Source: Yuukianura sp. NJ FZ-2021 (lineage: Eukaryota). Taken from it: a stretch of 64,000 bases of DNA. The DNA is taken from NCBI GenBank assembly GCA_046563655.1, contig CM102290.1:10974001-11038000 (forward strand), written 5' to 3'. The notes beneath the pieces were generated by a model. The model made no database searches. It had not been told where the DNA came from and saw only the letters and a program-made list of their open reading frames with translations. A program made the position numbers and the translations under genes. This document shows, piece by piece, positions 1 through 64,000 of the stretch (position 1 is the first letter of the stretch; every line of letters begins with the position of its first letter).

Positions 1-3000
1 TCCCTCCCACCCCATTGTTCTCTTCATTTTTTTTTTCAATTTACCGTTGCAAACTTAGTAATCAAAAACACAAAAAATTGCAAAGAATTAATTCTGGTCT
101 CAAAACCTCATCACTGACAATGGAAAAAGAAAAAATGATTTTTTAGCTTCCCAAATAAGTCGAGCAATTAGAGCAATACAACCGCAAATTAATTTAGCAT
201 AAAGGAGGCTGTAAGAATGATTATTTTTGAAAACGCTTTTTTTTAGAAACGTCACCCTAAGCATTTGACACAAAAAACTGTGCATGCGCAGAAACCGTTT
301 TAAAGAAAAACCACAGGTAGGCTACGGAAGACATGCAGTTTTGGAACTGGTCCACATTTGGGGGAATGGGGAGGGGGCAGTTGACCCCTCGCTTGACCCC
401 TGAATGATGCAGTGGAAGTTGAAAGTGATTTATCGCTCAATCACTTACTCCGCCCCCTTTTTTGAATCTTCCCGCACTCTTGTACAATGCAGGATGAGAA
501 CACTTTTGATTGAATTTAATGGGCGAACAAAAGAAACACTTTTTGAATCAGGAAATTACAAGTGTTGGTGTGCTCATCTCTCTCCCTCTCACTGTAATTA
601 CAATGGACATAATGGAAATTGCCTCACATCATGATGGACACTGAATGTTAATGAAATAAACAATGATTGTTTATGGTTCAAGCTTCGTTGCAAACATTTT
701 CAAAAAAGTTTTCTCGCGCCAACTATCACACCCAAGATGCAGCCAGTACTATTTGGTCTAGTCTGGATCTGGATTTGAGTGATCCACTTTGAAGGGTTTC
801 CGTGTCTCATTTGTTTTCAACTAAAAAAAAATATCCCGCCGATTTTTAATTTCTGGGAGAAAAATTAGAACCGAGGTAAAAACCTCGGAATTTAAAAAAC
901 AAATCCACCATTTTTTATTTAAAATTCTCAAATAAAATTTTCTACTCCCTTTCTAACTTTTTTCAAGAAATTTTTTTTTCCAGATCTTACGAAAACTTGT
1001 GTTTCAGAAATTCAGGTTTCGAAATTGTTTCTATTTCTGAAATGCATAGAAGTTGGGACAGTTTTATGAAAACTCTTTAATGGCACTTTGGTACATGCTA
1101 AGACTTTTCTATTTGAGCAGTTTTTAGTAGAAAATTGAAAACGTTGTGCTCACTTCATGTAAATGTACTCCATGAGTCTAAATATAAATAAACAAATTAA
1201 CTAATAAAGCAAATCAAATTGAAAAAAAAATTAATGACAGGCGGATGTTATCATTAGGGTTCTGAAGGCCAAACTGTAGTGTCCGTGGCTGACTTTCTCT
1301 CTGCTTTCTTCTTGATTTGGGTTGTGGTGAGTTGTGCGCGTCTTAGCAATTGACTCAGCTATGTTTCTGACTCTAATTGAGTCTTCGTTTGTTCATGAAA
1401 ACTGAACTCTAGTGTTCCAAAACACTTGAGAACATCAGAACCAGAAGGAGGGAAAATTCAAACCCTTTCCAATCAACTCCCAAACAAGACGGATTCACAC
1501 ACGATGCAATTGTTACTCAAAGAGAAAAGAAAGCTTGGATGTGGAAGAAGACAAAACAATGTTATTCAAAAATTCAAAAGTTCCCTCTCCTCCTGACGAC
1601 GCCTGATTGATGGATTGGATCTCTGTGATTAGCCTGGGAAGTGGTCCAAGCCATGCAGGAATCCTGTCGATCCATCATCCTGACCCTCAGGACCATCCAT
1701 AGCCTATCGCTCAAGTTCAAATCCACCAGCGCTCTCCTTTTCCCGCCGCTTGCACACTACCAACCACTTGCAGCGGGAATTGAACAAAATTTAAATTCAA
1801 AAATTGACTTTCTTGCTTTTCCAGTGGCATTGCCAACACACTAGTAACTTTTGTGTTTCCTAACTCCCGCCGCACTATCATCTTCAAAAGTGACGCACTC
1901 TGTCATTCGAAATGAATCTGGTAGTGACGGACAGTTGATGATGGATTGGGGTCTAATTGAATTCGGAAAATCCAAAATGGCGCCAAATTCAATTGATTCC
2001 GATGTCTCAGTTCTAGCCATAAGAAGAAGATAAAAGAGGGAATTATATTGACATAGGGAAATCATTTAAGATTCGATTTGTGTAATGCTATGTTGCGTTC
2101 ATACCAACATCATGTTTTTATTAGTATGTACTGTAGTAATACTAGTACATATATTAGTATACACCATTTTCTTTTAAATTACAAATTGTTAAATTTCACT
2201 CAATATAATTGCTAATATTATTCACACGCTATTTGTGAATGCTACGTTATGTTTATGCGTATTGCCTATTTTTGTAGATGAGATAAATTATTAAGTGAGG
2301 TCAGGAGTGTACTTGAAGTGAAAGCAAATTCAAAGGGCCCTTGGGACGTAACATTGTTGTGTGGACTCAAGCTGAGTGGGTCAGAAATTCCATTCGGCGG
2401 TAAAATTTAAACAAGCATGAAAACATATTGCCTCCATGACACTGACGGACTATACTGACAGTTAGACTCTACGTATTGCATTTCAATGAAGCCGAGTAAC
2501 AAGGTTGTAAACATTGAAAAAAATAATTAATGTTGTTATCAAATACCACCAAGATCCGAGTAACAAATTTAATAAATGAAATAGTAAATTTCATTTCCAT
2601 ACCGAAAAGAAAGTATGCTAACCCCAACTTTTTCTAAAGAAAAAGGAGAAAATTGTTGCAGGGATCGAAACAGCGACGAAGTCCTATAAAGTTACACTGT
2701 CAGCAGAACTTCCCCAGTTGCATCTCCCCCACTTCTTCCCCACCCCCACTCCAGCTCTCCCCCTCCAGTTCTACTTTCATCACGGAAACTGGAGCTGGGG
2801 GTTCGATTCCAGCTCGGTTCAAAGAACAAGCAGTGGTTGCATTGCTTTCTGCACAAGAAATGATTTGACTTGTATCTTTCCTTTCTCTCTACCCCTCCAG
2901 AACTTGAGTTTGATGGAGAGTTTTTGGGGGGTGAGGGGGCGGTGTGGGGGTGGGGATGGTGGGGGAGGACTGAATGAAAGGCCAGAGACGCGCCTTCTTT

Positions 3001-4099
3001 TAAATGAAGAACAAGGAAGAGGCATAGTCTGACGGATAGAAATCGATGCGGAGCAATTCGTTTTTTCGGCGGGTGATGTGACTACCCTAACCTTATGTCT
3101 TTCTCTTTCCTCGACTTCCGAGGAACAAATCCTTCCTCAACAACTTCTGTCCTTGTCACCACTCTCGGAACATTTGAAAATGTCGGAAATTGCCACATTT
3201 TTTTGGTTTCAAATGAACCCGGGGTTGTTCATATATTACGCAATCACGCATTGCCCTCCGGGGTGAATTTGGGTACTCCATGCTCTTGTAATTTAATCTT
3301 TCAGACTTCACTAGACTCAAAAATTCAATCAATACACGCCCTGTTTTTTGTTCCGTTGCGAAAGTAAACAACTGCCAATTTTTTAATGTAAAAACAAGAT
3401 ATGCTTCTTTTTGTTTTGTTTAACCAAATTGTTAACGTTGTTTTTCCAAAAAGAATGTTCTTCTTTTAAGTCATTTGTTTTTGTGCTAAAGGGACTTTCA
3501 CCTCTTGATGTTTTGCAATGAAAGTCCACTTCGAAAGATGAGTTTTCCTGGACATATCTCGGCTTTCTGGACCAACAAGTAAAGGACGGACGGTTTTGGC
3601 AGATTAGTTTACGTTTGGTATCCGTTCAGCACCATATTTATGGCCTGTCTACAAGTATCCGAGCAAAAGAGTCCAGGCATGGTGGCATTTGAGGTTTTGC
3701 ATGACTCAACTGCTGTTGCTAGAGAATTTCCTTATGAAGTCCCATTTTATTACCTATTGAAAACGGTGTAAGATGGATTAGTGTTCTTTTGACATACTGT
3801 GGGCAGCGCACTAACTTCTCATGGACCACCGCAAATCACCATCATGTCCTCCCGCACTTGTGTCCAAACTGGCACATACAAATCATAAATTCATTCCTTT
3901 CAATTTTCCCCCATATTGGGAGGCACAATTTATGGATTCCATTATCGAAGGAGCAGCGGGAATTATTTTCAAAATCGCTATGAACACCGTTTTGTTTTAT
4001 GACTTCGGCAACGAAAAATGAAAATTCACATCCCTTTTTAGCGGAAAAAGAAATTTTACCGAGAGGTCTACCCTCTCACACTAGATAAAGCAGACGGCA

Positions 4100-4425
4100 A
4101 AATTACGAAAGAAATCGAAACATTTAAAACCGAAACTACAAAAGTGAAAGCATTAAATTAGTGAAACAACAATATAAAACAAAATAAAAAACAAAACGAA
4201 ATAAAACATTCGAAAATAGAAAAAAAAAGAAAAAAGAGAAACAATACCATAACACAACAAAGTAACAATTTTGACTAGTCAAGAAACTAAACAGGAAGTA
4301 ATTAGAACCAACGAAAAAGTTGAAAAAGGTGAAAGGTAGAAAAGAAAAGTGAAAAATGACAAAAACAAAAGTAAAGGTGACAGACTACTACTAAAGGTAA
4401 AAGTAAAAAAAAAGCACAGGAAAGA
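4100..4425. repeat. A-rich low-complexity tract
   Basis: About 300 bp dominated by A runs broken by single G/C/T bases. Confidence 0.7.
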
Positions 4426-7400
4426 ATTGATTTGGCGCGTAGTTTGTTCTAATGAACAAAGTAGTTAATCATTTTGTGAAATTAGTTGATTAATGGGGGA
4501 GGATGGGCTGCTGCCATTGGTTTGTGGGCCCGACAGATAAGAAACCGTGGGAATTCCCGACTAAGTTCAGCCAAAGAAAGTTCGTTTCTTACTTTCTCCC
4601 TTCCGCTCCTTGCTGCCCACCAGTCATAAATCACCGTCTCAACTTTCCCAAGGTGGGACTTTGGGGGCGGGGGTGGGGCAGTTGGCCCCAACTTTTTTGC
4701 ATGAACATCATGTTTGGTGTGCTACTTGGGAAAACAGTGTGTGAGAATTGGGGAGGGGGGTGGAGCAGCGTGTATAGTTTTTTCCATTACTTAAACTGAA
4801 ACTAAATCCTTAAGGATTTTCATAAGATACATTACTCATTTTCTACACAGAGACGAAGAGCATTTAGACACAATTTAAGAAAGCGGGAAAAAATTCTCAT
4901 GCGAAGTGTTCTCAAAGGCTATGAGAGGGCAAAGGTTTAGCGATTTTCCAGACAACTGTGTGAGTGGACTAGGATTCGACCCTAGGTCACATCCATTTAC
5001 TCCTTACTTCCACTCCACCAACCCTCGTAGTCGTCACCTTGTTTTCATTTGAGAACTCCCTAGAAATCCATGTAGTTTCTCTTATTAAGATGACTTTGTT
5101 TATTTTTACAAGGGACTCAACACTCCCTCTCCCTTCGTCCAATCAATCATCTTAAACCAAATGGACTCAATTTGAAATTTCAAATTGGAGCGCCTAATTC
5201 TCCCCCGCTATTCACTCATGTTCTTCATTTTTTGAAAATGGAGAACATAAACCATGTGGATAAGCCCTTAAGCTCCCTCAAAATAAGTAGAAATAAAACA
5301 ATCCCAGGAAATTCAAAAGTATTAACACAATTCTAACCTTAACATGAACTCAGTTTTTACACACAAAGAAATACAAAACCAAAATTTTTAAACTGCACAA
5401 GTCATAATTCAGTGTCTTTATAATCTCGTCACGGGTCATTTTTGGTCCTACGAAATTAAAAAAAATCATTTCAGGAGTTATAAATTTTGGAAAATTTGTG
5501 AACAGCATTTTTTCACAGTAGTAACTGAGAAATATTTGAATTCTTATTTTTGTGGGCTCCCAGTACAAAAAATGAAAACTCAATATAGAATGGAAATTCT
5601 CATGTCCTTCGCTAGGACATATGTCAGTTTGTGCCAAATTGAAACTTGTTGGGCATTTGAATTTTGGCGGGAGAACATTTCAATTTGAATTTTGGTGGAC
5701 TGTAAAGTCAAGTCAAGTGTCCGCTAAGTTCTCCAGAGACTTCCGGTTGACAAATTGGAGGATGGGGAGATGTCATGTCGCTTGTCACGTCAATTGGGTC
5801 ATCCAAGTCCCCCATATACCCTCTTCAGCCCAAAAGTCTAATGAGACCGCGCCACTTTTCAAAATTTCCCGCTTCTTTCAAATTTCAAGCGAAACTCCTC
5901 GTTCTGGGTTAATTGAATTCCCTTGTGACTCCAATTTTGAACGTGTTGCTCAGTTGTTTCCAAATCAAAATAAACAACCAGAATCAAAATAAAGCCGAGC
6001 TGAGTTCAAGGGTCCTTGAAGTCTATCTCGCCCCCTCCAGTGACAGTTGTGTCCACGGTGCAACGGCGACTGTTTTTGGAAAAGGGCCGGGAGACTTTTT
6101 GAAAACTACGGTGGCGCTCTTTTTTGAAAATTGCGGTGAAAGTGAGTTGTGCCTCCGTGTAACTCAATTAGGACTAATGCTGATTCCGCATCTGTCCTCA
6201 AGGGATAAGGACTGACGAAACCAAACTGAACAGAGTGAGGTACACAGTTCTACTTGAGTTCAAAATTGGGGGCCCTTGAGACGTGACCTTTGACCCCTTG
6301 CGTTCCAGATCCCTCTTGGTTGGGTTAGGTTAGGCTAGGCTAGCCTTTGACCTGTCGAAACATCCCTCTTCCTCCAGTGACTAATTGGGTAGGATTAGTC
6401 CAGAGGCAGACAGAAAATGACATATGCCTGCGGAAGAAGACCCTTAAGGGTACTTAGGCTTCCCGCCCATGTGGTCACTCCCGGTGGTCAGACGGTGCAC
6501 GAACCACGCATGCGCTCTTCTTCCTTCGGGTTGTTAACGAGCCATGTCAAATCCGGTGCACTTTTTTTGAAGTTTTTGTTGTAGCATCTTTGAAAAATAC
6601 GTTTTTTCAGATTTCAGGAAAAACCCACAGGCAAAGAACAGCTTCTCTTGGTGAAAATTTCAGCTACGTTTTTTTTAAAGAAATTAAAATCTAACCAGTA
6701 AAGAAATTTCTTACGTAATTCCAGTTCTATTCAAGGTTAAAAAAAAGTAACATTCCCACATTTTGCATTTCACTTCAACGCGGATGACTTCAATGAATAC
6801 TGATCAAATAAAAAAAAATTGTGTTCATTTTGAAATTTAAAAAGATTAATAGCGAAAATCCACTTTTAGAAAAAACCTTAAACGTTAAAGCTGAATACCA
6901 TTTTTGTTACTATTTGCTTTTCAGATTTGTGGAACAGGAACGCTGATCCATGGGAATTGAAGGATAAGAGATATCGGAAGAGGAAAAGACTGTTTTGTTA
7001 GTCTTTGAAATTTCTTGAAATGGCGCGGAGAATTGAATTTTCAAAAATGCCGCCATCAAAAGCCACTTCACTGCCCACCCTCGCCATCGAACACTGTCCT
7101 GTGTAGTGCTCTGTAGTGGCCGTTTGTTTTGATGGAAGGGAGAGTGACGGCCACTTTATTTATTGGGATTAAGGCATCGTCCCTTGAGTAAACACTAAAA
7201 GGCAACAAGACGCTTTTACTACCCTATACCAAATAGGTCAACACCAAAATCATCAGCAACAATTTGGTCAACAAAATGGCAGACGACCAAGGGTCCTCCT
7301 CAATCCATTTTCTCCGAAACTGTTGTTGATCTAATTTGGAGTTGACCAAATTCTTGTTTATGAAATCACAACTGACCTCTGGAGCTTCAAGTTGATCAAG

Positions 7401-10400
7401 TCCAGAAAAGCAGCCTCTGTTCAAGTGACCTCTTCTCAATTCCCTCTGAGACTTTGGCGGGGAAAAAAGATGAAATGGGATTCAAAATTTCCCGCTCTCC
7501 CCTCCACAGCGTCTTTGCTACAAATTTTCCTTTTGCTCAAGTGTCATTGATTGGTCCACAGAGACTAGAAAGTGCAAAGAATCAACACTCAGCAAAAACT
7601 TTGAACTTTGACCTGCCCTTCCCGTCAAACCAAAGTAGGAGGGGAAAGCGCGAAAAAGTGCTGGGAAAATTCAAATGGTACCATCTGCCAACTTAAGATC
7701 CATTTCACCAGAAAAAGCGCCAGGAAATTCAAAATTTAAATCTCCTGGACAAATCTTCACAGTGGAAGTGTCACAGTTACTTTACAGAAAAAAGGAGAGA
7801 AGCTTTGAATTATTTGAATTTTTGAGCAAAAAGGAACTGAAAGGTGGCACTACTCACTCTCTCATTTGTTGAACTCCAAAGCACCGCTTATTCTTTTGTA
7901 CAATTCAAGAAAAATGGACTCTGTGCTGAGTGGTTTCAATCAAAAGGAGATTCTCCGATTGGTTAGAAGCGATTCAGCGATTTTGTTCAAACGGATTCAG
8001 CGATTGGTCCATTTTTCTTCCTTTAGCAAAAGCACCTGCTTGAGTAAGTGGCTGCACTTTGACAAGTTGCGTTCTTTCAGAGCTTGACAGAGTGAACTGC
8101 TATGCATTAGCATTTGCTTACGATGGGAACTGACATGGGGGGATGGGGTGAATTTGAGTAAACCCCGAAAAGAAGTGAGATTTGGGTGGAGTGCAATAGG
8201 GGGTACGGTTGTCAGGGGGTGGAAATTGTAATTTCCATTCATTAGTTTGACCTATTGACCCGAAGAAGAGCTAGGAAGGGAAGTGACTGTCTTGTATTTG
8301 TCTTGGATCGTCCATTTGTGGAGATGGAGATGACAAGATTAGGGTGTGAGGGACATCCACCAGCCCAACGGAGACTCATCCATCAAATTCAATAAGGGAT
8401 CAACAGGGGTACTTGAAGGGTCCACACAAGATCCATTTCCTGGAAGAATAAAAAAGAGTACGAAAGGGACTTGGGAACGCCAACTCTGAATTCTGAGAAT
8501 GTTGAAACAAGATTCCAAAATCTCACCTCACACCCTCATGCCTAACCACCACCATCATCTCCCATTAATTACAAACGACTCTTCATCTTCTCACAGATCA
8601 GAGATCACTTTCACACCTAACAACACTCGTTCACGTCCAAAAAGGAAATTTCATTCAAACAGTTCAAAAGAAAGGTTAACGAAAAATATGTTCTAAAAAG
8701 TCATGAAAACGCAGAGAAAAAGATAAGAAAGTTTCGGTTTTTCAGTTTTTCTTCCTTGACTTTTTTGAAGTTTGAAAATTTTTCATATGCGTAGTCTAGT
8801 CTTTTTTCTGCATGCAACTTCATTGCTCTGCTTTAGAATTTCTGGAAAAGAGAGATTTTGCTTAGATTCTAAATTTTTTCTTCAAACATTTTTGAAATTC
8901 CGGTTTGAGAAAACCCGACAACTGGAAGCTCTTCGGCGTGAACTCTGGACCTATTTTTGGAAACTCTAAAAAACTCCAAAATTTTCAAAAACGGTTTTGG
9001 GTTTAAAAATATTTGGGGCGACGTGAGACGGAGCTGCGTGTATGGTTTACACGGTTAAGGAATTTTGTTTTTGGAGATCCGTGTGACACTGTGTAGTACA
9101 ATTGACATGAAAAGCATGAAGGTGTCAAGATCATTACTCCGCAAACATGACATTTGAATCATGTCCCAAAACAAAAGTGACTGACGCGCATGAACTTTGA
9201 GAATCTTCTGTCAGGTCAACTCACCTGGCTAAAACACAAATAATCTTGACTCATGGCTAGACGACTCATGACTCATGAGTCAACACTTGAGCTCATAATT
9301 TGTTATGGCTATCCGGGAATCATAAAAGGCCCAGTTGTAATAAAAAGTAAAAATTATTCTTTTTTGTTTCATAAAACTTTAGTGTCAGGAATTCACAACG
9401 ACTCTGCTCATCCCAATTATTATTCTCCAAGGTTATGCGCGGACTGGCAAAATGCAGTCTGCGCATGATCCAAGTGACTCCTGCGAAGTTTTGGCACCAA
9501 GGAAGATGGATTGCACTGTTTGATATGCCAGGTCAGGTTTCGGACAATGTTGTAAAGTAATTGAATAGGGAGGTCATCACAGGTGAAACTTAGAGTAACG
9601 AGGGAGGAGGAAATTGGCAGTAAAAAGATGCAATTAACGTGGATGTAGGTAGGTAGTTGAGCAAAGGGAAAATTTAAAAAAAAAACAAATTGGAGAGTGA
9701 AATTCAAAAGGAAACCAGTTTTTTTAACGTTTTTTTTTTGAAATGTCGTCGTGGGATGCCGTAAAAAACCTCTTTCGATTTGTCATCCTAGAAAAGGAGA
9801 CAGGGTGCGACGGACAGATCTCATCACCTCCATAAAACACATTTAAGGATGAGCAGAAAAATACAATAAATGACAGTACTAAAGTATGAAGGAAACGGAA
9901 CGTAAAAAACCCTCCGTTACTACTTTTTTTAAACAGAAAGAAAGTTTATTTTTCACAAAAAAAAGTTATGATCTGTCTACGCATGTTGTTTTTCCTTCTA
10001 ATTTTGAAGATCAGCTTCACCTCATCTTCTTAGAAGATGCAACTTTAACATTTCGTTTCGAAAAAAGGTGCGGGAAAAAATAGCGAATAAATCATCCCCC
10101 ATCTCCAGTTTCCTAATGGGAATAAGCCTGACTCTCCAGGTGAGACTTTATGTTGGGGTTTGTAAGGTGACCCCTTTAAGGGGTTCGGGGTCAAAGGGCC
10201 CCCCTCAACCCCGCACCCCACAAATTGAGCTCCAGTGTCCGTTATGACCAGCAGGGGGAAGAAGACAGTTTAGGTGGACCTTAAGTGTTCTTTATGTGGA
10301 GGGTTGATGGGGTCATGTTCATTTTCTCACAGTGGTGGGCCTCTGGATCATAACCCGTCGTCCGCCGCCAAGATTTGAATCTTTCTTGAAAAAATTCAAG

Positions 10401-11786
10401 GTGGGCTCAAGTGGTATAGAGTTACGCAACGCTCCGCTTTCCAAAACGTCCTACAAATTTTAGTTTTTTTTTTCGTTTAGTTGATGCTGCCCAAAGTGCC
10501 TTGACAACCGAATTGTATTTCCTACAACAGGTTGTCCAATAACTCGGGGTTTTTCAAAAATCTTGCTTCTCAATATTCTATTTACCTTGGCTTCAAACAA
10601 TTTTCCCCCCAATTTTGTTTATGCTTTTTTCTCCATTTTTTTTTCAAAGTAAATCGCACAGGAATATAAAAAAAAAGTGAACATAAGCCAAGCCAAAATT
10701 GTGAAAGAAATGGAGTTGAAGTTTAACCGTTTTCATTTTTCAAAATTTTGCAAGAATTTGAGAAACCGGATTTATTGGACAATCTGTTGTAGAAAAAACA
10801 TTTTCTTTGTTTACGAACCTTGATGTTGCCTTTCAGATTTATGAAATGCTGTTTGAAAATTTGAGCTTGCGAAACTGTTTAGTGCAAGTTTTGAGTTCGT
10901 GCTCTCACATCGCACTTCCAAAGCTGCCACCCAAGTAATTTGGGGGTGAAAGTGAAAAAAAATGTTGTAAAAACACTTCAATTTGTCTCTTCTTACTGAA
11001 AGATTAGACTTGTAAATTGGTAAAAGAGGGTAGGTCACGGAAAAGTGATTTTTTTTGTAAGTCCAAACAAGATTTGCATTTGGAAAAAAATTTGAACATG
11101 GTCCACAGAGTTGAATTGGGGATTTAACAATTTTGAAATTTCCACAACTGATCTCTCAGCCTCACTTTCGAGAAGATCATCTTTTTGCATTAGTCTCACA
11201 TGAAACCGGAATTCAAATGATTGAATCCCACCAAGATTCATTGACTCTCACGTTAATAGCTTCTGAGTCCAAAGAAAAAGTGCCGACAACGGCCGTTCTT
11301 ATTCTTATGGCGGAACATAACTTACCGTAAAACGTCTAATAAACCCCGTCAAATATAATACCGCCAGAATCAAGAAAGGCCAAAGATACAACCTTCGAGC
11401 TCTTGTTAGAAGTTTTACGGTATTTGCCATTAGATCCACTTCATCGTTTCTCGCCCTTTTAGTCATGTCCCTAACTCTCAAGTGCTAAAAACTTCCTCAG
11501 CAGAATGAAATTTAATGCCTGGTTATGTTAATTTTGTGCATGAATTTAAGTTTTGTAAGTCATTACTGCCTTGGCGAAAGGAATTGGTTTTTTAGAGGCC
11601 CTTAAGTACCCTCTGGACACATTTGCTCCACGGACACCCGCAGGGCTAATGAACCTGGCCCTCTCCAGGGAGTCAGTATCTTTTTGTTCGAAATCGTACT
11701 TAAACTGATACGGTGAATCCCACTACTTCAGATTATGTGTTAACGGGTTACGGAATTTGAGGTTTTCAAAAACGAAAATACTGCAA

Positions 11787-11862
11787 GGGAGCCCTTGAGA
11801 ACCGAAGATTCTGGACGGGAGCCCTTGAGAGTCAAAAAATTATGGATGGTAGCCCTTTAAGA
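11787..11862. repeat. Short ~30-bp tandem repeat (2.5 copies)
   Basis: GGGAGCCCTTGAGA at 11787 and 11817; GGTAGCCCTTTAAGA at 11848. Confidence 0.7.
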
Positions 11863-14800
11863 TTAGGAAGGGACTTGTTGAGATATCCGAGACAACGGAA
11901 TAAAGTAAAAGATCCTATATTTTAGAAATCCGGTTTGTGTGTGACTGAAGGCCCCACAGAGTCGAGAGGTCAAAGGTCACAAAGGAAGATGAAGGCTTGA
12001 AGCACTTGGACCAGGTCAGAAGTCACTGAAGAAGTCTTGAGAAGATGTTTTAAAGTTACAAAAAATGACATCAACGAGGGAAGCACTGTTGATGTAACTT
12101 GTTCATTGTGTAAAAACTTCCTCCTTCCAACGCAAGTGTAGAGTTCCATACTGCTCACGAGAGTCGGATCGAAACGGATTTTTATGACATAAAAATAATT
12201 TCGAAAAATTTTCGAAAAGAAACAAGGAAAAAGCGAAGCATTATCGTCGTAAATAACTTTTTCAACTGATTCGATTTCAAAACGAACTAGTGATTAAAAA
12301 TCGAACCGGACGGAACCATTCATACTGAATTCTAAAAACAGTTCGGCTGATATCGCACGGAACCGACCATAAAAACCACGGCAAACCGGTATAGAGGCGT
12401 TCGAACCAAAACGACACAATACCGAACATCATTTCGATCCATGTGATGTTCCTATGAGTTGTGACTTTTTGATGGAGAACGAGATTCACTTGACACTAAT
12501 TACCCCCTTTCCTCCTTTGGTTTTCTAACACGTCTTTTTCCTCAAAAAACTTCATCTTCTTCCTAATGCATACAAAGAAATAAGATGAATTTCAAAAAGT
12601 CGCGCCTTCTGACACTTTCAAACTGCCACGCCAAGGAGCCAACATTCAAACGCACTTTCGTTAGCACTTAAGTTGGTTGCTACTGGTGAAAGATCCCACG
12701 TCAATCTTCTTGTGCCGCTGGTGATGGACAGGACAGTCGAGAGAGCATTTTGACATGTCATGCGCTTCTCACCAGCAATAGCTTTTTAATTCATTTCCAC
12801 TTTTCGCTCCAAATTTCAAATTTGCAAGTTCATAGGATTTTCTATAGATTTGAGTCATTCATTGTTGACTCTCTCGAAGAGGACGCGGGAAGGAAGTTGA
12901 TCCAATTCTGTAACTGTCAACTGCATTATTCGCGGCGGTTTGTTTGAATTTGGCGGTGGTTAATCTATGGAAAGTCAAATACACTTTAGAACTGATTAGG
13001 AACCTACATTGTTATACTCAAATTCCAATGTTACCTTCTGATGTGGCTACAAAATGTTTACTCCAGTTAAAAAAGACCGCCGAGATTTGAATTTGTTTAG
13101 ATTCGAAATTAACCGCCTAGTATTTGAACAGGGGAGCAATGAACCAAGAATTTTCAACTGCCGCCAATGTTCAAATAAACCGCTCCCATTAAATGTCCAC
13201 TTTTTACTTCCCGTCATTTCAAAAGAAAAACAGGAACTGTGACCGGACACTTATGGGCGGACATCCATGATTCATTGAGGGAGGACCGACAGTCATGGAC
13301 GGATATGAATAGACGTTTTGTGTGGATAAAACGTTTGAGAACGTTTTAGTTGTTTTCCGCAATTCCTCGACAATTGTGAACGGACATGGCAGGACGGTTC
13401 ACTTCTGGACGGAAACTGTAGAGCTGATACACTTATATTTATGGACAAGTTTATACTGTTAACATTACGTTGAGGTTTCACTAGCGTATACATCCCTCCA
13501 TAAGAATACTGGTTCAAAAATTTCCGTCCATGAGGATCATGCACTTCCCAGAAATGAACCAAAAGTTCTAAAATTTTATTCACTACGCATGAGTAGATTG
13601 TTCATGTGCAGTAAACGACGGGCGTATGGGCTTTATGAGGTAGTTACACTGTTTTAGTGGAGGGAAATTTTGAAAACAAATTGTCAATAAAAGCTAAGTT
13701 TTAGTGACAAGATGAGTCATGCGACTAGTCCTGACCTTTGACACGGTTCGATCCTTACGTCATGTACAACAAAAGTTATACTTTTTAATGGACGGTTTCT
13801 TATGTGTGTGAACCGGATAGTTTTTAAGTTTTCTTTTAGTCAAACAGAAGATATGGACGATTTCTTTGAAATGCTTGTACAGCAGATTGCCTCTTATCAA
13901 AAGACGAATCCCAGAAGGGAAGTTTTTCAAAAAACTTTTTCAAAATTCTTTTTTTTTAATTTTTTGTTCGAAGGCGTTGAATGACTTCCTGATGATCGTT
14001 GAGGTTCACCCTATAGGTCACACAAGGTCAAGCCCTAGTGACAGTTTAGTCAATCTCGAAAAAAGATTAACAATGTTCCTAACCTTGTTAAAATTTTAAC
14101 TCGACATTCTTAACTGCCTTTTCATCTTCAATTTTTGAAATTGACGCGCCCCAAGTTAAAGCTTTTCTTTAAATTTTCAAATTTGGTTTAAAAAAATTCA
14201 TTCATTTTTTTAAGTCTTGTGATATTGAGCAGAACAGAATGTGCTGAAGGGCTTTAAAAAACCAAAACAAAATTTGGAAGGGTTGCGTGATTCCACTTTG
14301 TTTAAATTCAATTTTTGGAAACAAAAAAGACGATTTGTTTGAAATTTATCACTTCAATTTATTTTCAAAATGCACTTTTTCAAAAAAGAAATTCTTTTAG
14401 ATCCTTGTAATTCACTTTTTTTCATAAAGCTTCAACGTTTCTAGTTCCAAAATTTCAAATTACCATCAAACTTCTAGAAAAAATGATGTGTGAACTAATT
14501 TAACAATTTTCAAAAACGCGTTTCCGAAGTTTGCAAAATTTCGGTTTTAACTTCGATACAAAATTGAAGAGGAGATTTACGGCTTTCTGCTTTCAAAATT
14601 TTGAAATAACCATTTCGCAACCAAAAAATTAAAATTGGCTCCAAAATTTGAGCTTGTACGGTTAATTATTGAGCTGTGTAGGAACAAGTGCTTTTACATG
14701 TATTTTTATGAAAGTATTCAAACATGAAAAAAAAAACGTAGTTAAAGAGGGGTGACTCCGTTAGTATCTATTTTTTGAATGTTTATCAAAGGAAGTATGG

Positions 14801-17417
14801 TGGAGTGTTTGTGCTAGAGGGGTTTAATTTTGGTTTGAATTTAATATGGCGGGAACGGCGGGAGAATTTGAAATGTTTGAAAAAGTGCTCAAGGCATGTC
14901 CGATTTCCTACCCCATTCTCTATGTGAGAACGCAAACTTTAAAGTTAAGGGAGGGCGAGTACGGTGTTTGCTCTAATTCAGAGATGTTCCAGAGCAGATA
15001 ATATTAACTTTCTTCCAGTGTTTATTGGAACTTGTTCTAAAAAAGAAGAACAACGTTCTAAAATTCTAAGCTTCTAAGAGTCTACTACTGCTAGACGATC
15101 AACCGAAAAGATACTTGGGCTGTTCAAACTGTTCAAAAAAAAAGTTGGAACAAGGGGGAGAAGTTTTCAAGTTGAAAAAAGAAGATAATTTCCTGAGGCC
15201 GGATTTTCTCCCCTGCTAAACTCCGTTTCCATTTTCTTTTTTTCAAACTTTGGCTCCTCTGCCTACTCATCCTTAACAGTCTCTGGTTTTTCAGTGTTTT
15301 TGAGAAGTACTTTCGACAAAAAAAAATTGACTGAATTTTTTTTTCAACTGAAAATATTTTCAGTAACTGGAAGGGAATGAATTCTCTTTCAGCAACTCAC
15401 GCTTAAGTAGTTCGTTAGAAAGCCAGGGAAAACAGTCACATTTCAATCACACCAACTTAACTTTTACACATGTGAGCAATTAAAGGGAAACAAGCCTTTT
15501 TCAAAAACATTCTGAATTTTCAAATTCTGAAAAACATGCCAAAGACAAGTAGACAAACAGAGATTCTTAAGTCGAGTGCTTACACCAATCACCAAACACT
15601 CAATAACGTCAATTTTAACAGTTTTAAATTTCCTGGAAACTCCCGCCATTTAATAGAATGCTGAACTTTACGTTCAAAATTTGTACAACTTTGACTTTTT
15701 TCAAAATTTCGACAGTTCGAGGAAAAGGGAGAGGGTGGGAATGTGATTGTTATTTGTTAAGCCTAGTATTCACCAAATTACACCATAAAAGTTGTTTTTA
15801 CTTTCTTTTTTTTCAAGTTTTTGCAAGTTCATTCCATTTTTAAAAGTAGTGTTACTTTTTTTTGCAATGATGATAAAACAAAAACATAAATATTAAGCCC
15901 AGTACACACAAAGTTGCGAGAAACAACAAATCTTTTTGTGGTGTCGAGTGTTTGAATTCTATATAACAGCGGCTTGGAAAATAAATCGACATGAATTCAA
16001 ATATTCCCGGCAATAATTAAGGTAGGTTAGGTTTGCTAAGTGATGATTTTAATTCTTAACTCATATCATTTAGTAACGTAGAAAGTATATTTTTTAAAAC
16101 CAGTTTTGAAATCTGAATTGATTGAGAGGCGTAATAATTTTTTTTTGAAAAAACAAAATTGGCCTGTTTTCAAAACAGAAACTTTTTGTTTTGAACAAAC
16201 TTTTTTTAACGAAAGTGGAATTGAATATTTATGCTTCAATTGGAATCTTAATCCAAATCTGCCTAGGGTTTGTTTGAACTTTCTAAGGGCCCCCTCTCCC
16301 TTTTCCTAGAGAATTCCTCAAGTTTCGAGCTTATTTTGCTCATTTTTGGATCACTGGGGACCCTGCAGAGTTACTTAAGGGTCTCAATGGTTTTTCAATT
16401 GGGTGGGCCATGGGCCTACTGCCGGAGTTTGTTATTTTCTGATGATGAGGTTAACCCTAAGACCCCTTAAGGCCCTTGGAAAGGTTTCGGACTCTCAAGG
16501 ACGGTCACTAACTAACCCTACTCATAGTGGACATAATTAAACTTCACTAAACCTACCCAAAACACTATTAAGTACCCACATTTAAGTGACCGAGTATAAG
16601 AAAATGGTAAAGTAATTAATTAATTAATGGATGTCCATACGTGGCCGTCCATAAGTGACTGGCTATTTTCTTGGACTTTTAGGCTTACCACCCTGCCTGC
16701 ATGCCAGACTACTATACGCACTGGTCCTTGAACTGACGGCCCTTCACTGGATGGTATGTGCTGTAGAGACCCTTAAGGCCTAAACAGCAACTGAGGCCAT
16801 GATCCAGGGAGATCCAGAGACCCTTGCGTGTCGACCATGGATCGAGTTTGAGCACCAAGCAGAACAGCGCCAGATCTTGAATTTAGGGAATTCGAATTCT
16901 CCCGGCGGCTCACAAGCCAAGAGGACGGACAGCCACAGTGTTTTTCCCCTCAGTTGATCCGGAGAGCCCAACCAGAATGGACGTCGTTCCGACCGTCTCT
17001 CCGCCAAAATTCAAATTCAAAACTTCCCAAAGTGAGAGTTGTTTCAAAGTTTGGAAACGTGACAGTTTCAAAGTTTCGCATATTGACAGTTTTCAAATCG
17101 TTGCGAAAACGTTATTTCCCGCTCTTTGAAGTTACATTAACTACCGGCAAAGGGTTGGCGAAAACCATTTGAAGTTCTTGAAAAGTTGACCAACTTGAAA
17201 TTCAGACGTTAAAGAAACGTAAAATTGTGTGCTGGGATTGGTCGTAAAGTTCGTGCGTTAGTGTTACTGTTGTTTGTTACTCGGGTTGTTTGTTATTGTT
17301 CTGTGCTGAGAGTGCCCAGTTCTGTATTGTCCACATTTTGTTGTTTGTTATTGCTCGTACATTTACGTTTACAACTCGTTAGAAGTGTTAGTTCGTTCCA
17401 TTACTAAACAGTGAGTG

Positions 17418-17793
17418 TGACCTTTGACCTTGACCTTTACAGTGTCAGTCAGTGTCAGTTGACAACTTATTAGAAGACTTTAATTGTTGTATTTAATATA
17501 CAATTGGAGGGGTGCCGGACGTTGTGTGAACGTTTTTTAGTGAGACCAGTGAAAGTGAGTTTTCATTTTTTTTCCTCCCTCTTTGTCTCTCTTTGTTTAC
17601 TTTTGAACAAGATCGAACATCAGGACCGTTATTGTTGTAATTGTTTACAACTAATCAAGTACTCTGCAATCAATTAAGTATTTGGATCCTCATCTGCTAC
17701 ATAACACTGTCCATCATCATCGTACTGGGAATCTGGGTATCGTTTTCGTTGGATATGATCTGTGTCTCTCTTTTCGTTGGAACAATAATGAAG
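17418..17793 (+). promoter_or_regulatory. Putative promoter / non-coding first exon of plexin-B
   Basis: Perfect donor AAG|GTAAGT at 17793/17794; two Inr-like TCAGTY words at ~17445-17460; TGACCTTTGACCT DR1 at 17418-17430. The + strand looks more G/T-rich from ~17.2 kb onward (qualitative). The link to plexin is inferred and the start is approximate. Confidence 0.45.
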
Positions 17794-18462
17794 GTAAGTG
17801 TCAACTTTTTTATTTTGTTTTGCTGAGTACATCCAGAAAGTACTTACGTTCCTACATCGTTAGTTTACAGTTTTGAGTACAACGACAACCTGATTTACAG
17901 ATTTACTTCAAGTGAATGTAGAAACGTAATTAATTTAACTGTCGATCAGATGTACCTGAAAGTTTCTTTGATGGAATCTTGTATGAATTGTTATTTCATG
18001 CTAATGCCCCAAGCAAGAGTTTCTTTCTAATGAAAACGATTCTCGTGATGTGCCTCCCACAGTCCACGGTACAGTAAAACTCTTCCAGAGAATTTATACG
18101 GGCTAATTTCGTTTCGGAAGATCATGTTAAATCAATGTGATTGCAAAGGACAGTGGCAGAGTCAGTTTGTTATTGACTAGAAACATGACTTTAATTCAAA
18201 AACGTGTTGAATTTGTTAATCCTGCGTTCGAGTAACAGTTTATAAAAGGCTTAATGTCTCTGTTGTGACCAGGTAGACGTTGAGGATTATACTATCTATT
18301 CAAGGTTACGGAACTACAGGTCAGCAGAAGTTCATTAACATAAACAAGGTAAGGCTGCTAAAATAGTAATTCACAGTCTTCTAATTCAAAGTAGGCGGGA
18401 ACTTAATCGATTACTGTTTGTAGATAGATGGCTCCGGTTAGTTGTTCATGGTTTATCGTTGT

Positions 18463-18736
18463 CTAAAGGAGGTCAGGGTTGCCGGTCATCGTGTCAGCTT
18501 GTAGAGGTAGGCCATTGTTGAGAGCTTGGTGTTCCAACATCGCCTTTGTTGACGAAGGAGTGTCTTCACGAGTCCGATCTGGACAAATACTTTGATGTAA
18601 CTGGAGTTCATGGCGCGGAAGATGATGGACCGTGTTGTATTTGCACGGAAACATCTGCGGAATTTGACCTCTCGAAGCTTGATTAATGAGATAGAGTTCT
18701 CGACATCGTTGGACGTGCACACTGAATCGGCTTTTC
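18463..18736 (-). CDS. GTSF1/Asterix-like CHHC zinc-finger protein, coding exon 2
   Basis: Acceptor ctattgcag|G at 18737/18736. Splicing restores finger 1 CPYNSTHLIRKSRFSVHVQRC and gives finger 2 CKYNTVHHLPRHELQLHQSICPDR, both C-x5-H-x9-H-x3-C (zf-U11-48K type). TAG at 18463-18465; spliced CDS 408 nt = 135 aa. Confidence 0.88.
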
Positions 18737-18854
18737 CTGCAATAGAAGTACCGTGAGACAACTAATTATCAATTGTTGGTTCCTTAGTGGCTAATTGTCT
18801 TATTTCGCATTAATTTCATTGATAGAATTTTATGACTATGTCAATCAGGTTTAC

Positions 18855-18988
18855 CTGATGAGATGAGTCGAATTGTATGGACAGCTGAACAGAACTTCGT
18901 TAGGCGCCAGGGTGTAGCAAATCAAGTTCGGCGAGGTCGAGGTCACTTCGTTCTCTCCGAGTCCTAGGAAATCTTCTTCCATTTCCAT
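18855..18988 (-). CDS. GTSF1/Asterix-like CHHC zinc-finger protein, coding exon 1
   Basis: ATG at 18988 (in-frame stop upstream). Encodes MEMEEDFLGLGENEVTSTSPNLICYTLAPNEVLFSCPYNSTHLI(R). Donor AG|GTAAAC at 18855/18854, phase 2, followed by a 118-nt intron. Confidence 0.85.
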
Positions 18989-19396
18989 TTCCTTGAGAAG
19001 CAGAGATGTCCCGTATGTGGCTAAAAGCTGATGCTAGCGTTAGCAGTTTCACTAGAGGTCAGAGGTCAACTGGACTTAGGCAGGCTGGAGAGAGTGCAAT
19101 GGTCACTGAGCGAGGTCGTGTAGAGGAAATGCGTTCAGGTTCTGGATGCGGAGCGGTTTTTATAGCCTCGGTTTCTGTTCTACCTTTGCCGTTTCTACTC
19201 CCCAAGTTGCAAAAAAGTTGAAACTGCAGATCCAAAATTTTGCAAATGCAAAATTACCGTTCACTTGTGTCTCAAAACTGAATTTTCTCATAACATTTGC
19301 AAAGATGCACAAATCCATATTGTTTTTGCATTTTTAGTTTTTTCTTCCAAGACACTGTGAGTCACTTCCAGTATTGGTTAGTGCATCCACATCGGC

Positions 19397-19649
19397 CTTG
19401 AAGGCTACTATTACAAAAATGGATTTGTATCGACTTTAACCTAACAAGTTTTTTTTCCCCCTTTGAACCAAAGTTTGAAAATTTTACTCAATTATGTATG
19501 ATTTCCTTTTTGCAGCAATTGAACTTCTGAGAACTCCAAACAAACAAGGTTCAATTTCACAAAAAGTTGGACTTAACGAGCGACAAGTCATGTTCCAGAA
19601 ACGTAGAGTTTTTGAAGTCAATTGGAAAACAATCTTCGGTCTTTCTTAA
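19397..19649 (+). pseudogene. Possible degenerate homeobox remnant
   Basis: After acceptor tttttgcag (19515): IELLRTPNKQGSISQKVGLNERQVMFQKRRVFEVNWK..., resembling homeodomain helices 2-3 with KIW replaced by M. Upstream LEGYYYKNGFVS (19397-19432) resembles the end of helix 1. Confidence 0.3.
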
Positions 19650-22600
19650 CTGAAAAACATTGTATGTTTTGTTCCTTTAATAGTTTTGTTGATGAAGTCC
19701 AACTCGTTAGTTCTTATTCTCTAAGGATGATGTGGAACCAATTGAAAATTGACGTTGTTAAGGTCAGGATTCTCTTGATTTATGTACTGTCTTCCTCATG
19801 CTTGTGATAATTCTCGTTTCAAAGCCTGTAACTTATAATTTGGTTTAGCAAAGACACTGATGTTATGGGCTTAGGTTCTGTTAATCTTGAATTTTGAGGC
19901 TCCACGCTTAAATGTTTCTGTTGGTGACACACTTTTGTGTAATTCGAAGTCATTCTCTTCTCATCTCTCGAGGAGGCAATTCCAATTTGTCTTCTATTTT
20001 ACACGTTAATGTTGTTTAGTGCCAGTAGTAACTGAGAGAGCCATGATTCGTCCAAGGCTATTTTTGGTCTTTTTACCGTTTAAAGAAAAACAGTAGTTTA
20101 TTACCTTGGTCCAATTAACTGTGCGAACAAAGGCGTCGCTTCGAACGCTGAAATTCGCATGTTCTCAGCGTTTTTTATTTTGGCTCGTTTAACTGTACAA
20201 CTGTCAATCGTTTATTACCGCAGGGTTTTGGTCGATTTTGTTTACATCTTTGTGATTTTTAACAACTGCGTAACTGTAAAGCGAGAATTTGGCTGTAACG
20301 ATAATTTTTCCTATACAAAATCTGAAAAAACCAACGGTTCTGGAAAAATTGTTTTAAAAAAAAAATCGGTTGAAGTACGGTTGAGGTAGAAGTTGCGCCT
20401 GGCATTAGGTTGGTATGGTTGGCTGCGTTTATTTTTCATTGACCTGATTTTGTTAAAGTAGGTGGTATTAATCGAATGAATTAAACCGGGTAACTGGATC
20501 TATGGTGATGTTATTTGTTTATTTTGAGGTGGTGGTGTTATTCAGCAGCATAGGGAATGGATCCAATCTTGGATGGATCTTGTGTTGTAAATGGAGGGTG
20601 GAGTAGGACGACTGTAGCATTGTAAGTGTTGTGAGAATAAATAGAAATTGACAGTTGGATTTGCATTGTGACGACCATTGTGCCCGAATCCATTTCGGCT
20701 GAGATGCCAGCAGGGGAACAAGGACCTCTTCTGCATCCTGAGCCGCAATTCAACCTACCTCCAATCCGTTCCTTTGTTCAATTCCGCCAATAATTGCTGG
20801 TATTCAGAGTTTATGTGCTTTTCTTTCGTCTGGGAACAATATGGATACGGCTGCCGTACTTCAACGGTGTCAAAATTCTGTACAGTAATTCGGTCTACAG
20901 TGACTTCCGATGGTAACGATCAACCACATAGTCAGATCGAGCTAGAAAACGTATGAAACACATTTCAGAAGCTGCAACGTGAAAACGTAAAGTTTCAAAA
21001 TTTAGCGGGTTTATACTAAAAGTCTGTGAAAAAATTGGTCAACACGCGAGTTTAGGAATTTTTTGGATTTGGATTTTGAATGTTTCTAAGTTTTTGGCAA
21101 ACTTCTAAGTTTTGGAACTGATTGTTTTGGTCGAAATTGTTTTGATCTGGCTGTAATGTCGCATGTACCCATTGCCATTTTCGTTTTTTGCGATGTTAGT
21201 TTGGTCCTGTAGTTGTCGTAAGTTTGTGCCGGAGTCCATTTCATTGTAGGAAAAGACTTTGGATCATTGCGACAGTGAAGAACTGAAATGGTTAATGGCA
21301 ATTCCTGATTGCTTATGGCAGTTGTTGTTCCCTTTTGTCCATTTTATGACCAACAGAGACTGTGCGTCTCTTAAGAGTCTTCACAAAAGTCAAAAGAGAA
21401 TTCAAATGTCCCGCCGCGCTCAGCCATTTCCCTCGGCTTCAATTCCTGTCTCAGGCAACTTAAGGCTAAAAAGAAGTTAGAGGCAAAGCCAAACGAAGTT
21501 AAGACGATAGGCGGAGAGTAGTAAACGAAGGTTGACGTACGGAGAGGGGAAGATTGATGTGATTCAATCAATGGCTTTTATTAGTTCTTAAGTCCATTCC
21601 ATTTTTAGAAGAGGGAAATTCAAACGTACTTTTGAATATTTGCAATGCAATTCCATTCCGCCTCCCCTCTTTTCTATTCTTAAATGGACGACGTAAGTTG
21701 GAAACCTCCGACGGTGCGGCGGAGTGTCGTTGCAGAGGTCTGAACTGATGGAGGACTTTTAGGACTGATGGGTACTTTGGCCATGTATAAAAATCCGCCC
21801 TTAAAAATAACATTAAGCATTTAATGCCTTTTTCCACTTTACGGTTATTCGGGAGAGCACGGTGGTGGTGGTTAAAAAAAACACGGTGTTGGGGACTTGT
21901 GAACGGTGGCACTGAAAAACTATAAAGTGCATTACAACTTTTTATTAGTGAGAGCCAAAAAGTGCTAGAACTTCCTGGAAACATCTCGCACCCCTACTAC
22001 CCTACCCTAACCCTAACATGACGGTTTTGGCAAAAGAGAAAGTTATGGCCACCAATTAGGTTGTGGACTTTCACTATGTCACCACTGAAACCATAGGAGT
22101 GGGAAATCAATTGCCCATTTTCAAATTTCCCACTTTTTCTCTAGTCTAGGAAATGTGCATCGTGCACCATACGGAGAAAGTACGACACACGGTGCAATTC
22201 ACTACACAAGGAAAAGTACAGTGTGGTGCAATGGAGCGAAAAGTGCAGCGATTTGACCTCTCGAATGCAAACATTAATAAGTCTGTCAACGGTGCACTGT
22301 TTGGGGAGTCCCGGAGGTTCATAAAAATTTTACTACGGTTCTGCGTGAAAGTCTCCTGGGAATTGGTTGAATGGAAAGCGGGGGTGTCGGAAGCGTAGGT
22401 TTAGGCTTTTCCTGCGTCACTATTCAAATACAGGTAGAAAAGTGTAGGTGTCGCATTCAAACTTTGGCTTAACTTTTGCCAGTTCCAAAGTTTATACAAA
22501 ACTTTAGAAAAATGATTTGGAGCTTGGTTTTTGTTGTGACCTGACGTGACCTTTAGAAAAATTGGCAAGTTACGGTCTTCCAGATTCGCTCTCTAGGCAT

Positions 22601-23670
22601 TCTACTGTCATGGGTGGCATTGGCACCACCACAGTTTTCGTGTTTTTGTCAATTTTGAATTTTGGACGTGTTTTTAGCGCCATTTCTTTTCCGTACTACG
22701 CTGTTGTTTAGTTGGATTTGGAGCAAGCCGAACGTTGTAATTTTGGTAAGTCGGAGTTTGGCCTGTCAGAGCGTGACATGTCTAATGAGCATCCACTTCA
22801 CCTAATTAGTTTAGATACAAATGGAGAAATGATTGACTCACTTGGCACAGAGCCGAGGTAGAAAGTTTTGAGTTTCGAAATTTCCCGCGTTCTCGGATAC
22901 GGAAGAAACACATTTCGGAATGTTTGTTGTTACGGAGGGCCTTGTGTTTGCTATTTGGTTTGCCAATCCATTTGGGAGGGAATGTTTAGTTTTAGTAGTG
23001 AAGGAGTGTGTAATGGAAAACTTATGGCATGGCGGTGGAAAAATGGCTTGCTTTTTCGGTCTCTTTGATTTTTCTTTTTGAAAACTTGAATTGAGATTTG
23101 GAAAGTTTTTTGGAAAGGCAGGAGGGAGATTGGACTAATTTTGGCGGGTTTTACAAATGTTAGAGTTAGCAAGTTGTAAGTGTTGGTAGAAGTTGAGAGA
23201 ATGTTTGAACTTGGAAGTTTTAAATAATGGACTGGAGCGGGAAAATTAGTGTGGAGGAGGGAAATTTTGAAGTGAAATGTTATGTGCTTGATATTTGAGT
23301 TGTCTGTCGGGAGTCATCTTCGGCTGGGAGGGGGGCCCTTCCGGGACTTGAGGCTCATTTCCAGGCCGCGAGAACTTTCTCTTTGACTTTTCCTTGACGG
23401 GATCTTAATGATATATTTTCTCCTGTCACATTTTAATGCAAATATATGGGCTGGCTGCTTGGGTAGAAGAAGAAGGAAAAGTTGGTAGTGGTAGTGCCAC
23501 TGGCATGGCAGCGGGAGTTTTGACTTTGGCGGAGAGATTTGAAAACCTCAAGAAACGGAAACTTAAGTTTCTTACGAACCACGGAACTGCTAGGAGCAGC
23601 TTGCCCGTCGCCCCTCATTCACTAAAAAGTCTGAGCACTATATGCTCTTGACTCAAATCAGAGGCCAAGA

Positions 23671-23711
23671 CGAGGCAGGATTCGTAAATTCGAGGCAGGA
23701 TTCGTAAATTC
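23671..23711. repeat. Perfect 20-bp tandem duplication
   Basis: CGAGGCAGGATTCGTAAATT x2. Confidence 0.9.
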
Positions 23712-26700
23712 AAGTCTTAGCGCCCCTTAATTTCTTGCCTGTCCCATTTGCTTGGGCTCTTGGTCCGAGGCCATGTCCAAAAAGCTAAGGACCACAAGGA
23801 ATGCTCGAGTCATGCCTCATGACACGAACTTGTTTCTCCAATTAATGCCTTTCATGAGTCAAGGATAATTGTCTCGAATTCACTACTCTCCCTTCACTTA
23901 TTTACCAAATACAACAACAAATACATAAGGAACGTTAACTTCCAATTGCAAGTTTAGGGACCAAGGCTATTTAGTAGAGCATGGAACGGAAAAATTCAAA
24001 ATATTCCGCGTCATTTCCAGTTTGTGGGCTTGGCGACGTTTTTACTCCAGCAAGGTCCGAGGTTGTGAAAGTAACAGAGTTGAGCGCCTCCTTTTTATTT
24101 GGAGTTTTTTTTTTCAAAATGTGATTTTGTTTTTAGGTCAACTTGTATCTCGATTTTTATCTCCACTTTTGATAGTATCTCTACTTTTATAGCGCATTAT
24201 CCCGATTTGAAAGCATTGATTGAATAAGAATAAAAGCATTGTCCAAGGTAGGTTAGGGAAAGTTAAGGTTAGTTTGAACTGCAAATATCACAAGCAAAAC
24301 GTTACACTGAAGAGTTTGTAACGTATAAACTTAAAAGTAAAACGCGGTGTAAATTGCAAAAACTCGACAAAAAAAATGTTAAGCATGGTTTATGCAGTAA
24401 GAGGAAAAAAGGCTAAGCATAAATAGTTTTTAAAAAACTTAAGCTAGATTCACACACGCTACGAGGAAATGAGAAATTGCGTTGTTTGCAGAAATGGCGA
24501 AGTTTAGTTTTTTTTATGTAAACAAAAATTTCAAATTCTGGGACTTTTTTTTAAAGATTTGTTTTTTAATGAAATTTTTGAAAACTTCGTAGTGTGAGAT
24601 CTAGAAAAGTCAATAACTTAAGGGAAGAAAAACTGACTCATTTTCTTTGTTAAGAAGGAACAGATTAAGTGAATCGTGTCCAAAGTTGTGAGTTGTTGAA
24701 TTTTTTTTTTTTTTGAAAATTGCATGCAACGCATTTTTTTTTCTTCTTCGCTTCTCACTCTTCTTCTTATGTTCTGAGCAGCAGCAGCAGGAGGGAAGGA
24801 GGCCCAAGGTTTTGTGAAGTGCGGGATTTTTTGAAATAGGAAAAGTGTCTACGCTCCTCCATTCTACTTTAACCAAACCACGAATCACTTGAACTTAAAC
24901 CCTTGCATTTTTTCCAAACTCTCTTTGTATATTTTTTCTGCTTCTTCTCACTTTTGAGTAGAAGTGGATAAAGAAGTAGAAGGGAACCGGTTTAAAAAAA
25001 TTCTTTTGTTACAAAAGACAGCAGCAGGAAGAAGAGGAAAAGTAAGGCCTTCTTTATATTCGAGTATTTTCAACGAAGACTTTTTTGAATTTTGGAGCCA
25101 TTTGCCGCCATAGGACGTAGCAAAAGAGAACGGAAATCCAATTCCTTTTCTCTTCTACCTTTTACTTTTTTTCACCCTGCATTCTGCTTGACTTAAAATC
25201 TGCATCAAGTTTCATTTAATGTTGTGGTGCACAACTCTAAATTTTCGATTTTGTGTAAAAAACTAAACGCTTGGTTTTAAAAAAAACTTGACGGGGCTAG
25301 GTTTAAAATCAACTGCTGCGGTAAACTCTGGATTTTGCAAAATAACTTGGGCGTTGAACTGAGAATTTAAAAAACCGAGGTGCAAGCCTCTGTGCTAAAC
25401 GTGTGGTATATTGTAGGTATTTTCCATTTGGTTTAAAAAAAGCTTTTGGTTTTTGGGACGCTGAAGTATAGGTTCCACAGGGTCCATTTGTTTTACTTTA
25501 AATTTAAAAAAGGAACAGAGAGGTTTAAATCTTGCGTTAAATTTCAATTTTAAAAGGAGAAAGGAGATTGTAAGTTTTTAGAGTTGTGCGCCTGCACGCA
25601 AGGAGTTTGGGCGCCTCTCAGGAAGGGATTATGGCTGGACTACTATTATTTCTGACACTTTCATGCCTCTCCTCTGCTGTAAACGCGAGGAACTCCAAAT
25701 TTCAATTAAATTTGAATCAGTTTCCCGCTTAAGGTTTAGGATGTTTGAGAAATGAATATTCATGAAGGGGGCGGGGCTAAGTTGAATTTGACAGAGATGG
25801 GAAAAGGAACTTGTAGACAAGGGCATATCCAGATTCACAAGGATCCATTTGAAGCTTGCCCAAAGCATGTAAAACAATAAACTTCAAATTTAAATTCTGG
25901 AGTTGAGGGTTAATGCTGCTGAAAATGGGAGACATTTATTGGAGATTTACGGTAAAAAAGTTTTTAAGATGTAGGGTTAGGTTTTATGTTGGAAGGAAAT
26001 GCAGTAACTGGAAGTGGACCTGACGCTTTGTTGGTGTCCAGAAATTTCAAACCTATCAAAATTTCCCGTTCTTTTGGCAGGTGAATTTCAACAGTAATTT
26101 TTATGTAGTGTAAAGAAAATTCAAATTTATTATGTTTTTGGGATATTTTGATTAAATGAGTGTTGCTTTTTTTTTAAGTTTTTGTCATTTAAAAACTAAA
26201 TGAATGTTTTTTTGAAAGTGCAAAGAGGCCTCTGACCTTTGCGACCTCTTCGCGTGGAGATTTGAAATATGGAAATGGAAGGTATTAAGTTTTGCTTTTA
26301 TTTGCTAATGGATTCTTGAGAGTGACACTTTTAATGTTTAATGTCTTTGGGCTGAAAAGGCATGGGAAAAAGGAAAACCCGCAAAAGCTGGGAACTGCCG
26401 AAAAAGATAAGTTGGAAAATACCCGGGTTTTAATCGATAGACTTTCCAAACTGGATTTTTTAGTTGTGCCGCCTACTTTTTGAAAAGTGGATTTATAGAA
26501 TTTAATGGTGGTGGGACTTCGTTTTAAGGAGAACGAGTTAAGATAAGGGAACGTAAAAACAGGATATTTTAATGTTAATAATTGAAAACCTCCTTAGAAA
26601 TTCTAGTGGGGCTGAAGTAACCCCTCCCCCCTCCAAACCCCCCTCAGGACAATATTCTATAAGTATAGTATACAAGTGTATGTTATGTGACTTTTAAAAG

Positions 26701-28870
26701 AAATGGGGGCGGGGAAGAGGGTACTTGAATAGAAATTCCAGCCTGGAGGGGTTCTGCTGTGACCCTCTCAAGGAGGGTTAAGTGCCCGGGTACTTAAAAT
26801 GTTCAAATTTTTCAAAAATAGTTTCGTTCCTGAATCTTTGTGCTGCATTTTCAAATGGAAAAGAGGAATGCTATTTTCTTGAAGGGCTTCAGCATCATTT
26901 CCGGTGAGCAGGAGGAAGAGGCTGCTGGCCATTGGCACATTTTTCAAAAAGTTCTTTTAGAAAGAAAGATGTAGTTTTTGAAAAAAAATTTTTTTTTGGG
27001 AAATGGACAATGGTTATTGTGCAAAAGTGTCTGAGTCATTGAATAGGAAGAATGCAATGGGTTGACTGCGTTTCTGGAAGTTGTGACACAGCGTGTCCCT
27101 TTCTAAGGGTCTCAAGGGCTCTTTTTTCTGCCTTTAGAAAATGGAGATGTCAACTTTTTCAAGGCGGAACGGGACTGCATTGTTTACTAACAAAAATTTT
27201 CCGGCAAGGAATGTTGCAGAAAAACAAAATTTTCCAACCACAAAAGTTGTACAACTAGCACGCAAGCAAAAGTTGAGAGGATAATGGGTGCATATGAGTT
27301 TTCCAAAATTTTGCGCAATTCCTGGCAAAAAAAAAAGTTGCACTTTTTTGTTCAGATTTCAGTTTTGCAGAATTTTCAGTTTTTGGCTTTTATCGAATTT
27401 TCAGAATTGTTTGGTGATTTGAGAATTTTTTTGATCTTTTATTTTTTGTTGAGTACGTTTTCCAACATTTTTTGTTGTTTGGGTTTTCAAGAATTTTTTT
27501 AAGGGAGTTTCTGTTGCTGTTTGGCACATTTTTTTAGTGTTTGAAAATAACCCGCCTTTCCCGGTTGGAAAAAGCTTTCATTTTTTTTTTCGTTGACGTT
27601 GAGGAGCATCCGTGCCCACCTCTGTTGGCACAGCTAGTGACTTTCTTCTAATTGTTGAGTTTTCTTTTGATTAAGAGTTTGGGGTTAAGGATTTCAGTGG
27701 ATGTTGACACTGGGCTCAGCCTCTTGGATGACCCTGTCACATCCACACGTACGAAACGCAACTTAAGACGTGCGTTCCAGGACTTTGGGCTTGATGAGCT
27801 TCTTGGCACGGGGACTTGGGCAGAAGGCGGGTTCTTTTGAATCTTGATTTTGAAGGAGCGCGAAAAGTCTTTTTTGGACGGCGGTCAACCATCAAGTTTC
27901 GCTTTCCAAATTCCTCCTTTTGTGTGTCAACAAGAAGACTCATTCAGAAGGTAGTAGTTTTTCAGCCTGAGCGTGACGATATGTTTGTAGAGGTCATGGG
28001 GCTGTGGAATCCAAATTTAAACTTTGGCGGTTCCCTCCCTTTTCGGATGTTATTTAAACAGCTAACGGTTTTTGGTTTTTGGAGTCCAAGTGAGCAGTGT
28101 TATTATTGGAAGTAGTTTTTGGATCATGTCGGCTGAGAATAAGGTTTGTTTTGTGCCTTAGACGGACATGGGATATGAAGCTTTCTTCCTCTCCCTTTGT
28201 TTGTTTGTTGTTTTTGGTGTATTCTTGTTCTAAATGTACTTTTTTTCAAAAGTAAGTTTTTTTAAAAAAAGATTTTCTAAAAGAACCTAGCTGCCATTTC
28301 CTCCTCCCATTATTCTATCCGCTCATAAATAATGTGGCTTCCCCAAAAATGAATGTGGGGAGGGAGGTCAAATGAGGAAGGCTGCACGGAACTCTGTCCA
28401 AAGGGCCCCCCACTCCCGGACTCTCTTCAAAGGCACCCCCCATCTCTTTAAAGTTCCAACACAGTGTTTACCTTTTGGAAATTTTGAAAATCTTGGCCTC
28501 CATTTTGGTTTCTTCTCTGGGTCAGCTCCTCCAGAGGTCATAATTCATGTTCAAATGGGGTAGAAATGCCATGGAAGACCAGCGGGGGATGGCTCGTTCA
28601 ATAAAAACTGTCTTTTGAAAAAAAATTGAACGAAAACGAGTGGGTTTGTGCAGCTGAGTGGACATTTTTTGACACTTTTCAACCGAACAATTAATGTCAT
28701 TTTTCATGACACTGGGAACTACTGGAACTTGACAAAAAACGGTGGGAAAGGGGGGTCGAAACTTGAAATTTGACTTTTCTTGTAACTTGTAAGTTTTGTT
28801 GTAGTAAACACTGGTTCAGATCCATTTCCAGAGAAATAAAGGTCAAGCGTCACTCCGTTGGAATTCTGAG

Positions 28871-29014
28871 AGGTCAATGACCTGTCAAAGGTCAAACTAA
28901 CCTGGTTGAGCTTCGAATGGTCAGAGGTCATTGACATACTGAAAGCAAGAGTGTCGCCGTAGAATTTCGAATGGTGAGGTCAGTGACCTTTCAAAGGTCA
29001 GGGGTCATTGAACT
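28871..29014. promoter_or_regulatory. Cluster of IR1 (EcR/USP ecdysone-response-type) nuclear receptor elements
   Basis: AGGTCAaTGACCT 28871-83, AGGTCAtTGACAT 28925-37, AGGTCAgTGACCT 28977-89, GGGTCAtTGAACT 29002-14, plus extra AGGTCA half-sites. Confidence 0.6.
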
Positions 29015-32000
29015 TCCAAAGGTAAGGCCTTTGACCTCCAGGAAATTGTGAGATGAAACTTTTGCTGCAGTGGATTTGAACTTGGAGGAGGGAATTAAGT
29101 TATGCAGTTTGGGTGGGGTGGAAAGTGTCTCAATTGACACGTTCCGGTGGAGTCTTTTTTGAAAGTTGGCGCTTCTGGGCCTCTGGGCGCGCACTTTTAA
29201 AGTGTCCCTGTTCTCACTTTCACTTTGAGTAGTCTTTGCCCATCATCACCATATTCTCATGCCATTTAGAAGGGAGAGTTCCCCGCCCCTCCTTTCTTCT
29301 GGTCCCCCCGACCCCGGGAATTGGGCTCAGCATAATTATGAGCTCCCGACCTTAATCTAGTGTGTAGGAGACTTTGACTTTGTCCCGCTGGGACTCTTGA
29401 CGAAATTTGGATAAGCTAGGACCAGAGCTGGATCTTAGAAGAGAAAGCAGGGAAATTTAAAATTAAGAGACAAAGAAGGAACGCTAGCTTTTTACTGGAT
29501 CATCAAGTCCAGCCACGTCGGTACTTCTTTTGTCACCAAATGATGTTTTTAGTTGATACGGAGAGACTTCTTGTGCAACCTTGTCCGTCTGTCTGTCTGT
29601 CCGAATTTTGAAAATGCATGCGGAAATTATAAATTTTGAATTTGGGAAATGTGCAAGCATAAGGTCACGACAAGATCCGTTGAGGAAAGTGATTATAATG
29701 AAAAGTAAAGTTTAATGGTGAAGGTTATGCTGATTTTGTATTTTGATGATCTTCGACCCGCGAAAATTTGATTCAAATTTGGAGGGAAAATTGGTAAAGG
29801 CGACATTGACTAGTTGGTTGTGTTGGGAAGGCGGGTGATTTAAATTCAAGTCAAGTCGAGAGAGATTCCGGGAGGACATTATTTCATGGTTCCCTTGTTG
29901 TTGTTAAGGATTTAGGAAGAGCGGAAGAGACGGAGTCACGTGGCAGGGTTCCGGAAGGAAATCCAGGGAAATGATTTCAAAAGTTCCCTCCACGCTGGAG
30001 GGTCTCATTCCCCCGTAACCATTTTCCATTTGTGCAGAATCGGTGGAGGGCCCCCCTCCTCCTCCCTCCTCCTGGTGTCCTTAAAGGGTTCGTTCAATGG
30101 AAGATGATGATGATAATGGCGACGAGCGGGAAGGGCTCAAATTCAAATCAAGTCGACGGCCGAGGGAAATGGACGTTGAGCCTACAGCCTAATTTCCGCT
30201 TTCCCTCGTCCTGATGAACCTGCTCAACCTAATGCCAACCTAACGTAGAGTAGGCTAAACCTAACGCTGTCCTCTAGGTTTTTAAGACCTTGGGTGCATT
30301 GGGTTTAGAGTCGGAGGATGATGGTCGATGATGCCTGGGAGATTGGAGTTGGTGCGTAGGAAATGGGAGTTAGCGTTTGGTTGAATGACTCCATCTTTCA
30401 CGACTGCACTGGAAACTAGCGCGCGGGAAATATGTTAAGTTTCAAAAGTTGGAAATAGGCTGGAGGGAACGGTGCCCAGGGTGTCCTTGTAATCATTCAC
30501 TTCTTAATATATTCTTTTTTGCAAAAAAAAAGTATGAAAATGTGGAAGAAGTTCATAAGCTTTCGAAAAATCAAGAGCCATGGGGCTGGAAAAATTGTTT
30601 TCTTAACGTTTTAGTATACGCTGGAAAGGAAATCAGGATTCGAAGGCCTCCAATGAAGAAAAACTACGAGCACTTTACCGCTTTTTTGGCTAGAGTTCGA
30701 TTGTACGTGGTTTAAATCAGTTTGATTTTAATCGATTAGCTCGTTGTCACTCATGATTAATATTATATTTTTGTTTTGACGGTTAAAAAATTGGTGACGT
30801 CATTTTCACCGGATAAACAGATGGGTGAAAAGTTTTATCCGTGCTTTAGATTGGAGTTATTTAATTTGTATTTTATACAGAGCGAAAGCTACTTTATGCA
30901 TCGACGTCGTTTTTCTGTCTGTCTGTCTACACCTTGCGCTTGCGCCGCTTGTGGTGTATTTATATTTAACAGTTGATTTTATGTTCACGTGAAAAGCCTA
31001 AGCACCGAATTGCGCGGAGTATATTTTATGGACAAAAGTCCGTGGATAATTTCTTTTGTTGAGGAAAAATTTTAACGAAGAATATTAATCGATTAATACC
31101 GTATTGCTGTATGTGGTTGGAGAACTGACGGAAGAAAGCAGCTTTTTCTCTCTAGTGAAAATTCTTAAATTCCACTTTTTGAAGGGAAGAAAAGCGGAAG
31201 GAAGGAAAGGTGGGAATGAATTTGTAGAGAGAGCGTTGAATGCATTATGCATTAGACCTTGCTATAGGTTCTTTCCTGCGAGGCAGAGTTAACAGTTACA
31301 GTCGACTAACCTAAACAAATCTATTCATCCCCATTTGAATCTTTCCCTCCTTTCCAAAATCAAAAAAGTACAAAGAAAATCAAATTCAGAATCTGGCGGC
31401 CTCATTTTCTTCAATACTTTTGCTAAATATTTGTAACCTCTGGGCGAACATTTCGTGGAATCTGAAATTTAGTTTCGCCTTTCTCAGAGAACTGCCATAA
31501 TTTTAAGTTAGACGTTAAATTTTCCGTCGAGTTTGTTGAAAATGAAGCCTTCTAAGAGTAGAGCGGAAAATTTGAAATTTTGAAAATTATGATATTGTTA
31601 CAGGTTTTAAAGCATAAAAGAGGTTTAAAGAAACACTGTTTAGAAGTTGCTGGATTACTAAGATTTAGAGGGATTAGCAACGGAGATTTTGAGAGTTTGC
31701 GAGAGGGAAGAGTGTAAAACTAAGTTCAAGTTTTTGAAAATTTAAATTTTCCGCTCAAGTAGTTCGTACCGATTTTCCGGCGATTTTCTGGAGATTTGGA
31801 GTCTCGACTAAAATTTCCATAAGGAGATAACAATTCCTGTTTATGAGACGGACAATAATGGCTTCAATGGAACGATTTGAACAGCCCTCCGCCCCCACGC
31901 CCACTTACTTTGAATGGCGGAACACTTGAAAAGAGTCGTCTGAATGGAAGTGTCATGGCGTCGTCATCGTGTCATCTCAGGTCACACAAACAATATCCTC

Positions 32001-34351
32001 CCCCTTAACTTTCCTTTTGCTATAACATGTTAGTCTAGACTCTTTTGTGTCACTTCCGGAGGAACCATAACCGAAAACCACAACAAGATTCAGTGGGAGG
32101 GAAGTGAGTAGTTTCCAAAAGCGTTTTGAAAATGGCGCTCTTTTCAAAAACACAAATCTCTGCTGCTGGGTTGCCTTAAACCAATGCTTTCCCGGAACCA
32201 AATCAGATTTTAATAATACCCGCCCTTTCCCAGTTTTACAGTTCTAATGAGATCGTTACATGAAAATTAATTCCAATTTTCTCATACTTTCTGCCTTATA
32301 GCATAGTTGTGTGAGCCGAACGTGGAAAAACAACCGACCTCGTCCAAACTCATATTCCGGAATTCGAAATTTGCAATTTGGGGTCAATGACTTTTACAAT
32401 TTGACGGCTGATTTTTGAAAAAATTTTCTTGTACTAATGACTAGAAATCCATATTCGAACAAATTAGTTACAGATTTGACATTATGCGTCAGGAAAAACA
32501 GAGAGGAAGAAATATGCGTTCATTAGAAACGGACATTTTTTCGAAAAGCGTGAAAAATTTTAATAAAAATTTGAAAATTGCCATTTCCCATGCGTTTTTT
32601 TCTTGGGATATGGGAAAGGGGGTCCTTAAAGTGGATTTATGGCGGCGATTTGGAATTGAGTTTTTTTTTCTGCGGGAAAGTGGGCTGGAGTGATAAAATA
32701 TTATGAAAATTAAAGGAATTATGACTTTGTTGGTTGAGAGGGAAAGTTTGAAGTGAAAAAAACTTTTATGAGTTCTGAAAGCTCAAACTGCGTTTTTTTA
32801 AACAAAATTTGCTCGTAACCGAAAAAAAAGTTTAAGTGAGCGAGTGATTAACTGATTAAGTTTGAAGTCGAACAAGAGATTTGGACTTTTTCTGAAGGAA
32901 TTAAAATAAATCCATTGCTCAAAAAAAGTAAAATTTTGCAGTTAGGGGGAAAAATTGGATTTTTTTTGAATGGGAATGGTAGGACGACAGTCGTTCATAG
33001 GTTAAGCCCTAAAATTATATTTTTTGAAATGGAAGATACAGATTTCTGGAATGTTCAAATGTTGAATCGTGTCCAAAAAAGTAAAAAGTGAAAGTTTGGA
33101 TTTGTCGCCACTTTCTCTTGTCTTTATGACCGACCAATTGGATCACTCAACCACCACTCAGCATATCATTTGAGTAAGACGCAGAAAGAAAGTTAGGTTT
33201 TTGTTATAGTTTCTTAGTCCTAACCTAACTGTAGTCTAAGTATAGTATCTTCTGTGAAAGTTGGAACTAAAGCAGAACACTTGAAAACTAGAAAAGTTGA
33301 AACTTGAAACCTGAAACAGTGGAAAAAGAAAAGAAAGCGAGAGAGAACATGGATTTTAAGCCGACTTTTGCAAACTTTTGTAATATTAACCTAACGACTC
33401 CACTACTCCACTTTCTCTCTCAAGAACTTTTCACTTTCATGGAAAATGACATTGGGTGGATAGGATTCTATCAAAGGTAACTCTCTCCGGAGGACCTTTT
33501 CACTTTCAACGGATTCTAAAATATAAGTAATACTTGAACGCATGAGAACAAAGAAAATCCATTTTCAATTTCCAATATTTCTGCAAAAAAGAGGGCTGCG
33601 CAGGCGAAATAAGACTTTTTTTTTGTCTGAAATAATTTTTAGACAGTAAAAAGTTTGCAGGTTCTTGACAAAGTTCCCGCGAAAATATTTTTTAGCATAG
33701 CGGTGAAAGCATGGTTCAGGCTTCCCTCAAAATTCAATTTTGGTTACAAAAGTTACAAAAAGTTATTTTTTTTTCTGAAATAAGAAGTGTTGTTTTAAAT
33801 TTTGAAAAAAAAAAGTTGGAATGTTTGGTAGGCAGAGGTCATGTACCTTTGGATTCAAAATGTCAGTTTTTGACTTGGCAGAAAGCCGTTGTTGTGATCC
33901 CGCACCTCTGGTTTGATTGTTATAAATTGACTTTTTTTTTCTCGTTTTTGTTCGTTTTCTGCTTTGCCAATTTGTTGCCAATTTTTTGTAGTCTGTGTGA
34001 ATTCCAATTGAGCATAAACGAGGCCTGAGGAGCTTAAGTTATTCAGGAATGGCGTTAATTCATCATCTTGGAACTTTGGTTGACATGAGAGAGAATTTGC
34101 AACTGCTCTTAAGCCCTATGCTGACTCTGCTGCTCCTTATCCTTGCAAATATGTCAAGATTAAGTTTGCGATTTCAACGGTGTACACAGCTGAGTTGGTT
34201 GAAAGAAGAAGATTGGGAATTAGGAAGACGAGGAGCGTGATTCAGTTGGATTTGGGTGATTTATGGAAGCCTAGTTTCCCCAAGACAACTTTGTGCTAGA
34301 GTCCATTTCTTGCAATCCTCATCAGTTTCTGGTGAAAAAGAAAGATTCCAT

Positions 34352-35372
34352 GTGAATTGGTCAGAATAATTTGGTCAAAAGTGAAATGATCAGAGGTGAA
34401 AAGGTCAGAAGTGAAAAGGTCAAAAAGTGAAAAGATCAGAATTGAAATGGTCAGAATGTCAAATGATCAGAAGCCGAAAAGATCAGAAAGTGAAAAGGTC
34501 AGAAAGTGAAAAGATCAAAAATGAAATGATCAGAATACAATAAGGTCAGAAATTATGGCATAGGTTCTTCACATAACCAGTCAGTTATGGACGGTCAATA
34601 GTTGTCCGATATTCTTACCGTCGGTCACTTGTGGACATCTTCGACTCGGGCGACTTTTATTTTCCCGCGCCGAAGGCGCGTTGTTAGGTTTTTATAACTC
34701 GACAATAGTGATTACGTTTACTAGACGGAACCCGTGATGTTTACACATCACGATGACATGAAGGAAGGATGAATTTGAACATTTTGTCAAAAATCCGCTA
34801 GCTTTTTCGTTTGACCCGGGGTATGACCTAGGTAATTTCGTGATGTGTAAACATCACGGGTTCTGTCTAGTTGAATCGAAAATGTATTGTAAAGGCTGGG
34901 GGGCAAGCCCCCAGACCCCCTCATTTTGGCTTTTGAGTTGAGATGGAATTTTTGAAAGTCTGTGCTTGGAGAAGTAATGTTAAAGGGACACCCCAGGATC
35001 GTTCCACTCTTCCAAGCAGAGAGAGTTTTTTGCACATATAGTTTGCATTAGCATGGGATTTCACGTTGTGACCAAGGGACACTCGTCAATTAGAGTATGA
35101 TAGGTTTTTGTTTTAATTAGGTGGGGCTACGTTACATGACTATATTGATTGATTACATTTGGAGGTTTACTTTTGACCTTTTACTGCATTCTGATCATTT
35201 CATTTTTGACCTTTTCACTTTCTGACCTTTTCACTTTCTGATCTTTTTGGCTTCTGATCATTTGACATTCTGACCATTTCAATTCTGATCTTTTCACTTT
35301 TTGACCTTTTCACTTCTGACCTTTTCACCTCTGATCATTTCACTTTTGACCAAATTATTCTGACCAATTCAC
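34352..35372. mobile_element. Foldback-like element with long modular inverted repeats
   Basis: Arms 34352-~34550 and ~35172-35372 are reverse complements (about 185 bp with ~2 mismatches, then degenerate). Each arm is a tandem array of ~15-16-bp units like GTGAAAAGGTCAGAA. Non-coding centre; no clear TSD. Confidence 0.85.
34721..34870. mobile_element. 150-bp inverted-repeat element nested in the foldback element (MITE or double Helitron-3'-end element)
   Basis: 33-bp IRs CTAGACGGAACCCGTGATGTTTACACATCACGA (34721-34753) and TCGTGATGTGTAAACATCACGGGTTCTGTCTAG (34838-34870), 1 mismatch. Each arm has an internal palindrome CGTGATGT-N4-ACATCACG. Confidence 0.75.
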
Positions 35373-38300
35373 CTGCTACGAAAAGAAAAGGATAACTACG
35401 GGGAGACTGGCAAACTCTTGTAATATGGAATGAAATTAAGGGAAAGTAGGCTGCGAATTAGGAAAGTAGCAGAGGGGATGCGTAGAAGAAGATTCTGGAC
35501 AGGGTTGGGGACATTCCTGGTGAAAGAAGCGACAACAAACGGCGCGAAACGCGAAAAAGATAAATTAATCGGAAAAAAAATAGTGAAGAAATTTATGAGT
35601 CTAGACGTTTTTGCGTTTGAATACGGCCCGCGAATTTTGCGTTGTAGTTCACATCGTTTTTAAACTTTGTGGTATATTTTGTTCGTTATGTTGGATTTAG
35701 CGCAGTTTTTTTTTTCGCGGTGTGGATATTTCGTTTTTTGAATTTTTGCTTCTCCTGTTTCCTCGAACTTTGAGTTTTGCTTTTTTTTTTGTAGCTTGGA
35801 ATTGCATTGAATTTTGGATTTTGTCTTGTTTTTTTTTGTTGTTGTACTAGTTCTGTCGCGACTTTTGTAATTCCGTTTCGGTTTTTGATTTCGTGCCTTT
35901 TGTTTTTGGGGACTAAGCCCTGCTGCACATAACGAAGGATTGTTAAGAAGATACATTTGTCTTTTTGTTTTCCTTTGGACGTGGATTAGTGCCTCAAGGG
36001 CTACCAAGGAGCAGAGGAAAGTTGAGTTGATCATCTTCCCGGGAAAAGAGCTTCTCCCTTCATCTTCCCCAATTTTTCCTGGAAGGCAGTTCCCATCTCA
36101 CATCATGATGGATACGAAAATTTGTTCGTCGTGTTAGTCGATTCAAGTATGAGACTACAGTGCTATGTAGGATATAATGCAGCAATTCTCAAAATTCGGA
36201 ATTCCGAATTCTGATAAGAAAAAAAGAATGTCAGTATTGTAGGTTTTTTTCTAGCTGTGGTTATTTAAAGTATCGCCAGAATGCTTCCCAGTCTTGCTGG
36301 GGCTTCGCTCCATACACTTCAGTCGTCCTTCCGAAAATTTAGCATTCCTCTGAACACTTCTTAAGATCAAAGCACCAAACCATTTACCTCAATTCATATA
36401 GAAGCATTGTTATATTCTACATGTCATTGATTGTTTTATTTCCGAAAAGTCAAAATCCAAATACATGAAAAAATGGGGATTCTTCCAAAAAAAAATTGTG
36501 ATGGCAAGGGTCCTCCTTCCGGTTCCTTACCGACCAGAAAGAATTTTTTACAAAACGATTGGAACTATGCAATTCCGGAATTAGTGTTTTCATTAGTATT
36601 AGAACAGAAAGGAGAAAATTTTAGAAACAACAGTAAAGAATTAGATGAACTGGAATCTTTAGAATGAAGAGATATTTTTAGAAAAGAAGAAGCTCATTTC
36701 GGGAAGTTTTGGTTGATTGAAGTGGACTTGAATTTTTTTGGTTGCTGAGAAAGTTGTGCATCTTATTCCACCGAATAGCCAGAGATTTCCATCTTCATGT
36801 TCCCTGTGACTCAGTAATGAGTCGGCATCTCGGCTGTTCCTTGAGTTTCATAAGATGAGCCAGCATCTGAGCCAATTAGATTCAACGATCTTGAGACATG
36901 AAGAATTCTTAGTCTTCATGGGATTTGGAGATGGTGGAAGAAAGTTCAAAGGAACATGAAACGATGAAAGCTCAGATTTTCCTAAAGAGGATCAAAAAAT
37001 TTCTAACGCTTCAGCTCGTTTTTGGTGTTTGGCGGAGCCTGAAATGTCATGTTTATGCAAGATTTTGCGAGGTTAAGCTCGATTTTTCCTATGTTAAATC
37101 TAAAAAAAATTATTAGGTTTTTGGTGTGAATTGTGCTGATAGGTTACGTTAGCGGGAAAAAGTAAAATAAGTTTTGATAAGAGTTTGGTGATGGGGAAAT
37201 AATTTTGAAATTTGAAATGATTTCCGGGAATTTAACTTTTCAGTTCAGTTGACTCGAAAACAAAAAAAGGATTTAGACTAACGTAAAATAGATTTTTTTT
37301 CAATATAAAGTGGACATAGGGTTATGTTATGTTTTTGGAAAGAGGAAACGAGTTTCAAAATGTAGTTACTTTTCAATCTTCCAATTTGGGAAACGCTGCT
37401 GTTTTTTCTGGAAGCGTTTTTAAATTTTGATTTTTATGCTCCAGTGAACCTGGAAGGGAAAGTGAATTCAGGGTTGCTTCGTTTTTTTCATGTCTCGGAT
37501 GTTTTCATCCTCTAGCGATTTTGGATTTATGAAAAAACTAAACATGTTGAAAATATTCTTAAAATATTTTAGACTGACTAACTTAAATTAGACGAGTTAG
37601 GCTAGATTCAACATACATTTTAAGGATTTCACAAAATCTTGAACTGAAATCATACTTTGGACAGTGGAGATGAAATTTTTAAATTCCAATATTTTCCAAA
37701 TGCATAATGTAACATGTTTTCCTTGTCTAGTTCCTAAAGTCCTTTGGATTCCTTTGAATGGGTCTAAGGGCTCCCCTGTTTTCCCTTGAAGGATCACAAG
37801 CAAAAGTCCACAGGGGAAACTGGAAATTGTTTTTTTTTCTGTGTGTTTGAATTGAATTTTGTTTTATTGTTTGGTGGTTCCGGCTGGAGATGAAGCTCTA
37901 AAAAACACTATTATTTCATTTTAGCCTCGCTTGGTCAGATGCACATAAAGGGAACCCTCTTTGTGTACCTCTATAAAGGACTGCAAGGGTCCCTCATTCC
38001 TGGGTACTTAGTGAGCTTAACCCGTAACTTATAACGTTAAGGTGGAACAAATCATAACACGCATGCTCGGTCGTGTTGTAACTAGTAGAACGTACAGTTT
38101 TGCGAGTGAATTCCTGCGTAAATTTGATCTTTGGAGATGCAAAAAATTTCGGGAAGAGGAGTCCTTTGTTGAATAAATTGGAAAGACGTACAAACTTTTT
38201 AAAAACAAAGTTTTATAATTATTGTTGTTGTACTTTAATTCCTGGAATTTGGAGAAAGTTAAGTTTACCTTTATACGGGAAACGAAAAACCTTGCTGGGA

Positions 38301-40277
38301 AATTGAGGGAATTTCTTGAAATGTTGGGGAAATTTTCTGAAATGTTGCGGAAATTTGGGGGATTTTTTTAAATCTTGAAGAAACTGGTGAGATTTGGCAT
38401 CCGTTTTCAAAAATATTCGTATTTTGTGTAGAATTTGATTTCACTCGAGATACGGTGAACTGTCCATTTAGTAAAATTTTGAGTTGTGGAAGTGGGAGTC
38501 TCCGTAGGAATGAGTTCAGAGAAGGGAGCCCTTAAGGGGCCCATTAAAAGTACTTTCAATTTCCTCTGGCAGAGTAAACCAGATTTGAATCTTGCTCCTT
38601 GGCGAGCCGTGGATCATCTTCCGTTGTGGCTCAAGTTCTTAGAGTCTAAATGGCCGTTGTTGTTGGGCAAGGAGGCGGCTGAAACTGCGTCCAGGTGCCA
38701 TGGGCCCTTGAAGGCAGCTACTACCCTTGAAGGAACTCCATGGAACTCCTTCCAAGCTGTCTCGAGTCCCATTAGACGAGCTTCAAATCCTACTCTCCAC
38801 CATATCATTATGAATCCCACACTAATTCATCTTCAGTCCAAAATGCTCCTCTAAACGTTCACGCTGACTAGGTGGTTTCATCATGTTGGGTCTCCCTGCC
38901 ACACTACATCTCAAGGGCCCATTTTTACTTTCAAATAAAACCGCCTCATTTTCCGTGATCTCAATGTGAGGGACTTGACACCTTAAGGGCTCACATTCCT
39001 CGGCCATGGACTTGGTCCAGCCAAAGTGACCATATTTTTTAAATAAGGTGAAGCGTAATTTGAGTCTAAACATAGCTTCAATTGTGCCTAAAACTAACCT
39101 AACTTAGGGTAAGATAAGTTTTAGCGAACCATAAGCCAAAATTAAGAACTAAGCTAATCTTAATGCAGCTTTAACTACTTGATCTAATGTTGAGCAAATC
39201 CGTGTTAGGTTTAATCGTTTTTGAGTCAAGCGCATTGGAAAATCTGGGATTTGTCCTCTGTTTTTGGTTTTCGAGGTCAAGGTCATTGCGAGGAATGGAG
39301 AGTAAATTCTTGTTTTGATTTCCAAGTGAGACTAAAAACATGTTTAGGTTCAGTTTTTGTGAGGATTAGGTTAATGTTGGTTGATTGAAAATTTTTGAAG
39401 AAAATTGGAGAAATTTAGAGCAGGAAACGCCCTTTTCCCGCCTCTTTTGTCTAGTTTTTGGACGCTAGGTTTAGGACGCTCCAAAAGTAATGACCTAATG
39501 GACGGCTATTTGAAATCTAATTTACGTTCTTCCGTTCTTTGTTTACTGAAATGGACGGAGGTGCGGTGGTGGGCTTTTTTGAAGTGGTTGGTTATGGGAG
39601 GACCACTTGTTTTTCAATTTCCTCTCTGATCAGGCTCATCCTTCCAGAATTTGAGTAATCGCTACTCAAACTTACTCACTCACTCACCATAAGGTACCAC
39701 TGTGGTACTACACTTTTTGAAAATGCATTTCAAAAGGGGTTTGGAGTGGTCCTTAAGGGCCCTCTCATGAACTTTTTTTAGAGTTTGGATGTGGAGGACT
39801 AGGACCGGAAGAGGAGGGGATTTAATTGTGCTTCTTCTGTACTAATTGACAATTGCATTTGGAGATGAAAGTTTTACCGAGATCGGATCTCACCGGCTTT
39901 CTCACGACCACACCAAGTCAGCACTGGTAGTGCTAACCATGTGCTGAACAACTTTTGAATTCTGGCGCCTTGTGATTTTTTAAGAAAAGAAGCCGAAATT
40001 TTAATTCAAATCCAAATTTAGAGCTGGGTTTTTAACTTTTTTTTTTTTTTGATTTTCTTTTTCAGTTTGAGATGTTGAAATGCTATCAACTGGTTGGAAA
40101 TATTTTGTTTTTAGGTGTAATGCAAAAACTAAGTTTTGAAGTGTTGGAAATATTTGAAAATGGATTTTGCAATGTTTAAAAATTTTTTTCCAAAATTTGT
40201 TGAAATAGTTTTTTCAAAAATGCTTTGTGGTTTGTTTCAGATTTAAAACGTTTTGAAGATTCGGTGGTGAGCGGAAG

Positions 40278-41561
40278 ATGATTTGTGGGCGGCGGAGAGG
40301 CCGATGGTTCCATCTTGGCCTAGCACTTCCAGTACCCCTGAGACCCCTTGCTCTGCTCGTCAGTGTCACTCTAGTCCTTCTGCATGGGGTCAAGTTGGAA
40401 GGAGCCATGTCAGGAGCCCAGGCCAAGTCATCGTCAACTGCCAACGGTCGCAGTGGAGTCATCTCGCAGTTCGTCACGGTCAACTCCACTTTCATCCTCA
40501 AGCATATGGCTGTGGACTCGGTCACGGGTCGTGTCTACGTTGGTGCTGTCAATCGACTGTATGCTCTGGATCCAAGTCTCACCCTAGAAGCTACAGTTCC
40601 CACTGGACCGAAACTGGACAATCCCAACTGCCATGCGTCAGGATGCTCAGCGCCACATGAACCTGGATCCAGTCACACGCCAGAATTACTCACGAACAAT
40701 GTCAACAAAGTGTTGGTGGTGGACGCTAGTTCCAGGACACTTATAACATGTGGGTCAGTGGCTCAGGGCGCATGTCACAAGTACAATTTGACAAACATTA
40801 CGATCCCACCCGAATTTGCTCCGCATGCTGTCGCAGCCAATGACGACGGAGCGTCTACCTTTGCTTTCATTGGTCAAGCCAAGTACTCGGCTTGGGCTGT
40901 TAGCAACGTCCTCTACGTGGGCACAACCTTTACGAGTAACGGTGACTTTCGGGATGACGTTCCAGCCATTTCGAGTCGGAACCTCTACAACCTCGAATTT
41001 GCCGAGTACTCTTTTGCTAAACAGAGCATGCTCCGAATTGACGTCAAGTACCGTGACCACTTCCTCGTCAACTACGTCTACGGCTTCAACGCTTCAGACT
41101 ACGCTTACTTTGTGATTGTGCAGAAACAGTCGTATCTTCATGGATTTGAAGAGCAGGGCTATGTGTCACGACTCGCTCGAACCTGCATCACTGATGCAAA
41201 CTACGACTCGTACACAGAGGTCACGCTGGAATGCGTTGGCCCCACCAGCTACCACCGTCCAAGTCCTGGAGCCACCCACTTCAACCTCATCCAAGACGCC
41301 AAGATCATTCCAGCTCGAGAGGACTTGGCCCGAAGTCTGGGCATTTCCCCTGGTGACCTCGTCCTTGTCGGAGTGTTTTCTCAGTCCAAAGGGATAACGA
41401 ATGAGCCCTTGGCCGACTCAGCAGTATGTGTCTACTCCCTTAAGGACATTGAGCTCAAGTTTACAGAGAACATTCACATGTGCTTCAACGGAAGTGTGGA
41501 GAATCGGAACATGGACTACATCTCAGGCCCGATTTTGGATGGGAAGTGTTTGGAACCAGGG
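40278..41561 (+). CDS. PlexB: Plexin-B, first coding exon (signal peptide + N-terminal ~400 aa of Sema domain)
   Basis: 428 codons from ATG 40278 to donor GGG|GTGAGT at 41561/41562 (phase 0); acceptor tttgtttcag at 40240. Hydrophobic signal LALLVSVTLVLLHGV, then plexin Sema motifs VYVGAVNRLYAL, TGPKLDNPNC, NNVNKVLVVD, LITCGSVAQGAC, VAANDDGASTFAFIG, DVPAISSRNL, YVYGF, SRLARTCITDANYDSYTEVTLEC, SAVCVYSLKDIELKFTENIHMCFNG. Subtype assigned from recalled similarity to arthropod PlexB. Confidence 0.95.
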
Positions 41562-41995
41562 GTGAGTTTGAATTTTTTTGAATTTTTTTTTAAAGTTTTG
41601 TTAGAAGTTGTGCCTATAGTAGTACTTATTCTTATTCTTTTCTTGCATCACTGGAATGTAAAAGTTCCTTTAATAGCTCTCTCAGTCATAAAATGGTTTT
41701 GAAACTGGGAGTGAACAAGGTAGAGATTCGTATCTTGGACAAGGGAAAATAGTAACTTGAATGTTGTTTTCCAATGAACCAAGGCGAAGGGGTTGGAGAA
41801 AAGTTTCAGGGTTCGAGGAATTCAAAATCCCCAGTGGGTTCTGGGCAATTTTTACTTCGCATACATTTGACCCACTTTTAATTTTTTTATAGTGGGCATA
41901 ATTCTGTAGAAACAAAACTGCATAATATGCTGATTTAGATAAGAAAAAATATCTGTTATATTTAGTATCTACAGAAATCTGGTGTTTGTTGGTCC

Positions 41996-42295
41996 CAGTG
42001 TTGTATATATTTCAGGGTGGGGTATTTTTTCGTTTTAATGAAAGAATCTGAAATAAATTAAAAAAAAACTGAAAAACTGAAGAAAACTGAAAGAAAGTGA
42101 AATTAATTGAAAATTTCATCTGGTTTTTTTTTCATTTCATCGAAACAAATTAAAAGAAAGTGAAAGAAATTGAAATATTTCGCTGAAATATTTAAGCTTA
42201 TCAGTGAAATAAATTGAATGTATTTTCAGTTTTTTTTTTTACTTTTTTTTTTTACATTTTTCACCGAAAAGTGAAATATTTCAGTTGTAACACTG
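41996..42295. mobile_element. hAT-type MITE (300 bp)
   Basis: Ends CAGTGTT...AACACTG; flanking 8-mers GTTGGTCC (41988-41995) and GTTAGTCC (42296-42303) match 7/8, as expected for an 8-bp TSD. Interior is packed with TGAAA/TTTCA repeats. Confidence 0.75.
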
Positions 42296-42310
42296 GTTAG
42301 TCCGTGTGTA

Positions 42311-43666
42311 GAGTATGACGGGGGCAGTCGGATAGTTTTTTGTTTAGAATTCTGCTGTAATTAATTGGTTAAGATTTTTGAAAATTTGTTTTTGTAGCAT
42401 CATATTTTATACGATTCTCTACAGAATGTCTAATTTTGCGGAATATTGAAATGTTAATTAGTACGCTAAAAATCGTTTCTTAAAAAAAGTAGCAAACTAT
42501 CCAACTGACCCCATGCACGGGGTCAGTCGGATAATAGGATGGGGTCAGTCGGATAATTCAAATCGTAACTTAGATTTCGCTTCCATCAGTTTATTTTTGA
42601 TTAAACCAAAGATCAAAATGAATTGACAAGTTATTTTTTATTGGAACAGTTTAACTTGTTTTAAGTTTCCACGCTTTGAGGTCGGGTTAGAACCATTTGG
42701 TACGGAAGTAACCATCTTAGCCTTCTTTTTGTTTTGGGTTTTGGTTTTCTTGGCGGGTTTTTGACGCAATAAACGCTCCATTTCCTCAGCTCTGACCACG
42801 TTTAATGTTGGCGTATCTGCCAGCACGCAGGATTTTCTCTTCTTCCCTCTGTTGGAAGTTTTCCTTGGTCCCGCCTTCGGATGCGGAAGGATTGAACGCA
42901 AAACCTCAGGAGTTGACAAGTGATTTGCCGAGGCTGAAGTTGGTAGAAGAATGGGAATTTGAGCACCTTCGCGTTCATACTTGCGGTCAGTTAAGTTTGA
43001 TGGTAAAAAGTCTGACTCCTTACAAATATCTGGCTGTAGGGTCCGCATGCTTTTTAAAGTGCTCCAAAAATGTCACAAAATTTTCTTTTTGCATCCACCC
43101 CGAACAGTTGGAAATTCCAGTGCAACCAATAGGGCCATCAGAAATGAAATGTTCATAGGTAATTACGTCAGTAATTACGTTTAGATCAACACCTCGTTGC
43201 GATTTTCGGATACGTTTTCGTAGCATCGCTAGAAGCATATAAAAACAAATTATCCAACTGACCCCAAGGTTGATTATCCGACTGACCCCAACCTTTCAGT
43301 TTTTAAAATAATTTAATTATCTAATTCAACTTAAGAGTAAAAATTAAAAATCTTACCGTGAGTGATTCACATTCGTATGTGGAACATTCCTGATATTCAA
43401 ATGATCAATTACAATGTCTACTTTTATTGGGATCCCTCTTCTAGTAACAAAGTTAAAATTTTACTTTTGACTTTTTTGAAGGTACTTTTTTTTTAGAATT
43501 AAGTTAAACAAAGCGCGCACTCCTAACAAAGTTACTTTAGACTGCCGCCCCAAGCACACTCCTTAAGGAACATACTCTGAATTTACCAGATTTTTAGATT
43601 CACTAATAAGAAAGATATTAACAATTATCCGACTGACCCCACTATCCGACTGCCCCCGTTCTACTC
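42311..43666 (-). mobile_element. Non-autonomous pogo/Tigger-like (Tc1-mariner superfamily) DNA transposon, internally deleted
   Basis: 26-bp TIRs GAGTATGACGGGGGCAGTCGGATAGT (42311-42336) and ACTATCCGACTGCCCCCGTTCTACTC (43641-43666), 2 mismatches. TA on both flanks (42309-10, 43667-68). Six more internal copies of GGGGTCAGTYGGATA, plus transposase remnants. Confidence 0.9.
42638..43238 (-). pseudogene. Fragments of a pogo-type DDE_1 transposase
   Basis: ORF 43020-43238 has GPIGCTGISNCSGWMQKENFVTFLEHFKKH (SGWM..E.F..FL.HF motif of DDE_1 transposases). ORF 42638-43048 has DFLPSNLTDR and ILPHPKAGPRKTSNRGKKRKSCVLADTP, resembling the C-terminal tail of arthropod pogo transposases. The HTH and most of the catalytic core are missing. 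Confidence 0.8.
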
Positions 43667-46600
43667 TACCACATGACATGGAAATAAGAAAATTAATAAG
43701 TTCTTCTTAAATATCTGTTATAATACTAAAAGCTTAAGTGAAAGCAAATAATATTATTTCGTTAAGCTTTTTTATGTTGGTGGTTACTAAATTTTCGCCG
43801 TATGTTGCGTAAATTCAAATTTTAAACTGGTAAAAGTGAACCCAGTGACCGCTGGAAGTGGTTAACCCTGAACCCGGGAATGAAGCAATGAAGCATACAA
43901 TGAGACTTTTGAGTTGAGTGGGGAGAACATTCCTAATTTGCTAAGGTCGACTGAAGAAGGAGTGTGAAATTATGATTTGTAACTTCGTTTCCATTTACTC
44001 GATTTCCATTGGGAAGTTCTCAAAAGTCCAAATAAGGTCAACGATACTCTCAATCTGAGGTTTTGGAAATTGGACGGGAGAGTTCCTTCCAGGAACTTTT
44101 GGAACCCGTTGGGCTCCTTCCCATTAACAAACGCTGCCTCAGCCCTCTAGTCTCTGCCCTTGTCTAGAAAAACAATGGTAAGTTGATGTCTAACCACAGA
44201 ATTGGACTCTACACTATTAGTTTTGAGCCTTTGATTTAGAAAATAGAAAATGAAATTCTATTTACAACCTAACTTTAGTCCTAAACCTAACGTTAACCTA
44301 AGTCTAGGCTGTTGCTGAACTTGGGGTGGACGGGCGGAGTTGTTTAATGTGTCCAAACTCTAACAAATTACATTCCTTCCTTTTCCAGCTGTCCAGGCAG
44401 TTCCTATGACTTTTTCTGGAAGCTGGACGCTGACGGTTTTTGGTGGAATGTTCTAGTTTCTGGCAACACAACAAAGCAAGCCGCTTCTTCCTCCACTTTT
44501 CCCCTAGTTGGTCGTAATGTTGTTCAAATAAGAAAAAAAGCGGAAAGAGGAAACAACAGTTCCCGAAGGAATTTCAATTCTATATCATTTCTGTGTTCTC
44601 GATTTTGGAGAAAGGCGCGGGCTCGAGTCTCGGTTTTGCTTTACTTTTTTTTCTACAGCCTTGGCAAAGACACATTTCACTGAGATTTAATATTAGATTA
44701 AACCAATCACATTTTTAGGACTTGGGAGGAAGGAAGAAATTGCAGCGTGAGGGATTCGAACGGCCGACGAGTCTTCTTCCTCCAGAAGTTTGGCTGGAGT
44801 CAGCTGCTGGAAGGCTGGAACGAGTTTTTCCAGCGGAACGCTGGAGCTGGAATGAAATGAAAGTAGGAGCATTGGGTCAAGAGCAATTTGAAGGCGTGAG
44901 GCGTGAAAGGTCATTTGGGACTCAAATGACCTCTCAAATTTTCAAAAGAGGTCAACGACCTCCGCAGTTTTTTGTTCCTGCAAAGGTGTTTGGTGTGATA
45001 GTGACTCTATTTTGGACAAGGTTAGGTTAGTTAGGTTTTGGAAGCTCCAAGGAAGTTCTCGGTTAAGTCGAAGGAAGGAAATGGGACATTCGTGTCACTT
45101 GGGCCAGAGATGAACTTACGACTTTCCAGTCCATTGGAACTGGAACTGAGCTTGACGGAAATGTGAGCACTTCTTAAGCTACTACCGACTGGCACCACAC
45201 ACGAAGAGAGCAGCGCTGGAAGACGCTGGAAGGACTAACGTAAATGTGAACCCAACATTCTCTACTGTGTCGAATCGCTGGACGACAACGACCTGAGCAA
45301 AATGAGCTCGCGAACCGTCCAGATGGAACACGGCTCATCATCTTCTTTTTTTTGGCGGGAAATGTTCAAAATTCATTTTTCAGTTGAGGGAGCACCAAGC
45401 CGTAACCCATATTCAAAAACTGGAGTTTTGAAATACGCTTTTTCAAAAACAGGAGGTGGAAAAACCTAATTTGAAAGAACTGGAGCGCTGTTCAGAGTGA
45501 TAAAGAACCTGTGGGCTGGAACCAATAGCCAAAACCTTTTGAGTGTCTTTGTTGTATCGCTCGACTTGCTGTTGTCGTTGACGCTGTGACCTTTGGTGAA
45601 ATATTGTAACATAAATGTAGGTTAACTACGCTGCAGCAAAGAAGTTGGGCAAGAAACAGGTTTATTTGCGGGTGAAAAGTCCTAAAAAGTGTTTTTTCCC
45701 TGCGTTTTTTGAAAATTGGACATTTTTTCATCTGTTTTAATGGAGAGGACTGGAGGGACTGAAGTTAGTTTACTCTTCGGTCGGAGGAGGAATTTTGAAC
45801 TGGTTTTGGTACACTACTGTAGCCGTTTGTGTTTGTAACTTGGTTAGGGAAAAGATGAAATGTTTTTTCGTGAATTGCCGGGAGCTGAAAAACCTTCGTT
45901 TCAATCTGGACCACAAATTCAACGTGGTAAAAACTGAGGCTTTTTTCTACTTTTTTTTTCTTTCTGGACTTTATAGTTGAGGAAGGAAAAGTTTTATAAG
46001 TTTTTATTTCAAATTATATTTCCCCCTGGGGCACAATGCAACCAGTAGGAAACGTTGTGGCGGGAAGGGAAAAAAAAACTAAATTTTGAATTTGAAAAAT
46101 GCATATGGCGGTTTACTCTAAGCTTACTTTTGTGGTTATGGATTTCCGAATTGGACCACAATGTCATGGGGGTCAATATAAGGTAATGGGGGGAGTAAAT
46201 TATTGGAAAATCGATCAGAATGTTGGTGGGAGTTTTGAAATTTAAAAACATTGGAAAATGATATGTTTTTTAAGTTTGAAGAATGGCGGGAAAAAGTAAA
46301 AGCAGGTGAAGGTTAGGATATCGAATACTTTTTTTTAGTATGGTGAAAGTACTGCCAGGAATTGAGCAATAGAAGACAATATTATAAGATGTGCGGAGAA
46401 AAAATTGCGCAGCGTGCGTTTTTTGTGACTACTGCGCATGCATGTAGAGAAAGTTAGGAGAAGTTGAGGTTTGGAGGGAAGGGAAGACAGAGAACGATTT
46501 GAATCCAATTTGATGTGAATTGGATCAAATGAAAGTAATAAATTCAATTCTTGTCTCAATTACTTTGTGTTGGGGTGGGTAAGAATTTGGGTAAAAGTTT

Positions 46601-47583
46601 CCGGGGGAAAGTGAGACAGCGGCGGAAGAGAGAGGGAAATGGCGCTAGGATTTGAAATGGTAGAAATGGCGGGAGTGGAGGAATGAAATCGAATCAAGTC
46701 CTATACTAGTAGAGTAAGGAGCAGATGTTGACGGGAAGAGGGAGAGAATTGACTAAACTTTATGTAACTACTGTGTTGCCCAATCTGGTGAAAGTTGGCT
46801 CTTTGGAGAAAGTCACCATTCAACCAAATACTGCTGTCTGAAGGTTCCTGCAGGTTCTGAAAACACAAAAGTTACGGTGGCAGGAAAGCACCACATAAGA
46901 AAAAAGAGAGAAAAGAGAGGCGGAACAGTTAAAGATTTCATCAAGACATTTCCTATGACTTTCTTTCTTTTGGTTTCTAAGCAAAAAGGGGAGAAAGTTG
47001 GTGGAAGACAAAAGCGGGCCAAATCAAAAACCTTGTAACTTGAACCCAAAAAACCTTAAAGGTTTACAACTAAAACCCGCCGTAACCATAAAGGGTTTAT
47101 ATTGTACGCGTAAATCTCCATAACCAGGAAATTTTCACAAAAGAAGGAAAACTGCGGAGGGAAAATTGCAGAACAGAAGGCAAATTTCAAAGCGAAAATT
47201 TTGGAAAAGATTTGAATTTTTTGAAGACAGAAAGAAAATTGTGGAGCCCTTGTGTTGCAAACCAGTTTTTTTTTAAGCGAATTGATTCACGCGAAAATAT
47301 TGAAAATACTAACGTAAGTGCTTTTTTTTTAAATGAAAAGACAGCATTACTTAAACTTTTAAAAAGCGATTTTTCTTGTTTTAGTCAAAATAATTATCCA
47401 ATCGTTATATCAAATTACCAAAGTTGAGTTTTTTTTTTTTTAATTTTTGGCTTTGGGTTTCATGTTTCAATTTTCGCTTTTTGGTTTGTATCATTTTTCT
47501 ACAAAAATCTTAAGAAAACTAAATAAATTTTCAAAATTAAAGAAATCTTAAGTGCTAATTATAATTTTTTTTTGTGATTTCAG

Positions 47584-47760
47584 GCCGCTGGAAATATTCC
47601 AAATTTTTGTGACGTGGGACTAAAAATTTCGGGTCAGATGCCGATTAGTGCTAGTGCTGGAATCGTATTTCCAGAAACACAAGTAACGTCCGTGACTCTG
47701 GCGACAACGGAACAGCATACCGTAGCCTTTGTCGGTACCAATCAAGGAATCATCAAGAAG
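47584..47760 (+). CDS. PlexB: Plexin-B coding exon 2 (Sema domain continuation)
   Basis: Acceptor tttgtgatttcag at 47583, donor AAG|GTAAGC at 47760; 177 nt, phase 0-0. Translates [59 protein letters not shown], with the plexin-type TVAFVGTxxGxxKK motif. In frame with the previous exon; not in the ORF track. Confidence 0.93.
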
Positions 47761-49575
47761 GTAAGCTACACATTCTGTATTCCACCTTAGCTTATGTTGG
47801 ATTTCAGACCTCGTGACCTTTGACCCCATTGTATACTAACTACGTAGGTCTAGAAAACAAAAGTTCAAGTTAGCTAGCGATGGAGCTCGCGCTTTCCCCT
47901 GAAGGCTAAAGTCCTGTTGGACTGTCGTCTTCCTACTGCAGTCGTCCCATTATCTGCACGCACACGGTGTTTTCACGGTGCTCGTTAGAACTGTCGTGCG
48001 ACGGAGGACTTGAGGGGAATTAAGCTAGGATTAGACTTTTAATTGTTCTTGTCATAATTAGCGAGACTTGGGATGATGGATTCACATGAGACAGGGCAGC
48101 TCCGAGGCTTAGGCGGAGAGTAGTGGTGGGCTGCGCAGATGGGATCTGCAGGGTGTGCGCAGGAGTGTCAAATTAAGAATGATTCACAAGTTTTTGATGA
48201 GACAGAATCCAGGGAAGATGAAGTGAATGATGTGGGATTTAGGGGAGATTGAAGGAAAAGAAGGAACGGAGGGTAATTTAAAGGCTAGGCCTCTTGGACC
48301 AACGTATTCTTACGGTGGAAACTTACTCGAAGGATAGATGGATGAAGGCAGAGTTGATTTCGTGTTTCCATTGGAATGCAGTTCCTTTGTTGTCCTCCGG
48401 CACTTCTTCTGCTCCCTTCATTGTTACTTCAAAATGGCTATACGAAAGAGATCCACTTCGGATGAGATGAAAACTTTTCAATTGGAGAGTTTAAGACTTT
48501 TGAGAGAGGATTTTTGAGACCTCATACTTCATTCGAGGTAGGTCAAAAAAATATCCCAAGGAGATCCGACAGAGATTTTGAAGAATTCGAAATTGAAGAA
48601 ATTGAAAGATGCTTTGATTCTTGAAAGATGCACAAGAAAAGTTGACATTTCAAATGTCCTTTTTCTGTCATTCAACGAATCAGGACAAGAATCCTTCTTT
48701 TTAAGAATTTTGAATATAGAAAACGGGGAAAGCTTTTGGAATTAAAATGTTTAAAAAATTTTTTGATTGTTTTTAGTTGTAGTTTTTACCCAAACTAAAC
48801 TCAGGCGGGATTTTGAGAAGTTTTTTGGATTTTTGTTTTTTTTTTTCGTTGTGATTTTCTTTGCCTTTGTGGAAATGTTAGACGTATTGATGATTCTGAG
48901 GGGCATGCGCTGGAGCAGCGTTTTGTGGTGCGTTGTTGTTTGGCTCTCCACCTGGAGCCAATGAATGTGTCTAATGGTGTCTTTGTAAAGGAAACAGTTA
49001 ATTTGCCTAAGTGTCTGGAGGGCTCCGGGTACTACTGTGAGACACTTTGAAGGCAGATCCATTTTGAATTTGAATTCTCCCTCCACTTTCCCAACTGCCC
49101 AAATATGGAAATGTGTTTCTTTTGGTCGCCATCTTCCGTTGTAGCCCTTAATGGACAAGTGCCTAATCCTAATGGCTCCCTTCCATCAGCCGAAGATAAT
49201 GGCCAAGGGACCTTGTCAGGAGGAAGTAAACTCTTATCCTAAGTCTCCACTGCCAAGTGGCGGCGGAGTTTAAAAAACGAAAAGCGGGTCGTTTAGTGTA
49301 ACGCAAAGGCAGGAAATTCTTGGCAAGTCTTGGATTGGAGTTCTGGAAGGTCAACTTTTGTGTAATAGTTTGTGGGTAATAGTAAAGGAGTGCGTGAAAC
49401 GTAAGGAATTTAATTAGAAAGTGAATTAGGGAAACGAGAATGAGTAGAGATGGGCATGGGATGAGTTGCCAGTTGGCAGGATGATGTCTCCTCATTTATT
49501 TCTTCCACTTCACTTGACCTGTCCAAGTCAATCCTACTGCCAATTCATCTTCCAGATGCCCCAAGCATCAATTAC

Positions 49576-49761
49576 AGTTGGACATCGGAGGTCGCAAGTA
49601 GCATTGGAGGTCGCAAGTATTCGCTAAGAGTTGGGCATTGCAGGTCACTAGCATCAAAATCAATTCAGAGTTGGGCACTGGGAGATCACCAGGATTAGCT
49701 AAGAGTTGGGCACTCGGAGGTCAGCTCACGAAAACCAGCTAGGAGTTGGGCATTGGATGTC
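49576..49761. repeat. Interspaced degenerate direct repeats (core AGTTGGGCAYTGGAGGTC)
   Basis: Cores at 49576, ~49600 (partial), 49629, 49669, 49704 and 49744, with variable intervening sequence. Confidence 0.7.
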
Positions 49762-52582
49762 AAAAGCATAACTGGACAGTTCAATACGGTTACTTGGTCA
49801 CTTTTTGGAATGGAATTTCTTTATTGCAGAACGGATATGATAAAATTTACGGAAAAAACTTGTTTTTCGAAATAAGAAAAAAAAATACATGATTTGTTGG
49901 AATTTTAAAAAGTATTTTGAGTAATCGGGTTCACAGAAAATTTTAGAGAAAATGAATGCGCGTGAATGCGGTCCCGGTTACGCTAAAAATTTTGGTGCGA
50001 TTTTTCTGAAAGGAAAAAATTGTTGGAAAAAATTCCTTCATGTTTTTCAGTTGTTTTTAAGTGGGTTTTTTGATTTTGATTTGTGAAGTAGAAATTTCAG
50101 TTCGTAATTAACTTTAATTTTGAGCAGTTTCAATTAGTTGGTCTTTGCGTCCAGTTACTTTAAAACTTGAAAATTATACAATTCAGTTTTCGTTAGGAGA
50201 GAGAACAAATTTTGGAGGCATAACAATGAGAATGGACGTTTAAAAGTGTGGAATTAGAGGGGCGGGGTTTTATTGTTTTTAAATTTTATTTCTTTTTGGT
50301 TCCACACCTTGAAGCATTAAGAAACCTCGGCTTAAAAGGTTTTTTGTTTTGTGGCGGCGGCATTGATTTTTTTTTGAAAAACAGGATTGAAAATGCTGCA
50401 CATGAGATGAGATTAGCTTAAGCATCGGCAATCTCCACGGTCCTCAAATGAAATTTTGGTTGATTTAAAAATGCAGAAGAGAGTATGTATCACTGTTGGA
50501 TCAAAAGAGTTTGAGGAGCGTAGTTTCCATTTGTGTTGTAAATCGTAATCTGGGACGATTAAGACTGGAAGAGGACTGGATTCCATTCACTTGTAACCTT
50601 TGCGTTTGGGCTCCATGTCACCCGAGAGAAAAACAAAGAAGTGGAATTGCATCTTCTTCAAAGATCTTCCCATGATTCGAAGATTCAATGACAGATCTCT
50701 CGTCATCCGCTTCACGACGACGGAGGAAAGTGGACCTGGCTTGAGTGTAATTTTATGGCTCTGGTTTTTTTTCAAATCTTCCCTCTCCATTAAGTTCTTC
50801 TAAAAAAAAAAGTTAGGCCAGAGACAATGATTTTGTTAGAAAAGGAGGTGGGCTGAGAGTAGGAGCGAAGTTGGAGACACTGCTAAAGTGATGATGGTTG
50901 TCGCCGCGTAAAATTGAGAAAATGGACATGGGTTGGGCTGTGACGGAAACCGTGGACTCACGGTGCTCCTGGTCCTAGTTCTGGACGGGAACAAATGTTC
51001 AAACCTGTTTTAGGTTTTAACTTTATACGAAGAGGTCACTGAAGAGAAGACGAGGCTGATTATTTTGAAAACTCCAAATTTGACATTGAAAACGTTTTGT
51101 TTCGACATTTTAAATGCGTCAAACGTCTCAAAAAAGTGAACGACATTGACAAATTTCTGATCGTTTTTACGTACAGTACTTATAAAATACCGTATTTCCT
51201 CACATACCTTTATTTTTATACGCTTTAGACCATTTTGAGACTCACTAAAAATTATTTTCCGACTAACAAAAAAAAAGTTTTTTTTGGTTCTAATTTTTTA
51301 AAATTCGCGGAGAATTACGATTATTTCCGTGAAAATAGGGTACTTTTTTAAGTGTGAAAGTGAATTTGAATTTTGAAGTTTTCTTTTATTTCAAAATTAC
51401 GAAAAGCGTTATGGGGACACAGAAAAGTGAGAAAATATGTTTGAGATGTAGTATTAAGTGAGCCGAAGGTGGTGGGATGCGATCCAGGAGCCACGACGTG
51501 GTTTCTGGAGAGAAGAGCCGTTTGACATCTGTCTGAGGAGAACCGTGGAGGGCTAATTAAGTAGGTGGGTTCAAAAAATTGAGGGCATGGAAATTAGACT
51601 TTTGGTTTAGTAAAGGTTTTTTCCGGGGGCGGGGTACTTAAGGGCCCACGTAGTCGTAAGAAGAAGCTGCTGTGAAGTGAAACCAGACGGGTTTCGAAGA
51701 TACACTTTTAGTTTTTGGTCTTCTATGGTGAAGGGTGTACATGGTTTTTGGAGAAGGCACGAAATGCTTTTTACGTAATTCATAATTGTATAATGTACAA
51801 CAAAAGGCGTAGGGCTGATGCGGTCACTTGAATTTCTGGAAGGGATCACGTAGCATGTGTCCGATGAAATTTGACCGACTTTTTTAATTGAAAGAAAAGA
51901 GATTTTTTTTTAAATTTGGAAAGTGGAAAATTCTGGATCATATTTTAGATAAATTTTGAGGTTGTGGAAGTATACATTTTGGATGTAGTAGAGAAGACAT
52001 TTTTTATGGGCAAACAATGTGAGGATGACTCACAAACTTTTTTTTTGAAATTTGGCAGCATAATAATTTCGGGGAGAAAGACCGAGGAAGCGGAGTCTGT
52101 CGATTGAGATTAGGTTTTGTGAGAGGGTCATAGAAGATAGTGGATGGATATTAAAAAACGAAGTGGATTTAACGATATTTCAAGTTGCCAGTTTTGCCCA
52201 TATGTGGTAGCCTGCTATATTTTCTCAAACTAGTCTAACCATCCGCTGCTTACCTAAACTCAAATGTATGTTAACCGAAACCCTGCTTGAAGAAAGAAAC
52301 TGACGTTGGTGAAAGTGGTAGAAGTCTGATAGTAATTTTGTCAAGGAAAAGTTGGATTTTTGTAATTGTTTTGCTGTGCATTTCATATAAATTTTTGTCT
52401 TTGCCGCACTTTTCGTGTTCAGCTTACTCACGCGAGACAAGTATGTCGGTATAAGTGACAAGCAGTGTATTTCGAAAATTCGAAATGAAAATTTTGAATA
52501 CAGTATATTGAAATCCAAATTTTGAAATTTGTAGTGTACATTGAAATTGAAATTATGAAATAATGCAAGATTTTGTTCTGGC

Positions 52583-52758
52583 GAGTAAATTTGAGTTTGA
52601 AAAGTGCGGTAAAACATTACGCGAATTTGTGTCTTGTGGTATATTTATGTATTGGTTGCTCCACGTTGAAGTTGGCGGCAATTTTGAAATATAGTGTTTC
52701 TTGAGGGAATTTATCTTTAGGTGAGCAAATTTGAATTTGAAAAGTGCGGTAAAACATT
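52583..52758. repeat. 36-bp direct repeat pair, 140 bp apart
   Basis: GAGTAAATTTGAGTTTGAAAAGTGCGGTAAAACATT (52583-52618) vs GAGCAAATTTGAATTTGAAAAGTGCGGTAAAACATT (52723-52758). Confidence 0.8.
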
Positions 52759-53781
52759 GTATGGATCTAGGTCAATATGGGATTTTAGGTATATTGTTAA
52801 TTTAAAATGGGCTTAAAGTTTAAAGTTGTGAGAGAGATTGGGTTGGGTGGCGTGTGTTGATCTCTAAGGATGCACAGAAGATCACATCTTCCTGATTAGC
52901 CATGTATCTTCTGATGGGAAAATGGACCCAGAGGAAACATTCAAGGGAAAGAGGTCTTTTCTTTGTGCATAAAATAAAAGTTTTCGTTTTTTTCCGTTCT
53001 ACAAAAAGTTCCTTGGGATGGATTTTTTTTTGTGAAAGTGCATCATAGGTTGGACTCTTCCTGTACTGTACTATGTACCATGCAGTATATGCTGTATGCT
53101 GGGAGAAAGTTTGAAGTTTGTAAGTTTCCGCCTTTAACCTAACACTTCCCCTCAATGTACTATGTACTATCTGAGACTTTTACTTCATTTAAAATGTAAT
53201 GGCAGGGGAAAGGTTTTCATCCACTTGGAATCGTGGAGGGAACTTTCAAAAAAAGGGAAAGTGGAGGGGAGGCAAAATTTAAAATAAAAAAGGACGGGAG
53301 GGATATTTTTTCCGTGCTGCAACTGGGAAAAGTCACTCTTACCAGATTTCCATTTTTATGTTATTAAATTTGACGCGGTTGGTGGGCCGCGGGAAGAGAT
53401 GATGATGATGATATTAAAAGTTATAGGATTTCATTTATAATTATATTTTATCTATTTAAAAAAATTTAACCTTAAAGTAGAGTTTACAAAAATGTGTACT
53501 GGAAGAATTTCGTGTGATAAGACAATAACTCCTGCTGGGGTGGGCAAATCAATAAATTAAATTAAACAAATATGGGCAAATTAAAGTGCATTACAAAACT
53601 GGGCAAATACATAAAATTACAGGGATGGGCATATAATTGGTTTGAATCAAAATACAGAAATGGGAAATAATTATTGCTCAACGTTTGAGAAATGTGTTAT
53701 TAAATTTTAGGGAAAGGAGGTTTGTATTTGAACTGAAGTAAAAGCTCAAAAAATTAATTTAGTTTTACAGAATAAAAAAAA

Positions 53782-53853
53782 TGCATTGACCGGGAATCGT
53801 GCCCGGGCAGATCAATTGTGCGAGGTGCTTCTTACACAATTGGCAGGCAGTGC
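53782..53853 (-). pseudogene. tRNA-Gly-like remnant (tRNA pseudogene or tRNA-derived element)
   Basis: Minus strand ends GCCCGGGCACGATTCCCGGTCAATGCA followed by T8, close to the metazoan tRNA-Gly 3' end (GCCCGGGTTCGATTCCCGGCCAATGCA). 5' GCACTGC pairs 5/7 with the 3' end over a 72-nt span. B box is mutated; D and anticodon arms are not recognisable. Confidence 0.5.
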
Positions 53854-56767
53854 TTTTGAGTTTGGCTGTTGACTAAGGGAAGAGTGGAGGTAGTTTTAAA
53901 AATTTTATTACCACAATTGTTACAGTTTAATGCTTCCTTGGGTAGTTAATTTCCTTTTGTACATAAAGTTATGTTTATTCTTTGGCGTGTCCTTTGGGAA
54001 ATTGGAGTTTGTGGTTTGGTCTGTCGTTTGGAAGAGAGAGATGAAATCCCATTTTTTGTGTAGACTATTACATGTCTACGTGGACGTAAGTTAGGTAAGG
54101 GAAGTGGTGTGGTTGAAGTAAGGAAACGACTGTTTGTGGTCTTTTCTCTGTGGTTTATAACGTGGAAATGAATTGGTTTTCTCCATTTCTAAAACAGGAT
54201 TAAGATTTCTTTGGAAGCGAGTTTTCTCCTCTGGGGAAAGTGGAAGTGAAAGTGAAGAGGTGTTTATATTTCCCCCTTTTCTGCTATGTATAGACGCTAC
54301 ATGCGTATATATGTACTATGTAGGAAGAGGATATGTAGTTGGTACACGGCGGTATACAGTATAACTACCGATGCAACATTTTCCGGAGAGGGTGGGGGAC
54401 TTGTTCCCCGCCCCCCAAACTTCTGCTTATCATCCCTGTAAAATGTTCCATTATGAAGTACTATCTCCAAATCTTTTACGGAGATGACAATCCCTGGAAT
54501 GCCTTTAAATGCTTCATGAGTCCCCAGAGAGAACTTTTCTCCCCCATGCTTTTCGCGCCTTATAACTTTTCAAATTACGGAGCGGGAAAGTAAGGCGACG
54601 AATTTTGAAAGTTTAAAAAATGAAATGGAAAGGAGTGAACTTTTGGCTGGGGTGGTTGACCTCGGGGGCTTACAATGTAACGACTGTCCGAAACTTAAAT
54701 TCAAAATCCTATAAATCCTTCCGGTGTGTCATCCGGGAAGATTCAAAGTTACGACTTTGCCACTTTGTGACTTTGTTGTTTTGTGTGTGGAAGTGACGCT
54801 AATCTTCTGCCTTTCCCTTTAAAGCATGAAGTTAAGATGAGGCAGAACAAGTTTTGCTGTTTGTAATGTGTGGTAAGAGGCTTGACAGGTTTAGGCCTTG
54901 TGTCCATCTGCCTCGCAGAACCTCATTCTGTTTGACAAGCAGTCGTAGTTTTTGCCAGGGAAATTTGAATTTATAACAGGAGGAGGGAGGTTTTTGTGAG
55001 GAGCGCGGTTTCCTTTGAAATGAAACGCTGTTGCTGTTGCTAGTCTTTTGCCTCTGGGACTGTTTTGGGTCTTACACTCTGTGAGAGTGAGTTAGAATAG
55101 TACAGTGAGTTCCTTTGAATGAAACCTACCAACAGTGTAATTGTGTAAACTGAATTTAATGAATTGTGTAAAATGGAACATGGCTGATTTGGAATAGTTC
55201 TCTGCAAGAGATCCACATCAGGGAATGTTACGTAGATCATTTTATGCTCAAATGATTTCAATAGGAAATGATCCGGAACTTGCCACACAAAAAGTTGAAA
55301 GCCTCTCGGTGCACCGGAGCGCCGCAAAAAAAAAATCGCATGAAATGTTGAGGCCCCGAAAGGATGACTCAAAAGTGAGGCGAAAAAAACTCAGAAAAAG
55401 AAACGCCGTGACTTTTTTGCTGACTTAAATTTTAAGTGCATTTTTTTCTTGTTTTAATCCCACTGTTTTTGTAAAGATTAGCAATGTTTAGGAACGCCGC
55501 TAAGTTAACGTTTTAGTTCTGTTCAGTTGGTGGTTTTGAGGCGCTTGAGCAGCGGTTGAGTTTAGTTTTTGACGTTGGTAGAGTGGGCAGTTGACGTTAG
55601 CTTTTTGTCGCCATGACAGTTTGTTCGCTTCGCTAACTTAACGCAGTGGCTGGCTCGTTGGCTGCAGTAAGCTGCTGCTTCAACTTTGAAATCCAGTGGG
55701 TAAGAAGTGATGGAAGTGGCTTTGGTGCTCTTGAACATGGAGACGTGAGGAGGTTGGAAAGCAAAAGCCGTGGATGACACTTTTTGAGGACCGTGGGAGG
55801 CCACGGCGGTGGTGGCTGTTGTCGTCGTCATGGAAGGGCTTCGCTGCAGCGTAAGCTTCGTCCGCGGTTTGGTGTGGTTCGGTTATTCTTTTGGACTTGG
55901 GCGGAAAGTCAAGCAGAGGAGGTGCCTCAACTGAATACAAATGGGGCAAGGGTTTAATCCATATTTTATTAATAGGAAATACACTACGTTATTGGAGTTG
56001 GATACAAATACACCCACAGCACTACCCTCTACAACCTTTTAGAAACGACGGTTTCGAGAAAAATGGTATGGTTTGGAAAAAAAACAGCGTTTTAGGAAAT
56101 TTGTTCGCTTCTGGTGGAGTAAAAAGAGAAAGTTAGAAAGTCTTGTAGCGTTGAATGCCTTGGTTGAAAACGAGGTGGAAAGTTGAAAAAAAAGTTAAAA
56201 GGAGAATTTGTTTTAGCTAATTCGCCTATGTTCGAGTTGAAATTTGGGTTATGTTATTCTGTATTGCTAGAAAACTGTTATGTGAAAAGTATGTTTAGAT
56301 TAGGTTATGTTTTAAGTGAATTTAAATGTTAAGGTAAAGGAATACTGTGTATGTTATGCCAAGTTTTGGTAGGCTAGTGTTTCTTTTTTGAAAATTTTGT
56401 TTTGAATTTGTGAGAAGTTAATGTTTTCTTGGCCGTAAAAGTGTTTGAAAAGGAGTTCTAGTTTGCGGAAATGTTTCGTCATAAAATGGAAGTTAAGTAG
56501 GAGAGTGGTAGTAAGAACTTCAATCTAACTTTTGACTTGGAAGTGACACACGGTGGAAGTAAAGCTGGAGAAATGAAAATATTGTGAATGGGGTACGAGC
56601 GAATGACTTTGGAGAGAAAGTGATGTTATTTGTGGACGGAGTGGTGCTGGAATGGCTGTGAAGTGGTGGGATTTGATATGCTTAATGGGAACTAGTAGTA
56701 CCGTGAGTTGTGGTAAAAACAAGTGGAGGTTTTAAGGGGCCATGACTTTGTCGATGGACTTAGTGCT

Positions 56768-57085
56768 TGGTGGCAGAAATATGAAAAGTTAGGTTTGGAT
56801 GCACAAAATCGGAAAGTGGTTGGGTGGCAGAAATGAAAAAAAAAGTTGTGGTGGGTGGCACAAAATCGGAAAGTTGTTCGTGGCAAAAATGAGAAAAGTT
56901 ATCCTGGGTGGCAGAAATAGGGAAGTGGTTGGTGGCAGAAATTGGAAAGTGGTCGATGGCAAAAATATGAAAGTGGTTGGTGGCAGAAATAGGAATGTGA
57001 TTGGTAGCAGGGAGAAGAAAAGTTAGGTTTGGTGGCAGAAATTGGAAAGTGGTCTATGGTAGAAATAGGAAAGTGGTTGGTGGGA
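56768..57085. repeat. Degenerate ~22-bp minisatellite
   Basis: More than 10 tandem variants of GGTGGCAGAAATTGGAAAGTGGTT. Confidence 0.85.
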
Positions 57086-60000
57086 GAAAGGTGGCCAAAA
57101 CTACTGCATGGAAGTGGAATGGCATCCAAAGGCCTCCTTAGACTCCCAATTTGTTTTTCTTTATATTCTATACATTTTATGTATAACTTTTCAAACAGAA
57201 CATAGATTTTCCTCGAGTGACTTTTTGTTTGAAAGTTTGTGCATTTTCCTGTACTTTCTCTTTTGCACAACCTTCAAATGGTTTTCTCGCACGTTCTAAA
57301 GCCTCTTCTGTCATTCGTCACTCTAAACAAGGCACTAGAAACGTCGTTTGCGTCTGTTTTTGTGAATGTTGAACGATGTTTGAAAATGTTGGTGTTTTTA
57401 GAACATTTCGACCGGTTGCCAAACTTTGTTTTTGAAGAAACATATATTTTTGCGTCGTCCCGTCCCGCCATAACTTACGTCTTGGTTTTTGATTTACATG
57501 TGATTGGTTTGCCACATAAACGATTTTGCCTTCTTTCGGTGTTTTAATTTCTTAAGGCAACCTGAGAGAGTAGGTAGAAAGCAGATTGGTAGAAAGCAGA
57601 TTTTGGTTTTTTGTCGTTTTGCATGATTTTGTGACTTTGTTTGACTAGAAAGGTGGAGGGTACAGTTGCTGGTCAACAGAGGTCAATGGCCTGTTGCAAT
57701 AAGTAAGTAGTAGCAAGTATACCTATGTTTTGTGTTTGCGTAGGCTGGAAGGCTAGATTAGGTTTGGTGAATAGGGGTGGTAGAAAGTGCCTCATCTGGA
57801 CTGTTGTACTGTAGACGTGGAAAGTGGAACTTATGGGCACTTCCCTATTGATTTTGGTTCTGAATGTAATAATATGGGGAAGATGTGAGGATGTGAGGAT
57901 TTTATTGCCTCCCGTTGCAAAAGGGGCTACCATTTCTCGTTTGTTGAGAAGAAGTAGAAATGGAATATAAATCTGAATCGGAGGATTGGGATGATCCAAT
58001 CTTGATGTGTTTCCTGGGTAGTGGAGTCATCGGAATGCGAAGATGCGGACAGGGATCGCTGGAAGCGTCGTTGGAAGAGACACACACACACACTGTGTCT
58101 ATTGAGCCAGTATTTGGGTGGAGATAATAATCAGGGGGATCATATTGGATCTGGGCACAAGTGAAAGCTCTCCCTCTCCAGGCACTTAAGCCTCTTCCAC
58201 TTCCCCTCTCTACTTTCCAGCAGCGATTGGACTTCCCAGTGGCGCTGGGGAGCTGGAAGGCCAGCAGTTGCTGGAGAAGATCCATTCGAGCAACTGGGAA
58301 GCCAGTCCAAGTCCATCATGTCAACCAGTGAAGGAAAATATGGGAAAGTTTTTTTTTCTGGGGATGTATCGCTCTCCGAGTTTGCGGGATCTTTTTTTTT
58401 CTTTAGTTTGAAATCAAAAGATGATTCAGTACTCTGGGGACCGTTTCCATTTTGAAAAAAGAGAAACAAGCACACAACCCTGGACAAAAGTCGGACGCTA
58501 GGCTTTCTCTCCAACTCGGTCTTGTGGTCCTAGTTCCTGGACGGAATTTGAAATTTGGAAGAAAACACGCTTGAACATTTCTGCCGCCAACATGCTACGT
58601 ACGCTAAACTGAAACGTAAACTTCTGTGGCAAGGAAAACTGAAATTTCTGTTTCTTAAACGGTTTCTGTTTTGTTGCCAAAATGGTATGATTAGGTTTAG
58701 CAAGTGGCAAATATGCCACTTTTATAACGTAAGCGTTTTGTGTACGTAGTGTAAGATAAAACAACGAGAATATAACAAAAATGTAGTGCGGAAACGTAAC
58801 ACACCATACAATAACGTATACTTATACGTAGAAAAGAAATATAACGTACATGCTATAATCATATACCTAACATATAAGTTATACAGATAAGTATAAGTAT
58901 TAACAAAGAAGTATAACGTCTCCAAACATCAGATTTGATACCATAAAATGAGAAAACGTAGTATTGCATAAAAGATTACCTAACATAACAAATTCACGTT
59001 ACGTAAGGTGATGTATCCCAGCATGGTATGTAATTTGTCGCAAACGAAGATGGCATAAGCGCAAAGTCAAAGTCTAACATTAACGTAACCTTAAAAAGTA
59101 AAGGTTTCTTTCTTCTTGGGTTCTCAACTCCAAGAAAGGAAAAGTTTACGTTCTGTTTAATTTCTTAAGATCCTTGATCCGATTTTTTTTTGATTTTGGA
59201 AAATTCTGAAATTGAGTGACTGAGTTTAACTTGCTGATCGCTTCGACAGGGCTACCCTGGAGAAGGCCTTGGAAGAATGACAATGGGCCTTGGTCGTATT
59301 GAGTTTTAAATCCTCCTTGCTAAGTGTTGGGGAATAAGTTTGGAGAAGCGATTTGGGTGAGGGGCTGTGGTGCATGTGAATGAGGGTCTGAAGTGCCTTT
59401 GGTTGTGAACCTGTCATAAAACAATTGAATTGAGGACTCAGGGACCCATCATCATCATTTCAGCCCATCCTCAGTCCCCCGCCTCTTAATTTTTATGAGC
59501 CACTTCATCCCAACTCCAGCTCCAGCCACGTAAATGATCATCTTCCACGTTTAAATTTATAATTGCCATTCCTTCAAGGCAGCCACACTGCGCAAGTCTT
59601 TTCCATGTCAACCACCGGCTTTCTTCGTGTCGTTTTTGTTTTAAAGGCATTCATTCACCATTGGTCTCTGGGGGCTCACATTTGACACTTTCACTTTCCT
59701 CCGACTTGAGGCTTTGGTTGTCTTCTGCAATTCAAAGGAAATAAATGTTCCATTAATGCAAAATACGCTTATTCCAATTCAAATTTAGTGCTATTTTAAA
59801 AGCGGAGCTTGATTTTTTAACGAAAATCAAACAATGAACCTAATTTTCAGAAATTACTCGTCATGGTTTTTAAAAGCCATTATCCTAATTTTGAAAAACG
59901 AGGACCCTAATTCGCAAATATCAGCATTCTCATTTTCAAGAATCATGGCTCTGATTTAAAAAAAAATCTTAATCAGGGTTTTCAGGAAATGCCATCCTGT

Positions 60001-63000
60001 TTTCAGATTTGTTAGAAAATCATGGAGTTAGAGAAAGGTGGGGAAAGTTTTACGTTTTATGAGAAATTGCGAAAAGTTTTTCATTTTTATATCAGCGGCA
60101 TTCTTGTTTATTTGGAAGTAGGATTAAGGTTAGTTAGTTGATTTAACATCAGTTTTGATTATGTCAACCTTTAAATAAGGTCAGGTTAGGTTAGTATAGT
60201 TGTGATTTGATTATTCTACTATTCATTACATGATGTGAAAAAAATCTTTGACAAAAAGAATACATTTCAAAGCGTGCAGTTGAGAAAGAAAAGTGACAAA
60301 TATGAAGAAGTGTAACGCGAACAGTTTTACAAGTCTTGCTGTTGCGCATGCGGAATGAGGTGCAAAGATATTGAAATGAGGTGCAAAGTATATTAAAATG
60401 AAGTGCAAAATAAGTACAAGTGGGGTGGTTAGAATGTGTGGGCTTATTAGCACAGCTTGAAGATTACGGGAGAGACGTTAACGGTGGGAGTTTGAGTCGT
60501 GGGGGCCTCTTATGCGGTATAAGTTTTGTGTTAAAAAGGAAAATGGATTCGATTGGATGTTGTGCGGCACAATGGAGAGAGTAATGGAGAATGGAGCGAG
60601 GGAGTTTTCAATTTCATATCTCCATGACTAATCTAAATGGAACTGAAGATGAGGATATTGTTGCAAACTCGAGTTCAACTTCAAAAACCTTCAACTTCAA
60701 CTTTTGTCTGCGTCCAAAACGTTAAATTGGAACAGGAAAAATCCTTTTGTGGAAAAGGGGGCCTTCCAGAATAAAGTTTTGTAATATTTTGAAACATGAA
60801 CTTACGGATGGAGAACCCATGCTTGGAAATGTAACAGATTTTGATTCAATCCAAAACGAACTTCAATTTTTTTTTTCCTGCAGTTTAACAAACGCTAATC
60901 TAAAACGCATAAATCTGTTTTAAGCTTAAAGTGATTTTTGGCATTGTTCGGTCAGTTTGAGCGGAGAGATGCTGAGCAAGCGTGATTTACGAATGAAGCT
61001 AAACTTTTCTTTAAAAAAAAAGTTGGTGGATTTTTTTGCGAAAACTTTTTGGGATTTAGTTTTAGCGCGTTTTTTTTTCCAAAAACCATTTCAAAGGTTC
61101 AAAACTATTTTCGATCATATTTTACGCATGACTAATTTTTTTATGTTCTGTTCCAAATGGGTTAGGGTGCTTTTGGATCCATTTTGAAAAGGAAAATCTT
61201 GAAAAAAGGCGCCATTGTGTTTCAACACAGGATTCCTGTTGTGTTTTTTGTTGTTGTTTTTTTTTTTGAAAACGAGGTTGGTTTTTATATGAAGCTGGAG
61301 TTCCAATTTCGTAATCCATTTGTGCGAGATGACAAAGGGTTGGATGTATTAGTAATAGAAGTCGTTGAGAGATTCATGTCATTTGATTCCCTTACTCGGT
61401 TCCAACTGATGGCTGATTTATGGGTGGCAGTGTCTTGTGTCTGTAATTGTGCCAGTGCACACGGTGTGCGCAGAGTGTTGGTGTTCTTTGCCAGTACTTG
61501 CGTCACTCCATTCCCACCACCTCGGTACTACCACGACCCGTACGGTGTGCTGCAAAAAAATGAAATGATTTGTGGGGACCCGGAAGATGTGTGATTTATT
61601 GCCAATTGAGGGAAATTGCCTTTTGTGTCTTCTAAAGAAGCGGGAATTGGGAATTTTCTGGTGGGACTTTGGGGCGCAAGTGGTGGGAATAAGGGTCGTG
61701 GCAAGGGCACATTAATTACTTCTATGTGACACTGACAACCTGCCACCAGGGCCCACCAAAATCCCCATGTCCCACCAACCCCCACCCCCTTCATACAGGA
61801 GTTGGTGCCACGGTGGGAAACTGGTGGCATGGAATCGATTTTTTATGTATCTTGTCACCAATTAGTAATTTCAACTGCGAATGAGGCTTTCTTCTGATCA
61901 ATTGTCTTCACGTCAGTGTTATGCGGGTGTTTCAAATCTTGCCGAAATTTTGGGGCTAAAGAGAATACAAGAGGAAATGAGGAAAAATACGTGAATATGA
62001 TTGAAGAAATTTTTGGCGGGAAGAGGCAAATATTACTTGGAACATTGAAGCGGTAACAATCATTTTGGAAACGAAATTTCGAAGAAATGGTATACAAATT
62101 ATTTGAGAATGTGGAAATTTTGTGGAAAAACGAAATTTTTCTGCGGGAAAAGGGAGATTCGGAGTAGGATTAAAACGTTTTTCTAACGTGAGGATTTCCT
62201 CATTTACTCAAGATTTGAGGATTTCGTCGAATGAGTCAGCAGCGCATGGCTGTTGATAAAGATCCTAATGTTAAGTTTTTCTTAACTCTAAATTCCTTTT
62301 AAGAGTTCCACGTTCTCATTTTATGTTCTTGTTCTAAAATGTTGTTCAAATGTTGTTTCTGTGTAAATTTTGTCTAAAAAGTTGCATAATCTCAAGAGAG
62401 ATGTGGTTCTCTGATTAATTCTTTTACCATCAACCATTTGCATTGTTCTCCTCCATCTCCGTCGTATTGTTCTCTTTTATGACGGCGTTGATAAGTCTCG
62501 TAGTTTGTAGACTCGGGTTTTGTTTTACGGTCTATGGACTCTAGGGTTGTTCTGTTTTAGAAAGTAATTAGACCCTTGTTTTATTTCCATTTTTTAAAAT
62601 ATTCTAAAAAAAAAGTTGAAAAGTGTAACGAGATCTGTGGAGCAGCCATGTTGTGGTTGAGCCACAGGTAGATTTTGTGGACTAAATTGTGTAGAGTGAC
62701 TGTGCCTAATTACGTCTAAATAATTCGAATGGAAGTGACTCCAGTGGGCTGGAACATGCTTTCCAGTCCACTGGAGATGCAGATCCAGCAGGGCCCAATT
62801 TCAAAGTTTGTTTTGAGGCTTTGGGCTTTGGTTGGGAATGGAACTGGATACGCTGGAGGCATGTCTTCTCTCCGATTTGGTTGTTCCCACTTTGAATTCA
62901 AATGTAGTGAGATACGTTATGGATTTCTGGATCTGGTTATGGCATATTCCTGGATTTTCTGGAAGTATCACTTTATGTCACGGTGTCAGAGAATCTTTTG

Positions 63001-63515
63001 AAAAAAGAAGAAAGGAGAAAACTTTTGTTCGTCTTCCGGAAAGATATGAATCCGAAAAAGTTCTGGAAGGTGGGTGGTTTACGGTTAGATAGGAGTTGGT
63101 TCATTAAATTTGGTTGAGATTGGTTACAATCGTGAGATTAGGGCTGTCAACAACAGATTCTCGGAATAGTGTCACTAATTGTGAATTGTAAGTTAAAATT
63201 TGATTGGCAATGTTCGGAAGTTCTTGCAAATTGTTAGGTTGAAGTTTATTATACCAATGGTGGAAAGTTTTGCAATTATTAATTCAGCTTGAAATGATGT
63301 TTAAAAGTTAGCTGGATATTTAGTGAAATGCTAAATTTGAGGTCAAATTTTGTTTTTTGATATTTTAGTTTTTGAAATGAACTGATCACGTTAAAGCAAT
63401 TCATGTCAATTTTAAGATTTAACATATTACGTTAAGATTAGGCCACGCCGATATAAGTGAACTCGGACCTGAAATTTTTATTTTTAAAAAAAAATCTTTT
63501 TTTCGTTTTTTGTAG

Positions 63516-63644
63516 ATTCTGCTGTCGACTGCCTCACGCGCCGACTACTACGGAGACATTGAGATTGACCCGGGTCATCCCATTCTGCCCGACACACAAC
63601 TGGATCCCAGTGGTCGTTTCCTGTATGGTCTCAGCACTAACAAG
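63516..63644 (+). CDS. PlexB: Plexin-B coding exon 3 (end of Sema domain); gene continues beyond window
   Basis: Acceptor tttttgtag at 63515, donor AAG|GTGAGT at 63644; 129 nt, phase 0-0. Translates ILLSTASRADYYGDIEIDPGHPILPDTQLDPSGRFLYGLSTNK, which fits the last Sema blade before the PSI domain. Confidence 0.88.
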
Positions 63645-64000
63645 GTGAGTAAAAACTTAAGTGGGGGTGAAGATGAACTGAATTGGAATGAAGTTTCTTT
63701 TCTGGCCACCCTGTCAATTGAGAGGAATTGCCATTGAGGCTGTAAGGCTCAAGGGCTCCTTGGGGAGACTTCAGTGACCTCAATTGCAGAGGGAAGGCAA
63801 GGAAGGCTCCTCTGCCCATCATCAATTTTCATTCCGACTAAGGACAGGGGGAATCAATTTGAGAAGCTTAGGAGGAAATGAAATCAAATGCCCGGATACT
63901 ATGTTTACGAAGGCCGAGAGAGCGCCTCATAGTGAGTCTTTTGGATCCGTTCCAGAAAAAAAAGATACTGGGTTTTAAATTTTTAAATAATTTTGAAAAC

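Follow-up and report, generated by a model that had tools for sequence, protein, structure and literature searches.

PIWI proteins depend on cofactors of the GTSF1 family to turn on the cleavage or silencing of their targets. Which PIWI is served differs from one GTSF1 paralogue to another, and this specificity is ascribed to the protein's central and C-terminal region. The hallmark of the family, according to passages of bioRxiv 10.1101/271270 and PMC9539491, is a pair of tandem CHHC zinc fingers, and excerpts of PMC9385479 describe fingers of this type as being carried only by U11-48K, TRM13, and GTSF1 and its paralogues. For mouse GTSF1, the same excerpts report that RNA binding and the potentiation of PIWI depend on R26, R29, K36 and K39, and that the tryptophans W98, W107 and W112 are needed for tight PIWI binding; a role for aromatic residues is also given in part of PMC9539491. 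Two other descriptions bear on what follows. The mouse paralogues GTSF1L and GTSF2 bind their partner through a zinc finger, as stated in passages of PMC9539491. Nematode GTSF-1 is described, in passages of PMC13650160, as a protein without the aromatic residues that binds RRF-3 instead of PIWI and has a short C-terminus in some species; according to excerpts of PMC9539491 it is also without the basic RNA-binding residues.

Here we describe a small spliced gene of this kind from the window, by which we mean the whole 64-kb stretch of DNA that was analysed. The reading that we favour, and that we consider reasonably likely, is that it is intact, has two exons and encodes a protein of the GTSF1 (Asterix) family; its expression, function, partner and nesting within a neighbouring gene we infer. 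The finding is of modest interest, as that of a divergent GTSF1 family member.

Structure of the gene

The gene lies on the minus strand, and its parts and flanking motifs are as follows:

18855 to 18988, minus strand: coding part of exon 1, 134 nt, with the ATG at 18988-18986
18737 to 18854, minus strand: intron, 118 nt, GTAAAC...TTGCAG, phase 2
18463 to 18736, minus strand: coding part of exon 2, 274 nt including the stop codon TAG at 18465-18463
19159 to 19164, minus strand: TATAAA, a candidate TATA box some 170 nt before the ATG (a motif match, pointing to a putative promoter)
19109, minus strand: Inr-like TCAGTG, a motif match upstream of the GTSF1-like gene
18190 to 18195, minus strand: ATTAAA, a candidate polyadenylation signal some 270 nt beyond the stop codon (a motif match)
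18244, minus strand: TATAAA downstream of the stop codon (a motif match)

Joined by these coordinates, the two exons total 408 nt, comprising 135 codons and the stop, and they reproduce the original prediction of a 118-nt GT-AG intron that unites two exons in an intact 135-residue reading frame with two CHHC fingers. The list of open reading frames shows the second part alone, again as had been noted, in the form of an unspliced 100-residue frame (18463-18765); scans that consider open reading frames only miss the gene, since the intron divides its first finger.

Exon 1 encodes an acidic N-terminal extension of 35 residues (seven acidic, none basic) and the first half of finger 1. The intron interrupts an Arg codon within this finger (AG, then G), and exon 2 encodes the rest of finger 1, a linker of 19 residues, finger 2 (18645-18583) and a 39-residue tail. 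Both fingers have the exact C-x5-H-x9-H-x3-C spacing, at residues 36-56, where the intron falls, and at residues 76-96. The start codon is preceded by A at -3 and followed by G at +4, and no upstream ATG, in-frame or out-of-frame, is present in the 212 nt before it (19200-18989).

Chance was assessed separately for the fingers, the splice junction and the coding signal. The CHHC motif occurs only once in the six unspliced frames of the window, as finger 2, compared with a mean of 0.04 in mononucleotide shuffles, four of 100 of which contain at least one. For the junction, every combination of a GT with an AG lying 40-1200 nt away was considered on the minus strand between 18400 and 20000. The proposed junction alone unites two genuine half-fingers; the one other hit is simply finger 2, joined trivially at the final codon, and 20 shuffled sequences gave no hits. 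The coding signal was measured by a codon-usage score trained on the plexin-B exons of the same window. The true frame scores +24.8 bits, against +1.9 to -48.6 for the five other frames, and random non-coding segments of 405 nt have a mean of -49.5 (SD 21.2), with none of 2000 reaching +24.8. The score is positive in each part of the protein, being +9.7 for the N-terminal part and +11.6 for the tail, where it barely separates frame 0 from frame +1 (+8.4). We regard the structure of the gene, and the presence of its two fingers, as established.

Membership of the GTSF1 family

Comparison with the Pfam model zf-U11-48K (PF05253), a check put forward with the original prediction, places finger 2 above the cut-off (24.9 bits, compared with 21.1), and aligns the part of finger 1 encoded in exon 1 with positions 2-12 of the 25 in the profile, at 16.8 bits. 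No other Pfam domain was found in the protein at E <= 0.01. External searches were made with the exon-2 product, or with its relatives, as query rather than with the spliced protein. For exon 2 alone, the best sequence hit among solved structures is mouse GTSF1 (6x46, E 0.02), the second-best being U11-48K (2vy4, E 0.19). A profile built from exon 2 and 12 relatives (see below) is far more sensitive, matching both fingers of mouse GTSF1 6x46 at E 2.9e-17 and the GTSF1 chain 9nhb_E at E 3.6e-11, with U11-48K at E 0.0016. The entries 9nhb and 9nhc are of a SIWI-piRNA-target-GTSF1-Maelstrom complex. Since the profile matches both fingers of mouse GTSF1, the window protein is a member of the GTSF1 family, with the hallmark tandem CHHC fingers near its N-terminus; the Pfam and profile matches together establish the family membership that had been proposed for this spliced, intact tandem-CHHC gene.

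The AlphaFold2 model of the exon-2 product, in which residues 1-50 have pLDDT values of 89-95, comprises one helix that extends from finger 1 over the whole linker, followed by the hairpin and helix of finger 2. In this model the 19-residue linker continues the finger-1 helix. The top-ranked fold matches of the model are 6x46, 9nhc_E and 2vy4, all of them non-significant (best E 0.16).

Alignments with mouse GTSF1 identify R45, R48, R55 and E58 as the counterparts of the RNA-binding residues R26, R29, K36 and K39. The claim that finger 1 keeps its basic residues thus holds for three of the four RNA-binding positions, which the window protein has in common with mouse GTSF1; the fourth is occupied by Glu (E58), adjoined by R57.

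Relatives with a long linker

An exhaustive phmmer search with the exon-2 product against 1.84 billion representative proteins gave 16 hits at E <= 0.001, the best of them at E 9.1e-07 and 38% identity. No hit reached E 1e-10, and no close relative was found among these proteins. A word-index homologue search with exon 2 gave no candidate, and a word-index search with the alignment of relatives returned three proteins, all of which were already members of that alignment. PF05253 is recognised at E <= 0.01 in nine of the 16 phmmer hits and above the cut-off in five. Four of the hits (P0004, P0010, P0015 and P0017) are repeat proteins or TRAFD1/XAF1-type zinc-finger proteins without PF05253, and were left out of all alignments. 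The remaining 12 relatives were aligned with the spliced protein, the full-length ones being P0011, P0013, P0014 and P0016. P0014, which has no name, comes from the springtail Allacma fusca; a look-up in the Atlas, from which the exon-2 product is absent, shows P0014 adjoining clusters named gametocyte-specific factor 1 and 2, which serves as a lead only. In P0011, Arg takes the place of the first Cys of finger 2.

The four full-length relatives compare with the window protein as follows:

N-terminal extension: 22-60 residues in the four full-length relatives, 35 residues in the window protein
Linker between the fingers: 19-20 residues in the relatives, 19 residues in the window protein
Tail length: 173-257 residues in the relatives, 39 residues in the window protein
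Trp in the tail: one to six in the relatives, none in the window protein
Phe or Tyr in the tail: present in the relatives, none in the window protein

The 19-residue linker and the N-terminal extension had been taken as signs of divergence. This does not stand, as both are common to all four full-length relatives and are traits of a clade rather than peculiarities of the window gene. The four also have the same finger spacing, and a linker that starts C-R-x-x-Y and has a central Gly, but they are only 25-35% identical to the exon-2 product. The window protein is a new, divergent member of the known GTSF1 family, within a sparsely sampled clade in which the linker exceeds that of the solved GTSF1 proteins by 6-8 residues.

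These relatives also bear on the splice. In tblastn comparisons P0011, P0014 and P0016 match both exons (exon 1 at 18916-18857 and 18904-18848), and the match to P0011 breaks at the proposed intron, with residues 50-69 corresponding to 18916-18857 and residues 71-144 to 18735-18514. Five further relatives that are fragments defined by open reading frames (P0003, P0005, P0006, P0007 and P0009) reach N-terminally past the second His of finger 1. All five are without the first Cys/His half of the finger, and their similarity ends at the position of the window's acceptor; for four of the five, the tblastn match ends 14 nt beyond the acceptor, in translated polypyrimidine tract. We infer that these five fragments are read-through reading frames of genes that have an intron at the same site in finger 1.

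Searches for further loci in metagenomes yielded none with P0003 as query, and four loci obtained with P0002 were rejected, as they share only the seeded peptide of 8-10 residues, have flanking stop codons and contain no CHHC motif. Separately, a short peptide at the end of finger 2, H-x3-C-P-D, is shared by the unrelated protein P0004 (375 residues) and the locus L004:3001-3102; it occurs three times in a repeated unit of P0004 and yields misleading weak hits to the tail. A full-text literature search found no paper joining Gtsf1 and Collembola. Given that 1.84 billion representative proteins include no close relative, spliced GTSF1-like genes with a long linker may be under-annotated in basal hexapods.

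The tail and alternative readings of the gene

The original prediction had emphasised that the protein contains no Trp and that the aromatic PIWI-binding tail is missing. Both features are found: there is no Trp in the 135 residues and, for the frame as read and if there is no further 3' exon, no Phe, Trp or Tyr in the 39-residue tail. The short, aromatic-free tail is real for the frame as read. When set against the four full-length relatives it is also the feature that is peculiar to the window protein. Six of the 39 tail residues are acidic and three are basic, and the AlphaFold2 model of the tail has pLDDT values of 56-75 and a single low-confidence helix. A tail of this length could mean that the gene is truncated, decaying or incompletely modelled.

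The first two of these possibilities come together in the idea of a truncated GTSF1-like duplicate that is silent or recently dead, still open only because it is young, and functionless. Such a duplicate would suit the truncation of the tail relative to all four full-length relatives, and the missing close relative in the protein libraries searched, but we consider it unlikely in view of how much else is preserved. All eight zinc ligands are intact, as are both splice sites, the start context and the 135 open codons, and the in-frame codon-usage score lies above those of all 2000 random segments. The gene still has its intron, which rules out a processed retrocopy. An origin by mobile-element capture was considered and rejected, as no flanking repeat pair that would point to it was found in 15-23 kb.

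Incomplete modelling would require a donor within the exon-2 tail, leading to one or more 3' exons that encode a long, Trp-containing, PIWI-binding tail, in which case the gene would be an ordinary GTSF1 paralogue. We judge this to be rather unlikely. It is true that all four full-length relatives have tails of 173-257 residues with Trp in acidic contexts, and that P0005 and P0009 stop 18 and 22 residues past finger 2, respectively, whereas the related P0014 goes on, which suggests that there is an intron at this point in those lineages. A GT is present in the window gene at 18538, 15 residues after finger 2. When scored with a rough donor matrix of unfitted weights, however, this and all other GTs of exon 2 are negative (-3.75 at 18538 and -2.68 at 18569), compared with +3.8 for the donor of the intron. 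A downstream exon supplying a Trp-containing tail, which had been named at the outset as the observation that would count against a tail-less protein, was sought in the window by tblastn with the full sequences of the relatives, and nothing convincing was found on the minus strand downstream of the gene. P0012, moreover, aligns weakly with the window tail all the way to its final residue, finger 2 and tail together giving 26 of 69 identities.

The same comparison drew attention to a minus-strand similarity at 10975-10799 to the finger-2 and post-finger region of P0014 (19 of 59 identities, two gaps). Considered as a second GTSF1-like copy or a tail exon, it is without the zinc ligands and was judged to be a chance match, although it could be a very degraded second copy.

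A fragment of another CHHC family, U11/U12-48K or TRM13, is very improbable, for although the matching Pfam model is named after U11-48K, and 2vy4 is the second-best solved sequence for exon 2, the protein has two tandem fingers, compared with the single CHHC finger of U11-48K and of TRM13, together with no other Pfam domain, and the clade profile favours GTSF1 over U11-48K (E 2.9e-17 against 0.0016).

Genomic setting

The neighbouring gene is on the plus strand:

17226 to 17793, plus strand: candidate non-coding first exon of plexin-B, with a putative start set by the onset of G+T asymmetry and the donor AAG/GTAAGT (17793/17794)
40241 to 41640, plus strand: plexin-B exon, with the acceptor ...TTTCAG/A (40240/40241), ATG at 40278, signal peptide and Sema domain; 3' end approximate
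47584 to 47763, plus strand: next plexin-B coding exon, with the limits of the tblastn match
63516 to 63653, plus strand: further plexin-B coding exon, with the limits of the tblastn match; the gene runs off the window

The best match for this gene is a protein of Allacma fusca, at 71% identity. Among the 120 proteins listed, the best 114 bear plexin-B-type names or no informative name, and named arthropod plexin-B entries are 49-64% identical, compared with 37-39% for entries named plexin-A. Because the plexin-B-named entries stand so far above plexin-A in this wide search, the identity of the neighbour as plexin-B, as originally proposed, is established. An identity as plexin-A, suggested by the best solved chain (6fkm, 'Plexin A', E 3.5e-74), was overturned by the wider search; the library of solved structures alone would have misnamed the plexin exon at 40,278-41,640 (plus strand).

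The relationship between the two genes depends on where plexin-B begins, and for this we turned to strand composition. The excess of G+T on the plus strand, with the number of 500-bp windows in which it is positive, is as follows:

1-17,200: -0.010, positive in 14 of 34
19,300-40,240: +0.098, positive in 36 of 41
41,700-47,580, confirmed plexin-B intron: +0.062, positive in 9 of 11
47,770-63,510, confirmed plexin-B intron: +0.122, positive in 30 of 31
40,278-41,640, Sema exon: +0.002, positive in 0 of 2

At +0.098, the stretch of 19.3-40.2 kb thus has an asymmetry like that of the two confirmed plexin-B introns (+0.062, +0.122). In a two-segment likelihood analysis the change point falls at 17,225 (2-unit support interval 17,025-17,250), and twice the gain in log-likelihood is 119. 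Placing the change at 19,150-19,500 instead costs about 18 log-likelihood units. As evidence, strand composition is indirect, and the small gene itself takes up part of the stretch that decides between these positions. The sharp onset of asymmetry at about 17.2 kb, together with the strong donor at 17793 and the acceptor before 40241, favours a start for plexin-B near 17.2-17.8 kb.

The GTSF1-like gene would then lie antisense within the first (5'-UTR) intron of plexin-B, an arrangement that strand composition and a plausible donor/acceptor pair make moderately probable. The alternative is a head-to-head arrangement, in which plexin-B would start just above 19.2 kb. Of the original proposal that the gene is nested antisense in plexin-B intron 1, therefore, the identity of the neighbour stands, and nesting is favoured by strand composition and the donor/acceptor pair. 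In our description, the GTSF1-like gene meets the 5' edge of plexin-B head-on and most probably falls within the 5'-UTR intron of that gene.

Some features of the plexin-B region merit description in their own right. The plus-strand G+T excess is strong and sustained over 17,200-64,000 across the plexin-B introns, with a per-kb GC skew of up to 0.52 (56-57 kb), and neither 1-17.2 kb nor the Sema exon shows it; it looks like a transcription-linked strand asymmetry, much larger than that known from mammals. At the peak of GC skew (0.52), the minus-strand frames of 56,760-57,273 translate as HFPISATN-like repeats, which probably reflect a tandem or low-complexity repeat in a plexin-B intron. Short direct repeats are present at or just before the onset of asymmetry, on the plus strand at 17,040-17,090 and 17,285-17,356, comprising a tandem pair of 24-nt units and two 17-nt copies 55 nt apart. 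Together with Inr-like TCAGTT motifs near 17,455, these may be promoter elements of plexin-B.

Comparison with known GTSF1 proteins

By analogy with characterised members of the family, the window protein would act as a small cofactor for a small-RNA pathway of the germline, with the basic face of finger 1 binding RNA as in other GTSF1 proteins. Since the aromatic residues of the central region and tail, by which the GTSF1 of fly and mouse holds PIWI proteins, are missing, any contact with a partner would be made through the finger/linker region, as for mouse GTSF1L and GTSF2 and for nematode GTSF-1 with RRF-3. Alternatively, RNA might be bound without the recruitment of PIWI.

A bolder proposal, which we put forward as speculative and improbable, is that the gene represents a tail-less GTSF1 paralogue, evolved in a hexapod, that has kept the RNA-binding finger and lost the PIWI-binding region. 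It might then contact a different partner through its finger/linker region, in an arthropod parallel to GTSF-1 and RRF-3, or act as a competitor that occupies the RNA sites of GTSF1 and does not activate PIWI; its site at the start of plexin-B could result in mutually interfering expression of the two genes. If this were true, a natural paralogue that has the fingers but no central and C-terminal region would provide a test case for what the fingers do alone, and the nematode example of partner rewiring would be extended to arthropods. The more immediate value of the finding lies in the annotation of small spliced GTSF1-like genes.

Among known structures, the window protein most resembles mouse GTSF1 (6x46) and the GTSF1 of 9nhb and 9nhc. 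It is likewise a small protein, with the same two N-terminal CHHC fingers and exact ligand spacing. There are differences, however, in the linker, which is longer than in mouse GTSF1 6x46 and in 9nhb (HMMER gaps of six and eight residues, respectively), in the acidic 35-residue N-terminal extension, which the window protein has and mouse GTSF1 does not, and in the tail, where mouse GTSF1 has W98, W107 and W112 for PIWI binding and the window protein has 39 residues without aromatics. No shared genomic neighbourhood was seen for the springtail protein P0014, which is on a contig of 41 kb, the Allacma plexin-B being on one of 420 kb.

With respect to the tail, the closest parallels are nematode GTSF-1 and mouse GTSF1L and GTSF2, which likewise lack an aromatic tail or do not use one. 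The nematode parallel is incomplete in two ways. The partner of nematode GTSF-1 is RRF-3, whereas the window protein belongs to an arthropod lineage and has no known partner, whether an RdRP or another protein. Nematode GTSF-1 also lacks the basic RNA-binding residues, whereas the window protein, in this respect closer to mouse GTSF1, keeps three of the four.
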